Shown: piece by piece, positions 1 to 64,000 of the stretch
How the letters are laid out: the number at the start of each line of letters is the position of its first letter
Numbering within the stretch: position 1 is the stretch's first letter
Source of the DNA: Candidatus Culexmicrobium cathedralense
GTDB lineage: Archaea > Thermoproteota > Methanomethylicia > Culexarchaeales > Culexmicrobiaceae
NCBI GenBank assembly: GCA_025061115.1
Contig: JANZKC010000003.1
Location: 199,170 to 263,169, forward strand
DNA: 64,000 bases
Direction of reading: 5' to 3'
The notes under the pieces: generated by a model
Told to the model about the DNA's origin: nothing
Database searches by the model: none
What the model saw: only the letters and a program-made list of their open reading frames with translations
Position numbers and translations under genes: made by a program

Positions 1-740
1 AATTTTTTCAATTGATCTATTAAGTCGCTTTCTGCACTCTTTATCGCGAACTTTTTAGTCGTCAAACCATGTTTTTCATAAAGATCAGCTAATTTACCAT
101 ATTCAATGAGCATGCCGTTACTCATTATCGCAACGGTGTCACACACCCTCTCCAATTCGTAGAGGATGTGTGAAGAGAGAAGTATATTTATACCGAATGC
201 ACCATGCAATTCCTTCAATTTCTCGAGCATTATAGCCCGGCCATTAATATCCAGATTTGCTGTTGGCTCGTCGAGAATTAAGAGCTCAGGATGACCAATT
301 AAGGCGCATGCTAATGCAAATCTCCTACGCATTCCCATGGAAAGTTTACCAATACATCTATCAGCATGTTCATAGAGATTCACAAATTTAAGCCAAAATT
401 TAACTTCTTCATTAACTCCGCTAACGTTTTTAGCTTTAGCTACAAAGCTTAAATAATCAATGCATGAAACATGCTTCGGGTATGAAAGGTTCTCCGGCAT
501 GTATCCAACAAGCCTAGCTATTTTGCTACTTTCTTTCCACGAATTGAAACCGAGGACGAAGGAGCACCCAATTGTTGGCTTTATAAAGCCCATCAATATT
601 TTGATTAAAGTAGTTTTACCAGAACCATTTGGACCTATTAAGCCTAGAATTCCTTTCTTAAAGGTAAAGGATACATTTGATAAAGCTGATATTTTCCCAA
701 ACTTCTTGGTTACATTTTTAACTTCTATTACCTCTCTCAA
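1..740 (-). CDS. ABC transporter ATP-binding protein (runs off window start)
   Basis: Manual translation from TTG at 740: LREVIEVKNVTKKFG...GPNGSGKTT (Walker A)...LSMGMRRR (signature)...LILDEPT (Walker B). Missing from the ORF track because it is open at the window edge. Confidence 0.9.
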   Translation of the reverse strand, partial: MREVIEVKNVTKKFGKISALSNVSFTFKKGILGLIGPNGSGKTTLIKILMGFIKPTIGCSFVLGFNSWKESSKIARLVGYMPENLSYPKHVSCIDYLSFVAKAKNVSGVNEEVKFWLKFVNLYEHADRCIGKLSMGMRRRFALACALIGHPELLILDEPTANLDINGRAIMLEKLKELHGAFGINILLSSHILYELERVCDTVAIMSNGMLIEYGKLADLYEKHGLTTKKFAIKSAESDLIDQLKK

Positions 741-1499
741 TTATTTAGTCCCCCTAAATAATTTTTTATAAATAAGAGCAAATAAAATAATTGATGCAAT
801 AAGTATGATTATTAATATTAGCATTAAGTTTAAAGGATTGAGGGGCGTGGATAATATTGGTTGAGCATTCCCATAAAGCGAGAAGCCCAAATCAAGATTA
901 GCAATCATGAATATCCCAACTGAATATAGAAGTGCATCAACGATGAAGCCCTCCATGTAAAGAACAAGTAAAGATTTAGAATCATAATAGTAGTTGAATG
1001 CTAATTGTCCCCTTTCAACCTCAAAAGCTGAGGAGATCATCAGGCCGCAAATATCTGTTTTATTTACAACTAACCTTACATCATCCACTACTCTCCCTAC
1101 AAATTTGTATTTTTCAAAGTAAGTTACAATAAAACTCTTATTTTCAATATCATTTCGAGTTAAATAAAAACCAGTTATCCCTATCATCTCACCATTTAGC
1201 TTATAAACTTCTCTTGTTTTAATGTTTAAAAGCACTGATGTGCTGTTAGCATAAATGATTTTTGACGAGTTATAGATTTCAACACTCAAATTCAAAACAT
1301 AAAACGTATTATTAAGCTTCTTCGGAGTTATGACAAATAGTATTTTAAGCAGTGCTTCTTTTGATGCTAATTCTGGTCCTCCAGAACAATATAAGTAGAT
1401 GCCATATGCTTGTCCTTTATAAATTAGTCGAGCATTTAATGGTCTTAATGGTAGGGGCGATGTTATTAGAAAAAATAGGAGAAGTAACTGCACAAACAT
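741..1499 (-). CDS. Secreted protein with C-terminal membrane anchor
   Basis: N-terminal hydrophobic signal; C-terminal TM (LMLILIIILIASIILFALIY) followed by KK; abuts the ABC ATPase. Confidence 0.7.
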   Translation of the reverse strand: MFVQLLLLFFLITSPLPLRPLNARLIYKGQAYGIYLYCSGGPELASKEALLKILFVITPKKLNNTFYVLNLSVEIYNSSKIIYANSTSVLLNIKTREVYKLNGEMIGITGFYLTRNDIENKSFIVTYFEKYKFVGRVVDDVRLVVNKTDICGLMISSAFEVERGQLAFNYYYDSKSLLVLYMEGFIVDALLYSVGIFMIANLDLGFSLYGNAQPILSTPLNPLNLMLILIIILIASIILFALIYKKLFRGTK

Positions 1500-1523
1500 G
1501 TAGTAGACCTCGCTCTTGCTTTG

Positions 1524-1952
1524 CTAGTCATATGTGGCCTTCGTTATTGCTTTAGCATATGCCCACCATTCATTTCCGAGAGCTACATTTCTAAACTTTG
1601 CAGAACGCCATGAATACGCCAATGTTGTACCCATGTAATGTCCTTGATTACCTTCATCGACCACAGCGATACCATAACATGCCCACACTCCAGTATCCCA
1701 GTCGTGAAAGTCATATGAATCATCATTGCCTTCTTCGACAGCACATATGTACGCTTTGACTCCCCAACTGAAAATAATGCAATATCCCCAGTCATGAACT
1801 TCCCATTCATCAATTTCTGGATCTGGATTGCTATCTCCAGAGCTTGTGACAGCAATTGTCTCAATTACATTAACTAGAGCTAATAAGGTTATAAGCACCA
1901 ATATGCTGATGATATGTCTTCTCTTTACAACATTTCCCATTATTATCACCAA
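1524..1952 (-). CDS. Small secreted Trp/Cys/acidic-rich protein
   Basis: KRR + hydrophobic signal peptide, then about 105 aa rich in W, D, G; first gene of the operon. Confidence 0.65.
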   Translation of the reverse strand: MVIIMGNVVKRRHIISILVLITLLALVNVIETIAVTSSGDSNPDPEIDEWEVHDWGYCIIFSWGVKAYICAVEEGNDDSYDFHDWDTGVWACYGIAVVDEGNQGHYMGTTLAYSWRSAKFRNVALGNEWWAYAKAITKATYD

Positions 1953-2108
1953 ATATTCTTTTATTTTTCTAATATATATTGAAAAATTTGGCCCAATTGC
2001 ATGAATTAATAATTAATAGAAAATGAAAGATCATTAAAGCTGGAAATAAAGCGTCTGGCATCATTGTAGAGTTTTGAGATGACACCTAGCTGCCTTTCAA
2101 TTGCTAAT

Positions 2109-2129
2109 ATGTAAACAAAATGTTTATAT
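2109..2129. promoter_or_regulatory. Putative VapBC operator overlapping TATA box
   Basis: ATGTAAACA-AAA-TGTTTATAT imperfect palindrome overlapping TTTATATT, about 30 bp upstream of the antitoxin ATG. Confidence 0.5.
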
Positions 2130-2159
2130 TAACGTAAACAAATCGTATTACTGATCATT

Positions 2160-2384
2160 ATGTCAACTGTAATAAGTATCAGGATAAGAAGCGAAGTTAA
2201 GGAGCTTCTCGAGGAAGCAGGCATCAACATAAATTATGAGGTGAAAAAATTTCTAGAAGATTTAGCTTGGAAAGTGAGGGTAAAGAAGAATTTACTTATG
2301 ATTGACGAATTTTTAAAGAATATGCCGCCTGCTCATAGAGGATTTGCAGTTAAATCAGTGAGGGAAGATCGTGAACGTCGTTGA
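2160..2384 (+). CDS. vapB: VapB-type (RHH) antitoxin
   Basis: MSTVISIRI...L...GININ RHH pattern; C-terminal VREDRE; overlaps the PIN gene. Confidence 0.85.
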   Translation: MSTVISIRIRSEVKELLEEAGININYEVKKFLEDLAWKVRVKKNLLMIDEFLKNMPPAHRGFAVKSVREDRERR

Positions 2385-2769
2385 CTCATCAATTATTGCA
2401 AAGTATATTTTAAGAGAAGAAGGCTGGGAGCAAGTCAGAAAATACCTTGAAGAAGGTGCTTTAACTTTTAAAATCGCAATTAAAGAAGCATTAAATGCTT
2501 TATGGAAGAGAGTTGTGATGAAAGAAATAGAATCAAATTATGCCTTCCAGATCGCTAAAATATTATTAAAGCATCCCATCGTAAAATTCGAGCCTCAAGA
2601 CCCATATTTGCCTGATGCATTTCGCATAGCAACTGCAAGGAAAATAACCGTTTATGATGCGTTATTCATAGCTTTAGCTAAGCGCCATAATTCAAAACTC
2701 ATTACTAGTGATAGAAAGCAAGCAGATGTAGCCGAAATTGAAAATGTAGAAGTTATATATATCCCATAA
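2371..2769 (+). CDS. vapC: VapC PIN-domain toxin
   Basis: VVDSS, E..NALWK, TVYDALFIALA, LITSD PIN motifs. Confidence 0.9.
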   Translation: MNVVDSSIIAKYILREEGWEQVRKYLEEGALTFKIAIKEALNALWKRVVMKEIESNYAFQIAKILLKHPIVKFEPQDPYLPDAFRIATARKITVYDALFIALAKRHNSKLITSDRKQADVAEIENVEVIYIP

Positions 2770-2843
2770 TAAGCTATCAATCGAATAATTCAGCTAATTT
2801 TTATAAGGAATTAAATATATTAAATTTAATTTTGATTCACTCA

Positions 2844-4019
2844 TTATGCTACCTTAATTAATTCATATTGATCACTGCCTATTCCGAGTTTTACTGCTGC
2901 TTCTATCATGCTTTTCCAGTCAGGTCCTCCCTGCGGTTTTGCATAGCTGAATGGCGGGTAGTCTATTAGGGCGGATAGCTTATCTTTCCCTGGTTCCATT
3001 ACTCCGAGTTCGTCGACTGCAGATCCAGGTATACCGGGCGAGTTATTTATCATGTCTATAGACGCCTTGTCGATTGCTACTGGATCTTTAGAGGCCAGTA
3101 CTCCTATGTCAGGAACTATGGGGATGTCTGCGTATGCTGCGCAGTCGCAGTGTGGCGTTATGTCGTAGGCGAAATTGAAGAAGAACACTTTGTCTTTTCC
3201 AATGAGATTTATTATGGCAGACGCTGCATCTGCAACTCTTATTGATAATTCGCTGTTTCTTGGATGGTGCATTTCGCTCCAACTTGTAATTGCATTAATT
3301 GGACATATTGTCCAGCAGCCGCATCCCCAAAGGCATTTCTCTTCTATTACCTTTAAGTGGTTATCCACTAGTTGAATTGCCTTTGCTGGGCAAAATTCTA
3401 CGCATTTCATACACTTATTGCACACTTCAACTTTAATTTTCGGTTTCATCGCCAAGTGTAGTGGAGCCTTTCCAGACTTGGTTAGGCACCCTACACCGAT
3501 ATTCTTCAGTGCACCTCCAAATCCCGTTCTTGAATGCCCCTTGGCATGAGCAAGTGATACCAATGCGTCGGCTTCAGCAATAGCTTGGGCAACCTCAACT
3601 TCCTTAAGTCTTAAACCATTAACTTTCACTTTAACTCCACTAAATCCCTTTAAACCATCGGCTACAACTATTGGAGCTCCTAATGATTCAGGAGTATATC
3701 CATGCATTGCAGCTGCTTCCAAGCACTTTTCAGCTGTACCCCTACCTCCAGTGAGACCAACTCCAGTAGTATCCGTTATGAACGGCTTTGCACCTAACTC
3801 CTTAATCTTATCAACGATGACTCGAATATGACTAGGCCTAATAAAGCGAAAATTGCCCGGCTCGCCGAAATGAATCTTTACTGCAACCAAATCACCTTTA
3901 CTAATAGCGCTTGCCGCACCAGATTTATCAAAAAGTTTAGCCAATTTTACCTCCAAGTTTTCATTCTTCTTCCTCGACTTAACATCGATGAAATAAACTT
4001 TTGAAGCCACGACTATCAC
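2844..4019 (-). CDS. DUF362-family Fe-S protein with ferredoxin domain
   Basis: VAVKIHFGE, HAKGH...GGALKNIG, CxxCxxCxxxCP, HCDC and DIG.LAS.DPVAID motifs. Confidence 0.88.
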   Translation of the reverse strand: MIVVASKVYFIDVKSRKKNENLEVKLAKLFDKSGAASAISKGDLVAVKIHFGEPGNFRFIRPSHIRVIVDKIKELGAKPFITDTTGVGLTGGRGTAEKCLEAAAMHGYTPESLGAPIVVADGLKGFSGVKVKVNGLRLKEVEVAQAIAEADALVSLAHAKGHSRTGFGGALKNIGVGCLTKSGKAPLHLAMKPKIKVEVCNKCMKCVEFCPAKAIQLVDNHLKVIEEKCLWGCGCWTICPINAITSWSEMHHPRNSELSIRVADAASAIINLIGKDKVFFFNFAYDITPHCDCAAYADIPIVPDIGVLASKDPVAIDKASIDMINNSPGIPGSAVDELGVMEPGKDKLSALIDYPPFSYAKPQGGPDWKSMIEAAVKLGIGSDQYELIKVA

Positions 4020-4442
4020 CGCAATACAATATCTCCAACTATCCTATTATAACTACTTACGACTACTTATTAATGGTGTATTAAAACAATTTTATTGTAA
4101 TATACTTTATCGTCAATCGTCGTGATACATTGCTAGATCATTGATTTTAGCAAATATTCATTTAATTATTTCCATTAATTATTTACTGCTTCTTTACACT
4201 AAATTTGAATTATATGTGTAATAATTAGACCATTTTTCTATTACGAAAATAATGCAATATTAAAGATATATTTAGATTAAAATTGAATTAGACGATGTAA
4301 TTAATCTAAGGATTTTTCATTTTCTTACCATCGAAATTTTCTGGTTATTTGACGGTGTGATTTTAGCTGCATTTTTATGTTTGTCAGGTTGAAGGTTGTT
4401 GGTTTTATTCAAGTATTGTCGATTCGTTGTTGTTGATGTTAT

Positions 4443-4458
4443 TACGTCAATTGACGTA
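4443..4458. promoter_or_regulatory. Perfect 16-bp palindrome (candidate operator)
   Basis: TACGTCAATTGACGTA in a 500-bp divergent intergenic region. Confidence 0.4.
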
Positions 4459-4532
4459 TAAACGCTCCATTAAATAATTATTTTGTTAAATTATTCGTAA
4501 AGAGTATATACTATTTTTATGAATAGTTATTA

Positions 4533-6323
4533 ATGTATTATGGGGGGCAAATCGTGGATGAGTTTGATATTTTGATTGAAAATGCAATGATTGTTGATGG
4601 AACTGGCATGCAGAGGTTTGCTGGATATATAGGTGTTAAAGATGAAAAATTAGCATACTTATCAGTTGAAAAGCCTGGGGTAGATGCGAAGCATGTTATT
4701 GATGCTAAAGGGTTAATTGCTTGTCCAGGATTTGTCGATATTCACGGTCACGCTGATGAAACTATTATCCTATATCCTAAAGCGGAGAACTATGTTTTAC
4801 AGGGAGTTACTACTGTTGTTGGTGGTAATTGCGGCTTTTCACCGGCTCCAGTTGGCGATTATTGGTTGATGTCCTTTTGGGAGTTAGATTGGTGGCATGA
4901 GTTAAAGCCATTCAAGTATTATCCGCCGCTAATGCATCCGGTGGAGAAGGTTAATGAGAAGTTGAAGGAGAAGTTTGGCTTTACAATTGATTGGCGTACT
5001 TTCGGTGAATATTTAGATAAAGTTGAGAGTAAAGGCATGTCGATTAATTTGGTGCCGATTGTTGGTCATAATGCTATTAGAGCTGCAGTTATGGGCGAAG
5101 ATTTCAAGAGGAAGGCTAAGCCTGAAGAAATTGAGAAGATGAAGGAGCATGTCAGGGAGGCTATGGAAGCTGGAGCTCATGGTTTGTCCAGTGGCCTCGA
5201 TTATGCTCCAGGCTTTTACGCTGATACTCAAGAGCTAATTGAGCTTGTTAAGGTCGTTAAGGAATATAATGGAATTTATGCTACTCATTGGAGGAGAACT
5301 GGAATTAGAACCGAAACTAGAAGAGAAGTAAATCCTCCTGAGAAAATTAAGGGCATTATCGAGGCAATTGAAATCGGTAGGAAGACTGGTGTTCCAGTTC
5401 AAGTTTCACATATCCTAACTGGATATGTAATCTATCCTCCTCCACCACCTGAATTGCTTGAAGCTGCAGCAAAAGCTACTTTAAAGGTAATTGAAGATGC
5501 GAGGAAAGATGGAGTAGATATTGCATTCGACTTAATTCCAAATACGACTGGCGGAGTATTTTCTGTTCCAAGGCTCATAGCTCTATTAACTCCATGGCTT
5601 AGGGAGGCTGGCTCAGAGGAAAAGTTGATTGAAAACCTAAAGGCTGAGGATTACAGGAGAGAAGTTAAAGAGGCAATTTACGCTGGGAAGTGGTATTCAG
5701 TTAATCCGATAATAAACCCATATTGGATGAATGGAATTGTAATTAGAAAGTGTAAAAATGAAGAATACGTTGGCAAGACTCTTGGCGAGATTGCAAAAAT
5801 TAAAAATGCAGATCCGGTTGACACGCTAATTGACTTGATAATTGAAGATCCTGGAACGCTTATTGAGCCCAAGATTGTGGATGAGCGTGAAGTAGTAACG
5901 TATGTTAAACATCCATTAGCAATGATAGGTATAGACACTTTTGCACTGGACTTTAAGTGGGAAGCTAAGGTGCCTCCATACTACCTTCCTCACCCGAATA
6001 CCTATGGAGCATATCCAAGATGTATCAGGCGATTCGTAAAGGAATTAAAGGTACTTACACTAGAGGAGGCGATAAAAAAGGCGACTTACATGCCAGCGCA
6101 AAGAATGAAATTAAAGGATAGAGGAGCAATCAAAGTAGGTTACTATGCAGATATATTGCTTTTCGACTACAATTCCATAAGCGAGGGAGGAGATTACTTA
6201 ACTCCAAGAAAACCGCCCAAAGGAATAAAATATGTCATCATCAATGGAAAAATAGTTGTAGAGAATGGGAAACATACGGGAGCCAAGCCTGGAAAACTAT
6301 TGAGAAAGAAGGGCAAATCATAA
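4533..6323 (+). CDS. N-acyl-D-amino-acid deacylase (D-aminoacylase)
   Basis: PGFVDIHGH, QGVTTVVGGNCG, GLSSGLDY, PHPNTYGAYPR, ADILLFD motifs. Confidence 0.9.
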   Translation: MYYGGQIVDEFDILIENAMIVDGTGMQRFAGYIGVKDEKLAYLSVEKPGVDAKHVIDAKGLIACPGFVDIHGHADETIILYPKAENYVLQGVTTVVGGNCGFSPAPVGDYWLMSFWELDWWHELKPFKYYPPLMHPVEKVNEKLKEKFGFTIDWRTFGEYLDKVESKGMSINLVPIVGHNAIRAAVMGEDFKRKAKPEEIEKMKEHVREAMEAGAHGLSSGLDYAPGFYADTQELIELVKVVKEYNGIYATHWRRTGIRTETRREVNPPEKIKGIIEAIEIGRKTGVPVQVSHILTGYVIYPPPPPELLEAAAKATLKVIEDARKDGVDIAFDLIPNTTGGVFSVPRLIALLTPWLREAGSEEKLIENLKAEDYRREVKEAIYAGKWYSVNPIINPYWMNGIVIRKCKNEEYVGKTLGEIAKIKNADPVDTLIDLIIEDPGTLIEPKIVDEREVVTYVKHPLAMIGIDTFALDFKWEAKVPPYYLPHPNTYGAYPRCIRRFVKELKVLTLEEAIKKATYMPAQRMKLKDRGAIKVGYYADILLFDYNSISEGGDYLTPRKPPKGIKYVIINGKIVVENGKHTGAKPGKLLRKKGKS

Positions 6324-6354
6324 TTTAAAAATGATTAAACTACATTCTTTTACT

Positions 6355-6747
6355 TTAACAGGTTACGTGTAATATTGCTGCAACCCTCTTTCCTTCATTC
6401 CTAAGCTTATTAATTACTTCAATTACGCGTGGAGTAGTATCGATTATAATTTCTACTCCTCTATCCTTCACTATCTGGACGGCTTCATCTATTATGGGTA
6501 ATGCTCCAAATTGTCCAGAGCCAATAACTATAACCTCGGGGCCCTCATCTAACAACTCTTCAACTTCGGGAGGTGCAAGTGGTGTATGTAACCCTCTCTT
6601 AAAAGGCTTTGAAAGTTCCTTTTTACGCTTGGAAATTTGGCCATCAACGTGAATAACGATATCATGATTATATCTTTTTCCATCAACAATGATATAGCCA
6701 AATCCAGTTTTCTCAAGCATAATTCCACCACAATCTAAATAATACAT
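6355..6747 (-). CDS. Mth938-like (DUF498) protein
   Basis: FG.I.VDG..Y.HD, PEVIVIGSG and terminal H.TC; the true start may be the second Met. Confidence 0.85.
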   Translation of the reverse strand: MYYLDCGGIMLEKTGFGYIIVDGKRYNHDIVIHVDGQISKRKKELSKPFKRGLHTPLAPPEVEELLDEGPEVIVIGSGQFGALPIIDEAVQIVKDRGVEIIIDTTPRVIEVINKLRNEGKRVAAILHVTC

Positions 6748-6791
6748 GGGAGAACAAAACTATTACCACTAAAGTTAGGTGACTGATAAAA

Positions 6792-7304
6792 TTGAAAGCA
6801 GTAATATTTGATATTGATGGCGTAATAGCTGATCCATCGAAGCGCCTTGAAAAATGCTTAAAGGAGCTAGGTGCAACCGATATAAAAAATATGTTTGGAG
6901 CCAAGCGAAGGAAATTTTGGAAAATATTCCTAAGTAGCAAGTATATGCATTTAGACAAGCCTATTGCTGTAAACATTGAGTATATTAGAAAATTGAAGGA
7001 ACAAGGATACTACATCATCCTGCTAACTGGAAGAAGAAAAGATACGCAGGGGCAAGCTACTCTTAAACAGCTGGAGAGGTGGGGCGTTCCATATGATGAG
7101 ATATATTTTAGATATCCAATGGACTTTAGAAAGGATGTAACATATAAGGCAAACATAATTAAGAAATTAAAAAGTAGAGGCTATGAAATAGTTGAGATAT
7201 GGGATGACATGGAGAAGATAGCTCAAAAATTAAAGAAATTGGTGCCGAATGCAAAGGTTGTAGTTTATGATTTTAAAGAAAAAAGAATGTCAATTTTAAT
7301 TTAA
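6792..7304 (+). CDS. HAD-superfamily phosphatase (PNKP-like acid phosphatase)
   Basis: FDIDGVI motif I, LTGR motif II, K and WDD motifs. Confidence 0.85.
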   Translation: MKAVIFDIDGVIADPSKRLEKCLKELGATDIKNMFGAKRRKFWKIFLSSKYMHLDKPIAVNIEYIRKLKEQGYYIILLTGRRKDTQGQATLKQLERWGVPYDEIYFRYPMDFRKDVTYKANIIKKLKSRGYEIVEIWDDMEKIAQKLKKLVPNAKVVVYDFKEKRMSILI

Positions 7305-7314
7305 TATTTTGAAA

Positions 7315-7890
7315 TTACAGTTCCTTCAAATTGTTTGATGATGAAAGTATTAGCAGCATTGAAAGCATGTTGAAATCAATTTCCACCTTGGAGCGCCAGC
7401 CAATCTTTATAATTTGACCATCTTGCTCCAGATAGCCGTATCTGACGAATTTATCTATTATATAGTCAATTCTCCATCGAGGAAGCTTTTCAGCTAATAT
7501 GTCCTCAAGCTCCCGCCTATTAACTGAGCCGCCCCTCGAGTTTATGTAAGCCAAGGAAGCTGCTAGAGCGCCTATATCATCTATTCTCCAGCCAGCTGTT
7601 AATATATCAGTTAATTTAGCTGGATCCCTAAGAGTAACTATGAATAAAGCTTTATCATAATCTTCTATTGAAGCATTTTCAGGATTCACGTCGCCTTGAA
7701 AAACAACTTTAACTTTTAAGCCAAATTTAGCTAACTCTTCATCGAGAAGTTTAATTACATCCAAATATTTTCTGCCTAAAGATCTCTTAAGCTCCCAGCC
7801 CTTTACTCCTGCGCGCCTATGCCTTTGGAGTAAAAGTAGTTGAGCAGCTCTCCTAACTTTGCTAGAATAATCAATTTTCCTTCTGCTCAT
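7315..7890 (-). CDS. ScpB/kite-like tandem winged-helix protein
   Basis: Two wHTH-like halves; last gene of an overlapping operon with kleisin-like and SMC-like genes. Confidence 0.6.
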   Translation of the reverse strand: MSRRKIDYSSKVRRAAQLLLLQRHRRAGVKGWELKRSLGRKYLDVIKLLDEELAKFGLKVKVVFQGDVNPENASIEDYDKALFIVTLRDPAKLTDILTAGWRIDDIGALAASLAYINSRGGSVNRRELEDILAEKLPRWRIDYIIDKFVRYGYLEQDGQIIKIGWRSKVEIDFNMLSMLLILSSSNNLKEL

Positions 7891-8671
7891 TTAAATTAAT
7901 CCTCCTTCTCCATTCATCATAAGTTATTGAAATGGCAATAGATTTATTCTTAGAAACTTGGCTTGAACTACCCTTAGGAATTATAAGGTAGTCTCTCCTT
8001 TTAGGATCGAACTCCAAGGCAATATATCCATATGTGGCGAGAAAGCTAATCATGTACGCCTTTAAGAGGGAGATTTCATAATCGATATTCAAAACGAATT
8101 TCCAATATGAAATAGGTTTACCATTGGAATAGCTTAGAAGCCTTCTCCAAAACTCTTCAATCATATCATTAAATGATCCCTGTAAAGCAAGCTTCTCCTT
8201 TATTAAATCCTCAATTGAGGTCAATTCCACTCCGATGATAGGTGGAGGAAGCCTTCCCCACCTATCTTTTAAGGGTGGAAGATTCAACCAATAATTAATA
8301 GCTGCTTCAATAGCTTTTGGAGATATAGTCCTTATTGATGCTATTGGGTGCCATGCAGAAACGATAATTGAAGCTAACTTCTTTAAACTTAGAGTTTTGA
8401 TTTTCCATTCAATAATCATTGGATCAAAATAGAGCCTAGAAGATCTGCTTTTGACCCAATCTCGCTGCAATTCCACAATTTTAGAAATCCGGTCTATTGC
8501 ATCTAAATCTAAGGCTAAATCTTCAATGGACAATGAATCTTTCAAATAATTCCTTAATTTTGAAAGCAATTCTGGAACGTTAACTTGGAATGGGTCGGAG
8601 CCACGCTTTATGACGTAATCACAAGACTTAACTATCCTCTTAACTGTGCTAATATTCCTCCGCTTACTCAT
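7871..8671 (-). CDS. ScpA/kleisin-like protein
   Basis: N-terminal DPFQVNV..LL kleisin-like motif; C-terminal wHTH-like SFLATYGYIALE; overlaps the SMC stop codon. Confidence 0.6.
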   Translation of the reverse strand: MSKRRNISTVKRIVKSCDYVIKRGSDPFQVNVPELLSKLRNYLKDSLSIEDLALDLDAIDRISKIVELQRDWVKSRSSRLYFDPMIIEWKIKTLSLKKLASIIVSAWHPIASIRTISPKAIEAAINYWLNLPPLKDRWGRLPPPIIGVELTSIEDLIKEKLALQGSFNDMIEEFWRRLLSYSNGKPISYWKFVLNIDYEISLLKAYMISFLATYGYIALEFDPKRRDYLIIPKGSSSQVSKNKSIAISITYDEWRRRINLNEQKEN

Positions 8672-10533
8672 GGATTGACGCTCCTAACGATAGATTTTCC
8701 TCCAACATTTTGAACAACGATTATGTTAGCATTCTTAATCTGCGGTATTATTGGGCTTGGAGTTATTGCAATGCATTGAACATTGCTACCTTCAGAAAAG
8801 GATGATACTAGCAATTTAGATATGATCTCCCTATTTCTTGGATCCATATGAATGTCAAATTCATCTACAGCTCTGAATGGAGATTTTATGAAGCTTTGAG
8901 CTGCCAAAAGAAAAGCCATGACTGCAGTTGTTCTTTCACCACCACTTTGAGAATATCCATCCAAAACAACTGGAGCATTTCCTCTGAAGCCGATTAAAAT
9001 TTCCAAACCAGCTTCATCAACATCTTCAGCATTGATCAATCTAACATACCCTGTAGCGCCAATTTCATTTAGAATATCTCCATAAATTTTGTTTATTTGG
9101 CTTAACACTTCACTAACAACTTTTCTCCAAAGTTTCACCCTTTCTTCAAGCTCATTTAATAGTAGTGCTCTATTTTGCTCAAGAATTCTTATTCGCTCAG
9201 ATAGCTCCTCAAAGGTCTTAGAATAAGCTAAATACATTTGCTCAACATCTTCTGAAACTTCGCCAATATACTCCAAACGCAATTCAACCATCCTAATTTT
9301 ATCCAAAATTTCAGCTGGCTCGCCAACTTTTCCAGGGCGAGGCCCTAATGCTTCAGCTTCACTTATCAACATGTTTAATTCATTTAATCCTCTTGATAGA
9401 TCCCTCTTCAACTCGATTAATTCAGCTTTGGCAGAATCCAATTTAAATTGTAATAACTCCAATCTAACTCTACTTTCAATGTATTTTTCATATAAATTCT
9501 CGATAGTGAAGTCAAGATCATTGATTTTCACCTGAATTTCAGCCAATTTAGAATGTATTTCCTCTAAATCGATAATTGATGTTGACCCAAATAGCTTTAC
9601 AATATTCTCTCTACCGATCTTTCCAGTCAATTTATTTATAACTTCAATTCTTCCGGCTTCCCTGCTTTTTTCAATAAGATTTAGTAGTAAGGTTTTGCGT
9701 TGCATAGTAAGTTCATTTATTTTGCCTGTTAGATTTGAGCATTCAAGATTTATTCTTTTAATTCTCATTTTCATGGATGAAATCCTTTCTTCCAATTCTC
9801 TAATCTTATCTTCAATGCTATCGATTAAGGCTTCCTTCCTGCAAACCTTTGCCCATGCATGCTCGATTTTAAGTTCATTAAGCTCTCTTTCAAACTTCCT
9901 TCTCAACTCAAGTTTCTCATACTCGCTCCTCCAGAAATCAAGTGTTGTTTTTGCTCTTTCAAGTAGTCTGTGAACGCTTTCCTCCTCCTTCAATATCTTC
10001 CTCAATCTATTTTTGATGTCATTAATTCTTTCTCTATAATGGGTTAAGCCAATTGCATCCTCAAATATTCTAAGCTTCTCCTTAGGTGGAACAACTGCGA
10101 ATTCTTCAACCATGTTTTGATGCATGATTATTAGCATGTTATCTGGCTTGAATCCCAATGATCTTAATATTTCTTGAACTTCACTTTTCGTTTTAGTTTT
10201 ACCATTAACTTCAAACCAGTACGACCCATCTGACCGTAAATACCTAGAAATTTTGATGGTATTTGAGTGGATTTTAGGATAAGGTCTTCTTCTACCTTTA
10301 GGTGAGTTGTCTATTATCAGTGAAACTCTCGCTAGCTTTTCACCCCACCTAATTAAATCGCTTAACCTTCGACCCCTCTCAGTATATGCTTGTCCAAGGG
10401 CAACTGATATTCCAAGTAGAATTGAAGACTTACCTGCACCATTTGGCCCACATATGAGATTTAGACCTGGCTTGAGCGGAATTCTGCCAAACTCATATGA
10501 CATGAAGTTTTCAAGTATAACTTCCAGTATCAT
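8668..10533 (-). CDS. Short SMC-family ATPase (Arcadin-4-like)
   Basis: ENFMSY, Walker A GPNGAGKS, Q-loop, long coiled coils, signature QSGGE, Walker B AVDEFD, HMD D-loop; only 621 aa. Confidence 0.85.
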   Translation of the reverse strand: MILEVILENFMSYEFGRIPLKPGLNLICGPNGAGKSSILLGISVALGQAYTERGRRLSDLIRWGEKLARVSLIIDNSPKGRRRPYPKIHSNTIKISRYLRSDGSYWFEVNGKTKTKSEVQEILRSLGFKPDNMLIIMHQNMVEEFAVVPPKEKLRIFEDAIGLTHYRERINDIKNRLRKILKEEESVHRLLERAKTTLDFWRSEYEKLELRRKFERELNELKIEHAWAKVCRKEALIDSIEDKIRELEERISSMKMRIKRINLECSNLTGKINELTMQRKTLLLNLIEKSREAGRIEVINKLTGKIGRENIVKLFGSTSIIDLEEIHSKLAEIQVKINDLDFTIENLYEKYIESRVRLELLQFKLDSAKAELIELKRDLSRGLNELNMLISEAEALGPRPGKVGEPAEILDKIRMVELRLEYIGEVSEDVEQMYLAYSKTFEELSERIRILEQNRALLLNELEERVKLWRKVVSEVLSQINKIYGDILNEIGATGYVRLINAEDVDEAGLEILIGFRGNAPVVLDGYSQSGGERTTAVMAFLLAAQSFIKSPFRAVDEFDIHMDPRNREIISKLLVSSFSEGSNVQCIAITPSPIIPQIKNANIIVVQNVGGKSIVRSVNP

Positions 10534-10624
10534 TACCAGCTGAACCTCACATTAACATAAATATACTTTCTACCTAAAAATTAATTGTAACATGTAAATT
10601 TGATTATTCATGTAAGGTGAAATC

Positions 10625-11311
10625 TTGGTAGTAGCAGGTAAAATATTCAAACTTCGAGAAGCTATTCCGCTAAGGACAATAACTGCAAAATTATTGGATT
10701 ACAAGGTGGAAGAGACGGTTGAGGAGCCTCCTCAAGAATTTACATTGCTCACTGAAATCGTAAACTTAGATCTAGTTGGAGATAGGATTAGAGGCTTATA
10801 CACCAAGGATATTCTCATAAAAATATCTAGGAGAGGAGAAGAGGTTCCTATAGTTAAAACCCTTGAAGCTCCATTCACATTTACAGTTAGAGGAAATAAT
10901 ATTCTATTGACAATTATTGGAAAGAAGAATTGGGCTAACTACGTAGCAAACGAACTAAGCAAAATTATATTCATTAGTGTAGGCGGAATTGTTGAAGCAA
11001 GAATTTCACCGGAGACGCTGAGGCAATATCATGAAGAAAATCCTGAAGGGACTAAAGTAATCTTCTTCGACAATGTTGACATTCCAAACATAGATAAACT
11101 TAGCTTGTATGGGCCAGATCTCAAAAACACAATGCTATATAGCGAGTACTTATCCCATGGAAGCATCTGGTACATAGTTGCCACATCTAAGAAACATGGG
11201 TACGTAGTTGGAATAACTAGAAACTGCGTGATAACCGTCTTCAGCAAAATTGATGAATACTCATTTTTCAGATTCGTTGAAGACGAAATATTTCCACTAA
11301 TAGAAGTTTGA
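10625..11311 (+). CDS. Conserved archaeal hypothetical protein, divergent from SMC operon
   Basis: 228-aa ORF with a GGTGA RBS upstream; no function recognised. Confidence 0.7.
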   Translation: MVVAGKIFKLREAIPLRTITAKLLDYKVEETVEEPPQEFTLLTEIVNLDLVGDRIRGLYTKDILIKISRRGEEVPIVKTLEAPFTFTVRGNNILLTIIGKKNWANYVANELSKIIFISVGGIVEARISPETLRQYHEENPEGTKVIFFDNVDIPNIDKLSLYGPDLKNTMLYSEYLSHGSIWYIVATSKKHGYVVGITRNCVITVFSKIDEYSFFRFVEDEIFPLIEV

Positions 11312-11396
11312 GCATTCTAGTTATTAACTACCAAGAAAATTAGCGATAACATTTATCCCTGAAGGTTGAGTAAACCTATTTCTAGGTGCATAGACA

Positions 11397-12266
11397 TTGA
11401 TCATTCTAGTCACGGGCCTTCTTCCATTTGAATCTGGTAAAACTAGCTTTGTAAGCGAGCTAATTCAAACTTTAAGCGAAGTTGGAATTGAAGCAACTCC
11501 ATTCAAGCCCATAGGAGGGCATAATGCTTGGTATCAATATGAAACCCTACTGAATAGTATTAAGCTTAAATGTCTCGTGGGAGAGGATGCCTATAAATTA
11601 GCAAAAATGGTTAATCGAATAGATGAAGTTGACCTGCTATCCCCAATAGACATCTTACTGGCACCTCCAGACCCAATGAAACACCTCGAAAGCATGCATT
11701 ACTTAATGGATGTTTATAGAAGCATGTTTAAACAAGCCGTAATGCTAAGAACAACTCTATTTTTAAATGGTAAAGCATGCACGAAGCACTACTTAATAGA
11801 AGACAACTACGATAATGCTATTCAAACGCTAAAAAGCGATATAGATGCTCTCATTGAAGTTATTGGAGATGTAAATAATATTAACTATGATGACTTTATG
11901 AACAAAATTTTAGATCCAAGCCTCTACAATGAAGTTGATAAAATATTGCGGTACCTTATATCAAGGGATAAGAATGTCATCATAGAAAGCTTTAATGATG
12001 CAGCATTACCTATTCCAAAAGCAATCAACTCAGACTACGTAATTATAGTATCTCCAGGACGCGTATTTCTATATAGGGGTGAAGTATATGCAAGAGCTGC
12101 AAGTGTACTAGAAGAATATAGAAGTCCACTATCAATCAAAACCCAAACAATAATGCCTTTATGCAGGCCACTTGCAATCATACCTTGGAAGCCAAAAAGC
12201 AAAGAAGCAATTAAGCCCTCTGAGGCAGCCAACCAAGTTGCAAAGATAATATTAAGACCTAGATAA
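11397..12266 (+). CDS. Predicted P-loop ATPase/GTPase (BioD/CobQ-like fold)
   Basis: GLLPFESGKT, FKP.GGHN.W and IIESFND motifs. Confidence 0.8.
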   Translation: MIILVTGLLPFESGKTSFVSELIQTLSEVGIEATPFKPIGGHNAWYQYETLLNSIKLKCLVGEDAYKLAKMVNRIDEVDLLSPIDILLAPPDPMKHLESMHYLMDVYRSMFKQAVMLRTTLFLNGKACTKHYLIEDNYDNAIQTLKSDIDALIEVIGDVNNINYDDFMNKILDPSLYNEVDKILRYLISRDKNVIIESFNDAALPIPKAINSDYVIIVSPGRVFLYRGEVYARAASVLEEYRSPLSIKTQTIMPLCRPLAIIPWKPKSKEAIKPSEAANQVAKIILRPR

Positions 12267-12300
12267 TCAACATTAATCACTTCATAAAGCCATATCTGTT

Positions 12301-14160
12301 GTGAAATTGCAACTAATATGCTTTAATAAGTATGGATGCATACTGATTTTAGGTGCCACTATGGCTGATTCATATAAAATTTTGAATGAGGAATTTTCAA
12401 TTCAAGAGCTGATGGATTTTGTAAGCGATTTAAGCCGCTTTCATAGAATTCAAGGCTGCGATGAAATAGAGAAAGCTGGGAACTATATAAAATCCATTAT
12501 TGAAAGCGAGGACGTACTTGATGTGGAGTTGAAGCACTATAGTTACGGTATTAGGCATGGTTCTTTTGGACCAGTTGTAGGCTGGTGGATTAAGGGCGGA
12601 GAGCTCAGATTGATCAAGCCCCGAGAAGAACTTTTACACAGCTTTAAAGATTCAAGGACGCTTGTAGCAGCTCATAGCCCTGGCGGAATAGTTGAAGCTG
12701 AAGTTTTGCATATTGGAGACGGAGAAGACCCATCAAGCTACAATAAAATCGATGTTGAAGGCAAAATCATTCTAGCTTGCGGCTATGCATACATTGTTTA
12801 TAGGCAAGCCACACAGAACGGTGCAGCTGGAGTTTTAATTTATAGGAAAACAGGAATAGAAGATGCAGTTCCATATATGGGTTTATTTCTAACTCCGGAG
12901 GAAGCCAAGGAATCAAAAGCTCCAGCACTAGTAATATCCAAAAAAACAGCTAATAAACTTATTAAGCTAATTGAAAAGGGCGAAAAGCCAGTAGTAAGAA
13001 TCACCGTAAATGCTGGTTATAGAGAGGAAGCTTGGATACCAGTAGTTACAGCTAAGATAGGGGAAAGTGAAAGCGAAATTCACCTATGTGCTCACTACTG
13101 TCACCCGGCTGGAACAGTCAATGATAATGTAAGTGGAGCTGCCTCTCTAATGGAATTAGCTCTAAGCTTAGCCAGGGCAATCAAGAATAAACGATTAGAT
13201 AAGCCAGATAAACACTCAATAAGATTTCTATGGGTCCCAGAATTCGCGGGGACATTAGCGTATATGATTAATGATAAACCACAAGTGGTTTTCAGCGTAA
13301 ATCTAGATATGATTGGAGAAGAACAGCAGCTAGCAGGATCAACCATAAACTTCGTAAAGCCTCCTCCAAGGCTATTCCACCCATATGAAGCCGTAATTTA
13401 TTACAACTTGAAGAACGCACTATCACTAAGTGAAAGCTTCTCATCCCCAAGAAAAGCTCTAGCCTACCGATTCGACATCGTACCATACGAATTTGGAAGC
13501 GACCATGATGTATATGTGCAATTCAATGTGCCATCAATAATGATTAATCAGTGGCCAGATAAGTTCTATCATAGCGATCAAGATACGATAGACAAATTCG
13601 ACCCACAGCTAGCTAAAATAATCTCAACCTCAATTGGCTCCGCAATTTACATGATATCAAAAACAGGACATGAAAAGGAAATTCAAAAACTAGTTAAAAG
13701 CTACTTCTACAATTACATTGGACTTGAACTATCTGCAACCCATAAGGAGCTATTCGAAGCAAGGTACAAATACATAATCAAATCAATTGGAAGCAAAGTA
13801 TTAAGCGAAGTACCAGACAAGACAATCAAAAAGCTGATGGAAGCAATTGAAGAAGAATGCGAGAGCCAAAGTGATAAAGAGAAATACGTATATAAAGAGC
13901 CAATAGGCGTATTGTCCTCAAGGCTCATTTATAGGCGAATGGGCTGGGAAGGCTATAAAGCACTAAAGGAAATTACTGAAAAGGAAAAATTCATGAGAAC
14001 AGTCATCAGCAGCTTAATTCCACTATACATGCGGAATCCAATTAGCATAAGTAGACTCGCAAAAATGATAGAAGAGGATTACGGAGTTAAAGTGAAATTG
14101 GATTTACTGAGAAAAACAATTGAACTATTAATCAAAGCTAAAATAATCGAGAAAAAATAA
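12301..14160 (+). CDS. M28-family aminopeptidase-like protein (DUF4910, PA domain)
   Basis: AHYCHP, NDNVSG, WVPE, NLDMIG, SDH and YHS..DT motifs; the true start is probably MADSY. Confidence 0.85.
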   Translation: MKLQLICFNKYGCILILGATMADSYKILNEEFSIQELMDFVSDLSRFHRIQGCDEIEKAGNYIKSIIESEDVLDVELKHYSYGIRHGSFGPVVGWWIKGGELRLIKPREELLHSFKDSRTLVAAHSPGGIVEAEVLHIGDGEDPSSYNKIDVEGKIILACGYAYIVYRQATQNGAAGVLIYRKTGIEDAVPYMGLFLTPEEAKESKAPALVISKKTANKLIKLIEKGEKPVVRITVNAGYREEAWIPVVTAKIGESESEIHLCAHYCHPAGTVNDNVSGAASLMELALSLARAIKNKRLDKPDKHSIRFLWVPEFAGTLAYMINDKPQVVFSVNLDMIGEEQQLAGSTINFVKPPPRLFHPYEAVIYYNLKNALSLSESFSSPRKALAYRFDIVPYEFGSDHDVYVQFNVPSIMINQWPDKFYHSDQDTIDKFDPQLAKIISTSIGSAIYMISKTGHEKEIQKLVKSYFYNYIGLELSATHKELFEARYKYIIKSIGSKVLSEVPDKTIKKLMEAIEEECESQSDKEKYVYKEPIGVLSSRLIYRRMGWEGYKALKEITEKEKFMRTVISSLIPLYMRNPISISRLAKMIEEDYGVKVKLDLLRKTIELLIKAKIIEKK

Positions 14161-14202
14161 TCATAATTATATTATTTTTATTTATTATAAGAGGATTAGA
14201 AG

Positions 14203-14382
14203 CTAATTATGAAAGTGCTTTTGAGCTGCTTTAACGAATGCATGCGCCAATTCCTCTTTATAGCCAACTAATATAACCTGTTTAATTGTTGTGCCACCAT
14301 CAATATGGCGCTTCAATTCAAATACCATGACATTAGCAGCATTATCTGGAGACACACCACCCACACCAGTACCTAATCCTGG
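14203..14382 (-). pseudogene. 3' half of macrodomain gene split by the integrated element
   Basis: Translates PGLGTGVGGVSPDNAANVMVFELKRHIDGGTTIKQVILVGYKEELAHAFVKAAQKHFHN*, the missing C-terminus of the ORF at 25874. Confidence 0.92.
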
Positions 14383-14406
14383 TTAGAGTAAAATCGAATT
14401 GTACCT
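14373..14406. repeat. Left attachment site: 10-bp direct repeat plus inverted arm
   Basis: CTAATCCTGG (14373-14382) recurs at 25493-25502; TCGAATTGTACCT (14394-14406) is the exact reverse complement of 25473-25485. Confidence 0.9.
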
Positions 14407-14452
14407 TAATTTTTAAATACTCGATTTTGAGTAAAATATTTGGGGAATTATA

Positions 14453-15661
14453 ATGCTTGAAATCCCCCTAAACCCATACTACCTCAAGTGGATTGAATCT
14501 GATGAAAGCCTTAGGAAGCTCGCAACTCGAGTCTACTTGAAAAGCGGAAGCACAAGCACAGTAAGAACATACCTCGACGGAGTAATAATGCTCAGCAAAT
14601 TTCTGGAAATGAAGCCAAGTGAAATTTTAAAGGCAAAACTAGACTGGGAAGGCATATTGAATGAATTTATAGCCTACCTAATTTATGAGCGCAAAACTGC
14701 AAGGGGAACAGCGCTTAACTACTTCAGCGGAGTAAAAAAGTGGCTTGAAATCAACTTACCCAAAGAAGACTGGTACTCAATAGACTGGCGAAGAATAGAC
14801 AAGCCAAGCAAATGGAAAGTAGAGCGAGACAGAATACCAACAAGAGAAGACTTAAGATTAATATTAAAAGCAGCAAATCCAGCCTGGAGAGCAATAATAA
14901 CATTAGCAGTCTCAAGCGGCTTAAGACAAGGAACAATCATAAACCTCAAAATAGGAAACATAAAAATCTACGAAAACGGCAAAATCAAACCACTAACAGA
15001 ATATTTGAAGGAAAATAAGCCGCTAAGCAGCGAAGCCCTGGGCATTATTTTGGTGGAACCTGAAATCGCAAAGGAAAGGCCAGAAAAATACCTAACATTC
15101 TGCACAGCCGAAGCCCTAAAACACATCCTAATGTACCTTAAAATCAGGATGAAGCGAGGAGAAAAACTAAGTGAAGATACACTGTTATTCGTCAACAGAA
15201 GCAAGCGCAAAATAAATCCACACACATTCAAATACAACTGGCTAGACATCCTCGCAAGAGTAGATAAAAACGTGAAGCACCGCAAATGGCACATCTACCG
15301 ATTCCACACACTCAGAAAATACTTCTCAACATGGTGCAAACTTTCAGGTGTAGATCCCTGGGTAGTAGAAGCCTGGATGGGCCACAAAGCAGGGATCCAC
15401 CAAGTCTACTTCCTATCAGGCATAGAAGACCTAGAAAACCCAGTCCTAATAGCCAGGCTAGCCGAAGAATACAGAAAAGCAGTTCCAACACTCACCATAT
15501 TCACAGAAGAAGAAAAAATAAGAGAGCTGGAAAAGCGGCTTGAAGAGGAAATAAAAGCAAGAGACGAAATCATAAAAATGCTCAAAGAAGAACTAAAGCA
15601 ACTGGAAGCTAAAATAGCTGAAATTGAAAGAAAAGCCAGAAACTCGAGCTATATGTGGTAA
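14453..15661 (+). CDS. int: Tyrosine recombinase/integrase
   Basis: SSGLR (R), FHTLRK (HxxR), MGH and QVY catalytic residues; C-terminal coiled coil; 70 bp from the left att. Confidence 0.93.
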   Translation: MLEIPLNPYYLKWIESDESLRKLATRVYLKSGSTSTVRTYLDGVIMLSKFLEMKPSEILKAKLDWEGILNEFIAYLIYERKTARGTALNYFSGVKKWLEINLPKEDWYSIDWRRIDKPSKWKVERDRIPTREDLRLILKAANPAWRAIITLAVSSGLRQGTIINLKIGNIKIYENGKIKPLTEYLKENKPLSSEALGIILVEPEIAKERPEKYLTFCTAEALKHILMYLKIRMKRGEKLSEDTLLFVNRSKRKINPHTFKYNWLDILARVDKNVKHRKWHIYRFHTLRKYFSTWCKLSGVDPWVVEAWMGHKAGIHQVYFLSGIEDLENPVLIARLAEEYRKAVPTLTIFTEEEKIRELEKRLEEEIKARDEIIKMLKEELKQLEAKIAEIERKARNSSYMW

Positions 15662-15896
15662 CTAATTGTCCAAAACTATATAACTAATTATTCAGTGAAT
15701 GCAGATAATGATGCAAATTACATGAATATATTTTATAGCATTAATGCTTATGGTGGCTTTAAAAGCAATAGCGACATTGAATCTTAAAATACCTAACAAT
15801 AAATTTTTTACCGCCGCCGTAATAGGGCGATGACCTCATGTTTTTGTATAAAAAGTGAAGTAAAGAATTTATACGGTAAGTCACACAAAGTTGAAT

Positions 15897-16008
15897 TGGG
15901 CCGGGAGGGTCTCCCGCTAAGGCAGGGGCGGGGGTCATCGGCTGTTAACCCTTTCATCACAGTTCAGTTAGCTCAGCATTCGTCCTTTGCTTCGGGCCCT
16001 CCGGCCCA
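15897..16008 (-). ncRNA. GC-rich structured small RNA, possibly HgcC-like
   Basis: Terminal stem TGGGCCGG/CCGGCCCA extended by GAGGG/CCCTC; internal UGUGAUGA and GAUGA motifs; TATA-like TTATAT near 16041-16046 on the minus strand; GC island in AT-rich DNA. Confidence 0.55.
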
Positions 16009-16376
16009 TTACCATCATTAATTTAAAATTAATGGGAAGGATATAAGTTTGCATTGACTATTTTATCGCAAGGTGATGATGTGAAACTTCCATCAAAATT
16101 TACATTTCACATGAAAAATTTAAAGACTAAAAATTTAAATAGGCATCATCAGTATGGAGGTTGGATTCTCCTCCAACCTTATAAAAGGAACTACAATCCA
16201 TTCAAGCCCAACCCAATTTGCCAGCACAACCCTTTTTGTTGCCCTAACTGTTGCAGGTGGATCTCTAAAGAGAATTAGTAAATTTTAGTACTCTAGGCAT
16301 CAAAAAGTTTTACATTATTATATCCAAAGAAAAATGAGGAGTTTAACTGGTCTTCACATCAACTTGCTGGAGAGTT

Positions 16377-16649
16377 TTAGCATTCTTTCTGTTCCTTCTT
16401 CTTCAATTCAGCGCACTCCATTATTATTTTCTTGATGCTTGGAAGGTATGGGCAATGTTTAGTTAAAACATCAAAAAAGCACTCTCTAACGCTGATGTAT
16501 ATGTCCCACAAGATCTCTTTCCTTACCACTTCAAGAGGTATTTTGTATACTTCCGCCATTTTAAGCACTTCAGCGATGTAGTCTAGCATTTGAAGCTGCG
16601 CTTGAAGCCAAATTACATCAATAACCTTTTCCTTGAGAAACATAAACAT
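16377..16649 (-). CDS. Hypothetical protein
   Basis: 90-aa ORF with a GGTGA RBS, divergent from the RHH gene. Confidence 0.6.
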   Translation of the reverse strand: MFMFLKEKVIDVIWLQAQLQMLDYIAEVLKMAEVYKIPLEVVRKEILWDIYISVRECFFDVLTKHCPYLPSIKKIIMECAELKKKEQKEC

Positions 16650-16727
16650 TATAATATCACCATATTAGAATATGAGAATAATTATATTTAAATATTATCA
16701 TACAGTAATATTGGAGTAGTGATAGTT

Positions 16728-16877
16728 ATGGCTAAGATAAAGACTTGCTTCACAATCGATGAGGATCTATACAAAAAGTTCCAAATCTTCGTGATAATGA
16801 AGCATGGAACTAAGAAGAAAATAAGCTTCGAAGTAGAAAACGCATTAAGAGAATACCTGGAAAAACATGAAAAATAA
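16728..16877 (+). CDS. Ribbon-helix-helix (CopG-like) regulator, not in ORF track
   Basis: MAKIKTCFTIDEDLYKKFQIFVIMKHGTKKKISFEVENALREYLEKHEK* (49 aa); classic RHH pattern. Confidence 0.8.
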   Translation: MAKIKTCFTIDEDLYKKFQIFVIMKHGTKKKISFEVENALREYLEKHEK

Positions 16878-17385
16878 GTATAGTAATGGTGAAATCATGA
16901 GGGAGGATGATCAAAAACAGTACTTTCCAATCATTAAAGAATGGTTAGAGAAGAATAATTATAAAGCTATAATTACAGGAGATGCGCATCATCTAGTAAT
17001 ACCAATTTGGGATATATTCCCCATAAGATCCCATGTAATCCCAGACGTTATAGGATATAAGGAAAATCCATTTCCACACCTCACTATAGTAGAAGTGGAA
17101 ACAAAATTGGATAAAATATTTGAGGCCATAGGAAAGTGCATGATTTGGAAGACAATAGCAAGCATAGTTTTTCTAGCCTATCCTGAAGGATCAATCAGAA
17201 AGTTACCTGCACTTGAAAAATTAGGCCTAGGACTAATCAGTGTATCCGAGAATGAAGTAAGAGAAATAATAAGCATTCTACCTAAAGAATCATTAGATGC
17301 TCATAAAATCTTAGAGTTACATCCCCTTTATCACAATAAAGAGCAAGAAATTATTAGACGGATCAAGAATATAATTGAATTATAG
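16867..17385 (+). CDS. PD-(D/E)XK nuclease-fold protein
   Basis: IPDVIG...IVEVE...AIG and FLAYP...LGLGLI patterns typical of restriction-endonuclease-like folds. Confidence 0.6.
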   Translation: MKNKYSNGEIMREDDQKQYFPIIKEWLEKNNYKAIITGDAHHLVIPIWDIFPIRSHVIPDVIGYKENPFPHLTIVEVETKLDKIFEAIGKCMIWKTIASIVFLAYPEGSIRKLPALEKLGLGLISVSENEVREIISILPKESLDAHKILELHPLYHNKEQEIIRRIKNIIEL

Positions 17386-17405
17386 CTGAAATTTTATTTT
17401 GAGAT

Positions 17406-18113
17406 TTATTCTTCAATCATTAGTCTGTAGAATGTTATGTATTTTTTCGGGGCTCTAGGGAATCTAATGTACATTTCGCGAAGCTCATTTTTTGCCAGGA
17501 CTTCAGCTATCTTGGTTTTCTTTATCACTGGATCATCCCAGTATTTTTTTACTATCGCTTTTAACTGCCTCTTTGCAGATTCTAACTCTTTCCTTGTCAA
17601 TTCATTTAGACTTTTATCGTAAAGCCAGGCTGCATAGTAGTGAATTATGCTTGGCTTGTGGTAAAGCTTACCTTCCTTCTTTAGTCTAGCCATTGCGTAG
17701 CGAGTTCTAAGGCTTACTTGTAGCTTTTCATAGCTGCTGAACCATGACTTGATGAAAAGCCATAATTCACGTAGAAGTGGATCTCCTATTTCAGGCTCTC
17801 TGGCAAAGTCGATTAAGACTTTGTAGTTTTCCATTATTGTTCTGAGCCTATTTAATGCTTCAATTGGACTTGAAGCTCTATAAAATCTCGTGAGATCGTA
17901 CATAATGATCACATCAATATTGGATGTTTTAACGTACTCAAGCAATTTTTTGAAAATTGGTCTCTCCAGGGGATCTACGCTGCCACTAATATTTTCCTCG
18001 AAAATCTCGACCACTTCATAACCTCTGGATTGCGCGTAATTTAGCACTACTTGAAGCTGACTCTTGGGAGTTTGATCTTCGGTACTAACTCTAGCATAGA
18101 TGACTGCCTTCAA
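17406..18113 (-). CDS. Serine recombinase (resolvase/invertase family)
   Basis: YARVSTEDQ catalytic Ser motif; E..SG..D...RP; DLTRFYR. Confidence 0.92.
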   Translation of the reverse strand: MKAVIYARVSTEDQTPKSQLQVVLNYAQSRGYEVVEIFEENISGSVDPLERPIFKKLLEYVKTSNIDVIIMYDLTRFYRASSPIEALNRLRTIMENYKVLIDFAREPEIGDPLLRELWLFIKSWFSSYEKLQVSLRTRYAMARLKKEGKLYHKPSIIHYYAAWLYDKSLNELTRKELESAKRQLKAIVKKYWDDPVIKKTKIAEVLAKNELREMYIRFPRAPKKYITFYRLMIEE

Positions 18114-18256
18114 GCATGTCCACCATTTACAATAGTACCCTATTAGAATAAAAATATTTCTAAAGTCTTACTAAAGAAATAAAATCATGATTTTACTTAA
18201 GGGGACCCTAAAGAAAGCTGGAACTTCGCTTTCGCTCCATATATTGGGGGATAGCT

Positions 18257-19162
18257 ATGAGCAAGCGCAGGGAAGATCGCTTAGGCATAGTCTTAACATT
18301 ATTTTTGTTGATAATTATTTCAAGCGTTTTAGTTTACATTTCAGCTAAATTTGCACCTAAAATTGCTGAGTGGGTTAAAACGTGGACTTTCCCATTTGGT
18401 AATGGACAATTAGTCATCACGGGGGTATTTAGAATACTGAGCGCTGATGGAAAAGTAATTGCTCAAGGGCCTATTGAAAGTATAAGTCAAGTAGAGTATG
18501 AGGGGAAGCCGGCAGCCACTTACCAGGCCACCTTTACGGTGCTCATGAATGCAGGAAACATAGACCCAAACACTGTTCAAATTTCAGTTAAATTCTTTAT
18601 GCTGTCGACTAAAGGGTTGGAAAGGAACTTACACATCGAAAGCAAGCAGATATCATTAAAATGGAATGAAGATGGAACTTACAGCGGGTCGATTAGCTTC
18701 ACATATGAGTACATCGTTAAAGATGCAGTTGAAGACATATTAACTGTAGATGGCATAGCATTGGATCAAGACTACCTGCTAGGCTTAACCCATCTATACC
18801 AATTCACCGTCACAGCAATGACAACTGATGGAAAACAGCTGAAAGCCGAAAAGCAACTAAAACACGAAGTAGCTTACAACGTAATAGCATATAAGCCCTT
18901 CCTAGACTTAGAAGTACTCTACGACTTCAAAATAACTCAAGAACCAACATTAGAAACGGAAACAACTACAACTACGTCTAGCAGTGGTGGAGGCGGTGGA
19001 GGATCTACTGGAACATTCGACTATAAAGCAATTAGCTATATTAAACCCTTAAGTGAAGTCCAAATGCAACAAAAACTCAAAACAGCAGGTATATTAACAT
19101 TAGTGATAATCGCACTGATCATAGCAGTAACACTTGTAATGAGGAGCTACTCCAGAAGATAA
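18257..19162 (+). CDS. Surface protein with N- and C-terminal TM helices
   Basis: Two terminal TM segments, beta-rich ectodomain, TTTTTSSSGGGGGG linker. Confidence 0.75.
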   Translation: MSKRREDRLGIVLTLFLLIIISSVLVYISAKFAPKIAEWVKTWTFPFGNGQLVITGVFRILSADGKVIAQGPIESISQVEYEGKPAATYQATFTVLMNAGNIDPNTVQISVKFFMLSTKGLERNLHIESKQISLKWNEDGTYSGSISFTYEYIVKDAVEDILTVDGIALDQDYLLGLTHLYQFTVTAMTTDGKQLKAEKQLKHEVAYNVIAYKPFLDLEVLYDFKITQEPTLETETTTTTSSSGGGGGGSTGTFDYKAISYIKPLSEVQMQQKLKTAGILTLVIIALIIAVTLVMRSYSRR

Positions 19163-19420
19163 AGCTAGGAAATATGCTAGACGTCTAGAAAACGACAGGC
19201 AATAAATCAATTAAAACTCAAACTAAGTTATTCGTACAAAGTACAAATATACAATAGCCACTAAAATTAGAAGTCATAAAGCGTTATTTTCATAAAAATA
19301 CCTATCATCATTTTAATAAAGGCTGCAGTGTGTGGTGCTTCAAGGGTGGAGGGGCATATCACGAATTAGCTTAAACCACTTATAATAGCTTAAGATCAAC
19401 CAGTCAGACTGAGTCATATT

Positions 19421-19813
19421 TCACAGCGTGTTCAATTCAGAGTCTTTAAAAGCAAAAAAGCATTCTTCACAAAGAAGGTAGAATTTACCTTCTATTTCTC
19501 CATGACATAGATCACATAATAATGATTTTCTACTTGAATTTGTAGCCAATTGAAATTGCCAGTCTGGAAGATAAACAAAGTTGAATCTGCTTACCTTCAT
19601 AATCTTTATTTTGAGCTTCTTCCAACCTTTTAAATCTCTTACTTTAACTCCTTTTTCTAGGTCTCTTATTCTTTTAATGTAAGTGTTGTAGTTAAACTTG
19701 CTTTTCAATCTCCTTCTTAAGCGCAAGTATAAATCGTAAAGTAGGATAGGGCGGCCAACCATTTTTAATTCATCAATAATGTGCCCATATGTAAGCTCGG
19801 TCAAGCGGGTCAA
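19421..19813 (-). CDS. wHTH plus C-terminal Zn-finger protein (putative repressor)
   Basis: wHTH-like N-terminus; CDLC...CEEC; divergent from the replication operon. Confidence 0.6.
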   Translation of the reverse strand: MTRLTELTYGHIIDELKMVGRPILLYDLYLRLRRRLKSKFNYNTYIKRIRDLEKGVKVRDLKGWKKLKIKIMKVSRFNFVYLPDWQFQLATNSSRKSLLCDLCHGEIEGKFYLLCEECFFAFKDSELNTL

Positions 19814-19997
19814 AATAATTCACCATAATAGAAAGTTAACTTTCTATTATTTAAGCTTATGGTTCAAAGGTCATCATCAAAAAAGGATAAAATTTCTTGA
19901 AATATGTTCATACAATGAAAATTTTCAAATTATTACTTCAATATGCACTATTATTTTCAATCTGCTTATTTTTCGCTTCTATTTATGGGTGAGTAAG

Positions 19998-20189
19998 ATG
20001 CGTAATTTAGGCAATTTAGAGGTAATTCGAATAAGTAAGGTGTCAAGCAACGATTCCGTCCCACTCATATATTTGCCGAAGAAAGCTGTCGAAAGGATTG
20101 GACTGAGAAAAGGCGACTACGTTGTTCTTGCAACTGATGGTAGGAGGCTGATCATCGAAAAGCTGGAATTAAACAGTCAAGGAGGCTGA
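19998..20189 (+). CDS. AbrB/SpoVT-family DNA-binding protein
   Basis: IYLPK...ERIGLRKGDYV...DG.RLIIEK; true start is the ATG at 19998 inside track ORF 19779..20189. Confidence 0.85.
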   Translation: MRNLGNLEVIRISKVSSNDSVPLIYLPKKAVERIGLRKGDYVVLATDGRRLIIEKLELNSQGG

Positions 20190-20195
20190 AGTGCC

Positions 20196-20306
20196 ATGCG
20201 CATGAAAGATAGGAAGATAATCACCATCAAAATTGACGATCTGAAGGCATTGAAAGAGCATGTTCGAAAGTGTTTGAAGCTTATTGAGAAGCTTGAGGTG
20301 ATGTAA
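20196..20306 (+). CDS. Small hypothetical protein (36 aa)
   Basis: MRMKDRKIITIKIDDLKALKEHVRKCLKLIEKLEVM*; GGAGG upstream; fills the operon gap. Confidence 0.45.
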   Translation: MRMKDRKIITIKIDDLKALKEHVRKCLKLIEKLEVM

Positions 20307-20307
20307 A

Positions 20308-20682
20308 GTGAGTACTAGCTTAAATGTTGAAAAGCTCAAGTTAGAGGCCCAGATCCATGAACTTAGGCAAATAATTTCAATACTTAACAATAGGCTGCAA
20401 GCGCTTGAAAAAGCTTTGAAGTCAAGTGGAGTTGAAATTGTCACTTTGAAAGTTGAGCCGCCAATTGATGTTGAGAGCAGGCTTTTAAAATGGCTATGTC
20501 GCCGAATTTTAGATCCTCATAAAGAGAAGCATGGAATCCAGTATAAACTACGATTTATCGCTGGGACAAACCTCGTTCAAGAGATCGTACTTTGGATTCC
20601 TCAAGGTAAGCAGGAACACCTCGACGAGATCAAGACCTGTTTGAAATGGGTTTGTAAAAAAGCTGCAAGTGCGGGGTGTTGA
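20308..20682 (+). CDS. Coiled-coil hypothetical protein
   Basis: N-terminal heptad repeat; GAGGTG RBS; operonic. Confidence 0.65.
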   Translation: MSTSLNVEKLKLEAQIHELRQIISILNNRLQALEKALKSSGVEIVTLKVEPPIDVESRLLKWLCRRILDPHKEKHGIQYKLRFIAGTNLVQEIVLWIPQGKQEHLDEIKTCLKWVCKKAASAGC

Positions 20683-20688
20683 AGAGGA

Positions 20689-22902
20689 ATGGGAAGGTGG
20701 AGTCCATTAAATAAGCCCAGCCCAGAAGAGGCCAGGCAATTCCTAGCTGAAAAAGGCTTCTTAATCGAAGTAAAATCTTTAAGTAATTCATTTAACGTAT
20801 ATAAGGTATTGCTGCACGGCCCAGATGGGAATCTCCATGAACAAAAGTGTGAGCACTTATCAGGCTATTCTCCAACAGCTATCATTAACTTTCTTAAAAG
20901 CTATAATATTAATGAAAATGACCTCCCTGATTTTTTAGCAGCCATATCCTCAATCATTGAAGCAATTTTACCTCAAAAGTTTAGGTTTGTGCTTGATGAT
21001 GGCACAATAATTGAGCCTGAAGCCAGTGATGGCTTAGCAGTCAACCCCGCAATGTTGTTTGTAAGACACGAAAATTTCACGATTGTAGGTGAATTAACTT
21101 ACCTTAAAAGTAAGGTGAAGATTCCTGATAAGCGAAGAGGTTTCAAGGAAATTATAGGTTATGAGCCTTTCCTAGTAATTGCGAGGTATGAAGGATCAGA
21201 AATTAAGAGGGATTTTAAGCCTTTGAGAAAGCTGGAATTTATTGATGTTGGAGACATCCCAGTTAGGTTAGATTGGCGCGGGAGGGCTTCAAGTCCTCTT
21301 AAAACCGTTATGAAGCTTGAAACAATTGGCGATTTCATGAAAGGTGCTATTTCTCCCCACTTCAAGGAGTTATTTGATGAGGCTCTAAGTAACATAAAGA
21401 AATTCATTGACTTTTGGTGGGATCAGCGCCTATATACTTTAACTGCAGTCTATTGTATGTCCACGTACTTTGCCGACTTCTTCACAGCATTTCCATTTCT
21501 CTACTTTTATGGTCCTCCAGGAACTGGAAAAACTAGGGCTGGCAAGACAATTACTTTAATGAGTAGAAGAGGCTTCATAGTAACTGATCCTACTGAAGCA
21601 TCCATTTACAGAACTGCTGAAGCATTCAAGCCTACATTCCTCTTCGATGAATCCATTATGCGCAAAGAGCTTTGGAAGCTGGTTAGAGCTGCATTTAAAG
21701 CTGGGGCTCAAATTCCGAGAGTAACTAAAGTTAGGGGTGAATACTTTGAATTATCATTTTTTGATCCATACTCACCGTACATTTTTGCAAGCACTGAAAC
21801 TCCTGAAGAGTTAGGTGGAAGTGAAGCAGACTTAACTAGAACTATCATAATAGTTATGAAATTTGGTCGAGATCCAAGTGGCAGAGATCCTGAACCTAAC
21901 GACTTTACAAGATTCAGAGAGAAAATGTACTTGGCAAGACTCACTCGAGCCAATGAAATCATTGAAGCAATAGAGAAAGTTAAATGTTTAGCAAAAACAC
22001 TTACAGGAAGAGAAAGAGAGGTTTGGCTTCCACTTCTATCTTTAGCGAGAGTTATTGATGAAAAAGTTTTCAATGAAATACTTAACCTCGCTGCAGAGCT
22101 TTTTGAGGCAAAGAAGCTAGAGCTGTATAGAGATGAAAGGCTGATAATTGAAGCACTAGAGCGGTTAATGATGGATGAAGCTCAAAAGAGCTTAGGAGAT
22201 GATCTTTTACTGCGTTTTTATGCGAAAGATCTCAATGCAATACTGAAGGACATTCTAGTTTTTGAGAGGCAAGAATTAACTGAAAAACAGTTTGAGCGAT
22301 TTTGGAGCACCAGGAGAATAGGTAAAATACTTAGTAGAATGGGATTCAAGGGCCGCCTATATAAGGGAATAAAAAGATATACTTTAACTAGAGCAGAGCT
22401 CGAGGACCTAAAGCAAAAGTACTTTGCCTTGAGCTCCAGTGGAAATGAGGGTGGATTTGGTGGGTTTGGTGTATTTTCTGGAGAAAGGGGTACCTCTGAG
22501 AAAAACCCACCCCAGCATGAAGCAGAACCATCAGAAATAATGATGGAGGGTGGATTTTCTGAAACCCTACCCCTTTTCCGAAAAAACCCACCAAATCCAC
22601 CAAACCCACCCTTCATTCATGGACAAATATCAAAAAGCATTCCTCACCACATCCTCACACTAAAGAAGATTAAGCGCGGCGAGATCGATATTCCTGAAGA
22701 AGCGCTTCAAAGAGTTTACACTTATATTGAGAGGAATCTCCCACTTCAAAGAGACTTAATTAAGTTTATAGAGCTTAATGAGCTGCCAAAAGAGGCGCTT
22801 ACAGTTCTCATCATGAAAGGCAGGGTAATTGAAAGAAGACTTCCAAGCGGTGAGGTGAGGCTTCTTCCATCCTACGTTTTGGGAGGATGGAGGTGTGGGT
22901 GA
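20689..22902 (+). CDS. Replication helicase-like P-loop ATPase (DUF3631/SF3-like Rep)
   Basis: FPFLYFYGPPGTGKT Walker A, PTEASIYR, PTFLFDE Walker B, R..EVW.PL; C-terminal wHTH-like region. Confidence 0.75.
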   Translation: MGRWSPLNKPSPEEARQFLAEKGFLIEVKSLSNSFNVYKVLLHGPDGNLHEQKCEHLSGYSPTAIINFLKSYNINENDLPDFLAAISSIIEAILPQKFRFVLDDGTIIEPEASDGLAVNPAMLFVRHENFTIVGELTYLKSKVKIPDKRRGFKEIIGYEPFLVIARYEGSEIKRDFKPLRKLEFIDVGDIPVRLDWRGRASSPLKTVMKLETIGDFMKGAISPHFKELFDEALSNIKKFIDFWWDQRLYTLTAVYCMSTYFADFFTAFPFLYFYGPPGTGKTRAGKTITLMSRRGFIVTDPTEASIYRTAEAFKPTFLFDESIMRKELWKLVRAAFKAGAQIPRVTKVRGEYFELSFFDPYSPYIFASTETPEELGGSEADLTRTIIIVMKFGRDPSGRDPEPNDFTRFREKMYLARLTRANEIIEAIEKVKCLAKTLTGREREVWLPLLSLARVIDEKVFNEILNLAAELFEAKKLELYRDERLIIEALERLMMDEAQKSLGDDLLLRFYAKDLNAILKDILVFERQELTEKQFERFWSTRRIGKILSRMGFKGRLYKGIKRYTLTRAELEDLKQKYFALSSSGNEGGFGGFGVFSGERGTSEKNPPQHEAEPSEIMMEGGFSETLPLFRKNPPNPPNPPFIHGQISKSIPHHILTLKKIKRGEIDIPEEALQRVYTYIERNLPLQRDLIKFIELNELPKEALTVLIMKGRVIERRLPSGEVRLLPSYVLGGWRCG
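22445..22616. repeat. About 70-bp imperfect inverted repeat with GGTGGRTTT iteron-like units (putative origin)
   Basis: 22445-22512 is nearly the reverse complement of 22548-22616; encodes the GGFGGFG and NPPNPPNPP peptides. Confidence 0.75.
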
Positions 22903-23031
22903 TGAGAACTAAAAGTGTCATAGTATTCTGCTGGCATGGTTACAGAAATCCTCACTTTTGCACTGAGTGCCTGTGGAGGGAGATTTGCAGCATTTCCAAT
23001 CCTACATTGACCTCTAGTGAGGTGAAGGTTT

Positions 23032-23304
23032 GTGCGTGAGCTAATTAACAAGCAGGGAATACTGGAGGTTGATGGAGACATATATCAGTGCACTATTGTT
23101 GGAGCGCAATTTCGAGCTAAAAGGGAAAACATCCTTTACATCGACGAGGAAGCGTACTGCAAGCTTCTCACAGGTTGTGAGAAGCCGAACATAGTCATTC
23201 TCCTAGTCAAGTTGAACTGCAAAAGTGCTGTCTGTGAGATCATGCAGAGTGGTAGTATTTGCATTAGAGAATCTAGAAGGAGAGATCAAAAATGCCGAGT
23301 GTGA
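23032..23304 (+). CDS. Hypothetical protein
   Basis: GAGGTGA RBS upstream; operonic. Confidence 0.55.
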   Translation: MRELINKQGILEVDGDIYQCTIVGAQFRAKRENILYIDEEAYCKLLTGCEKPNIVILLVKLNCKSAVCEIMQSGSICIRESRRRDQKCRV

Positions 23305-23432
23305 AAGTTAGACTTTCAACTCTCGTTAAGCTCAAGCAACTGAAAAAGAAGTTGAAGACTGCAAGCAGCCTAGATGACGTGATAGTCAGACTGATTCACT
23401 TTTACGAGGAGAATAGGGGAGTGAGGAGTTGA
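23292..23432 (+). CDS. Small RHH-like DNA-binding protein, not in ORF track
   Basis: MPSVKVRLSTLVKLKQLKKKLKTASSLDDVIVRLIHFYEENRGVRS*; S.DDVI.RLI RHH pattern; overlaps both neighbours. Confidence 0.7.
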   Translation: MPSVKVRLSTLVKLKQLKKKLKTASSLDDVIVRLIHFYEENRGVRS

Positions 23433-23896
23433 TGCCTGTCGAGCTATTTACATCACCTGAAGAAGTTGCCGAAAGAATTGTTCAGCGAGTTTGGGATGAA
23501 GGATGGTTTCTAATAATACCAACGAACTTTAAAACCATGACGTTCCTCGAGTGGCTAGAGTACAAGTACTACACTCCAGGAACTAAAGAAAATGCATTCT
23601 ATGAGATCTCGTTGCTTCCGATGATGGCCATAATTAAGCCTAAGCCCCACTTCTACAACTTGTGGTTTAATGAACATGAGGAAGAGCTCATTCCCCTCAT
23701 AAAGAAACACGGCTGCATAATAATTCTAAGAGACTTCCAACCAGCTGGGATGAACCGCGACTATAAGATAACTGGCAAGATCCTCTTAGTCTTCGAGGAT
23801 AGGAATGACATGAGAAACTTCCTTGCAAAAATGATGATCTTTCACTTCATTAAGTTAAAGTTAAGATCTCCCTTTCGAGGTGTAAGTCTTGACTGA
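23429..23896 (+). CDS. Hypothetical protein
   Basis: 155-aa ORF translationally coupled to its neighbours. Confidence 0.7.
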   Translation: MMPVELFTSPEEVAERIVQRVWDEGWFLIIPTNFKTMTFLEWLEYKYYTPGTKENAFYEISLLPMMAIIKPKPHFYNLWFNEHEEELIPLIKKHGCIIILRDFQPAGMNRDYKITGKILLVFEDRNDMRNFLAKMMIFHFIKLKLRSPFRGVSLD

Positions 23897-24539
23897 GAAT
23901 ATCGAGAAGATAAGAAAAGAGTTGGATTCAGTTTTAGTTGAGGCTGTTAGGCCTACAGCTCAGCTCGGAGTTGAAAACCTCATCGCCTGTGAGTTGGCTC
24001 GAGCAGTGTTCAGCAAGCCTCTTGAGAAGATTCGGCACATCTTGGAAGCCTATCTTCTAATTTCAAATGAGAAGAGAAGGGAGTTGCTAGGTATATGTGA
24101 TGATGAACATGAGGAGCTTATAAAAATATATAAGCTGTGCCTAGACTTGCAAAGAACAATATTCATGGAAGATAGATACTGTGAAATGAGAACTGCAGCT
24201 ATACCTTGGAGCTTCACTGCCAAGGAGATTTATAAGTACTTGGACTGGATCGGTAATTTTGTACCATACCATTACCCATTAGTCTCATATTATAAAAAGT
24301 TAGATTATATGAAGAAATTCTACTATGCAAGTAAATTAGGAAATCTAACATGGATGACTGCAAGAGAAGTTCAAACACGCTTCATACAATATGCAATGCC
24401 TAAAGTGATTCGCATAATGCGCTTATTACTCGAGAAGATCGTCACGCCAGAAATCTGGTGGCAATCACTTCAAATCATAAGTGGAAAAGTTAAGGTAAAG
24501 GAGCGAGATCAACGTGCAGCATTACAGAGTGAAGCCTAG
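23889..24539 (+). CDS. Hypothetical helical protein
   Basis: 216-aa ORF overlapping its neighbours. Confidence 0.7.
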   Translation: MTENIEKIRKELDSVLVEAVRPTAQLGVENLIACELARAVFSKPLEKIRHILEAYLLISNEKRRELLGICDDEHEELIKIYKLCLDLQRTIFMEDRYCEMRTAAIPWSFTAKEIYKYLDWIGNFVPYHYPLVSYYKKLDYMKKFYYASKLGNLTWMTAREVQTRFIQYAMPKVIRIMRLLLEKIVTPEIWWQSLQIISGKVKVKERDQRAALQSEA

Positions 24540-25395
24540 CCTCATAGCAGTAAAGTGGCTCAGAGGAATAGAGCATATCAACTTTGGAAGCAAGCCAGTA
24601 GTCTTAATGGCTTTAGGCGTTAGAGGAGCAGGTAAAAGCGCATTCCTAGAAGCAGTAGCAGAGCATTTTTTGGCAAGCGGTCACAGTGTCCTAGACCTGT
24701 TTGGAGCCAGGAGCGGAGAAGGCTTAGCATGGCTTAGGTCACCATGGATACAAGAATTAGACCTCCCAGTACTGCTGATTAAAGGCAGAAATATAGATGT
24801 AACTTGCAGCTGGAACGTGAAAAGCTGGGATAAATTGACTCTCAGCGAATTTGAAAAGTACAGGATCATCATTTCAGCCAGCCCACTCTACATTGACAGG
24901 AACGAGGAGTTCAGAGCAGTAAACCGCATACTCGACATTCTATTCACGAGGTTAGGCTGGAGAAGGTACATTTACATCTTAGTGAGGGAAGCAGCCAACC
25001 TCATTTACTCAAGATTCAAGCATAAGGAAAACCAACTGCTAGCAAAAGCTGAGTGCGTATATTTGATAAGAGAGTCAAGGCATCATGGCTTAGCCATGGG
25101 GCTAGACACTCAGAAATTCACAAGCGTAGACGTCGATTTGCGAATACTGCTTGATTATCTAATAATTAAGACTCAAGGAGCAATAGGCTTACCTAGAGAT
25201 CTATGGTGGGTTTACAGTTGGATAAAGCCAGAGTGGTTGCAGTGGGCTAAGCCTCAGTATTTTGCAATAATAAGTAGGAGGGGAAGTATAGGAATAGGTC
25301 TTTTCGAAATGCCGTCATGGCATAAAAGGCCAAGAGAAAACTTATTGAAAGCACTAGGAATTAAAGTGGAAAACAGACAAAATAACCTGAAATAG
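24514..25395 (+). CDS. FtsK/HerA-superfamily-like ATPase (packaging or transfer type)
   Basis: Walker A GVRGAGKS, variant Walker B ILVREA, RESRH motif, DTQ sensor-like motif. Confidence 0.7.
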   Translation: MQHYRVKPSLIAVKWLRGIEHINFGSKPVVLMALGVRGAGKSAFLEAVAEHFLASGHSVLDLFGARSGEGLAWLRSPWIQELDLPVLLIKGRNIDVTCSWNVKSWDKLTLSEFEKYRIIISASPLYIDRNEEFRAVNRILDILFTRLGWRRYIYILVREAANLIYSRFKHKENQLLAKAECVYLIRESRHHGLAMGLDTQKFTSVDVDLRILLDYLIIKTQGAIGLPRDLWWVYSWIKPEWLQWAKPQYFAIISRRGSIGIGLFEMPSWHKRPRENLLKALGIKVENRQNNLK

Positions 25396-25463
25396 CCTTA
25401 TATTCAGTAAACTACTCCTCTATACTGCAAATCCCAAATTCCCTTTACTTTTGTAAAAGAAAT

Positions 25464-25874
25464 TCAGAGTTTAGGTACAATTCGAGTTGGTTCTAATCCT
25501 GGAAAGGCTATGCTTCTTAATCCTAAGCTTTCTGCACATTTCAATGCAGCTCTCATTGCCAATCTAACATTTTCAATACCTATTTTCATGGCAGGCCTCT
25601 CCATAGTTGGAGCGTGAATAACATATCTTGCTTTAAGCTTTCCAGCTCCAGTAAAAATAGCCTCACCAACCGGAATAGGAGCATGCTTACGCGCTTCCAA
25701 TTCAATTTCAACTCCACCCACACGCTTAATAGCTCCAGCAACTCCTCCACCCATTATCATGTAGCTATTAGCTGGATTAACAATAGCTTCAACATCAACC
25801 TTAGTTATGTCGCCAAGCATAACCTTAATTTCAACACCCCTACACTTACATTCATAAAGCAGCATCCAACACAC
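25464..25874 (-). pseudogene. Macrodomain (ADP-ribose-binding/hydrolase) gene, 5' part, interrupted by the element
   Basis: GDIT, AIVNPAN, GGGVAGAI, VIHAPT and SIAFPGL motifs, followed by 9 element-derived residues EPTRIVPKL*. Confidence 0.92.
25473..25502. repeat. Right attachment site
   Basis: AGGTACAATTCGA inverted arm plus CTAATCCTGG direct repeat. Confidence 0.9.
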
Positions 25875-25989
25875 CCAAAATTCGAGAGAAAATAAAAATT
25901 ATTAAGCATTACATGTAACCAAGTACATCAATAATATAATTACAACCTACCTATAATACTCAAAAATTATTTGGCTACAGTGCGCTTAT

Positions 25990-26055
25990 ATGCCTATAGA
26001 CGTGTTCGAAACTCTTAAAGCACTGGTTAAAATCAATTCCGTAAATCAACCATAA
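25990..26055 (+). pseudogene. Possible M20 peptidase N-terminal remnant
   Basis: MPIDVFETLKALVKINSVNQP* resembles the L..LV.I.S.N start of M20/ArgE enzymes. Confidence 0.35.
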
Positions 26056-26193
26056 AAAGGCTAAAAGACAACAATCGAAATCCCCAACTACATAAAACAC
26101 GTTAAAAATACGATCTCCAAACCGAAATTCTCGAGAAAAAATCTACTACTCCGCTTTTAGAAGGTTTATTGAAGGATGTGATTGATTTGGCAT

Positions 26194-26322
26194 TTTGCAA
26201 CGAGATTTCCAGCAAAACCTAACAATATAGGGTTGACTACTGTTAAGTTAATTGAAAAGCGAGAGAATATTTTGATTGTGGATGTACTTGATGCGGAGAA
26301 TGGAAATTGCCGCATTGAGTGA
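26194..26322 (+). pseudogene. TrmO/TsaA tRNA methyltransferase remnant
   Basis: FATRFPAKPNNIGLTTVKLIEKRENILIVDVLDAENG matches the FATRSP.RPN.IGL..V.L...LDA.DG motif; no intact 5' end. Confidence 0.65.
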
Positions 26323-26538
26323 GAAAACATGTTAAAGAGCATAAGCACTTTAAGCATCGCAATTACGAGGATATCTTGAATCTTGTTGGGAGATATTATA
26401 ATTCATAGAGCAGATTCTACTTTAATATTAAAAATAAAAGTGTTAAATTCAATTGGACAAAACGTTCTAATAATTTGAAATATTCAATTAAAAATAATAT
26501 TTAAATTATGTGTCATTATTTTAATTAATGGGATAAAT

Positions 26539-27390
26539 ATGAAGTTTGAGAAGTATCTTTCAATTGCTATTGTAATTTCATTTATTGCGCTTAGTCTCTA
26601 TAGTTGGATTTCGCGTTATGGATTAGTTTGGCCTCCTAATTTTTGGATGCTTATGATTGAGCCTGAAAACGTCTTTCTTGCCATTACATTCTTTATTGTT
26701 AGCTTAACGGCAATTGCACTATGCATTTTGAAGTTTAACTTAACAAGTTCAATAGTAATTGTTGGATGGGGCTTTTACCTACCCGTAATATGGAATATTA
26801 CGATACCCATGTTCATAGCTTTCATGACTGTCATAGGCTTGTTTTACTCGCCTTGGTTACCATTAGAGAGTACTCAAGTAGGAAATCTACTTATAAACGG
26901 TGTCATAGTGTTTCCATACAGGCCATTAAACAATTTGTTGCCATCAATTGGGTTTTCACTAATATTCGTTGGCCTCGCCATGTACTTCACATCACTATAT
27001 CAGCTTTTGACATATAAGATCAAAAACAACAAACTTCTAACAAAAGGATTATACTCGATAGTTAGACATCCCCAGTATTTAGGTATAATTTTGTGGACGT
27101 TGGGCGTAGCAATAGTTGGACGTAGGCCCATTAACTACATTGCATGGGCAACACTTACTTACACATATTTAGTTCTAGCTGAATTTGAGGATTGGAACTT
27201 AGAAAAGAAATTTGGAGAAGTCTTTGAGCGTTACGCGGAGAAGACTAGCTTTATTATTCCATTACCAGTTAGAATTAGCATAAAAAATAGGAAAATAAAG
27301 CTAATGCTTTATACAGCCATCTATATTTTAATGCTTATAATGATGATTTACGTGTTTTCATCAATGGCACTTATGTATCGTTTCACATAA
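26539..27390 (+). CDS. Isoprenylcysteine carboxyl methyltransferase/PEMT-family membrane protein
   Basis: L.TKGLYSIVRHPQYLG, ED..L...FG; multiple TMs. Confidence 0.85.
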   Translation: MKFEKYLSIAIVISFIALSLYSWISRYGLVWPPNFWMLMIEPENVFLAITFFIVSLTAIALCILKFNLTSSIVIVGWGFYLPVIWNITIPMFIAFMTVIGLFYSPWLPLESTQVGNLLINGVIVFPYRPLNNLLPSIGFSLIFVGLAMYFTSLYQLLTYKIKNNKLLTKGLYSIVRHPQYLGIILWTLGVAIVGRRPINYIAWATLTYTYLVLAEFEDWNLEKKFGEVFERYAEKTSFIIPLPVRISIKNRKIKLMLYTAIYILMLIMMIYVFSSMALMYRFT

Positions 27391-27437
27391 CCTCAAATCT
27401 TAGATTTTAAACCACTATCAAAATCCTTTAATGTTCA

Positions 27438-28325
27438 ATGATTTTACAGTTATTCAAGGTGATTTTAATGGCTGAGCGCAAAGTCCTTCTTCATGAAATG
27501 ACTCGAAGCGCCTTTGAAGAGTGGCTTCAAAGCGAGAAGAGGCCAGTTGCCTTGATCGCGGTAGGGTCGATTGAGCAGCATGGACCGCACTTGCCATTAG
27601 GCACAGACACCATCTGGGCTGTTAGCGTTTGTGAAGAAATTGCTAGGAGAACGAACTCAATAGTTGTTCAACCATGCTGGCCTGGATTCTCCCCACATCA
27701 TATGGAGTTTAAGGGGACAATAACCTTCTCGGCTGAAACTCTCTTGAGAATATTGCTTGAAACAATCGGCTCTCTAGCTAAGCATGGTATTAGGCGCTTC
27801 ATCATAGTCAATGGTCATGGAGGCAACAATGAAATAGTAGCTTTAGCAGCTCGTCTAGCTAAAAGGAAATTTAGGGTTTATGTAGCAATACCCAGAGGCC
27901 CAACGACAACTAAAACAGCCAAGAAGTATAGGGATAGAGCTTTAAAGTACTTGGAAGTTCACTCAGGAGCAAGGGAAACTGGAAGCATGTTAATAATACG
28001 TCCAGACCTAGTTGAGATGCAGCGCGTTGAAGATTGGCAGCCGACAACAAAGCTTGAACCTGAGCTTGAAGAGCTTATGAATCCTGAAAGGGAGGATAGA
28101 GAAGTAGCAGAGCAAGTTTTCTGGGCTTCAATACCAATAAATACGCATGAATTCACTTCGTCAGGCATATATGCTTTGACTCATCCAAAGGACGCCGACT
28201 TGGAGGATGCTAAAAAGCGAAGGGAAGAATTCATAGAATTCGTAGTAAAATTCATTAATTTATGGAAGAAGATACCGCTGGAAGAGCGGGAAGAGAAATT
28301 GAAGAAGCAGCCGACAATTTACTAG
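27438..28325 (+). CDS. Creatininase-family amidohydrolase
   Basis: GSIEQHGPHLPLGTD, SPHH, NGHGGN and HSG..ET motifs; probable start MAERK. Confidence 0.92.
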   Translation: MILQLFKVILMAERKVLLHEMTRSAFEEWLQSEKRPVALIAVGSIEQHGPHLPLGTDTIWAVSVCEEIARRTNSIVVQPCWPGFSPHHMEFKGTITFSAETLLRILLETIGSLAKHGIRRFIIVNGHGGNNEIVALAARLAKRKFRVYVAIPRGPTTTKTAKKYRDRALKYLEVHSGARETGSMLIIRPDLVEMQRVEDWQPTTKLEPELEELMNPEREDREVAEQVFWASIPINTHEFTSSGIYALTHPKDADLEDAKKRREEFIEFVVKFINLWKKIPLEEREEKLKKQPTIY

Positions 28326-28363
28326 TATTAACATCTCTTCTCCATTTTATTAAATAATTGTGC

Positions 28364-28672
28364 TTAGTAAGATTTTTGAGCTGAGGCTTTTAGGCGCTTC
28401 TCAAAATCCATTAACTGCATAATTATCTCCGAAAGTTTTCTACCGGTTTCAGTTAAGCTATAAGCAACAGGCCTATACCTTTCATCTAAAACCCTTCTTT
28501 TAATTAACCTAAACTCAATAAGCTTTTTTATAGCTCTATTAGTTGTAGTGGAATACCCAACAATTTCAACAAGCTGCGAATATATTAGCAAGTCATTTTC
28601 GTAGAGTGCAATTAAAATTTTTGAAGCGCCTTTTAAGGCTAACAGCTTAAATATATCCAATGCATTTCCCAA
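28364..28672 (-). CDS. HxlR-like winged-helix regulator
   Basis: RP..YSLTETG wing motif. Confidence 0.8.
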   Translation of the reverse strand: MGNALDIFKLLALKGASKILIALYENDLLIYSQLVEIVGYSTTTNRAIKKLIEFRLIKRRVLDERYRPVAYSLTETGRKLSEIIMQLMDFEKRLKASAQKSY

Positions 28673-28773
28673 CTTAATTTAATTAAATAGTCTGAAAAAA
28701 CAATTTGAAGTGTCGGAAATATATAAATACTGCACACGCTATAAATCACCTGAACGCTGGAGTTGTTTAAGTT

Positions 28774-29556
28774 ATGGGGAGCCTCTCTAATAAGGTTTTG
28801 CCCTTAATAATTAGTGATGGCGGCAAGTTTGTTGAGTTTTTCATGATATTCAAAAACTGCGCTATTCAAAGTAGAGCAACTAGGTTTATTAGCGAAAATG
28901 GCTTCCGCATAGTTCACATGGAAACTTTTAGGGATAATGATGGAAAAATAGTCGTTAAAGGAATTGCTGAAATTTCTTCAGCAAAAATTTCAACATCAGG
29001 AATGAAAGCGGCCTTAATGAATATCGAGGATGTGCTTGATGTCAAAATTAGGATGATCCCATATGATGGAGTTGCATTTTTCCTCAGCTTTTATCCCCCA
29101 ATCATGGCTGACATTCCATTGATCATATTTAGAGCAAAGCACTTTTCCAATATGATTAATGCAATAAAGGAAAAGTGGAGATCCGCTGGCGAAGCGGCAG
29201 TATATTATATTGGCGAAATGGCCGGCTATGAATCATACGACACGTTGAGCAGGCTGTTTAAGGAGAAAGGCTGGAAATTAGCTGAAATTGCTCTGTCACT
29301 CTCAAAGTGTTATGGTTGGTGGAGTAGAGCAGAAATGATTAATTTGAATGCTCAGAATGGCAGCATAATAATTAGGATACATGATTCTATTGAGTGCAGG
29401 TACGTTTCAACTCAAAGGCCAAATGGGCAGTATGTTAGAGGGTACTTGACAGGATTTTTCTCTAAACTTTTAAATTCTAAAGTTGAAGCCAAGGAACAGT
29501 TCTGCCTAGCGAAAGGAGACCCGTACTGTGAATATCATTTAACATTGTTAAAATAG
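28774..29556 (+). CDS. V4R-domain protein with ACT-like N-terminus
   Basis: GW, RGYLTG and E..CLAKGDPYCEY V4R motifs. Confidence 0.85.
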   Translation: MGSLSNKVLPLIISDGGKFVEFFMIFKNCAIQSRATRFISENGFRIVHMETFRDNDGKIVVKGIAEISSAKISTSGMKAALMNIEDVLDVKIRMIPYDGVAFFLSFYPPIMADIPLIIFRAKHFSNMINAIKEKWRSAGEAAVYYIGEMAGYESYDTLSRLFKEKGWKLAEIALSLSKCYGWWSRAEMINLNAQNGSIIIRIHDSIECRYVSTQRPNGQYVRGYLTGFFSKLLNSKVEAKEQFCLAKGDPYCEYHLTLLK

Positions 29557-29893
29557 ACAAGCTGATTCAAGGTACCCCTAAAACAGCTTTCAAGCCCCCC
29601 TCTTCGCTCAACTACTTGTCTTTAAGAAGGTGTCTGTTAGGCCAAAGGCTTTATTGAAATTCTGCTCCCACCACTCAATAACCTTTTCACGCTTTCTCTC
29701 GGCTGAAGGAACCTCCAAGCTAAAACTATATTGTATAGATCAAGAGCCTCAAAGTACAAATTTAGAGCCTTTCTAAACATCTCAGGAGCCATCACTTCCA
29801 GCGAGAGTAGTTCAGGATTCTCCAATATAGCTTCTAGAAAGCAAACTGGATGAGCCTGTCGATAAGGGCTTTGGCTTCCTCAACCTCATTTTT

Positions 29894-29912
29894 GTAATAC
29901 AACATGTATTAC
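29894..29912. promoter_or_regulatory. TA operator palindrome
   Basis: GTAATACA-ACA-TGTATTAC perfect 8-bp arms, 10 bp upstream of the antitoxin start. Confidence 0.65.
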
Positions 29913-29922
29913 GGTGTATTGA

Positions 29923-30153
29923 TTGGCTAGCGTCGTGGTGTCTGTTAGGATTCCTAGAGAGCTTAAGGAGAGACTCGATAAGTTGAACATCAATGTTAGT
30001 GAGGTTATTAGAGGTCTTCTCGAGGGATACGTCGAGAAGGCTGAGTTAAAGAGGCTCGAAGAACGGTTAATGAGGATTAGGAAACGCCTAGCGGCAAGGA
30101 TTGATGCCAGTACCATAGCCGCTCTCGTGAGGGAGGACAGGAGAAGAAGATGA
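29923..30153 (+). CDS. vapB: VapB-type RHH antitoxin
   Basis: SVVVSVRIPRELKE...INVSEVIR...VREDR. Confidence 0.85.
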   Translation: MASVVVSVRIPRELKERLDKLNINVSEVIRGLLEGYVEKAELKRLEERLMRIRKRLAARIDASTIAALVREDRRRR

Positions 30154-30290
30154 AACGTTTTCTCTTGGACGCTTCAGTGCTTATACCGTTACTCCTTAAT
30201 TATGGTGAAAAGTTACTCGGTATAACTGGTGAGATATCGCTGTATTTAATGGACTTAACCATCTATGAAGTTGGAGATAGTTTATCCAGA
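30150..30290 (+). pseudogene. vapC: Truncated VapC toxin
   Basis: FLLDASVL...DLTIYEVG is the PIN N-terminus; the rest of the track ORF is unrelated, largely antisense to the 30400..31011 gene, and lacks the YDA/TxD motifs. Confidence 0.8.
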
Positions 30291-30399
30291 ATTCAGGTCA
30301 TACCTCCCAGTAAATCCACACAACTAACCGCTATATCTAATAAGATATTTCAGGATCTCGAATTGAAAAACTCAAGGAATAGAATACTTAATATAGCAC

Positions 30400-31011
30400 T
30401 TAGGACTTACGTCTCTCCCTATAGGAGGAGAGAAGAGAAAGATGATATTCGAGACCACCAATTAGTTTATCAAGTTTTCCTAGAACCTCCCCATCTATCC
30501 TTTCACTTTCTAAAATTTCTTGACACTCCCTCAATAATTCCTTCAACTCTTCCTTTGACATCTTTACACTCCTCACAATCCCCGCCTCAAGCTTTACAAT
30601 CTTCTCAACAAGACCCCACTTGAAACTCCTACCCTTCCTTGGTTTTATCCTATTATAATACTTAATCAAATCTACCAATTTATCAAATCCGTCATCCCTC
30701 ACATAACAAACCAGATTAACCCTCACCAGTTCTACCCACGTCATCGTATTTCTTGAATAACCAGAATTAATTGAGACTCTAAGAAGCACATACTTCTTAC
30801 CCCTCAAATACTTCTCAAGAAACCTAACAAAATCACTATGCCAATCGCCCGTGAAATTCTTTATCGGAAGGACAACTAACCTCTTATCACTCAACAAGGT
30901 AACGTAAAGATCAACTCTTCTAAGATCCCAACTAAACGTGGAAGAAAATAAGCGGGGAATTGAAAAGAAGAACTTCTTCACAAACTCCTCAAAAGAGATC
31001 GGAACATGCAC
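30400..31011 (-). CDS. Hypothetical protein (may be 5'-truncated)
   Basis: 203-aa ORF with a C-terminal coiled coil. Confidence 0.6.
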   Translation of the reverse strand: MHVPISFEEFVKKFFFSIPRLFSSTFSWDLRRVDLYVTLLSDKRLVVLPIKNFTGDWHSDFVRFLEKYLRGKKYVLLRVSINSGYSRNTMTWVELVRVNLVCYVRDDGFDKLVDLIKYYNRIKPRKGRSFKWGLVEKIVKLEAGIVRSVKMSKEELKELLRECQEILESERIDGEVLGKLDKLIGGLEYHLSLLSSYRERRKS

Positions 31012-31108
31012 ATCTCTTATTGTAAACCCTCTTTCATTTTTTTAAACCCTACCAGATAAGGAATCAAAGTAAACGAAAACCCTCCAAAACCATACCTCTT
31101 AAGACTAT

Positions 31109-31708
31109 TTAGAAAGTAGGTAATTCTATACTTAAATGAACGAACAAGATCACGACTATCACCAATCTCAAAAGAGCTAAATTGTTTTCTACAAATCTCC
31201 TCTTACTTCCATTGGGTCTTCGACCACGAACCACGCCCTCTAATCCTAAATCCTCCAAATACCTCTTCGGAACCCTTAGACTATAGACAGCAAATGTATT
31301 GTCAACTCCGTAGTTAGGATAATTCGAGGAGAAATAGACGTATCCATAAGACTTAGTGTTAGCAGCTTGCACCCTCAACAGATTACTGTTGAAATATCCA
31401 GACATTGAATTTATGAATTCCCAAAGATCCATTCGTACACAAATCCACTCATTTAAAAACTGGTTATGGATAACAACAACGTCATAAGGCTTCTTCTCCG
31501 CTAAAACAAGAAACACAGCACGAACCCAAGGCTTAGCCCAGCTCCGCTCAGCCCATAGCAAAGCCTCACTAATAAATCCCTCCCTTAAAGCCCTCTGAAG
31601 AATATAAAAACTAACCTCCCTAATTTCTTCAAGATCCACCTTACTAAGCTCCTCAGGAGGAGATTCTTCCCTAAAAACTTCAACTAACTTACGTAGGAAA
31701 CAACTCAT
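31109..31708 (-). CDS. Hypothetical protein (possibly chimeric ends)
   Basis: 199-aa ORF. Confidence 0.55.
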   Translation of the reverse strand: MSCFLRKLVEVFREESPPEELSKVDLEEIREVSFYILQRALREGFISEALLWAERSWAKPWVRAVFLVLAEKKPYDVVVIHNQFLNEWICVRMDLWEFINSMSGYFNSNLLRVQAANTKSYGYVYFSSNYPNYGVDNTFAVYSLRVPKRYLEDLGLEGVVRGRRPNGSKRRFVENNLALLRLVIVVILFVHLSIELPTF

Positions 31709-31728
31709 TAATTATAAATTAGAATCAC

Positions 31729-32284
31729 AGACTTCTCCAAATAGAGGGTTAACTGTCTGGAAGTGGAACGTAGTATACGATGCAACTCCTGAAGTAACAT
31801 CTCTAATATATATAGGTATATACACCAAACTTTCCTAATCAGTATTGTCAACAAGTTTATGTTTACATACTTACATCAGCTAAATATAACTTCAAAAACA
31901 ACGATGCCTTTAGGAGCAGAATATGGAGAAAGAGTTTCGACTATAAACTTCTTTAAAGTGGTTCTACCTGTCGAAGAATCAGCTAACGGAAACTATACTT
32001 ATCTCCTTGATAGCTGGTATGTCTTTCCAAGAGAAATAAGGCTTTTTGCGAAAGGAAAGAACTGCTATGTTTTCAACCCTTCAAGTGGCAAATATGAGAA
32101 AGAAGCTCGTTTCATGGCAGGATCACCCAAATTACTTCTTATATCGGAAAACCCCAAAGCCTTATTTCCAGAAAAACCTAGCAACGCTACTGAAACTTCA
32201 CCATATATACCTAAGGATTTCAAGGAAGAATACTCCATTAGTCAAAACTTCCCACTAAACCTCGTTGTAAACTTGGTTTTATGA
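31729..32284 (+). pseudogene. 3' remnant of a secreted protein
   Basis: An upstream frame (RLLQIEGLTVWKWNVVYDATPEV...) shifts near 31810-31830 into track ORF 31859..32284; no signal peptide or clear start. Confidence 0.45.
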
Positions 32285-32386
32285 GTAGCTATAATCCTAC
32301 TCGTGAGCTTTGAAGTAGCACGTAGAATTAGTGAGAAGTAGAAAAACTTTTATAACCTCCTTCTAAAAGTTGGAAGGCATGACAAA

Positions 32387-35300
32387 ATGAAGACCTATAG
32401 TTTAAGGTATCTCTCAATAACCATAATCCTGCTAATCATAGTTAGCCTAACCTACAGTATAATTCCTGTAGAGGCTTCAACGCAGGAAACTATAGACTAC
32501 GATATATACGCTCCGCCACTCCTAAGGACATATCCTTATGGCTTTACTAGAGAGTTACCAATACCCCTCAACCTAAAAATCCTCGTAATCCCAGTACATT
32601 TAGCAGATGCTCCTCTTCCAGAGGATTATCTAGTGAAGCTCAACGAGTGGCTTGAATACGTTAAGGATTACTGGTACGACGCAACCAAAGGTAACGTTAG
32701 GATAAGCTTTAAAGTCTATCCAAAACCAGTTCTCGTTCCATATAGGGCTGAAGATATAGGTGATAACACCATAATCTTTTTGGACTTTATACCACCTGTT
32801 AAAGAGGAGTTCAACACATACATGTTTGTTCACGCATCAGTACCTTTCGAGGCTGGAAACAAGAAGGGTATCTGGAGTCAGACAATACGGTTTTCACCAG
32901 ATGACAACAGACCTTCACTTGTTATTGTCTCACTAGCTGGATGCAGAGATACAATAGTGCATGAAGTAGGACACCTCCTCGGTCTCGAAGACTTAGTGGA
33001 TGTTTACTTCAGTCCGATGGGAGTATTCATTGCTTCCGAACAGTTTAGAGCTAGACTGTTAGACCGAGAACCCTTACCAACACCATACCCTACTCTACCA
33101 GAGCTGTGGATAGCGGGACTAATTGACAGAAAATCATCTATGACCGTTGTAATACCTAAAACTTTAGAGGGAGAAGTAGAAACCGTTCTTCAACCCGTAG
33201 CTTTACCCAGTCCAAAAGGCATCTTCATACCTTTCAGCTATAAAGTTGAAGATAGAGGTTTCAACGTAACATTTCACAAAGCCTCTGGCTTCTTCGTTGA
33301 AGTCAGATTCCTTGAAGACCGAGATGAAGTTATAAAGGAATACGAGTTCGACAACCCAGCGTTAGGAAAGGTTATGGGAGCATTTATGGTAGTATATAAC
33401 TATACGATGAGTGTGAAATATGATAGTTTAGGAAGTCCTTACGAAGCTAAATATGACCTCGTGGAAGAGTCCTATGGTGAATCTAAGAGCTTAACTAAAA
33501 TCAGATATTTGCCCTTAGCTGTCGGAAATAAAGTGAACATTCCGATAAACCAGACTCATAGCGTAATTATCGAAATTACTGGCGTTGACTATGTTAACAT
33601 GAAGGTATCAGTCAAAGTCTATGTTGAAGTAGTCAGAACAGCTATACTAGGAATAATGCAGGAAACATTTATAGAACCGACAAACCTCTTAGCTTACAAC
33701 AAGACATTCTTCATAAAGCTAATTCCTAAAGACCTCAACGACCTAACTAGAGAAGCATATTATGACTACTATCTCCTACCTATTGTAGTAAGCTTCGCAA
33801 AAGCTGGAGACTACGAGCTTGAATTCTACATAGATGGAGAAAAAACTGGAAAGTATCTTGGTATGACAGCACCAAAAAGCGAATTCATCAGATTCGTGAA
33901 AGACTTTGGTTATGGTGAAGGTTGGGTTAAATTCACGGTGCATGATAAAACTACGGTTGCCTTCATATTTGAAGCGGAGCTTCCAGAAAAAATGGTTAGA
34001 GAATTTAAGGTAGTATTAAGAGACCTTGAAACGGGAGAGGCTGTTGATGAATATGAGTTCAAAATTGCCTCTGGAACACTTATCCACATCGAGGTTGAAG
34101 GGAAGGATTACTACTTAGAGTACAAATTTGCATCCTCATTTGCTCAATACTTTGGCTATGTGTTAAACACACCATATTCCTACGTTTATAGAACATCAGA
34201 GGAAAAACCTTACATAGTAACTGACTACTACATTCAGCCAGCCAAGAAAGGTAAGAGCGTAGAGTTTGTAACTCTTGGAGAAGAAATAGTGGTTAGTGGA
34301 CACTTTGACATCCCAATTATTTTACCAATAGGTTACATACCGTCCGAAGAAACTAATCTATATGCAATATTGAATACATTTGAGTTTATGTTGATAAGAA
34401 CCGAAGACGGGGGAATAACTTTTCCAAAGAAAGTAATCATAAAGCATAACGGTGAAGTTCTCAGAACATACGAAGTTAAACTCGACAGTAAACTAGGAAT
34501 ATTTTGGGATGATGAACAAGTTGACATATTTCAAATACTGGGAACATCGCAAAAAGTTTGTTCGGCTGATCGTGCATGTGAATTGTTCCCAGTAGGATAT
34601 TATGAAGTCATAGTAAAGCCCTACGAAGTCCATAAAGTTAGAATAAAAGTTACAACTCCAAGCGGAGATCCCATACCTATTGATGTAGGCTATGTAGCTC
34701 CACCATACGGCTATCTCTATGCATGGTATATAGGAGCAATAGCAAATGTAAAGAACGATTCTACTCCTGCTTTAGCACCATTCTATCCAACGTGGGGAGG
34801 AGAATTTATTGCTCCAACAGTCTTTCCAGCCTTCGAATTCTTCAAGGTAAACTATCTTGGTAATGGAACATACGAATACTACCTACCAGAAGGCGTTAAA
34901 GTGCCAATATTCTTCATATACTCGAAACCCTTACTAGACGAGGAAGGTAGAATACTGGCTCTCGACATGCCTACTGTTTACTCGTTGACTGCTAACTCCA
35001 AAATATGGTTCATAGGCTACATAGAGGCTTACGAAGACATGAACGTTGCCTTCACAGTACCCCTATACAAGCTCACTATAAACGTAGCCGACCCAGAACT
35101 CTACCATAAGATACTGATTGTTCCCGCCTACAATGATATATTCCAGCTTCTATCAACAGATTACAAATATGCTGTCTGGAACTGCTATGAGAAAATGGAA
35201 AAACTTGTCCAAGAATACCTGAAAACAATATCGGCAATTGAAGACCCGAAGAAATTCATCAATGAAACTTTGAACTTCATTAGTGAGAGGGATAACTGGA

Positions 35301-35728
35301 TTGGTGTACATGTTGCTCCAGACTTCTCTGGAGGAGTAAAGATATACTTTAAAGATAGAGAGCTATTTCCACTTCCAGACGCCACAGTTTACAGAGTAGG
35401 TAACACTTGGTATCTGCCACCAAACAAGTACCACGTTTATGTTGGAGGCTCAATAAAGGTTGCAGAGGACTTTTCAAGTATTAGTGTAGAAGATGGTGTA
35501 TTAGTTGCTGAAGTATCACTTTATAAAGATGCGTACTTAAATCTCCAACTTACGAAGGAAGTAGTAGAAGAACTTAGTATAACGGTTTGGGATGCAATAG
35601 GGATGGGTGTAGCTCTCTGGCTAATTGCTGGTCTATCAAGTCTCATCGCTTCTCTAATTCTCTTTAGAATTTACAAGAAGAGAATAATGAAGAAAATAGA
35701 GAAGGCGGTAGCTAATGAAAACCAGTAG
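32387..35728 (+). CDS. Large membrane-anchored zinc metalloprotease (M6/InhA-like domain)
   Basis: Signal peptide, KILVIPV, DYWYDAT.G, HEVGHLLGLEDL (HExxH), C-terminal TM. Confidence 0.8.
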   Translation: MKTYSLRYLSITIILLIIVSLTYSIIPVEASTQETIDYDIYAPPLLRTYPYGFTRELPIPLNLKILVIPVHLADAPLPEDYLVKLNEWLEYVKDYWYDATKGNVRISFKVYPKPVLVPYRAEDIGDNTIIFLDFIPPVKEEFNTYMFVHASVPFEAGNKKGIWSQTIRFSPDDNRPSLVIVSLAGCRDTIVHEVGHLLGLEDLVDVYFSPMGVFIASEQFRARLLDREPLPTPYPTLPELWIAGLIDRKSSMTVVIPKTLEGEVETVLQPVALPSPKGIFIPFSYKVEDRGFNVTFHKASGFFVEVRFLEDRDEVIKEYEFDNPALGKVMGAFMVVYNYTMSVKYDSLGSPYEAKYDLVEESYGESKSLTKIRYLPLAVGNKVNIPINQTHSVIIEITGVDYVNMKVSVKVYVEVVRTAILGIMQETFIEPTNLLAYNKTFFIKLIPKDLNDLTREAYYDYYLLPIVVSFAKAGDYELEFYIDGEKTGKYLGMTAPKSEFIRFVKDFGYGEGWVKFTVHDKTTVAFIFEAELPEKMVREFKVVLRDLETGEAVDEYEFKIASGTLIHIEVEGKDYYLEYKFASSFAQYFGYVLNTPYSYVYRTSEEKPYIVTDYYIQPAKKGKSVEFVTLGEEIVVSGHFDIPIILPIGYIPSEETNLYAILNTFEFMLIRTEDGGITFPKKVIIKHNGEVLRTYEVKLDSKLGIFWDDEQVDIFQILGTSQKVCSADRACELFPVGYYEVIVKPYEVHKVRIKVTTPSGDPIPIDVGYVAPPYGYLYAWYIGAIANVKNDSTPALAPFYPTWGGEFIAPTVFPAFEFFKVNYLGNGTYEYYLPEGVKVPIFFIYSKPLLDEEGRILALDMPTVYSLTANSKIWFIGYIEAYEDMNVAFTVPLYKLTINVADPELYHKILIVPAYNDIFQLLSTDYKYAVWNCYEKMEKLVQEYLKTISAIEDPKKFINETLNFISERDNWIGVHVAPDFSGGVKIYFKDRELFPLPDATVYRVGNTWYLPPNKYHVYVGGSIKVAEDFSSISVEDGVLVAEVSLYKDAYLNLQLTKEVVEELSITVWDAIGMGVALWLIAGLSSLIASLILFRIYKKRIMKKIEKAVANENQ

Positions 35729-36164
35729 GATACTTTGGATTTCTTTTGTCGCCTCTTTTATACTATATCTGATTGTTCTTGGTTTCTATATACCAAGAAT
35801 AGCTGTGTCTGGAACATGTTTACCTAAGGATATCTCTTTATCCGAAGTTTACCTAAAGAATACAGCTACCTTCCTAGGACACCTTTTTCTACCATTTCTC
35901 CTCCCAGCATTCATAATGATAGATATAAGTCAATTAGAAGCTCTAACAAAACTAATTTTACCGCAGTTCAACTTCACCGTGATAATTATCTTCTACATAA
36001 TAGAACACATCCTCTGTAGCACAGCGTTTTCTTATGGTGTTCTTCTTTACGTAAAAAGGAGTTCCCAAATCCTAAAAGATAAGCGGTTGATTTCGGCTTT
36101 TATCCTAGTCTTCGTATTTAGCTTAATTGAAAAGGTTGTTCTATTATGGGGATGTGAGATATGA
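35715..36164 (+). CDS. SpoIIM/DUF95-like membrane protein
   Basis: Y.KN, IIE and final SLIE patterns with several TMs. Confidence 0.5.
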   Translation: MKTSRILWISFVASFILYLIVLGFYIPRIAVSGTCLPKDISLSEVYLKNTATFLGHLFLPFLLPAFIMIDISQLEALTKLILPQFNFTVIIIFYIIEHILCSTAFSYGVLLYVKRSSQILKDKRLISAFILVFVFSLIEKVVLLWGCEI

Positions 36165-36207
36165 ATTTCCCTATTTAACCTCTCATAAAAAAGAAGTGGT
36201 GGAACGT

Positions 36208-36408
36208 ATGAAGATGAATCTAACTCAAGCAGTAATCTCGCTAGTTCTCATAACTATAATTATCGCTGGATTGACGCCAATATCGGTTCTACAAGAAGAT
36301 ACTGTCGGTGTAGTCAAAGGCACGTTACTTATAGATAAACTAGGGTACGTCCACGTAAACTTAGTTACAGAACCAGACTATAGTAGAAATGAAACTATAT
36401 GTATTTAA
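36208..36408 (+). pseudogene. N-terminal fragment of a secreted protein
   Basis: MKMNLTQAVISLVLITIIIAG signal peptide followed by only about 45 aa before the stop. Confidence 0.45.
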
Positions 36409-37132
36409 GGTACAACAAAAAGAAAAGGGGAGAGCCGTGAAGATCTATAACCAGATATTAGGATATATAAAACCGACAACTCAAAAAATCAAATTACTCC
36501 TTAGAATAGCAATGATATTAATGGCTATAGCTTCATTGCCACTTTACATAGGTAGCATACCACTCTTATTCCTTAGAGTCCTATTGATTATAGGATTTTT
36601 GATTAGTGGCTCTATCTCGCTAGTATATCTAGGGTTCTTACACAGAAAAACTAAGTTGGGTAAAGCAACACTTATTCTGGGAATAATATCAATAACATCA
36701 GTTTTGGTATTTATAGTGGCAGATGTTATGCTTTCTTTAGTTCTACAGGAAATGGTTAACAAGTCAATTGGAGGAGAAACCGTTGAAGAGGAGCTAATCA
36801 ACTACGCTTCTTCGCTTCTAATAGCAAGACAAATATCTGCTCCGTTCCTAATATTATCATCCTCGCTAATACCGTTCTTATCGTGGATTAACATTAAGAA
36901 AGCGAAGTATCTTGAAAACAAGATATTCACAATATGTTCGGGGCTAGCAATCATCTTCTTCGTGCTTTTCATCGGTCAGCTATTTTCAATCACCGGTTCT
37001 CTCTTCCTTAAAGAAACAACTCCAGAAGATTTCATACGAAGCATATATGAACTTCTGTTTGTTTCAGTACCAACTTTCATATTAAGTATCCTTTTATTTA
37101 GAAGCTATGGAAAGGTGAAAGGAGGGAGTTAA
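36389..37132 (+). CDS. Multi-pass membrane protein
   Basis: About 6 hydrophobic helices. Confidence 0.7.
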   Translation: MKLYVFKVQQKEKGRAVKIYNQILGYIKPTTQKIKLLLRIAMILMAIASLPLYIGSIPLLFLRVLLIIGFLISGSISLVYLGFLHRKTKLGKATLILGIISITSVLVFIVADVMLSLVLQEMVNKSIGGETVEEELINYASSLLIARQISAPFLILSSSLIPFLSWINIKKAKYLENKIFTICSGLAIIFFVLFIGQLFSITGSLFLKETTPEDFIRSIYELLFVSVPTFILSILLFRSYGKVKGGS

Positions 37133-37133
37133 A

Positions 37134-37455
37134 ATGTCCGTGCTTGGGAACGCAATCATTGTTAAGGGCAACAAATACTCTATAGAAGTAGCTACCGAAG
37201 AAGGATACTACCTCTACATTAAAGGTGCAGAAGAAGTTACTAAATCATTCACTTTATCATCGGTCTTTGACGTGCCTATAGTAGCTGTCCTTAGCGAAGA
37301 ACAAGTGAAGGAATTAAACCTTCCTGTAAAAGGTGGAGAAGAGACCCAACCCAAGCCCACTATACATGGTGTTAGCCGTATTATTAGTTGGAGGTGCTAT
37401 TGTTGGAGTAGGCTATGTGGGATATAAGGTGGTGAGAAAGTGGAGAAAAGAGTAA
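37134..37455 (+). pseudogene. Frameshifted membrane-anchored protein
   Basis: After ...GGEETQPK an alternative frame reads PLYMVLAVLLVGGAIVGVGYVGYKVVRKWRKE*, a TM plus basic tail; shift near 37355. Confidence 0.6.
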
Positions 37456-38813
37456 GAACTATCGGCATCATAATAATACTACTGTTTACGTTTTCTATCC
37501 TATTTAACAGCATAACTGTTTTCGGATCTTCGGAAAAAACAGAGTTTATAGGCGGATACGTTTACTACATAATACATGCTGAAACCAAAGCGGAAGACAT
37601 AAATGATTACTTAATATTCCCTCTTCCAATAAACTACACGGACTCCTTGATGAGGCAAGAAGTTCACCTTGAGAAACTAGATGGAGACCTCGAAATATTG
37701 GAAGAAGAGGGTCTTATTTTCCTAGGTTTACAGTTAAACAAAACTGGAGGAGCTAAAGGTACAGCTTTCGTAACAATTTACGTAGCATATAACTGGTCAG
37801 TCATAACGGAGGGAAATGATAAATACATAAGACCTACAGTTCCCTCATTATCTGACTATGCTTCAAAAGATAACATACCGAAAGAGCTTATAGAAAAGTA
37901 CGTTAAAGAGCCAGATGAAGCGATTAAAAGTATAGAAAGCGAACTTGACAGCTACCTTAAAAAACACAATGTTAATATGAACAATGTAATAGAGGTAGTG
38001 TATTGGACTGCTAAATACATTATGGAAAACTTCGAGTATGAACCTAAAGGGAAGCCTAGACTACTAGGAGAAGTCATAGCTACTAGAAAAGGAGACTGCG
38101 ACGATTTGAGCGAATTATTCATAAATTTGATGTGGAAATATGGAATACCTGCACAGTTGGAGCGTGTAGGAATATATCTTAGCGGAGAGTACACAGAAAT
38201 ACCGTTAGGGATTTCAAAGATAATCTATAGAAACGTAGCTTATCATGGATACGGTATAGTGTACATTCCGGGTTGGGGTTGGATACCAGTAGATATAACT
38301 TTCAATGAAGCTGACAACCCATTCTTTAGCTCTAGATATATTACTGGAAGTGTAGTGCTCTTCGATAGAGTACTAGAGAGAAACGTTACTGTCTTCGAGG
38401 AATTTGAGTCATTTATGACGAACTATAAGACTATAATAGAAGAAGCTTATTATGATGAACGTTATCCAGCAGAAATAAGATGGAAAGAACTAATCGGAGA
38501 AGCAGAAGAACAAACTCCATTACCTACACCGAGTGAAGGAAAGCCTGTTGTCGAACCAGTTTATGTTGTAACTCCTTCAAACATAGAAGGCGAACCTTAC
38601 ATGGAAGTAAAGGTTGCTTGTGAGAGAATGGGACAATACATAGGAATAATGGCTCTAGTTTTCATAGGTTTATCCAGCATAACCCCTATCGTTACATGGC
38701 GTCTTTTCAAGAAGCTTGAAAAAGAGATTATGAAGAAGTTGGAAGAACTCTCAATAGAAAAATCTGAAAAAGCCTCCGTAGAGGTTGAGACCCATGAAGA
38801 AGTACAAAGTTGA
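37440..38813 (+). CDS. Transglutaminase-like domain surface protein
   Basis: GDCDD.S.LF, GIPA, YHGY and GWIPVDIT (Cys-His-Asp triad); signal peptide and C-terminal TM. Confidence 0.88.
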   Translation: MEKRVRTIGIIIILLFTFSILFNSITVFGSSEKTEFIGGYVYYIIHAETKAEDINDYLIFPLPINYTDSLMRQEVHLEKLDGDLEILEEEGLIFLGLQLNKTGGAKGTAFVTIYVAYNWSVITEGNDKYIRPTVPSLSDYASKDNIPKELIEKYVKEPDEAIKSIESELDSYLKKHNVNMNNVIEVVYWTAKYIMENFEYEPKGKPRLLGEVIATRKGDCDDLSELFINLMWKYGIPAQLERVGIYLSGEYTEIPLGISKIIYRNVAYHGYGIVYIPGWGWIPVDITFNEADNPFFSSRYITGSVVLFDRVLERNVTVFEEFESFMTNYKTIIEEAYYDERYPAEIRWKELIGEAEEQTPLPTPSEGKPVVEPVYVVTPSNIEGEPYMEVKVACERMGQYIGIMALVFIGLSSITPIVTWRLFKKLEKEIMKKLEELSIEKSEKASVEVETHEEVQS

Positions 38814-38990
38814 TGAACTAAAAGGAAAGCTACCTCTAAAGGAGAGCACTACCCTCTTTGTGAAGAGAAGGATTCCACTACTACCTCTTATTTTAATTGC
38901 TGTATTTTATTTCTGGCTTGCATCCCAAATAGGGATTTACGTCTTTCCTCATCTGTTTTCCTTCCTCTCTAAAGAGGTAGCTATATGTTT

Positions 38991-39398
38991 CTAGGCTTCT
39001 CGGATAATCAGTAATTCTATGTACTTTTGTGAGTATTTTGTGAGTATATCTGACAGTATATCGGCATCTTGAACTGTAATGTATCTATCTAGGTATATGA
39101 TAGATGTTCTCATATAGTTCAAAAGGAAGTCTTTAACATCCTGTTTAAGATCTTCATCTTCAATACTTTCAAGTATGTCGCTTACCACAAGGGGTTTCTG
39201 ATAGAAAGGTATCATCTTTGTAAACTGTTTCCTCTTCTTTTCCACCTCCTTAACTGCCTTGAAAAGTATGAGTAGAGCTAATTTTGGATTCAGTACGTGT
39301 ATTCCATGCTTTCTTCGTGATAACGCATATACTATCAAGTAGAGCGGTCTCGGCAGTATAATCTCTTCGTACTCTTTGCAAATTATCGTAATTTTCAT
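38991..39398 (-). CDS. Hypothetical protein
   Basis: 135-aa ORF, divergent from the 39499 gene. Confidence 0.6.
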   Translation of the reverse strand: MKITIICKEYEEIILPRPLYLIVYALSRRKHGIHVLNPKLALLILFKAVKEVEKKRKQFTKMIPFYQKPLVVSDILESIEDEDLKQDVKDFLLNYMRTSIIYLDRYITVQDADILSDILTKYSQKYIELLIIREA

Positions 39399-39498
39399 TA
39401 CCTTTTCCCAATTTAAGATACTTCGAAGATGTCTTATATTCCGCCTCTTTCATTGAATGGTATGGCATATATTTAGAGTTTGAAAAGAGAATACATAG

Positions 39499-41514
39499 GT
39501 GGCTGGATTGTTGGAAAAAGAAAACAAGGCAAAAATGCATATCGCTAAATATGTTATGTCGGTGCAGGAAGCTCCAGAGTTCTCACATAAGAACAAGTAT
39601 TACGAAGACGGGTTGAATGTGCTTAAAGGGAACGGCGGGTTGAATTCTTCTATTGTTTTACCGTTAACGTTTAAATGTCTAGATGATTTTCTAAAGATTT
39701 CGCCAGTACTAGAAGAAGCCGAAATCACCTTGAAAATGCCTCCACCACAGGCGAGAACGATTCTCTCCTTTCTAACTATGGCTTATGCCGATAGACTCTT
39801 CATGAAACACATTGATTTACTAAGAGAGAAAACGAAGCTTTCTAATGAAACAATTGCTGTTATGAGGGCTTCTCTCACAAAATCAGTTGCTTTAACATTA
39901 GCTGGTCTTACTGTAATGACCGACCTTAGAGAAGGAAGAATAACGACACAGGAAGAGTTTACGAACGCTTACAATAAGTACTTTAGACTCTTCTACACTA
40001 GATGTTTAGCATACGACATTTTCATGGGATATCTACTGGACACTAACACCCTCGATCCACTAAAAAAGATAGGAGTGGAAATCCCAAAAGGTGTTGCGAA
40101 TTATTATCTCTCAATGTATTATCTTGCTAAGAACTTCAATGCAACCTACCTTAAATGGGAAAACGACGTTGTAAACTATCTTTCAAAAACTAATTTGAAA
40201 GCCTACCTAGAAGAAGCTACTAAACCGCTGACAAATGCTATGCCACAACAACTCTACTTCTTTGAAGACCTGAAACATAGAACATTCCTTCAAATCAAAC
40301 TGTTAGGGCAGTTAGAAACTGGAATGTTCATCAAAATTGATTCGAAGGGTCAAATGTCTTTTTACCCAGCTTTAATGTATGCCTATGATTTAATGGAGAA
40401 CCTTCGAAAAACTGACGACTACTTCATTATAGGTGGAGTGGTTTGGATGTGGGCTGAAGCTGATAGAACATTTGAAATGCTTGCAGAAGACCTCGGTAAA
40501 AGAGGTAAATTTCCAGAAACATCAGACGACGTTTGGAATGTCTTAGACAACATTAAGCCACCTCTAGTTGAAGGAATACTTGAAGGAAAACTGAACAACG
40601 TGAGAAGAGTAGGTGTAAAAGGACTATCCTACATATCCGCTTTAAGCTTAATAGGTGCAGAGTCGAGAATAGGGATTAAAGTGAATCCAGAAACTCTAAC
40701 AGTCTACATTTTATCAGCTATAAACGACTCCAAAATAAAATCTTTGCCGATAGATGAGAAAAAAGGTAATATAGCGTATTGTCTTTGCAGATTCTATCAG
40801 TTCACCTTACAAAACATGTTCTTCCTAAGCAAAAGCGTTCCGTTTATAGTTAAAAGCGAGGAAGCTTTTGGTGTCCTAGAAAAGTTTTATGGACTAGAAA
40901 AAGACTTCAGCGAAAAGAAAGTTGAGAAATGGTGGGGTAAAATGTTTGGAACGAAGAAAGTAGACGTAGAATTCGATAAGTTCGTTAAAACTTTCCCCAC
41001 AACTCCTCTAGGAGAGTATGTTAGATTCCTCTTAACACACGGAACATCTGTAGCATACAAAAAGAACGCTCCTTATAAAGTAATAGAACCTGAAGTTTTA
41101 AGAACTATGGAACAGGATTTGGAAACATTATATACCGGAATAAACGGTCTCTACAAGTACTTTTATGAAAACTACGAGAAAAGGTTTCTAGAAGCAGGTA
41201 GGTCATTAAAAGAAGGCTTACAAATAGGCGAACCTCTCCCGCTACTACAAGTGTTTCTAGCTACTTACACACCCACAGTTTTACTTATTAAATCGCATTT
41301 TAAGGAAATAATGGACATCCATAAGGATGTGGTTGAATTGGAACTTAAGCCTTACGGAGGAGATGCGTATAGAGAAGGAGAACTGAGAATGAAGCTTCAA
41401 GAAGAATCATGTATTAAAACGTTGGAAAAGCTAAAAACCTTTGGAGAGAACTTCGCCTTCACATCTCAATCCATCGCTGAAAGCCGTACTAAAGGAAACC
41501 TCTCGTATATGTAA
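39499..41514 (+). CDS. Large soluble hypothetical protein
   Basis: 671-aa intact ORF; no motif recognised. Confidence 0.75.
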   Translation: MAGLLEKENKAKMHIAKYVMSVQEAPEFSHKNKYYEDGLNVLKGNGGLNSSIVLPLTFKCLDDFLKISPVLEEAEITLKMPPPQARTILSFLTMAYADRLFMKHIDLLREKTKLSNETIAVMRASLTKSVALTLAGLTVMTDLREGRITTQEEFTNAYNKYFRLFYTRCLAYDIFMGYLLDTNTLDPLKKIGVEIPKGVANYYLSMYYLAKNFNATYLKWENDVVNYLSKTNLKAYLEEATKPLTNAMPQQLYFFEDLKHRTFLQIKLLGQLETGMFIKIDSKGQMSFYPALMYAYDLMENLRKTDDYFIIGGVVWMWAEADRTFEMLAEDLGKRGKFPETSDDVWNVLDNIKPPLVEGILEGKLNNVRRVGVKGLSYISALSLIGAESRIGIKVNPETLTVYILSAINDSKIKSLPIDEKKGNIAYCLCRFYQFTLQNMFFLSKSVPFIVKSEEAFGVLEKFYGLEKDFSEKKVEKWWGKMFGTKKVDVEFDKFVKTFPTTPLGEYVRFLLTHGTSVAYKKNAPYKVIEPEVLRTMEQDLETLYTGINGLYKYFYENYEKRFLEAGRSLKEGLQIGEPLPLLQVFLATYTPTVLLIKSHFKEIMDIHKDVVELELKPYGGDAYREGELRMKLQEESCIKTLEKLKTFGENFAFTSQSIAESRTKGNLSYM

Positions 41515-41844
41515 GTTAAGTTGAAAGAGCTACTTTATACGGCTTTTTTATCCTGCAATTTTACCTTAATTAGTTATTATTTTCTCAAATAATTGTGTAC
41601 CAATAACCTAATCCCTATAAGGACAGAGAACTCTTTTTCCTAACTTTCGTTTCCAACTATTAGAATATGGCTCTAAGGTACTATATGCAAAGACTACCTA
41701 CTTTAAGATCTTCTGCTCATAGTGATCAAACTTTTCCCTAATTGTCTTGATAACATTTAGTGGTACTTCATGCCTAATCAACGCCCATGCAATTCTCATA
41801 ATAAAATCTTCAATTGTAAGCTCAGCCCCCTCTATGAATAGTAG

Positions 41845-42348
41845 TTAGACTATACAAAAATGTATAAACAACTACTTACCAGGATAAAGGAACATTATAG
41901 GCGTAAGGCCTTCAAGCATTATACCTATGCTGTAATATTGTTAATTCAGCTAAGGAATGGTGCTAGGGTTTCTGAAGCTATTGAGGCTTTAAGGAAGTTT
42001 ATTGAGACTGGAACTAGGAAGGTTGAGGTTAGAGTGCGTAAGCATAAGCGACCTGAGTTCCGATTAATGGTATTACCAAAGGAGTTGTCGCCTAGGGACT
42101 TGCTACCATGCAGTCCTGTATTGGAAGAAGCTGATGATAAGAAGTTAAAGAAGAGGGTACAGTTGTACGCTAGGAAGGAGCTGGGGATTAATACTCATAG
42201 TCTTAGGTATGCGTTCATAACTTACCTACTCAAGAAGGGAGTTAGCCCCAGCATAATTGCTAAGATAACTCACCATAAGAATCTGAATTACATCCTGACT
42301 TATACTCAGCAGAAGACGGCTGATAAAATACTGGAAGATCTGCCTTAA
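41845..42348 (+). CDS. Small tyrosine recombinase (catalytic domain only, N-terminus probably truncated)
   Basis: QLRNGARVSEA, THSLRYAF, ITHH and YTQ motifs; the frame opens at LDY (41845) directly after a TAG. Confidence 0.85.
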   Translation, partial: LDYTKMYKQLLTRIKEHYRRKAFKHYTYAVILLIQLRNGARVSEAIEALRKFIETGTRKVEVRVRKHKRPEFRLMVLPKELSPRDLLPCSPVLEEADDKKLKKRVQLYARKELGINTHSLRYAFITYLLKKGVSPSIIAKITHHKNLNYILTYTQQKTADKILEDLP

Positions 42349-42587
42349 TTGGATTTTTGTTTCGCTTTCGTATGCGAAGAAATATCTTCGAATATGGGCA
42401 AGAAAGAGAATGTATGAGTGTGGTCTCTATCAAACATTTGAATAAAACTCTCTCCCTATAATTAATAAAATGAATGTTAGTGTTAGGCTATGTATTCTGA
42501 AGAAGCATGTTTACAAGTAAGTAGACAGTTCCTAGTAAAAAATTATTTATTCTTCTCTTCTTTAGAAAAACTTATTGGAAGATAAGG

Positions 42588-43676
42588 ATGAGTAAGTATG
42601 TTAAGTATGCTGAGGAGCATGTACTGAAGGAAGTAAGAAAGGCAAAGTCAACATGGAAGGGCTGGATTAAGAAGTATACACTATCTTTCACTCCACTAAT
42701 TGCACTTGCTGTTTACCACATTCTTGTCATGGCTCTAAAGACATTCTTACCGCCAAGTTGGTTTGAAGGGTTAAAATTTATAGTGAAACTCTTAGGAAGC
42801 CTGTTCTTTTCATTCTTGAGCATACCCTATTCAATATTCCAACCATCGAGTGAAATAGACAAAATGGGAGCAGTCTTCGAAGAAATGTCTCTCATAGTTT
42901 CAGCACTCTTCTTCTTATTTGCAGTATTCTGGGTTGTAAGGAGCAAAGAGGCAGAAACATCGGTAGGTTTAGCGTTGCTATTTACTGTCGTGGGAGGTAT
43001 AATTATAGGATTGTCAAGTAAAGCAGAAGGCTATGCTGTGTTAATCGAGATAGCTAAGGCTTCAAGAAACATAGTGTTGCCTTGTAGTATTATAGCTTCA
43101 CTACTTACATTCGCTGGAACAGAGCTTTTCAGAAGGTCAATAACCTATACTCTTACAGATGTAGCCGTCGAGTTCATTGGAGGTATATGGCGAAGGCAGA
43201 GACATGCAATAAGCTACGAGGATATAGGTAGGGTTATTGTAGAGCAATCAGCCATAGGGAAAGCTCTAGGATATGGAACGGTGATTCCCGTAACTAAATC
43301 AGCGTGGGGCGAGGAGTACTATACAAGGGCTGTTGGAGGCGGGGTTGTTGGTAGAGGGATAGGGGCTGGAGTGGGTTATGCTAGAACATTACAGAAGATA
43401 AGTAGAGATCCTATGAAGGTACTCTACGCCGTTCCAAAACCATTCGAGATTGGTAGTTTTATTGAACAAATGATACATACAAAGTTCAGAGCACCAATAG
43501 ACCAAGTCTACGAGCTGAGGGATATCAAGGGATTGCTAAAGAAGACTATTGAGGAGGAAGGAGAGTGGAGCGAAATTCGAAGAGAGGCTATGCAAGAACA
43601 ACTTGAGGCTCTGAAGAAACAAATGAAAGAGAGTAAAAACGAAGCCTTCAAGGAGAATAGGGAGGAAAAGAAATGA
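42588..43676 (+). CDS. Membrane protein with bacterial PH (bPH_2/DUF304) domain
   Basis: YTLTD...GG.W.R...I.Y.DI..V.VEQS..G..LGYGTV motif following TMs. Confidence 0.8.
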   Translation: MSKYVKYAEEHVLKEVRKAKSTWKGWIKKYTLSFTPLIALAVYHILVMALKTFLPPSWFEGLKFIVKLLGSLFFSFLSIPYSIFQPSSEIDKMGAVFEEMSLIVSALFFLFAVFWVVRSKEAETSVGLALLFTVVGGIIIGLSSKAEGYAVLIEIAKASRNIVLPCSIIASLLTFAGTELFRRSITYTLTDVAVEFIGGIWRRQRHAISYEDIGRVIVEQSAIGKALGYGTVIPVTKSAWGEEYYTRAVGGGVVGRGIGAGVGYARTLQKISRDPMKVLYAVPKPFEIGSFIEQMIHTKFRAPIDQVYELRDIKGLLKKTIEEEGEWSEIRREAMQEQLEALKKQMKESKNEAFKENREEKK

Positions 43677-43748
43677 TGAACTAAATACTTGATTTGAGCG
43701 TTTTAAGAAACCACGATAACTTCTTTATCAGTTGTACGTTGAGATTAA

Positions 43749-44297
43749 CTAGCTTTGCTTCCAAGCTTTTTTGAACTTTCGCGCGAGCCAGAGTCCAAAG
43801 GCTACGTAGCCTGGAAGAGAGAGAACTCCTAGTTGGAAATGGGTTTTAACCGCTAGTATGTTGTACCATGTTAAGGCTAGGAGGGTCTCAGGAGACAAAG
43901 GTAAGCCACTTAGGGAGAGAGCGATAGGAAGTAGCAGAAGCACATCTTTGATTAAGATTATAGTTGCTAAGATTCCACCGAAGATGATCGCCCACTTGGA
44001 TTGGGGTTCCCGCCATCCCCAAAGTATTGTAGCTATCATGAAGAGAAGTGGATAGAGCAACCAGATAAATAGCAGGGGAGAAGTTAAAGTCATATATGCT
44101 CCTGGAGTGGTCTCAGGATTGAACGTTTTGTACTTCTCTAAGTAATTGCCTAGGAGAGCAATACCCCATGTTATGAAGGGAGCGCCTATTCCTAGGTAAG
44201 CAATGAACGCGTTAAAATGTCCACCTCTCTTTTTCAGTATTGTGTAAGCAGTAATTCCTCCGAATACTGGTCCTAGGATGAACCTCAATACCAGCAA
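43749..44297 (-). CDS. Multi-pass membrane protein (probably 5'-truncated)
   Basis: About 5 TMs; weak TTG start abutting an opposite-strand fragment. Confidence 0.6.
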   Translation of the reverse strand: MLVLRFILGPVFGGITAYTILKKRGGHFNAFIAYLGIGAPFITWGIALLGNYLEKYKTFNPETTPGAYMTLTSPLLFIWLLYPLLFMIATILWGWREPQSKWAIIFGGILATIILIKDVLLLLPIALSLSGLPLSPETLLALTWYNILAVKTHFQLGVLSLPGYVAFGLWLARKFKKAWKQS

Positions 44298-44523
44298 TTC
44301 CAGCTCGAATACTTTAAGTACAACATCATGCGTATTGATGATAATTCTGTTTATAACAGCACTCGAAGCAATTATATACCTACTATATAGGGGATGAACC
44401 TCCTTTATTACATCTATAACTTATTTTCTTATTATTCTTGTAAAGCCGCCTTCTCTATATTGTTTCTTCTCTTGAAGAGTCCTTAGGATTTGTTGAAGTC
44501 ACTCTTTATCACCCCTCCTAATA

Positions 44524-44967
44524 TCATTCAACAAACTCTTCAGGATCTATCCTTCTCCTAAGTTTCTCACTTTGCCTTACTAAGAATTTAGCTAGTAGAC
44601 GTAAGTAGCTTTCAGCTGACTCCTCATCACCTGAGAAGAGATCAACAAGAATCCTATAAAACACTGCAGGCTCATTAACGAATGTTTGATCTAAGTCTCT
44701 CCCTCTTCTTCTAAAATGAATGCTTAAGATAGTTCCTGGATAGCAGAACGAATCTAATAATTCAGACAACCTAAACACTAAACCATGCCTCTCCCTACCC
44801 GAATTATAACAGGACAGCCCTTGCCCCTTACACCTAGCATAGGGAGATCCTTTCATATCCCCATCCTTCCTCAAACATTTCCTCCTCATGAGGAAGGAGA
44901 GGGGGATCTCCCTAAGTGGGAGTTTAGTAATTGTACTTAATGCCCCATGATAGTATTTTTGAATCAA
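44524..44967 (-). CDS. Hypothetical protein (possibly fragmentary)
   Basis: 147-aa ORF. Confidence 0.45.
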   Translation of the reverse strand: MIQKYYHGALSTITKLPLREIPLSFLMRRKCLRKDGDMKGSPYARCKGQGLSCYNSGRERHGLVFRLSELLDSFCYPGTILSIHFRRRGRDLDQTFVNEPAVFYRILVDLFSGDEESAESYLRLLAKFLVRQSEKLRRRIDPEEFVE

Positions 44968-45192
44968 TTAATTATAAGGATTTAAAGTATCATATAGTTC
45001 CATTTTAGTTCCGGCTTTTATGTCTAATTGGTATGTTGTAGTATCAATGCAGAAATTACTTATAGAAGATGCACCGTGTATATAGAAGTTTATGTAATTG
45101 TGTTAGAGGAATATCGCTCATGCTGCCTTAATAAAGCCTTATAAAGGTTAAAGATCTTATAAATAATGAAGGCTAAAGGTTAGTGATAGGTA

Positions 45193-45569
45193 ATGAATGT
45201 GGAGGTTTTTGAGAGGGAAGGGTTGAGGGTTGTAAGGGAGGGGGTTTGGAGGGGTTTTTCTGGTATAAAGCATTTTTCGATCTAATAATTGAAGATCCTA
45301 ATAGTGGTAATAGGGTGGCAGTAACTATTACCGACAAGCTAGAACCTAAACATATTATGTCCATGGTGATGGCTAGAATAGATGCGAAAATACCTCATAC
45401 AGTAATCACCTCTGGTGAAATAGATCCTAGTGTTGAGGAGTTGCTTGAGGACACTAATATTGTAGTAATACCTTTGAGAAAAGTCTCAATAGTTGGTATT
45501 TTATCCAAGGAATCAGGGGAGAAATTGCTAATAGAAATCCTCAAGATACTAGGAGGACTTAAGAAATAA
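45193..45569 (+). pseudogene. Frameshifted Mrr-like restriction-endonuclease-fold protein
   Basis: ATG 45193 frame reads ...RGFSGIKHF; adding one T to the T5 run at 45273-45277 gives the G.SG..H.FD motif joined to FDLIIEDP.... Confidence 0.55.
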
Positions 45570-45680
45570 GAATACAACTCAACTCCTCTTCTTATTTTCT
45601 TAAATGTTGTCATCATTTAAGAAGTTTTAATTAGACAAGGTTGTAAGATTACTGTGCGACAAGTAATAAAACTATTAAAA

Positions 45681-47324
45681 TTATCTCTTTCTTACTGTGA
45701 GCCTACCTATTGCGAATCCAACTATGAATAATGCTACTCCTGTTATTACTGTTTTCGTCCAATCTATTTCTTCCGAAGGTACTGTTTCTGTTTCCTCTAG
45801 TGTTTGGTTAAGTAGCTGTTCTGTTTCGCTCTTTGTTGGCTCAGCTTCGCTTTCTGTTAGAAATACTAAGTCTTTATACTTGCTGAAGACCACCAACACC
45901 TTTGTGGGTTCTGTTTCGTACATGTTATCTGCGAAATCGAATGTTTTAATTGTGAATGTTAGGTTGAAGGCAACTACAGGGTATGTCTTATAATAAGTTT
46001 CTATCGTCTCCGGAACTGATATTTCATGGGTGTAGAACGTACCGTTAAAGTTAAGATAGTTCGTCCGAAAGAATATTTTTGTTACATCATATTTTTTAGT
46101 GATTCCTAAAATCGTGTCGTAATAAACTATTGTTGCATTAATTGGCACGATAAATACTGGCAAAGCTTGTCTTTCAAGGAAACTTAGTTTCTTGAATGTC
46201 TCTAGCTTAGTCGCAATCTCTATCTTGTATGGCTTATCTGTAACGATAACCTCGAGAGTCGGTTTTTCAACGCAGATTACTACGTTGAATTCTCTCCCTT
46301 TTGGAGGTGTTTTAAGCCAAGGATGAAAATCGATCTCATTACCTATTCCTTCTATTCTAGAACCCTTGCCTTCTTCGTAAACTCCGGGGAAATTAGGACC
46401 CGAAGGGTCTCCCCACCAGTTGTTTTCAGCAATATTTGTTTTTCTAGAGTACCTTACTGATACTGTTTGCTGGAAGAAGCTACAATTTGTCAGAATAAGT
46501 TCTGCATCTTCATCTGAATAGAGGTATGTTGATCCTAAGAAGAAAACCGAGTCTCTAACCTCCATCCTTCCCTCATTAGAATCGAGATCTGCATTGTTAA
46601 CGAAAATATTCTTTAGTGTAACGTTGCCCCAACAACTTATTTCAAGATTCCTAAAAACAGCGTTTTATATTTTAACGTTGATGCCCGAAATAGATAGTCT
46701 ACCTGCTGTTATATTAACTAACCTTATGAAGAACATTGGACTATCATGAGCATAAATTTCTATATTATTGTAAACTATCATGTTTCTAATAGTTAGTGTA
46801 GAGTTCCTTCCTTCATGCACATCAAAATCGTTTTTGACAGCAATATTTTCCAAAAGAATGTTGCTATCAGATATCTCTCCAAATGTAAGGTAGTTTTCGA
46901 AAATTACATGCTTAGCAATAAACTTTCCGTTATAGATATTAATTGCACTCCAAGGATCCGGCTTATAATATACAATTACCGGTTTTCTAGGTTCTCCTAA
47001 GAGTTCTACTGTCCCGTAGAAGTTTACTGAAAGTGCCTCTCCTATTTTAATTATTGTTCCTGGGAGAACTTTGAGGTGCCCTCTGACCTCAATATTCTTC
47101 GTTATAATGTATGGACTTCCTTCTGGACCCCAAACAACATCGCCTTCAACATCGGTCTCTATTATTGTTGGACCCTCCCCCTTAACATGTGTGCAATATG
47201 TTAATGTTGAGACCATAGCCAATATTATCGCTAGCACGAATATCTTCCGAGAAAACATTCTCCTCACTCCCTCTATCATCAAGAATAATTCTTCATTTTT
47301 AAATAGTTTTCTTTCAATTATCAC
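45681..47324 (-). pseudogene. Parallel beta-helix surface protein interrupted by one in-frame TAA
   Basis: Track ORFs 46665..47324 and 45681..46565 share a frame; only the TAA at 46665-46667 separates them. W...GSPYII and NNWWGDPSGP motifs, signal peptide, C-terminal TM. Confidence 0.8.
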
Positions 47325-47718
47325 ATTTTTATCTAAAAGTAAATCAAGAAGAGGTTCGAGAATGAGATGTTGAAGCCGTTAAAGTTAGTAGAGCTTAGTG
47401 TCTGTATTGTTCTTGAGGATTTATGCAGGGCTTAGCGTTAATTTATTGAGTTTAAAGTAAGTAAAAGTTTAGACATGAGGGAGAGAAGAGGAGATGTTAT
47501 ATTTCGGTTTCCTAAAAATTAACTCGGGGGTGTTGATGAACCTCTTCACCAAAAAGTCAGCGACCAGAAACTTCCCTGAAAATTATTCAGCGACGATTCC
47601 ATAGACTCTCTCCCAAGCTAACTAAGAGTTATTGCGGCAATATAATGCTCATGGCAGTAGTTTACACTATTTCACAGGTAAGACTTAACAAAATTTCTGA
47701 GATTCAAGACCAGTTATG

Positions 47719-48216
47719 TTAATTACTTGCCAACTTGTCGATTTTAGCTATCAGCTCTCTTTTATTTACTCTCCTTACAAGGATAGTGTCTATTCCTATA
47801 CGCTCCGCATATATGGCCATAGGCTCATCATCCGTTATTAACGTCGCATTATAGAGCTTAGCAATTGTCATAAAATAAGTATCGAAACCACTAGCTCCTG
47901 TTTCAAGAGCCAAATCGACAACTGAATTCCTGATCTCCTCCTCATAAATCACTTGGTAATTCTCCGTAGTTCTCAGGGACTCTACTACCTCTTTGGCTAA
48001 GCTTTTCGAAGTAAGTCTTGTCAATACGCCTGCTACCTCCACGAGGGCCGCGGAAGGCAAAAGCACTTTTATCCGCTTCTCCTTTAGCAAACGTATCAGT
48101 AGCCTTGATTTCTCATGCGTTTTGATTTCACGCTCATAGATGTCTCTAGGTAGCCATCTACCAGGCTTTAGAATTGCCTTCACTATTATGCTCGTGTCGA
48201 GTACCACCTTACCCAA
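47719..48216 (-). CDS. vapC: VapC PIN-domain toxin
   Basis: VVLDTS, EVAG, FDTYF and LITDD motifs. Confidence 0.9.
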   Translation of the reverse strand: MGKVVLDTSIIVKAILKPGRWLPRDIYEREIKTHEKSRLLIRLLKEKRIKVLLPSAALVEVAGVLTRLTSKSLAKEVVESLRTTENYQVIYEEEIRNSVVDLALETGASGFDTYFMTIAKLYNATLITDDEPMAIYAERIGIDTILVRRVNKRELIAKIDKLASN

Positions 48217-48410
48217 CGTTCCCTACCCTCTTGGAGAACCTTTTCGACATCTCTTTTAGCCTCAATGTTACTTTCCCTAACGAGCTTGGTAAACTCCCTA
48301 GGGAGTATGATTATTCTCACTTCTTCACCTTCTCTAAGCTCAACCTCTTCTAAAGGCTTCAGAACACCTTTTTCAAACTTAGCACGAATAACCTTGGACA
48401 CGCACATCAC
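48186..48410 (-). CDS. AF2212/DUF104-family antitoxin
   Basis: I.A.FE.GVLKPL..V.L.EGE.V motif; overlaps the toxin. Confidence 0.88.
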   Translation of the reverse strand: MMCVSKVIRAKFEKGVLKPLEEVELREGEEVRIIILPREFTKLVRESNIEAKRDVEKVLQEGRERWVRWYSTRA

Positions 48411-48744
48411 CTAGTAAGTAGTAGGATTAGACATTATTAAACAAACTGTTGTGAACACTTATTTTAAACGACGTGTTTAAATCTTAATAACTATTAAAGA
48501 AGACCGACTCGAAGACGAAGTATTTGAAAGGATACCTACCTCCATAAGAAGCTTCCTATCAGAGCCTACAGCTACGTTATTCTCAGACCAAAGCCAATTA
48601 TCAACGTCATCCTTAAGTAATCCTTCCCACTCGCCCTCAATCTATTCCTCAGATTAACTAGCCTAAGAGTATCCAATGGTGTCTTAGGTCTCTTAAGCCT
48701 CTCCCTCATTTCCCTATTATGCTATCTGAGAAGCTTCAATGGGC

Positions 48745-48939
48745 TTCTCCCAAATGCTGAGATAGGAGGAAGCGATCCCCGTGAGTACTTATACAACTAC
48801 AAGAAGTCTATTGAAAAACACTTCATACCAAGTGATACATCGATATGGAAGCTAGATAAGTTTGAGCAGTTTAAGGAAAGGAGAGTAAGGAAGATATACG
48901 AAGCCCTTAAAAGGCATTTTCCACTAGCCTTTAGCTAGG
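48745..48939 (+). pseudogene. C-terminal remnant of a GmrSD/DUF262-type restriction protein
   Basis: NAEIGRSDPREYL...EKHFIPSDTSIWKLDKFEQFKERR..I resembles the DUF262-protein C-terminus. Confidence 0.5.
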
Positions 48940-49029
48940 TAGCTCATATGAATAATTAAGGATTAAAGCGCTATAATATCGTTGTTTACAATCATTACAA
49001 CCAAACTAGGCATCACGGATAGGGAAATG

Positions 49030-49149
49030 AGATTGGGGCTGCCAAAAGCAACTTCATGGATACATGTAAATAAGTTAGCTAAGCTGGGTTATATAGAAAT
49101 TTTAAGAGAAGGAAAAAGCAACAAATTAATACTAAAGAAAAATATTTGA
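49030..49149 (+). pseudogene. wHTH C-terminal remnant
   Basis: LGLPKATSWIHVNKLAKLGYIEILREGKSNKLILK*. Confidence 0.5.
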
Positions 49150-49269
49150 AGTGATATTAAATTATTTAACCTCAAAATTGTTATGCAAAGTACTGTCGAA
49201 TACTAAAGGTTTATATTATTGTATTTTAAATAATGATTAGTTTAAGAAACGTTACATCGTGGTGAAATA

Positions 49270-49551
49270 TTGATAATTTTATACCACTTCAGGTGGCTTG
49301 GAAATCTAAATGAATTAGAAACTTACATTAAAAATATTAGAGATATCGCTGAGAGGATTTATGGCGCTAAAGTAGAAGATGTGCTAATTCCCCCTGATGG
49401 TTGGAACTTCGTTATCATTTATAAAGCAACCGATCTTGACAAGATAATTGAAATTCACAGAACATATCAAGCTGAGTATGGTCCATCTAAAGCGTTACTA
49501 TTTAAAATCGAGTTAATGTATACTCCGAGGGAGCTTGGAATGGTAAAATAA
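49270..49551 (+). CDS. Small hypothetical protein (possibly ferredoxin-like alpha/beta fold)
   Basis: GGTGA RBS; 93 aa. Confidence 0.6.
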   Translation: MIILYHFRWLGNLNELETYIKNIRDIAERIYGAKVEDVLIPPDGWNFVIIYKATDLDKIIEIHRTYQAEYGPSKALLFKIELMYTPRELGMVK

Positions 49552-49580
49552 ATGCATTGTATTTTCATGGTTTCAATGAT

Positions 49581-50171
49581 TTACAGGAAATATGACATGA
49601 TAAGTGGCGTGATGTAGGTTTCGATTATTGCTGCAGGAATTAGAAGTATTAGTGATACTTGCACAAATCTAAATGAACTCTTAAGTCCTGCTTTGATGCT
49701 ATGCGAACTCTGTCTAAATAGGGATAATATTTTTTGTATTATGGATAGTCCAAGCTCGGCGCCTGCAGCACCAGCTAATATTATTGCTGGGATTTCAAGT
49801 ATTCCATGTGGTAGTGTTGATGCTAATGCGAAAGTCAGTGAATATTTAACAGCTACAAATGTGGTCGTATATCCAATGATGTAGCCATTAAATCCCAATC
49901 CCCAAAGGGAGGGGATCATGAATATTGCTCCTAAGAGCCATATTGTGAAGACAGCTAATGCATTTTTAAGATAGATAAATATCACTGTCATTATGGTGTA
50001 TGGCTTAAAGAAGCGAGCTAACTCTCCTAAAAATCCTAATGATGAGCTTGGTGGAACTCCACTATTAACAAATTCTATAGATCCAATGAAAAAGCCAATC
50101 ACAAATGAAATGGTTGAAAGGAGTATGGCAATAATAGTTCTCTTTATGCTGCTCACGATACTAAACCCCAA
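49581..50171 (-). CDS. SpoIIM/DUF95-family membrane protein
   Basis: IYLKN, NG..IG, LPHGILEIPA and AAIIETYITP motifs. Confidence 0.9.
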   Translation of the reverse strand: MGFSIVSSIKRTIIAILLSTISFVIGFFIGSIEFVNSGVPPSSSLGFLGELARFFKPYTIMTVIFIYLKNALAVFTIWLLGAIFMIPSLWGLGFNGYIIGYTTTFVAVKYSLTFALASTLPHGILEIPAIILAGAAGAELGLSIIQKILSLFRQSSHSIKAGLKSSFRFVQVSLILLIPAAIIETYITPLIMSYFL

Positions 50172-50369
50172 ATTTTTCTCCTATTACAGAATTATTAACT
50201 TCAACTATATTAATCCATATTCTTTTCTAGCCGCTTGATCTTCCGGACCGTCAATTTGAATAGGTGGAAGGGAAAAATATTCATGATTTGAATTGTTGGA
50301 GGAATATTTGTGAAAAATGTTCGTTTCCATTATTATGACCAAGATCTACCGGAATACTTCTAAAGTTTT

Positions 50370-50995
50370 GTGAGAATAAGGGTGTCATATGAAGATGATA
50401 AAGGTGTATTGGTGGCATTGCCATCAGGTAGGGATATTAAGGTAATATATGAAGTCGAGGCTGGAGGCGTCCTAAGAAAGACCTTGTGGGGAGCTTTAAC
50501 TGGTGGAGGATTGGCCTCAATAGCTAGTAGCCTACTTGGTCGAGATAAAAATACCGTAACAAATGCTCTAGCAGGTGCAACGGCTGGAGGGGCTTATGGG
50601 TTTATAGATGAGTTTAACACCGAAACATATGATGAAACTGCATTTTCTAAGTTATTGGCACATGCAATAAAAAGTGTAGAAGAAGAACTTAGAGAAATTA
50701 AAATTGGAAGGGGGAATCGAATTAACAAGAGAGGAAGTTAGGGAAATTAAACGAAACTTGAAGAGGTTTATACTGAAGCCGTTGTAGTTGGGGATGAAAT
50801 AGAAATATTGGTGGGTGAGAGAAAAACGTGTCTAAAGCTAGGAGGAGATATGAAAGGGCTATGAATCTTTAGGTGAGTCTAAAGAAGAGTTATCAAAAGG
50901 TAGGAAATTATTGGTACAAGGCTAAAATTAAATCAGCAAGTAGAATGATCGAAATGGCAAAGGAGATTTTATCTGAAATTGAATCTACACAATAA
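50370..50995 (+). pseudogene. Degraded hypothetical gene
   Basis: A glycine-zipper-like ORF continues as broken frames to about 50995. Confidence 0.45.
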
Positions 50996-51027
50996 AATGC
51001 CTGCAAAATAATTTAAAGAAAATCACT

Positions 51028-52632
51028 TCACTTTTTATAATCACTTTTACGCAGTACTCTGCCTGGAAGTTTGCCAGTATGTTTCCCTCGATTTACAACT
51101 ACTTCTCCGTTTACAATTACGTATTCAATTCCGACGGGAAATTGATGTGGATCTGTAAATGTTGCTTTATCAGTTATTTCGTCTGGATCGAATATGACTA
51201 TGTCAGCCCAAGCGCCCTCTCTAATGATGCCTCTATCCCTAAAGCCCAATCTCCATGCTGGTAGATACGTCATTTTTCTAATAGCCATTTCTAAGCTGAT
51301 TATACCTTTTTCACGGACATATCTGCCTAATACTCTTGGGAAGGTTCCATAGTATCGCGGGTGAGGCTTGCCTTTACCTAGAGCTCCTGTTGGACTTACA
51401 GCTCTGCCATCCGATCCAACCATTACCCAGGGTATTTTCATTACAGTCTCAACATCCTCTTCGCACATTCCGAATGACACCATTCTCACTAGGGTCTCTT
51501 CTTCAAGCAGTAAGTCTAGAACTGCATCTACAGGCGATTTACCTAGTAATTTCGCGATTTCTGATATGCTTTTGCCTTCAAACTCCGTGTGCTTATCTGC
51601 TTGGCTTATTACTACTCTATCCCAATAGTCTTCGCCTCTTAAGCTGTATGTCTCAATCATTTCCTCGCGTATTTTGCTTCTGATATTCTGATCCTTTAAT
51701 CTCTCTATGATCTTCTCAGCTCCACCTTCTCTAGCCCATTTTGGTAGTAGAGCTACTAATCCTGTGCTTGAAGCAATGTATGGGTACTGGTCAGCAGTCA
51801 CATCTGTACCTTTCCTTCTTGCTTCGATAATCATTTTAATTGCGTCTTTCACTTTTCCCCAATTTCTCTTTCCAGAAGCCTTAAAGTGGCTTATTTCAAC
51901 TGGAATTGAAGCTTCCCTACCAATTCTAATTGCTTCTTTAACTGCTTCAAGCAATGTGTCTCCTTCTCCTCTAATGTGGCTAGCATAAATGCCATTGTAC
52001 TCAGCAGCCACTTTAGCCAGCTCAATTATCTCTTCGGTTTTTGCATAGCAGCCAGGCGTATATATTAATCCTGTACTTAATCCGACTGCTCCATCCTCCA
52101 TTGCTTTAGCTACTAGCTCTTTCATCTCTTCAAGCTCACTTGAAGTTGGCTCCCTATCATCGAAACCCATAACGCAAGTTCTAACGGTTCCGTGACCAAC
52201 ATATGATGCGATATTGACTGCTATTCCATTAGCTTCAAGCCTTTTGAAGTACTCGTCCATAGTTTCCCAGTCTAAAATTAATTCTTCACCTAGCATTGGC
52301 TTCAAGTACTTTTCGCGATAATCTCGAAGGAAATCGTTCATGGGCGCTGCTGATGAGCCGCAATTACCTACAACTTCAGTTGTCACTCCCTGCATTATTT
52401 TACTCATAGCTCTCGGATCAACAAGAACTGTGAAGTCAGAGTGACTGTGAATGTCGATGAAGCCCGGTGAAACGATTAGTCCTTCAGCGTCAATTACAAC
52501 TTTAGCGTCGAAACTCTTTGCTTTACCAATGAACTCGATTTTGCCATTGTTTATGCCTATGTCAGCCCAAAACCAAGGATTTCCAGTTCCATCAAGTACC
52601 TTGCCATTAGTTATGAGCACATCAAACTCCAA
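51028..52632 (-). CDS. N-acyl-D-amino-acid deacylase
   Basis: PGFIDIHSHSD, GVTTEVVGNCG, HIRGE and PHPRYYGTFPR motifs. Confidence 0.93.
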   Translation of the reverse strand: MEFDVLITNGKVLDGTGNPWFWADIGINNGKIEFIGKAKSFDAKVVIDAEGLIVSPGFIDIHSHSDFTVLVDPRAMSKIMQGVTTEVVGNCGSSAAPMNDFLRDYREKYLKPMLGEELILDWETMDEYFKRLEANGIAVNIASYVGHGTVRTCVMGFDDREPTSSELEEMKELVAKAMEDGAVGLSTGLIYTPGCYAKTEEIIELAKVAAEYNGIYASHIRGEGDTLLEAVKEAIRIGREASIPVEISHFKASGKRNWGKVKDAIKMIIEARRKGTDVTADQYPYIASSTGLVALLPKWAREGGAEKIIERLKDQNIRSKIREEMIETYSLRGEDYWDRVVISQADKHTEFEGKSISEIAKLLGKSPVDAVLDLLLEEETLVRMVSFGMCEEDVETVMKIPWVMVGSDGRAVSPTGALGKGKPHPRYYGTFPRVLGRYVREKGIISLEMAIRKMTYLPAWRLGFRDRGIIREGAWADIVIFDPDEITDKATFTDPHQFPVGIEYVIVNGEVVVNRGKHTGKLPGRVLRKSDYKK

Positions 52633-52694
52633 TTTTGAGCCCCCACATAGCTATGGCTTGTGAAAAATAAATGATTACCATGATTGTGGAGACG

Positions 52695-53909
52695 TTATTG
52701 ATTGGCGGGAATGCCTTTTGCTAAGAACTGGTATGCTAGTGAAGCGTAAATGGCGGAGCCAATGTATAGCACTTCTTCATCAACGTTGAATTTAGGATTG
52801 TGATGAGGCTTATCCGTTCCTTTCACCGGGTTTCCGGTGCCAAGCTCTAGGAATGCTCCTGGAACTTGCTCTAAGTAGTATGCGAAGTCTTCTCCACCCA
52901 TGCTTGGCTTGGGTTCAATCACTTTTTCTGAACCCACTAATTCGATCGCAGTTTCTCTAGCAAGTTTAGTTGCTTCAGGATGATTTATAGTTGGAGGAAC
53001 ACCATCAATCAAGTCGACTTTGCATTTTGCTCCAAGGGCAATGCAGGTGTTTTCCGCAATTTCTTTAATTCTCTTCTTAATGAGGTCCCTAACTTCAAAT
53101 GTCAACGCTCTATATGTTCCAATTAATTTTGCACTTGGCGGTATAACGTTATAGGTTGTTCCTGAATGTACTGAGCATATGCTTACAACTCCCGACTCTA
53201 TTGGATCCAAGTTCCTGCTAATGACTGTTTGAAGATTTAATATTATGCTTGCAGCCGCAACTATAGGGTCGACAGTTAAGTGCGGCGATGCACCGTGACC
53301 TCCAGCGCCTTCAACCTCAATTTCGATTCTGCCTGTAGCCGCTAAAATTGGGCCTTCCCTAACGCCAATAATGCCTGATTGCAAGATGCTCCACACGTGT
53401 ATGCCAAATATTGCATCTACATCCGGGTCTTTTAAAACGCCCTCATCCACCATGCGTTTAGCTCCGCCAACTCCCTCCTCAGCAGGCTGAAATATGAGCT
53501 TGACACAGCCATTCAAATTATCCTTAATTTCGGAGAGAATTCTGGCAGCGCCAAGAAGCATGGCTGTATGCGCATCATGACCGCATGCATGCATAACGCC
53601 AGGAACCCTCGATCTATATGGAACATCATTTTCCTCTTGAATTGGCAGTGCATCCATATCAGCTCTCAAAGCAACAGTTCTCTCATCACTTGAACCTCTA
53701 AGCAATCCCACAACGCCTGTCTCAGCAATGCCCGTTGTAACTTCAAATCCCCAATCGCGCAGTTTTTCAGCAACTATTCTTGAGGTTCTCTTCTCCTGAA
53801 AGCCTAGCTCAGGATACATGTGAAAATCTCTTCTCCACGCAATAATTTCATCTTCAATTTCCTTTGACCGCTTCAAAATTGATTTCAACATGCTCACCAA
53901 AATCACCAT
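52695..53909 (-). CDS. M20D amidohydrolase/carboxypeptidase
   Basis: RRDFHMYPELGFQE, LRADMDAL, MHACGHD, FQPAEE and GGEDF motifs. Confidence 0.93.
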   Translation of the reverse strand: MVILVSMLKSILKRSKEIEDEIIAWRRDFHMYPELGFQEKRTSRIVAEKLRDWGFEVTTGIAETGVVGLLRGSSDERTVALRADMDALPIQEENDVPYRSRVPGVMHACGHDAHTAMLLGAARILSEIKDNLNGCVKLIFQPAEEGVGGAKRMVDEGVLKDPDVDAIFGIHVWSILQSGIIGVREGPILAATGRIEIEVEGAGGHGASPHLTVDPIVAAASIILNLQTVISRNLDPIESGVVSICSVHSGTTYNVIPPSAKLIGTYRALTFEVRDLIKKRIKEIAENTCIALGAKCKVDLIDGVPPTINHPEATKLARETAIELVGSEKVIEPKPSMGGEDFAYYLEQVPGAFLELGTGNPVKGTDKPHHNPKFNVDEEVLYIGSAIYASLAYQFLAKGIPANQ

Positions 53910-53982
53910 AATAATTTAAGTGAGGAACAAGCTAAAACTTTTTGCACTATGAATTATGATGAATTAAGTGGAGTGAAGTTAA

Positions 53983-54648
53983 TTGAGCAATTTAACTGAA
54001 ATTATTGATAAAGTTAAAGTTCAAGTAGAAAGAATTTATGAGGAGAATTGGGGTAAATACCCGACATCCCACGACATGCTCCACATATTAAGAGTTTGTA
54101 ATTTGGCGATGATAATAGCATTAAACGAAAATATAGGTGAAAGGGAATTACACCTACTTAAGCTAGCATGCCTACTCCACGACATAGCTTTGCCGATGAA
54201 GGGATGCAAGCAGGATCATGCAAGTGAATCCGCTAAAATAGCTAAAAAACTACTTGAAAATTACAAGCTTAATTCTAATGAAATTGAATTAATATGCAAC
54301 GCAATAAGGGAGCACAGTTGGACTAGCAAAAAGAGGCCATCCACAATCATCTCTGCAATTCTTCAAGATGCAGACCGACTTGACGCTTTAGGAGTAGTGG
54401 GCTTCGCAAGAATGATATGTTACGGAGAGTACATGAAGAGAAAGTTGCACCACCCACTGGAAGTAATGCCTAAAAAGAGAAGAGTGGATGATGAAGCGTA
54501 CACCTTAGACCACGTATTCGCCAAACTAGTAAAGTTACCTAAATCAATGAACACTAAAACCGGAAGAAAAATCGCGAATAAGCGCTTGAAAAAACTATTA
54601 AGCCTAATTGAGGATTTCGAAAGCGAAATTACAAGCTGTTCCACCTAA
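53983..54648 (+). CDS. HD-domain phosphohydrolase
   Basis: HD..H..RV, LLHDI and LQDADRLDALG motifs. Confidence 0.9.
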   Translation: MSNLTEIIDKVKVQVERIYEENWGKYPTSHDMLHILRVCNLAMIIALNENIGERELHLLKLACLLHDIALPMKGCKQDHASESAKIAKKLLENYKLNSNEIELICNAIREHSWTSKKRPSTIISAILQDADRLDALGVVGFARMICYGEYMKRKLHHPLEVMPKKRRVDDEAYTLDHVFAKLVKLPKSMNTKTGRKIANKRLKKLLSLIEDFESEITSCST

Positions 54649-54655
54649 TTAAATT

Positions 54656-55582
54656 CTATATTTTGTGTAAGCCTACGCTGCCCAATATTAATTTAATTTT
54701 CCTTTCTACATCTGGAGGTTCCAGATCAAGTGGAGGCCTAACGTAAGGCTTAACTGGTGCGCCTACCACCTTCAAAGCTGTTTTCACTGCAGTAGGAAAT
54801 GTGGATGCAACGTCATAAATTTCAGCTAGCCTCACCAATTTCTCAAAAGTATTAACGGCTCCCATCAAGTCGCCGTTCTTCCAACATCTATAAACTTCAA
54901 CGTGAATTTGAGGAGCAACATTTGCTAGAGCCATTATCCCCCCATCGCCACCCATTATTAGAGTATTAAGAAAGTGGTCGTCCAAGCCCGTTAGAATGGA
55001 GAAATCTTTCCTAACGCTCTTAACTTCATGTATAAGCCTTCTCATGTAGCTTATGCTGTCAAAGGTTATTTTAGCTCCAACAATATTGCTAAACTCATTA
55101 GCAAGATCCACATAAAGGCTCACTGGAATGTTAATTCCAGTTGCTGAGGGAATGTTATAGATTATCAATGGCAAATCAACCTTTTGAGCTACCATTGAAA
55201 AGTGGCGTTTTAGCTTCATATTGTCGATCTTGAAGAAAAACGGCGGAGTAATGATGGCTCCATCTACTCCTAGATCTGCAACTTCCCTCCCAAATTCAAT
55301 GGAATGCTCAGTGCAATTACTGCTAATACCAGGCAAAACCCATACTCGCCCGCTGATTTCATCCATAACGGCTTTGACTAGATTTAAGCCTTCCTCCTGC
55401 TTGAGGTGAACGAACTCTCCAGTAGTTGAATATGGAAAAATCCCATTAACGCCGCGTTCAGCCAAATAATTAACCAGCCACTTACAAGCCTCGAAATCTA
55501 TTGATAAATCCTCATTGAAGGGAGTTATTAAGGGCACTATCACTCCATGAAACTTTGAAAACACCAAATCAAGCCCCCGCAA
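54656..55582 (-). CDS. DHDPS/NAL-family aldolase (KDG-aldolase-like)
   Basis: STTGEF, YNIP, Schiff-base K in GAKIT. Confidence 0.88.
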   Translation of the reverse strand: MRGLDLVFSKFHGVIVPLITPFNEDLSIDFEACKWLVNYLAERGVNGIFPYSTTGEFVHLKQEEGLNLVKAVMDEISGRVWVLPGISSNCTEHSIEFGREVADLGVDGAIITPPFFFKIDNMKLKRHFSMVAQKVDLPLIIYNIPSATGINIPVSLYVDLANEFSNIVGAKITFDSISYMRRLIHEVKSVRKDFSILTGLDDHFLNTLIMGGDGGIMALANVAPQIHVEVYRCWKNGDLMGAVNTFEKLVRLAEIYDVASTFPTAVKTALKVVGAPVKPYVRPPLDLEPPDVERKIKLILGSVGLHKI

Positions 55583-55830
55583 AATAATATGCTAAATCAC
55601 CTTAAAAGTCAATTTCACGCATATTGCTACACAAATAAATGCAATGAAAGCAAGTAGCAGGGATTTGAAAGCAATCATTAATTCAAATTTCAGATATTCT
55701 TGCAACCATAGTTAAAGTAAATCTAGTAATTCGATTTAAAATGTAATGCTATTTTCAGCTTAACACTTAAACATAAAGTTAAAGATGAGATCGAGCATAA
55801 ACTCAAATTGCAAATGGAGGGAGTATTGAA

Positions 55831-57252
55831 TTGGTTAAGGAAACTGCCTTTGAATGGATCGAGAAAAATGAGGGTCGAATTATTGAGATTAGTGATAAAA
55901 TTTGGGAATTCGCAGAGCTAGGATTAAAGGAATTTAAATCATCTGCCCTGCTTGCAAGTGAACTTGAAAGGCACGGCTTTAAGGTTGAGCGTGGAGTTGC
56001 TGGTATGCCAACAGCTTTTGTAGCTACTTGGGGTGAAGGGAAACCAGTAATAGGAATAATGGGAGAATACGACGCACTACCAGGACTATCACAAAAACCC
56101 ATACCAAGAAAGGAGCCATTAGTGGAGGGAGCTCCAGGTCATGGTTGTGGCCACAATATTCATGGTGCATCTGGAATGGCCGCTGCAATAGCCGTTAAAA
56201 TAGCTATGGAGAAGCATGGATTGAAGGGAACGATAAAGTTCTTCGGATGCCCAGCAGAGGAAAACTTTAGTGGAAAAGTCTTCATGGTTAGAGATGGAGT
56301 TTTTGATGGGGTAGATGCAGTTATAAGCCATCATCCAGGAACAATGAATGCAGCTACATTAAAAAGCAGCTTAGCAAATTACTCTGTAAAATTCCACTTC
56401 TACGGAGTTTCTTCGCATGCAGCAGGAGCTCCAGAGGCAGGTAGAAGTGCGCTTGACGCTGTTGAGCTCATGAATATAGGAGTAAACTACCTTCGAGAAC
56501 ACGTCATTCAGGAAGCAAGAATCCATTACGTAATCGAGAAGGGCGGAACCCAGCCAAACATAGTTCCAGACTACGCTCGCTCATGGTACTTGATTAGAGC
56601 GCCGGAAAGGGAGCAGGTTGAAGAAATTTATCAGCGAATTCTGGACATAGCTAAGGGAGCTGCATTAATGACTGGAACCAGACATAAAGTTGAATTTATC
56701 AAGGGCGTCTCTAACAAAATTCCAAATAGAGTAATATGCGATTTAATAGTCAAGAATATGCGGGAAATAGGTTCACCAAAATATACTGAAGAAGATTTGG
56801 AATTTGCACGTGAAATAGCGAAAACAATTCCAAAAGAGCAAAAAATAAGGCAATTGCAAAAATCTGGAAGAACTGACTGGGAAAAACTTGTTGATAAACT
56901 ATTGGATGACGAGTTTCCAGACCCATGGGGGGATGGTAAGGTAAGCTACGGCTCAACCGACGTATCAGATGTAAGTTGGATCGCGCCAACAGTAGAATTC
57001 AGCACAGCAACATGGGTTTTAGGCACGGCTGCACATACATGGCAAGCTGTTGCCCAATCAGCGTCAGGCTTAGGGCACAAATCCCTCATCTTCGCAGCCA
57101 AAGTAATGGCTGCAACTGCATTAGATCTGCTAACTAAGCCAGAGATACTTCAAGCAGCTAAGGAGGAGCACAAGAGGAGGCTTAGAGGTCGAAGGTATAA
57201 GCCGCCAATTCCACCAGATTTAAAACCGCCATTAGACATATGGGAAAGGTAA
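55831..57252 (+). CDS. AbgB-like M20 amidohydrolase
   Basis: GEYDALPGLSQ, GHGCGHN, GCPAEE, GRSALDAVELMN and GSTDVSDVSW motifs. Confidence 0.92.
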   Translation: MVKETAFEWIEKNEGRIIEISDKIWEFAELGLKEFKSSALLASELERHGFKVERGVAGMPTAFVATWGEGKPVIGIMGEYDALPGLSQKPIPRKEPLVEGAPGHGCGHNIHGASGMAAAIAVKIAMEKHGLKGTIKFFGCPAEENFSGKVFMVRDGVFDGVDAVISHHPGTMNAATLKSSLANYSVKFHFYGVSSHAAGAPEAGRSALDAVELMNIGVNYLREHVIQEARIHYVIEKGGTQPNIVPDYARSWYLIRAPEREQVEEIYQRILDIAKGAALMTGTRHKVEFIKGVSNKIPNRVICDLIVKNMREIGSPKYTEEDLEFAREIAKTIPKEQKIRQLQKSGRTDWEKLVDKLLDDEFPDPWGDGKVSYGSTDVSDVSWIAPTVEFSTATWVLGTAAHTWQAVAQSASGLGHKSLIFAAKVMAATALDLLTKPEILQAAKEEHKRRLRGRRYKPPIPPDLKPPLDIWER

Positions 57253-57444
57253 ACAGCTTAAATCTTCAACATCACCATAATCTTTTATTTATAAATGAAA
57301 GTAATGAAAATTTGGATATTACAAGTTTCATTATCGATTAATGCTAAAATATTTTGGTTTACTTTTCGAAATTACTGCTTACAGCATGCGCTTATAAAAT
57401 TACATAATCATAACGCTTATCTAATATGATTTAATCTAACTTAT

Positions 57445-58368
57445 TTGCAAGCTAGGGGTGATTCGATGGTAAAGCTAAGCGGCATATTTGTACCTCACGT
57501 CACGCCATTTAAGAAGGATGGGTCCATAGACTTTGAGTCTCTAAAGACATGCATAAAATACTGGATTGAAAGTGGATTAAGTGGACTTGTAACGCTTGGA
57601 AGCAATGGTGAATTTCCATATCTAATGCGAGAAGAGAAGATCGAGCTTATTCAATTTGTCGTAGAGCAAGTTGATGGTAAAGTTCCAGTAATAGCGGGAA
57701 CTGGAGAACCAAGTACCTTTGAGACTATTAAGCTTTCAAAGGAAGTTGAAGATCTAGGCGTAGATGCATTATTAATAGTTCAACCCTACTACTATAAACC
57801 TTCAAATGAAGAGCTAATTGCCCATTACAGCGAAATTCTAAACTCAATCGACGTACCAGTCATACTTTACAACATGCCCAAATTCACTGGATACAATATG
57901 GGCGTTGAAGTTGTTGAAAAACTGGTAAATGAATATAGCAATATTATTGGAATTAAAGATAGCTCTGGAAATATACATCAAATGATCGAACTAATAAGAA
58001 CAGTTGGAGATAAAATTTCGATTTTAGCTGGAAATGCAGATTTAATACTTACAACATTAATGTTTGGAGGTAAAGGTGCAATAGTGGCCATAGCTAACTT
58101 CATGCCGGAAATAGCAGTAAACTTATTCACTGCCTTCAAGCAAGGAAATCATGAAGAAGCCAAACGCATGCAATTAATTATTAATAGGGCAACCTCAATC
58201 CTAAATAAATACAATCAAATAGCAGCTGTAAAAGCATTAATAAACTTGAGAGGGCTTCCCGGCGGAGTTCCAAGAAAACCAATACTTCCACTAAAAGGTG
58301 AAGAAATTAAAATCCTTCGGAAATTCCTAGAAGAACTCTATGAATCCAACTTAATAGTGATGCCATAG
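57445..58368 (+). CDS. DHDPS-family aldolase, HOGA-like
   Basis: GSNGE instead of GTTGE; YNMP; GIKDSSG; probable start MVKLSG. Confidence 0.85.
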   Translation: MQARGDSMVKLSGIFVPHVTPFKKDGSIDFESLKTCIKYWIESGLSGLVTLGSNGEFPYLMREEKIELIQFVVEQVDGKVPVIAGTGEPSTFETIKLSKEVEDLGVDALLIVQPYYYKPSNEELIAHYSEILNSIDVPVILYNMPKFTGYNMGVEVVEKLVNEYSNIIGIKDSSGNIHQMIELIRTVGDKISILAGNADLILTTLMFGGKGAIVAIANFMPEIAVNLFTAFKQGNHEEAKRMQLIINRATSILNKYNQIAAVKALINLRGLPGGVPRKPILPLKGEEIKILRKFLEELYESNLIVMP

Positions 58369-58619
58369 CCCTCCAAAAACTGTGATTTTTTCATGCAAAC
58401 TAGACAGCGCCTTAAAATCCACTTTCTATCCTTAAGGTTTGAAAGAAAGTACTTTTCAGCCTCATCTATCGAGTTAAATTGCAGCCAGCCGCCATGAAGT
58501 TTTAATCTTCCCACACCTATAAATTTGGTTTCCTTCAAATTTTTAATAAATGGACAATCATCTGTGTGAAGAGTGCAAATCTTAGTTTGAAAATTTACGT
58601 TAAGCCAATATTTTCGCAT
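58338..58619 (-). CDS. Small Cys/His hypothetical protein
   Basis: H...C and CLVC possible Zn ligands. Confidence 0.55.
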   Translation of the reverse strand: MRKYWLNVNFQTKICTLHTDDCPFIKNLKETKFIGVGRLKLHGGWLQFNSIDEAEKYFLSNLKDRKWILRRCLVCMKKSQFLEGYGITIKLDS

Positions 58620-58746
58620 ACAATTTATTTTAACTGCGCAGAATATATAAAAAATTTAAGGAAAAGTAATATGAAAATTGTAAATTAAAGCTTGATGTAA
58701 AACTATACTTTTAATATTTCAATTAACCATTAACATATATTTTGAG

Positions 58747-59550
58747 GTGGATAAAATGCATAATAAAGTTTTGCTTCAAGAAATGACTTGGGAGGAAGTT
58801 GAGGAAGCAATTACTAGAAGTGGAGGAGTCATTTTAATTCCAATTGGAAGTATCGAGCAGCATGCTAGGCATTTGCCCGAGGGAACTGATACATATTGCG
58901 CAATTGGCGTTGCAGTTGAAGCCGCCAAGGAGACTGGGGCTGTTGTAGCTCCACCTTTATGGTATGGATGGAGCCCACAACACATGGCATATCCTGGTAC
59001 GGTTAGCGTTAAACCTCAGATTTTAATCGACTTAATAGTTGAAATATGCAAGTCACTCTCAAAGCATGGCTTCAATAAGATAATACTCGTTAATGGGCAT
59101 AGAATAAGCAACAATCCATGGATACAATTAGCAGCTGCAATAGCTAGTGAAGAAAGCAAAGCAAAGGTCGTTCCAGTAGATATAGCTTACATTGCTAGAC
59201 AAGCATATGATGAATTGGGATTCGGCCCATTAGGTCATGGAGATGAAGCCGAGACATCCCACATGCTTCACTTACATCCAGAGCTAGTTTACATGGAAAA
59301 AGCGTTTGACAAGTATGTAGCGAAGCAGGAGCTATACAATCCAGATCCAAGATCAACTGAAGATACTGTACTTTACACTCCAAGTCCACCTGAAGTAAAT
59401 CTTGCTAGGAAAGACGTAACTGGAGGTGGAAGTGGAAATCCAAAAGTGGCATCCAAGAAGAAAGGAGAAAAACTACACAAATACACTGTAGCTAAATTGA
59501 TAAGGCTAATTGAAGTTTTGAAGAAAAGAGAGAGTCGACTGGAACTTTAA
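58747..59550 (+). CDS. Creatininase-family amidohydrolase
   Basis: GSIEQH..HLP.GTD, NGH and GHG...ETS motifs. Confidence 0.92.
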   Translation: MDKMHNKVLLQEMTWEEVEEAITRSGGVILIPIGSIEQHARHLPEGTDTYCAIGVAVEAAKETGAVVAPPLWYGWSPQHMAYPGTVSVKPQILIDLIVEICKSLSKHGFNKIILVNGHRISNNPWIQLAAAIASEESKAKVVPVDIAYIARQAYDELGFGPLGHGDEAETSHMLHLHPELVYMEKAFDKYVAKQELYNPDPRSTEDTVLYTPSPPEVNLARKDVTGGGSGNPKVASKKKGEKLHKYTVAKLIRLIEVLKKRESRLEL

Positions 59551-59567
59551 ACCAATTATAGAATTAA

Positions 59568-59714
59568 TGCCCCAAGCCAGTCTAAGCCTAGGTCTATTCA
59601 AGGAACCTATGAGCATCACCAGCATCCTTGCGGCCGCCTCACGACGGCCACTTAAACACTGGATATTCTCATAGGTTACTTAAATTGGCCTAAGCCTACT
59701 TCTGGCTTGGGGCA
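59568..59714 (-). ncRNA. Unannotated rod-shaped ncRNA candidate (about 146 nt)
   Basis: 13-bp perfect terminal stem, 10-bp perfect inner stem, G-U-compatible helices only on the minus strand, TTTAAATA TATA box 28 nt upstream. Confidence 0.65.
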
Positions 59715-59734
59715 ATTTAATAAGGTGACCGCCC

Positions 59735-59749
59735 TATTTAAACTTATTC
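59735..59749 (-). promoter_or_regulatory. BRE/TATA promoter for the ncRNA candidate
   Basis: GAATAAG-TTTAAATA on the minus strand with canonical spacing to 59714. Confidence 0.55.
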
Positions 59750-59819
59750 ATCTTCAAAATTGTAAACAAGATTAATTGCGGACAAATTACATAAGACCAT
59801 AGCTTGAGCGCGTGAAATC

Positions 59820-60473
59820 ATGAACAAAATGATAAATTCATTCAAGACATAGGTAAGGTCCTTAAAAAGCTCTGCAAAAATCTCAAGGCAGCACTTTCCA
59901 TTCACTTGAAAAGCTTAAGGGGAAGCTTATTAAAATGCATGGCAAAGGACTGGTAAAAATCAATCACTCGGCAATGGAATTGGTGGTGTCTGAAGTTGAC
60001 GTTGAGCATCAATTAACTAAAAACTAATTTGCGACGCCTATGGAGTTAAAGGAGACGGCAAAACAATTTTTGAAATAGAAATAGGATATACTCCTCCAGA
60101 GCATGCATTAAATCCAACAACCTACATTAAAGCTAGAATTGCAAGCAAGATTGCCAGATACAACAACTATGCAAATAAATTTGCATTAGCATTCCCCCAA
60201 TTCTTCACGCCGGAAGTACCCATGATAATCCTTAAGCCACCGAGATTCAGAAGTCAGGAAGAGCTGCTGAAAGTAAAGAAGCTATGCGACTACTACCATA
60301 AAGATCCACCAATTAATTTAACTGAAATTCGCAATGCGAGGCTACATGAAATACTCATAATAAATGTTGATCAAGCGACAGCATATGAAGTAGATCCTGA
60401 GTTATATATTGAAATGTGCAATAACTATAGAAGTACATTGATGAAGCATCGCAATTCAATTGTTAGAATTTAA
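59820..60473 (+). pseudogene. Frameshifted conserved archaeal PD-(D/E)XK-like protein
   Basis: Fragments LVKINHSAMELV / EVDVEH / CDAYGVKG...EIEIGY.PPEHAL...ARIASKIARY lead into track ORF 60222..60473. Confidence 0.65.
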
Positions 60474-61414
60474 GTTAACCTTGGGACAACTTCCTCAAAG
60501 AATAGCTTAGCACCTTCAACGCTAGGAAAGTCCAGGAACCTAAGTATGAAATACGTCACTCCAAGATCAACGTACTCTTTAATCTTCTTAACAACTTGCT
60601 CGGGGTCACCTATAATGTAGTTCTCCTCAAATCCCTTCCTTATAAATTGGCTTTTATAAGCCATTTCAAAGGCTTCACGATCACTCTTAGCTATTGCCAC
60701 AATATTAGCTAAAGTTTTAACTATCTCATCGAAATCTCTATTGACAGCTATGCAGTGCTCCTTTAAAACGCCAAGTTTATGCTTATATATTTTAGGCGAA
60801 ACATTCGGTATATTCCACCAATCAGCATACTTTGCTACAACTCTCAAAGTCAATTTTTCACCTCCACCTCCAATCATTATCGGCGGCACGGGATTAGGTC
60901 TAGGCTCACAAACTGCATCAATAACTTCATAGTACTTTCCATGAAAAGTCGCTTTACCATTAATCCACATCATTCTAATTATTTGAACTGCCTCTTCAAG
61001 CTGCTTAATTCTAACTGAAGCAGTCGGAAAACAATAGCCATAAGCAAGGTACTCATCCTTCTTCCAGCCAGCACCAATCCCCAAAATAAACCTACCATTA
61101 GACAAATTTTGCAGAGTTGCACCCATTTTTGCTAATAAAGCGGGATTCCTGTAACTATTACATAAAACAACGTTACCCCACTTAAGCTTACGATACAATG
61201 CTGAAAAGTAGGCTACAGCCGTAAAACCCTCCAAATTTGGAACTTCTTTACTAACGAACTCAGCCCACGGAATAAAGTGATCGCAAATCCAAGCAGAATC
61301 GAAGTATCTTTCAAGCTCACCAATAAAGAAATGAATTTGACTTATGAATTCGCCAGTATCGCTTCCGTCAACAGGGAAGCTGGGAATTCTAAGTCCAAAC
61401 TTAACATCAACCAC
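60470..61414 (-). CDS. LLM-class (probably F420-dependent) oxidoreductase
   Basis: W.CDHF, YRNPALLAKM, GRFILGIGAGW and IMIGGGGEK motifs. Confidence 0.92.
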   Translation of the reverse strand: MVDVKFGLRIPSFPVDGSDTGEFISQIHFFIGELERYFDSAWICDHFIPWAEFVSKEVPNLEGFTAVAYFSALYRKLKWGNVVLCNSYRNPALLAKMGATLQNLSNGRFILGIGAGWKKDEYLAYGYCFPTASVRIKQLEEAVQIIRMMWINGKATFHGKYYEVIDAVCEPRPNPVPPIMIGGGGEKLTLRVVAKYADWWNIPNVSPKIYKHKLGVLKEHCIAVNRDFDEIVKTLANIVAIAKSDREAFEMAYKSQFIRKGFEENYIIGDPEQVVKKIKEYVDLGVTYFILRFLDFPSVEGAKLFFEEVVPRLT

Positions 61415-61554
61415 CTAAATCACCTATAAATACTAATCCATGTACAAGCTAATTACTCTTGCTTGCAGTTCTTACAGATAGCAGAACAATTCGCAAAGTA
61501 TTGTAAAAGCTTTAAAAACATCCAATATTACTTTAAAGTGCAAGGTGAACTGAA

Positions 61555-62337
61555 ATGTGCGGAATTTTCGGTTATCTCAGCAGCCAGCCATTAAGCATAA
61601 ACTTAGCTTTAAAAGTTCTAGAAGCTCTTGAAATAGATAAGCTACCCATAGATAAAAGTCCAGTTGGAGGTCATGGAGCCGGCATATCATTCATCTTCGA
61701 CAATAAAGTTTACCTCTACAAAGTAGGTGGTAATAATTCGCCAGCTAAAAACCTTGAAAAAATAATTTTGAATAGATGCCCAATTAGAGAATCAAACATA
61801 ATAATTGGTCATGTGAGGAGAGCTTCACCACAATTTAGCCACACCGTGAAGTATATGGAATGCACTCAACCTTACATAGCAAATTGCACTGAAAAGTTTA
61901 AAGTAATTTCAGTTCACAATGGTTTCCTTAGAAATTATAAAGAAATCAAAGAAAAATTCAAACTGAAGCATATTTATGAGTCAGAGAAAATAAGTTTCAT
62001 AGATTCTGAAGTGTTTCCGCATTTAATGGAAGAATTAATCTGCCATGGAGTTAAAGAGTCAGATCTAGCTGTGGAGATCTTTAGAAAAATAGAAGGAAAC
62101 AATGTAGCATCATTACTACTAATCAGAAATAACAAGCTTAGATTATTCATTATTCATAAAGGAGCTACAAGAGGACTTTACATCTGGAAGAACGAACAAG
62201 GAGACATCATATTCTCATCTAGAAGGCACATCATAAGGGACATTTTAAGTGAAGTACTTCAAAAAGGAAAATATGAACTAATATTCCATGTTGAACCTAA
62301 AAAGCAAGGTGAAATAGCACTGCTATTCGAAATCTAA
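61555..62337 (+). CDS. Class II glutamine amidotransferase-domain protein
   Basis: N-terminal MCGIFG, GHVRRAS, HNG and DSE motifs. Confidence 0.88.
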   Translation: MCGIFGYLSSQPLSINLALKVLEALEIDKLPIDKSPVGGHGAGISFIFDNKVYLYKVGGNNSPAKNLEKIILNRCPIRESNIIIGHVRRASPQFSHTVKYMECTQPYIANCTEKFKVISVHNGFLRNYKEIKEKFKLKHIYESEKISFIDSEVFPHLMEELICHGVKESDLAVEIFRKIEGNNVASLLLIRNNKLRLFIIHKGATRGLYIWKNEQGDIIFSSRRHIIRDILSEVLQKGKYELIFHVEPKKQGEIALLFEI

Positions 62338-62450
62338 GATCATATTATCCAAATGAATATTCTAAATATCAAGTAAAAATAAATTATTTTATATTTTGGT
62401 GATTATAAATATAGGGATGTTTAATAATTTCTTGTAACTTTTGATTCATG

Positions 62451-63395
62451 TCAACCTTCTTCGATGAAAATGTCTTTCGGGAGATGTGCAGTTACAATCC
62501 AGTTTGGCTTATCAACTATTTCACTTATCTTGAGGTCGGCCATTATACTAGTAAGAATGTATGCATCCTCTCTGCTTAGCTTATGTTTCGAGACTATTAG
62601 GTCTATCATATCTAAAACTGCATCTCTAGCCGCAGTCATTAGGTCACTACCTACACCTACAGTCAAATAGTATGTGTCGAAGGTTCTAATTGGATCTTTG
62701 TGAATTATGGCTTGAGGTCTCTTCAAATTTGCATTCTTAATTAAATCGAATTCCAGTACTACATAAAGCGGCGCTTCAATTGCAGTCACGCAAACTTCAC
62801 CGTCGCCTTGAGCCGCGTGACCATCACCTACTGAGAATAAAGCTCCTTTAACAAATACTGGCAAATACAGTGTTGAGCCGCGAGTTAGGTGTTTACAGTC
62901 CATGTTACCTCCAAATGATCCTGGCGGCATAACTGGAAATTCGCCTTTCTCAGCTCTTGCAACACCCATTACTCCGCAAAATGGGTTTAATGGAATGATG
63001 ACTTTATCATCAAGCATTGTAAATTCTCCAGAGGATAAATCCCATATACGCAAGTAATAGTCAAAGTATTCTACATCATTTAGCAGTCCATATCCTGGTA
63101 TTATTGCACTCCAACCCCAACCTTTGGTTTTTATGTCAACCACCTTAACTATAAGTGCATCGCCGGGCTCAGCACCGTTAACGTAAACTGGACCAGCTAG
63201 AGGATAAAGTCTGCTCCAATCGAGATTCTTTAAATCTTCAACAGTTGAATTTGGATTTATTTGATAATCACTTACATCTCTTAGTTCGTAAACAACTCTA
63301 TCTCCTGGATCAATTACAAGAGCAGGCTCAAGAGAATTGTCCCATTTGTAATGCACCTTATCTGGACTCATAAAATTTACCTTCAAAGTTTTCAC
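62451..63395 (-). CDS. Acetamidase/formamidase-family protein
   Basis: GP.YV.GAEPGD, GGNMD and GDGHAAQGDGEV motifs. Confidence 0.93.
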   Translation of the reverse strand: MKTLKVNFMSPDKVHYKWDNSLEPALVIDPGDRVVYELRDVSDYQINPNSTVEDLKNLDWSRLYPLAGPVYVNGAEPGDALIVKVVDIKTKGWGWSAIIPGYGLLNDVEYFDYYLRIWDLSSGEFTMLDDKVIIPLNPFCGVMGVARAEKGEFPVMPPGSFGGNMDCKHLTRGSTLYLPVFVKGALFSVGDGHAAQGDGEVCVTAIEAPLYVVLEFDLIKNANLKRPQAIIHKDPIRTFDTYYLTVGVGSDLMTAARDAVLDMIDLIVSKHKLSREDAYILTSIMADLKISEIVDKPNWIVTAHLPKDIFIEEG

Positions 63396-63594
63396 CTTAA
63401 CAAAGATTAGATACCAAATTATTTAAAAATTATGTATTATAATGGACAACATTATTATGTAGATTGAAATTTAGACAAAATTTAAAGAAATTATATTTTC
63501 AAAATATGCATTAAATATTAAGGATAGTATGTTTAGAAAAAATAGCAGACTTATTAAAAATATTTGTAGGAAGTGAAACGGAGGATAAGGAAAT

Positions 63595-64000
63595 GTGATT
63601 CTTGAAGCTATGAGAAGAGCTGGCAAGCCGCCCATAAAGCAGCTACCAAGAGCCAGAGCAAAAATTGGGATAGTGTTTCAAGATCTCGACGGCCAGCAAT
63701 TTAATTCCACAGTCTATAATGAAATAGCATTCGCACTCCGCCAACTTAGATTAAATGAAGAGGCAGTGGATCTTCATATGAGAAATATTGCAAGTAAATT
63801 TGGCATCATGGAAATTCTAAATAGACCTCCATACAAGCTTAGCGAAGGAGAGAAGAAGATTGTTGCTTTAGCCTCCGTATTAGTTTATAAACCCGAAATA
63901 TTAATGCTTGATGAGCCCACAGCAAATATCAGCTATAAGTACGTGGAAAAAATTAAGCAAATTATTAATGAAATGAAAAGCACGGGTAAAGCCATTTTAA
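63595..64000 (+). pseudogene. ECF (CbiO-like) ABC ATPase fragment, runs off window end
   Basis: IGIVFQD, LSEGEKK (degenerate signature), LMLDEPT; no Walker A upstream in frame. Confidence 0.6.

Follow-up and report, generated by a model that had tools for sequence, protein, structure and literature searches.

A macrodomain gene split by a recent, polymorphic integrative element in Candidatus Culexmicrobium cathedralense

In the 64,000-nucleotide stretch analysed here (the window), a host macrodomain gene is divided by an insert that is an integrative element of plasmid-like or proviral type. This insertion is of recent date and polymorphic, as cells with an empty site and an intact gene coexist with carriers, and it very probably arose when the element's own integrase recombined its attP with a 10-bp core in a dispensable macrodomain gene. 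Of the two interpretations offered by an earlier, sequence-only reading of this DNA, the first, in which a recent site-specific integration at an attB within a coding sequence truncates the macrodomain, is supported, whereas the excision-controlled switch is not. The split gene and the element ends comprise the following features:

14203–14382, minus strand: macrodomain 3′ fragment (last 56 codons plus stop; contains the attL copy of the repeat)
14373–14382, plus strand: attL core, 10-bp direct repeat CTAATCCTGG, exactly at the junction
14394–14406, plus strand: left subterminal inverted repeat TCGAATTGTACCT, 13 bp, 11 nt inside attL
25450–25464, plus strand: right-end motif TTTGTAAAAGAAATT, kept in all related elements
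25464–25874, minus strand: macrodomain 5′ fragment (host part 25493–25874; Pfam Macro, 2.8e-26)
25473–25485, minus strand: right subterminal inverted repeat, 13 bp, 7 nt inside attR
25493–25502, plus strand: attR core, second copy of the 10-bp repeat, exactly at the junction

The two pieces of the macrodomain gene

The ORF survey and a script place the cut after ...SIAFPGL, at residue 127 of 183. It is here, as the sequence-only reading had noticed, that the ORF stops matching its family: the Pfam match ends at residue 127, with the N-terminal part aligned to positions 1–102 of 118 of the Macro profile (2.8e-26), to positions 2–114 of 164 of the NCBIfam ADP-ribose-binding protein profile and to residues 3–113 of 159 of PDB 2dx6. 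The NCBIfam score falls under the curated cut-off because the ORF is truncated. Beyond residue 127, the ORF reads nine element-encoded codons and then TGA. The missing C-terminus lies 11.1 kb away at 14203–14382, intact and in frame as had been claimed, and can be aligned to the C-terminal end of every one of the 11 orthologues; a Pfam search of this 3′ fragment alone gave no match.

When the halves are joined at the repeat by script, they yield 552 nt (183 codons plus stop) with no internal stops, in agreement with the earlier claim, and the product aligns across the junction with all 11 intact orthologues fetched. Its identity to the orthologues of three related genomes that carry the intact gene in the same neighbourhood is 71% for G003 (170 aa aligned), 68% for G004 (174 aa) and 66% for G002 (174 aa), and the alignment to the G003 orthologue (185 aa) leaves out only a few residues at either terminus. 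The joined product has the full macro fold (PF01661), the gene itself being split in this genome. It was also correctly recognized that the element supplies no replacement 3′ end, and the host's own genome holds only one macrodomain gene.

Based on the NCBIfam profile and homology to PDB 2dx6, the intact protein is predicted to bind or hydrolyse ADP-ribose. The truncated product is presumably inactive, since both the Gly-rich loop and the C-terminal portion of the fold are missing from it. The gene was not found in 16 of the 40 related genomes, and is therefore dispensable; all 24 other macrodomain genes in this set are intact, with none split.

Attachment sites, integrase and cargo

The insert spans 14383–25492 (11,110 bp). 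Within the 64-kb window, CTAATCCTGG is confined to two copies (expected 0.14), those at the two junctions, where the shared core is perfect over 10 bp; it is present as a single copy in empty-site contigs, and there is little att similarity outside these 10 bp. Likewise, the 13-mer inverted repeat has two copies in the window, in opposite orientation and one per element end, which presumably bind the integrase or an accessory protein.

These features are consistent with entry of the element into the chromosome by conservative site-specific recombination, in which its own tyrosine integrase would recombine attP, a core with 13-bp inverted repeats about 10 nt away on each side, with the identical 10-bp core within the macrodomain coding sequence. 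Strand exchange in the core would provide attL and attR with one core copy and one inverted repeat each and would part the first 127 codons of the gene from the last 56; if the reaction ran backwards, the exact gene would be regained. On this reading, the disruption is a by-product of the target choice of the integrase clade and not a switch serving the host. The element carries the following features:

14453–15661, plus strand: tyrosine integrase, 402 aa (Pfam PF00589, 9.8e-13; PHROG integrase, 7.9e-21)
15834–16235, no strand assigned: non-coding stretch, with copies 84% and 79% identical elsewhere in the host genome
16719–16877, plus strand: small ORF, 52 aa, with a ribbon-helix-helix regulator pattern recognized by eye
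17406–18113, minus strand: small serine recombinase of the resolvase/invertase type (Pfam Resolvase, 6.3e-25)
18257–19162, plus strand: 301-aa protein, beta-rich, with a hydrophobic segment at either terminus
20689–22902, plus strand: 737-aa P-loop protein, Rep-helicase-like by structure resemblance and tblastn
23429–24539, plus strand: two conserved ORFs, 155 and 216 aa, accompanying the ATPase
24514–25395, plus strand: FtsK/HerA-superfamily ATPase, 293 aa, the last gene before attR (AF2 and Foldseek)

The PF00589 score of the integrase exceeds the cut-off, and residues R158, K207, H285, R288, H311 and Y319, which we take to be the catalytic residues of a tyrosine recombinase (in the order R, K, H-x-x-R, H/W, Y), are invariant in an alignment of five relatives. 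The ORF is whole and starts 70 bp from attL; an SSV-type 'suicidal' integrase, with attP within its gene, was rejected on these grounds. In this, it resembles the classical non-suicidal archaeal integrases, whose gene stays intact on integration with attP outside it, as described in the part of the review drawn on here (PMC8371274). Like the classical archaeal integrases, its more distant relatives adjoin tRNA genes. The protein itself is distant from characterised members, its best isolated-virus match being the psiM2 and psiM100 integrase (31% over a third of its length).

We infer that this integrase, rather than the serine recombinase, performs the recombination. The latter is cargo, with no counterpart in the G003 element. 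In principle, it could act instead of the integrase.

Among the remaining genes, the 737-aa P-loop protein is probably a replication helicase: its Atlas structure is similar to DUF3631/Toprim-primase-associated proteins and tblastn aligns it with the large ORF of the integrative plasmid pXZ1 (26% over 263 aa), while a Pfam search gave no match. The AF2 model of the 293-aa protein (pLDDT 91) has a packaging-type ATPase fold, with the STIV/STIV2 B204 packaging ATPase, HerA and VirB4 as top Foldseek matches; the match to B204 (E 2e-8, TM 0.58–0.66 by target) is accompanied by resemblance to PH1 (E 8e-8) and corticovirus ATPases, and HerA and VirB4 score almost equally. It thus shares its fold with STIV B204/PH1-type packaging ATPases and with HerA/VirB4 at an identity of 13–17%, but no capsid family was found among the ORFs scanned with Pfam, PHROGs and NCBIfam. 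The ATPase is 87% identical to its G003 counterpart and has only one relative in IMG/VR. The two accompanying ORFs have homologues in the G003 element (34% for the 155-aa and 60% for the 216-aa ORF); the 216-aa ORF is also present in the contig L107, and its AF2 model is all-helical, with low confidence.

Judging from its pattern, the 52-aa ORF is possibly a regulator or directionality factor. The 301-aa protein has no family match in Pfam, PHROGs or NCBIfam, and the match of Rfam sR1 (C/D-box) to the non-coding stretch is weak and under threshold.

Occupied sites, empty sites and related elements

The state of the site was followed in the assembled contigs of four public metagenome runs, X1–X4. 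The host is a hydrothermal-vent archaeon. Contigs spanning the integrated junctions were recovered for attL from X1, X2 and X3 and for attR from X1 and X4, so that the integrated form is represented in 4 of 4 runs. The empty attB, which the sequence-only reading had proposed as a check, was found as well: contigs carry position 14372 joined to 25493 precisely at the repeat, the 10 letters of which fit either side. In X2, an independent run, the empty site is the major form, its joint (depth 72.5) being carried by a 3,465-nt contig of flanking sequence that has 99.7% identity to the window, compared to a depth of ~4–15 for the element. In X1, the probable source run, it is the minor form (joint depth 17 versus ~57 for the element), and the signal is weaker, consisting of one contig that reaches only 20 letters past the joint. 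A single synonymous change is all that separates the X2 empty allele from the C-terminal piece, and the intactness of the halves therefore reflects recency, not selection. The circular attP junction of this element was not among the contigs listed for the four runs, although contigs cannot show absence.

The sequence-only reading had proposed to test whether integrase homologues recur in macrodomain genes; this proved not to be the case, as the closest integrase relatives reside in other genes. The G003 element (integrase 66–68% identical) lies within a radical-SAM gene, which it divides at a 7-bp repeat, and the G002 element (integrase 49–51%) splits an Fe-alcohol-dehydrogenase (Fe-ADH) gene at an 11-bp repeat. 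Subterminal inverted repeats are common to all three elements, as is the right-end motif, and equivalents of TCGAATTGTACCT are found in the G003, G002 and L107 elements. On L107, the ATPase and the right-end motif are followed by the two copies of a 12-bp inverted repeat, 34 nt apart, and then by the integrase. This arrangement is an attP that has not recombined, and its architecture is that of our element; it is colinear with the attP computed for our element and 77% identical to it (135 of 176 positions). The integrases of this element and its closest relatives form a clade with 100/100 support, while more distant clades use tRNA genes or sit at gene 3′ ends. As far as sequence comparison goes, this Methanomethylicia clade appears to use mid-ORF attB sites in different genes, a family pattern made up of three defined integration sites only.

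Several known systems share some of these features, as judged from the portions of the sources cited here. Integrated elements of Thaumarchaeota (Krupovic et al. 2019, PMC6563490) likewise have short att sites, protein-coding targets and empty sites verified in relatives. There, 14 of 68 elements lie in 3′-distal gene regions and the worked example adds a new stop while keeping the ORF, whereas the cuts here and in the two relatives are mid-gene (here at codon 127 of 183) with no replacement, although mid-gene cases may exist there as well. The ~11-kb Yucahu-i element of Asgard archaea (Atabeyarchaeia; PMC11529989) similarly has a tyrosine integrase as its first gene and an 11-bp att, and its populations also mix integrated and element-free chromosomes in metagenomes. 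However, a circular form was seen for Yucahu-i, unlike in our contigs, and its target is not described as a split gene in the text consulted.

Alternative readings and implications

Accidental use of the macrodomain site through the short shared core, with the cognate attB located elsewhere or absent from the host, appears improbable. Such a secondary site would fit the identity of only 10 bp, the use of tRNA genes or gene 3′ ends by distant integrase clades, and the fact that the core DNA is not conserved among the closest orthologues, differing by one to several bases in three from the same family. Nevertheless, the repeat is perfect, the same junctions recur in all four runs, and both closest relatives also lie mid-ORF, at perfect short repeats matching their own, different cores.

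Similarly improbable is a regulated switch of the 'active lysogeny' type, in which conditional excision would turn the macrodomain enzyme on before re-integration. The Listeria comK prophage, the Bacillus skin element and the S. aureus Sa3int prophages in hlb likewise split a host ORF that precise excision restores, with coexisting alleles (PMC7397523, PMC6597384, PMC12607152 and PMC8987985, in the parts cited). In our case, core excision would yield a perfect ORF, neither half has decayed, and occupied and empty alleles coexist at a strongly sample-dependent ratio (empty to occupied ~9:1 in X2; X1 mostly occupied). However, those bacterial switches combine condition-dependent excision with a recurrent element–gene association, and the latter is missing here, given that none of the 24 other macrodomain genes is split and the nearest integrases occupy unrelated genes. 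Coexistence is explained equally well by mixed strains, as the X2 flanks differ from the window at 7 of 2,373 positions, and the single synonymous change in the empty allele speaks for recency. Also at odds with a switch are the lack of conservation of the core, the dispensability of the gene and a frameshift in the Fe-ADH 5′ half in G002. Moreover, the element retains replication and ATPase genes and is therefore not a domesticated remnant. Hence, a gene switch used by the host is unsupported, and no new regulatory principle emerges on present evidence.

Insertion of a transposon with terminal inverted repeats and a target-site duplication might be read from the inverted repeats near both ends and the short direct repeat flanking the insert, but is very improbable: the inverted repeats are subterminal (7–16 nt inside the ends), the direct repeat varies among relatives (7, 10 and 11 bp), Pfam, PHROGs and NCBIfam revealed no transposase in the element, and L107 has both ends joined around a central core beside the integrase. 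Misjoining of the element into the macrodomain gene, conceivable in a MAG with an estimated contamination of 7.65%, is refuted by separate contigs from four runs that span attL or attR.

With integrase-mediated, gene-disrupting integration as the favoured reading, one might further speculate that the clade is specialised in mid-ORF attB sites of dispensable genes, making them phase-variable at the population level. We consider this unlikely; if true, carriers would lack ADP-ribose processing and cured cells would have it, the strong contrast between two vent and sediment samples in their occupied-to-empty ratios would stem from the dynamics of phase variation, and bacterial 'active lysogeny' would gain its first counterpart in the archaea. 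The literature searched, as far as its accessible text goes, gave no archaeal example of a gene-interrupting switch element.

No mobile-element study for Methanomethylicia (Verstraetearchaeota) was found in the literature searched. According to the sections of a 2021 review cited above (PMC8371274), non-tRNA target choice by archaeal integrases has never been assayed, and intragenic att sites of archaea have not been the subject of any recombination assay. Our analysis defines att sites at base-pair resolution for an undescribed integrative-element family of this group, in the form of three integrated pairs and one unrecombined attP, with one integrase clade inserting in the middle of protein-coding genes and not in tRNA genes or at gene ends. 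The choice of non-tRNA targets by archaeal integrases can usefully be studied with such short att pairs, which come from uncultured, thermophilic archaea.

A macrodomain gene in two pieces

The host genome (a 1.98-Mb MAG) has only one macrodomain gene, and its two pieces lie on the same strand on either side of an integrated element:

25464..25874, minus strand: macrodomain 5′ piece, an ORF reading as macrodomain up to ...SIAFPGL, then nine foreign codons and a stop
14203..14382, minus strand: macrodomain 3′ piece, holding the missing quarter of the fold
14373-14382 and 25493-25502: the two copies of the 10-mer CTAATCCTGG, the attL and attR cores
14383-25492: the element (11,110 bp)

All matches of the 5′ ORF end early, covering profile positions 1-102 of 118 of Pfam Macro (2.8e-26), positions 2-114 of 164 of the NCBIfam ADP-ribose-binding protein and residues 3-113 of the 159-residue solved protein 2dx6 (PDB), so that about a quarter of the macrodomain fold is absent from this piece. 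Joined by script at the common 10-mer, the pieces give 552 nt, i.e. 183 codons and a stop with zero internal stops, and the product can be aligned through the junction to every one of the 11 intact orthologues fetched; for those of three related genomes, identity is 71% (170 aa aligned, G003), 68% (174 aa, G004) and 66% (174 aa, G002). The 64-kb window contains just these two copies of the 10-mer, where 0.14 are expected, and the element carries no replacement 3′ end for the macrodomain gene. The sequence-only reading had described the break after SIAFPGL, the C-terminus lying in frame at 14382-14203, the 10-bp repeat at both junctions and the lack of a replacement 3′ end, and these results bear it out. 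The insertion cuts the macrodomain ahead of its second Gly-rich loop and leaves a truncated product of 136 aa, presumably with loss of function.

Among 40 related genomes, 24 contain a macrodomain match, in every case a stop-free open frame of 185-227 aa, and all 24 matches to the N-terminal piece end at residue 126-128. Because the other 16 genomes yielded no match, the gene is taken to be dispensable in this group. Its intact form sits in a partly conserved neighbourhood at three of the four loci examined; in G003 and G002 its neighbour is a creatininase-family gene (89-90% identical), and in G004 two further shared genes lie nearby. The 10-bp core shows one to several base changes in the three same-family macrodomain orthologues compared.

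Gene content and nature of the element

The G+C content of the element resembles that of its flanks. No tRNA gene is present in the element or anywhere in the window, and a tRNA attachment target is therefore ruled out. The element encodes the following:

Start 70 bp from the left junction: tyrosine integrase, 402 aa, intact (Pfam PF00589, 9.8e-13)
17406-18113: serine recombinase of the resolvase/invertase type (Pfam, PHROGs, NCBIfam)
Small ORFs: resembling ribbon-helix-helix and AbrB-type regulators, the AbrB-type from a sub-threshold Pfam match
301-aa protein: membrane-anchored
737-aa P-loop protein: Atlas model likened to DUF3631/Toprim-primase-associated proteins
Right end of the element: ATPase, 293 aa (AF2 model, pLDDT 91.2)

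Beyond the two recombinases and one sub-threshold MazE/AbrB-type match, the other ORFs gave no named family in Pfam, PHROGs and NCBIfam, and the AF2 model of a conserved 216-aa protein (pLDDT 63.6) is too poor for fold comparison. A functional tie between the element and ADP-ribosylation was considered and dropped, as the family libraries searched revealed no ART, DarT or SIR2-like gene.

The R, K, H-x-x-R, H and Y residues of the integrase are invariant in five relatives, and its tblastn searches of phage and plasmid collections returned distant matches only. The serine recombinase is missing from the G003 relative; multimer resolution, inversion or a nested element are candidate roles. The 737-aa protein shares 26% identity over 263 aa with the pRN-type Rep encoded by the large ORF of pXZ1, an integrative plasmid of Sulfolobus. 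Inside this Rep-like ORF, a 45-nt inverted repeat at 22448-22612 (82% complementary, with an 18-nt perfect core), the arms of which encode GGFGGFG and NPPNPPNPP, is a candidate hairpin or origin-like element embedded in the coding sequence. The non-coding stretch 15834-16235 is copied elsewhere in the host genome, with 84% identity (G000:C3:111028-111290) and 79% identity (C1:458511-458710), and its read depth is at host level in the metagenome run X2. The single match in an Rfam scan of the element, to the C/D-box sRNA sR1 at 15936-15990 (minus strand), is sub-threshold (22 bits against a cut-off of 45); the stretch may be a small-RNA gene that was captured or is shared, or else a small repeat element.

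We found at least 233 homologues of the right-end ATPase, those with a named source coming from Methanomethylicota and Bathyarchaeia, and built an alignment of the window protein and 22 of the 120 homologues listed. The best structural matches of its confident model were to B204, the packaging ATPase of STIV/STIV2 (E 2e-8, TM 0.58-0.66 by target), to HerA and VirB4/TrwB and, in a viral structure library, to the PH1 sphaerolipovirus ATPase, a corticovirus NTPase and A32-like ATPases. Against PDB sequences, both the ATPase and the 737-aa protein gave P-loop-level matches only (E > 0.05), and the ATPase had no tblastn match in phage and plasmid collections. IMG/VR contributed a single ATPase relative (contig L105), whose ORFs include no capsid or informative family, namely DUF5131, C5 methylase and MCM winged helix only. 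No capsid gene was recognised in the element with Pfam, PHROGs and NCBIfam, and the element may be either a provirus or an integrative plasmid.

Element ends and the targets of related integrases

A perfect 13-bp inverted repeat lies just within both junctions (14394-14406 and 25473-25485), with no further copies in the window, and the two element ends combine around the core into a short palindrome (5-bp arms, 6-bp spacer) that, judging from its sequence, looks like a tyrosine-recombinase core site. The split gene most likely arose through plain integration by the element's own tyrosine integrase, which would catalyse conservative site-specific recombination between an attP made up of inverted repeat, core and inverted repeat, and a short identical core within a dispensable gene; the reverse reaction would restore the macrodomain gene.

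We searched 62 genomes of the class, 8 of which have an integrase match at 1e-10, as well as genome and metagenome collections. The G003 integrase is 66-68% identical to that of the window and belongs to an element of ~8.3 kb that has the integrase and, with an 87% identical ATPase, the right-end block in common with the window's element. This element splits a radical-SAM gene, the 5′ part of which (with the CxxxCxxC motif) ends in ..CEPTIG plus nine foreign codons, and the 3′ part of which restarts at ..IGRDHL..; for intact orthologues (281-288 aa), the alignments with the two parts span positions 1-126 and 113-274. Its repeat is 7 bp long, with 12/17 similarity around it, and an 11-bp inverted repeat is located 15-16 nt within each end. 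In G002 (integrase 49-51% identical), the integrase end adjoins an Fe-alcohol dehydrogenase fragment with the C-terminal domain (ADH_Fe_C, 2.9e-39), and the N-terminal part is found on a different contig, beside the element's right end; the repeat measures 11 bp, and a 12-bp inverted repeat (11/12 positions match) lies 11-12 nt within the ends. The 5′ half of this Fe-ADH gene (G002:C111, L048, ~4501-4961) has a frameshift between ..LVREK and GANIICIPTTAGTGSEVT, attributable to either split-gene decay or MAG assembly error.

On the metagenome contig L107 (integrase 55% identical), the 216-aa protein and the ATPase are followed by the conserved TTTGTAAAAGAAA motif, then by the two copies of a perfect 12-bp inverted repeat (34 nt apart) and finally by the integrase. 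This arrangement is an unrecombined attP, free or in a tandem array, and the attP computed for the window's element is colinear with it (135/176 positions). The L107 integrase (~3001-4350) has a ~75-aa insertion resembling a winged-helix domain, which the window's integrase lacks.

In a maximum-likelihood tree of 35 integrases, those of the window, G003, L107, L106 and G002 group together with support of 100/100. The idea that integrase homologues recur in macrodomain genes did not hold, the relatives splitting radical-SAM (G003) and Fe-ADH (G002) genes instead. All three defined sites being mid-ORF, mid-ORF targeting is a trait of this small 100/100 clade, with a different target gene in each case. 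A shared 'Gly-loop' target theme was dropped, as it fits the macrodomain (PGLG) and the radical-SAM gene (EPTIG) but not Fe-ADH (..YHII|P..). In a separate clade (100/99), integrase genes lie just downstream of two complete genes, for an MTAP-like phosphorylase (profile positions 1-232 of 233) and an ABC ATPase, and a third adjoins a permease, the placement in each case being a gene position and not an exact att site. More distant clades adjoin tRNA genes at 10 of 40 genome loci (11 of 40 with any tRNA), and 3 of 30 metagenome integrase loci have a tRNA directly upstream.

The window's own genome also holds two decayed integrase fragments with stop codons (G000:C2:208633-209073 and C2:113736-113942; L018, L019, L033), 65% and 58% identical, the first of which adjoins a THUMP-domain methyltransferase gene; these are remnants of earlier elements of the same family. 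The wider family is also represented by a pseudogenised integrase at G033:C10 (L036) 8558-11343, apparently what is left of an old element; its neighbours are a DNA methyltransferase gene on one side and, on the other, the 5′ end of the gene for a 2-oxoacid:ferredoxin oxidoreductase gamma subunit.

Empty and occupied sites

Part of 13400-15400 is present in contigs of seven public runs from seven studies (vent and sediment metagenomes), four of which (X1-X4) were aligned to 12000-28000 at 90% likeness. The empty attB for which the sequence-only reading had suggested a check was found as a precise joint, 14372 -> 25493 (11,120 bases skipped, 10 letters fitting either side), in X2 and X1. In X2 (joint depth 72.5), a 3,465-nt contig has the joint at its end and runs 30 nt past it; this contig shows 7 differences in 2,373 nt to the left flank, where SNPs lie at 12085, 12941, 13068, 13686, 13697, 14036 and 14248. 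In X1, which may be the source sample, the joint (depth 17, one contig) has a side of only 20 nt and is the weaker case, as joints with sides under 30 can be spurious at this likeness. Contigs spanning attL in X1, X2 and X3 and attR in X1 and X4 place the integrated form in all four runs aligned. In X2, depth is 64-76 in the flanks, 4-15 in the element and 8.5 on the attL contig; in X1, the element is at ~57 and the flanks are at ~65. No circular (attP) joint occurs among the contigs of the four runs, although contigs cannot exclude one. Two other joints, 14373->25586 and 25646/7->25766, lack shared letters and are short-sided; they were taken as other organisms' macrodomain genes at 90% likeness.

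In the C-terminal gene piece, X2 differs from the window only at 14248, a synonymous third-position change, so the insertion is young relative to strain divergence; given this youth, the undecayed halves carry no information on selection. Of the two readings offered from sequence, a recent insertion into a protein-coding attB is thus upheld by the empty allele and the single synonymous difference, with inactivation its presumed consequence. The coexistence of empty and occupied alleles reflects either excision or a mixture of carrier and non-carrier strains.

An off-target integration event at the macrodomain site is very unlikely. The second reading, a regulated switch in which excision under a host programme turns the macrodomain on, we consider very unlikely: undoing the insertion would repair the gene, and the empty allele occurs naturally, but nothing ties excision to a host programme, the association between element and gene is not recurrent, replication and ATPase genes are still in the element, and a strain mixture accounts for the coexistence equally well. 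A transposon or an artefact, taken together, is highly improbable.

An integrated element with an intragenic attB is of an already known kind. The available part of PMC8371274 lists archaeal att sites in coding regions, namely an HMG-CoA reductase gene (virus BJ1), an efflux gene (Msmi-Pro1) and an AsnC gene, and states that none of them has been tested. In the portion of PMC6563490 consulted, 14 of 68 thaumarchaeal elements reside in 3′-distal gene regions, and the ORF is reconstituted in the worked example; that example keeps the ORF, whereas the window's element cuts mid-gene and has no new 3′ end to offer. Asgard elements with an 11-bp att occur side by side in integrated, excised and circular form, as shown in PMC11529989 (seen in part), and the excisable 'switch' examples in the accessible part of PMC8987985 are bacterial. 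In the literature searched, neither a study of mobile elements in Methanomethylicia nor an archaeal case of 'active lysogeny' came up, while supplementary tables could hold mid-gene cases. What is locally new is the habit itself, that of an integrase clade cutting genes mid-ORF.

Follow-up and report, generated by a model that had tools for sequence, protein, structure and literature searches.

To our knowledge, the circular RNAs of archaea fall so far into three kinds: those arising as intermediates or by-products, namely pre-rRNA and the introns of tRNA and rRNA; known RNAs that have been circularised; and a single rescued case, the SRP RNA of Thermoproteus. The latter is a permuted circle of 309 nt that replaces the missing canonical gene; it has its own TATA promoter about 26 nt upstream, and its leader and trailer form a bulge-helix-bulge (BHB) element that is cut by EndA and ligated into a circle, with the junction in a terminal loop (PMC4731332). 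The RNA described here resembles it in having its own TATA promoter, and the same BHB cleavage, ligation and terminal-loop junction are predicted for it, whereas the predicted circle is 114 nt long and has no SRP homology, and the canonical SRP RNA is present. The other close systems are the archaeal BHB introns and circular pre-rRNA intermediates, represented by tRNA introns, the cbf5 mRNA and the HVO_1309 5′ UTR (PMC6379350, PMC7714728, PMC12558985, PMC3326292). A circular Sulfolobus ncRNA of 68 nt, with no assigned function, is also listed in PMC3326292. With the BHB introns our RNA shares the 3-4-3 geometry, purine-rich bulges, a short inner helix and the EndA and RtcB route that would be expected. 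In contrast to them, it has no host gene: its exons amount to a stem of 9–13 bp of variable sequence, and it is the "intron" that carries the conserved structure. Unlike the tRNA-Trp intron with its C/D boxes, it gave no match to such boxes in Rfam. The BHB route itself is already known; what seems new, judging from Rfam and the literature searched, is a host-less gene family that would use it, together with its link to a neighbouring protein.

Two further systems share parts of this organization. Y RNAs have paired ends, a conserved basal element and a variable apical domain, and are encoded beside a protein gene (Ro60). Paired ends, conserved base, variable apex and an adjoining protein gene are all found here, but the fold of the neighbour is restriction-endonuclease-like, the conserved base reads as a splice motif, and Ro60/TROVE was absent from five of five genomes in a search whose control matched in 2 of 14. 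In type III toxin-antitoxin systems, a nuclease-like protein is encoded beside a structured RNA. The nuclease-like neighbour and a tandem-duplicated pseudoknot domain in one RNA subtype recall this arrangement; in contrast to it, the RNA possesses a promoter of its own, in divergent or convergent orientation, the protein is single-copy and also occurs without a nearby RNA, and no PHROG match is convincing.

The window analysed here is the whole 64,000-nt stretch of Candidatus Culexmicrobium cathedralense DNA. The minus strand of 59560–59730 folds into a single rod of 147 nt (59568–59714) at −95.9 kcal/mol (z −10.5, none of 200 shuffles being as stable). The plus strand of the same region reaches −73.1 kcal/mol (z −7.8), and this weaker fold indicates that the G-U strand asymmetry reported in a preliminary description of the locus is real. 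The helices listed in that description are all present in the sequence, and the TATA box that it placed 28 nt upstream is TTTAAATA, whose first base (59742) lies at precisely this distance from the rod start at 59714; the box is unchanged in the four of four same-family genomes. The AU-rich internal bubble that it also proposed is predicted to form a helix of 7 bp that has a single mismatch at either end, and this stretch is paired in three same-family homologues, within a helix of 12–13 bp in G003 and G002 and within an unbroken 17-bp helix in G004. No Rfam family matches the rod at E values up to 10, nor any part of the window at gathering scores, and 15 related loci yielded only generic hairpin matches far below threshold; the tRNA search at the rod was negative. 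Many dispersed copies had been named as a sign of a mobile element, and the rod is present in one copy in the whole genome. The preliminary description contained neither the basal BHB nor the circle predicted as its product, and did not connect the RNA with the gene next to it. The features of the RNA locus are the following.

59568..59714, minus strand: precursor hairpin RNA, a rod of about 147 nt, from the fold and comparison with homologues
59564–59715, minus strand: match of the covariance model R1, whose training set includes the window sequence
59735..59749, minus strand: archaeal promoter, with the TATA box TTTAAATA at 59742–59735 and purine-rich BRE-like bases upstream
59702..59714, minus strand: 5′ arm of the outer stem, pairing with 59568–59580; would be a spliced-out exon
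59568..59580, minus strand: 3′ arm of the outer stem, from the fold and two-sided changes in the alignment
59695..59701, minus strand: 5′ half of the BHB, with central-helix strand AAGU (59701–59698) and bulge AG|G (59697–59695); predicted cut at 59696/59695
59581..59587, minus strand: 3′ half of the BHB, with central-helix strand GCUU (59587–59584) and bulge AG|A (59583–59581); predicted cut at 59582/59581
59582..59695, minus strand: predicted mature circular RNA of 114 nt, one end closed by a junction-formed GC-UUAG-GC hairpin in the circular fold
59628..59653, minus strand: apical hairpin with a GUGA (GNRA) tetraloop, lying below an AA/AA internal loop, from the predicted fold
59550..59567, minus strand: A/U-rich 3′ tail, a probable terminator; the U-tract is weak in the present genome

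A DNA search of 60 relatives gave one clear homologue, 70% identical and with compensatory changes, which adjoins an intact gene for a 219-aa protein, with transcription running the opposite way. With the protein of this gene as query, the best 80 of 394 loci retrieved belong to Bathyarchaeia, Brockarchaeota, Geothermarchaeales and Nitrososphaeria. When 83 loci were scanned for motif and fold combined, 40 were matched, one of them at a false site, as against none of the 83 reversed controls. When 36 of these RNAs were aligned, 89.8% of the cells in the basal 22 pairs were paired, a level reached by none of 500 shuffles, and 18 of the 22 pairs showed changes on both sides, including 12 of 12 in the outer stem. 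The covariance model R1 matched 43 of 83 gene loci, 36 of which are its training sequences; the RNA is divergent from the gene in 42 of them and tandem in one. In total, 100 distinct RNAs were gathered over 315 loci, with no match in 150 reversed controls, defining a family of at least 100 sequences over the TACK archaea, whose stems covary and whose members share a U-rich tail and a TATA box at a set position. The sense strand is the better fold in 95 of the 100 RNAs, and a U-tract follows the stem on the 3′ side in 84 members versus 31 on the opposite strand. TATA-like words peak 40–49 nt upstream of the basal loop, with 96 matches in this interval versus 4–29 in each of nine other 10-nt bins (97 RNAs). 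Three features seen throughout the family, namely covariation, the placement of the promoter and the asymmetry between strands, support the earlier proposal of an undescribed archaeal ncRNA with its own promoter and selection on the minus-strand RNA. The rod is almost certainly a separately transcribed gene for such a small RNA and not a mobile palindrome, its transcription being deduced from these signals. No account of the RNA family was found in Rfam or in a literature search in which subscription journals were thinly represented; tables such as those of PMC3326292 may list a member.

Conservation across the family is confined to the base of the rod: the outer stem, RAGYAN and GCUU on the 5′ side, and RGGC, UUAGA and the outer stem on the 3′ side. 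Body length and apical domain vary, over a range of about 105 to 280 nt. In one Bathyarchaeia subtype, the apical loop pairs with a 3′ bulge to form a pseudoknot, which is 92% paired in the 33 domains kept (6 mis-anchored rows of 39 having been dropped), with two-sided changes in four of its five pairs and none of 500 shuffles comparable; in several genomes this domain is a tandem duplicate. The pseudoknot loop contains hammerhead-like words, which are not conserved. In the window's subtype, a 4-nt apical loop is kept in the four of four same-family RNAs (65–77% identity), as a GNRA loop in three of them, and an internal loop containing AA is found at the same place in all four. Among viral sequences there were 120 pattern matches, and R1 matched none of the 80 that were searched with their flanks; metagenomes gave at least 118 pattern matches, of which 80 were searched and 24 proved real.

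The basal element of the rod reads as a BHB splice motif. RAGY and GCUU can pair to form a central helix, which in the window consists of A-U, A-U, G-C and U-G pairs and is flanked by two 3-nt bulges on opposite strands. The motif used to collect the 100 family sequences contains BHB bases, and therefore the following counts are partly built in: the central helix is complete, with four of four pairs, in 93 RNAs; at position 1, A-U and G-U are found in 48 RNAs each, and at position 4, C-G in 75 and U-G in 20, so that the variable positions switch only between A-U and G-U and between C-G and U-G, in 96 and 95 RNAs respectively; and the first bulge reads ANG in 93 RNAs, its middle base being free, and the second AGA in 84. 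In the 36-sequence alignment, the BHB register is 99.1% paired and the central helix has 98.6% of its cells paired. Since the 3′ strand of the central helix never varies in the main family, two-sided changes are absent from this helix there. The inner helix h′ comprises two pairs (C-G in 98 and U-R in 91 of 100) followed by a bulged U, with a third pair in a minority, and thus falls within the range of 1–4 bp seen in the inner helices of the present genome's own tRNA-intron BHBs. The latter cost 0–6.4 kcal/mol above the predicted optimum; the family BHB register costs 5.3 kcal/mol on average, and another register, with a 6×5 basal loop, is preferred in 95 of 100 predicted precursors. Both registers are explained if one is that of the precursor and the other that of the product after cutting and joining. 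Indeed, a junction hairpin, in which GCU pairs with GGC around a UUAG loop, is predicted in 92 of the 100 family circles.

EndA cuts after the second base of a bulge. The cut positions predicted above combine this rule with the 3-4-3 geometry, as defined in PMC6379350. In its shape, the base of the hairpin thus matches what the tRNA-splicing enzyme cuts, and the RNA most likely matures into a closed ring of 114 bases. In the proposed route, a hairpin transcript of about 147 nt would be produced from a stand-alone gene by its own TATA promoter, its base would fold into the BHB, EndA would cut both bulges and RtcB would join the inner piece into a covalently closed rod of 114 nt; the freed GCU and GGC would then pair, capping the end of the rod with a UUAG tetraloop. 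The circle, rather than the short spliced exons, would be the product, because it has no ends to degrade and carries the lineage-specific tertiary elements. Two EndA genes and RtcB are encoded in five of five genomes. The steps of transcription, cutting and closure are drawn from sequence geometry and from enzymology known from PMC4731332, PMC7714728 and PMC12558985, and we consider cleavage and circularisation highly probable.

The gene next to the RNA encodes a protein that would be its partner.

59818..60473, plus strand: divergent partner gene of about 215 aa, a probable pseudogene; its PD-(D/E)XK-like fold is taken from the homologue in G003, which is intact

In the window, this gene is spread over three reading frames with a 24-nt deletion near 59992–59995, while the RNA is intact, and an Ile replaces an otherwise nearly invariant Thr; no second copy was found in the present genome. 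The protein has 3779 relatives, unnamed or hypothetical among the matches listed, and is single-copy and 51–68% identical across classes. It gave no match in Pfam, NCBIfam or PDB sequences, and the only PHROG entry, itself unnamed, was a weak match to 4 of 120 members, none convincing. The model of the G003 homologue (pLDDT 95) displays a restriction-endonuclease-like core with an added N-terminal helical hairpin, and the top rows of both fold searches have this same fold: SPO1766 (3dnx) with Z 9.4, XisH (2okf) with Z 9.0 and AF1548 (1y88) with Z 8.3, over 104–113 residues at 12–17% identity, the best of them being a middling match (Z 9.4 over 105 residues). The three share with the partner family the core fold and the acidic residues that are invariant in the latter, which differs from them by its E-x-E motif and the extra hairpin. 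No variation was seen at E71, D81, E94, E96, G98, K119 or Y123 in any of 95 proteins; D81 and E94 are thus retained, and position 96 is a Glu, so the motif is E-x-E rather than E-x-K. The invariant K119 may substitute for the active-site Lys.

A second type of BHB-closed RNA was detected beside the same gene. A BHB scan that uses no family sequence was run on the 67 gene loci lacking an R1 match and returned BHB-closed hairpins in 19 of 67 loci versus 6 of 67 reversed controls, the scan being noisy in G+C-rich DNA; the second type is therefore defined only from loci in which 8 of 8 outer pairs form and a TATA box lies upstream, of which there are 14, representing 9 distinct RNAs.

L034, L055, L057, L064, L065, L076, L154, L166, L167, downstream of the partner gene: second-type RNAs, BHB-closed, each with its own TATA box

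Seven of them are Terraquivivens-type records and two belong to family f33. They are multi-arm RNAs, downstream of and convergent with the gene, and their sequences are unrelated to those of the main family, with the same 3-4-3 geometry. Their central helices, CGGA/UCCG or CGGG/CCCG, represent a two-sided change between lineages. On ligation a GNRA tetraloop would form, and the predicted circles measure 157–190 nt. A model of this type, R2, gave one weak match in 40 genomes. At a separate locus (L162, G116), a 200-nt candidate structured RNA with three arms and a U-rich tail lies on the opposite strand, convergent, about 700–950 nt past the start of the partner gene; no BHB could be read at its base.

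The association of RNA and protein was counted in an even sample of 151 genomes, with the reservation that relatives do not count as independent cases and that incomplete assemblies lose linked loci jointly: the protein is encoded in 61 genomes and the RNA in 21 (one copy each), all 21 being protein-positive, and the RNA adjoins the protein gene in 20 of the 21. Within the window's class, 5 of 62 genomes carry the protein and all five carry the RNA. A match elsewhere in the genome was obtained for 14 of 37 protein-positive genomes that lack an adjacent RNA (12 at an E value of 1.6e-6 or better), some with two or three paralogues, versus no strong and two weak matches in 37 protein-negative genomes, one a short look-alike hairpin and the other lacking the motif. 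The paralogous RNAs of Bathyarchaeia genomes (L373/L385, L375/L386, L376/L387/L389 and L379/L388, two or three per genome) are of different subtypes and unlinked to the protein gene. An 80-nt hairpin at G022:C14:33960-34039 (L390) carries the 5′ motif, a near-match to the 3′ motif and an outer stem out of register, and the protein was not found in that genome. When two further type-1 and eight type-2 RNAs are added, 31 of the 61 protein-positive genomes have an RNA and none was found in about 30. The protein-positive lineages in which no RNA turned up include marine and soil ammonia oxidisers and Sulfolobales-like groups. The adjacency occurs in three arrangements, divergent, tandem (L032) and convergent (two lineages), while all other neighbours vary; no third conserved neighbour was seen among the 106 of 144 flanking proteins that were scanned.

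This linkage makes a physical partnership between the RNA and the neighbouring protein likely, and the circle would most probably bind the adjacent PD-(D/E)XK-fold protein. It might act as a duplex-mimicking regulator or scaffold of this protein, a role that we put forward tentatively and at less than even chances. Taken as a whole, the explanation that we favour on balance is that of a stand-alone gene giving rise to a BHB-made circle with a probable nuclease-fold partner. A broader proposal, to which we give not quite an even chance, is that of an old, dedicated class of TACK genes whose sole product would be a small circular RNA made by the tRNA-splicing machinery, forming an RNP with a PD-(D/E)XK-fold nuclease that is inhibited or directed by it; the BHB base and the protein would be held constant while the body is remodelled into a rod, a pseudoknotted rod, tandem domains or a multi-arm circle. 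Whether dedicated EndA substrates other than tRNA and rRNA exist is a question raised in PMC7714728, which a widespread circle-only gene family, if true, would answer. For the protein family, with its 3779 matches and thousands of unnamed members, the link to such a circle would be a first functional lead.

The adjacency could instead be inherited synteny, the same BHB-made circle being served by another factor and the protein not being a partner. Such a situation would be consistent with the pseudogene beside an intact RNA in the present genome (G000), with the several whole clades of a quick protein tree in which the protein is encoded and the RNA was not detected, and with the genomes in which up to three paralogous RNAs coexist with one protein. 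It fits poorly with an adjacency that persists through three arrangements while the other neighbours change, and with unlinked RNA copies that occur almost only in protein-positive genomes, and we consider it unlikely, though deserving of attention.

The circle itself would be dispensed with if the RNA were a linear rod in the manner of Y RNAs, never circularised, with the invariant 6×5 basal loop as a protein-binding site. The predicted preference of precursors for the 6×5 register would follow naturally, as would the invariance of the GCU/GGC pairs in 36 of 36 sequences, but the latter is already accounted for by the junction hairpin of the circle. Moreover, the wobble pairing of the variable loop bases with GCUU and the unrelated sequences of 3-4-3 geometry beside the same gene are left unexplained by a linear rod, and Ro60/TROVE is absent as stated above. 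We regard this possibility as improbable and retain the BHB-made circle.

The loop strands UAGA and AGYA resemble the YAGG and AGCR strands of SRP helix 8 (64 SRP RNAs parsed of 74) in swapped order, which is the topology of the permuted Thermoproteus SRP RNA (PMC4731332), and a permuted, SRP-derived helix-8 mimic that binds or titrates SRP54 was thus considered. The resemblance stops at the last base of YAGG, a G in 63 of 64 SRP RNAs versus an A in 91 of 100 RNAs here, which also have an extra purine. Each of the 21 RNA-positive genomes also encodes the canonical SRP RNA, R1 matches none of four SRP loci, and splicing would destroy the helix-8-like loop, making this origin very improbable. 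In the 90%-complete genome G004, the canonical SRP RNA was not found and is probably unassembled. A link to SRP helix 5 was also tried and rejected: the 3′ motif is identical to a helix-5 strand in 2 of 64 parsed SRP RNAs, with one more at a single mismatch, and this is attributed to chance.

The 6S-like geometry suggested initially, for which the rod shape and its own promoter speak, would make the RNA a decoy of RNA polymerase. The family lacks a conserved central bubble, its conserved element being at the base of the rod, its length and apical domain extend over the wide range given above and no 6S match was obtained in Rfam; such a function is highly improbable. Long terminal complementarity and the two or three copies in several genomes notwithstanding, a non-autonomous mobile element (MITE) or DNA palindrome is largely refuted by the single copy seen in each of the 21 RNA-positive genomes of the even sample, flanking direct repeats in only 4 of 100 RNAs, the better fold of the sense strand and the covarying pseudoknot of one subtype.

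Two candidate classes of the basal element and of the RNA were examined and rejected. The look of tandem G-A pairs recalls an L7Ae kink-turn, but the bulge would be UUA and the inner helix displaced, and the BHB register fits the same pairs better. The guide-type RNA offered as an alternative in the preliminary description is not borne out for H/ACA or C/D RNAs: ACA follows the hairpin in 1 of 100 RNAs, no Rfam guide family of either kind matches and there is no long single-stranded variable segment.

Elsewhere in the window, positions 22448–22612 hold another long fold-back, about 165 nt in length, whose repeated arms are G/U-rich; its minus strand folds at −94.8 kcal/mol (z −7.7) and R1 does not match it. 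At G000:C2:258860-259571, ARAGORN predicts a tRNA-Phe with a span of 712 nt, whose intron seems to hold a coding sequence, possibly broken, with what we take to be LAGLIDADG-like motifs.
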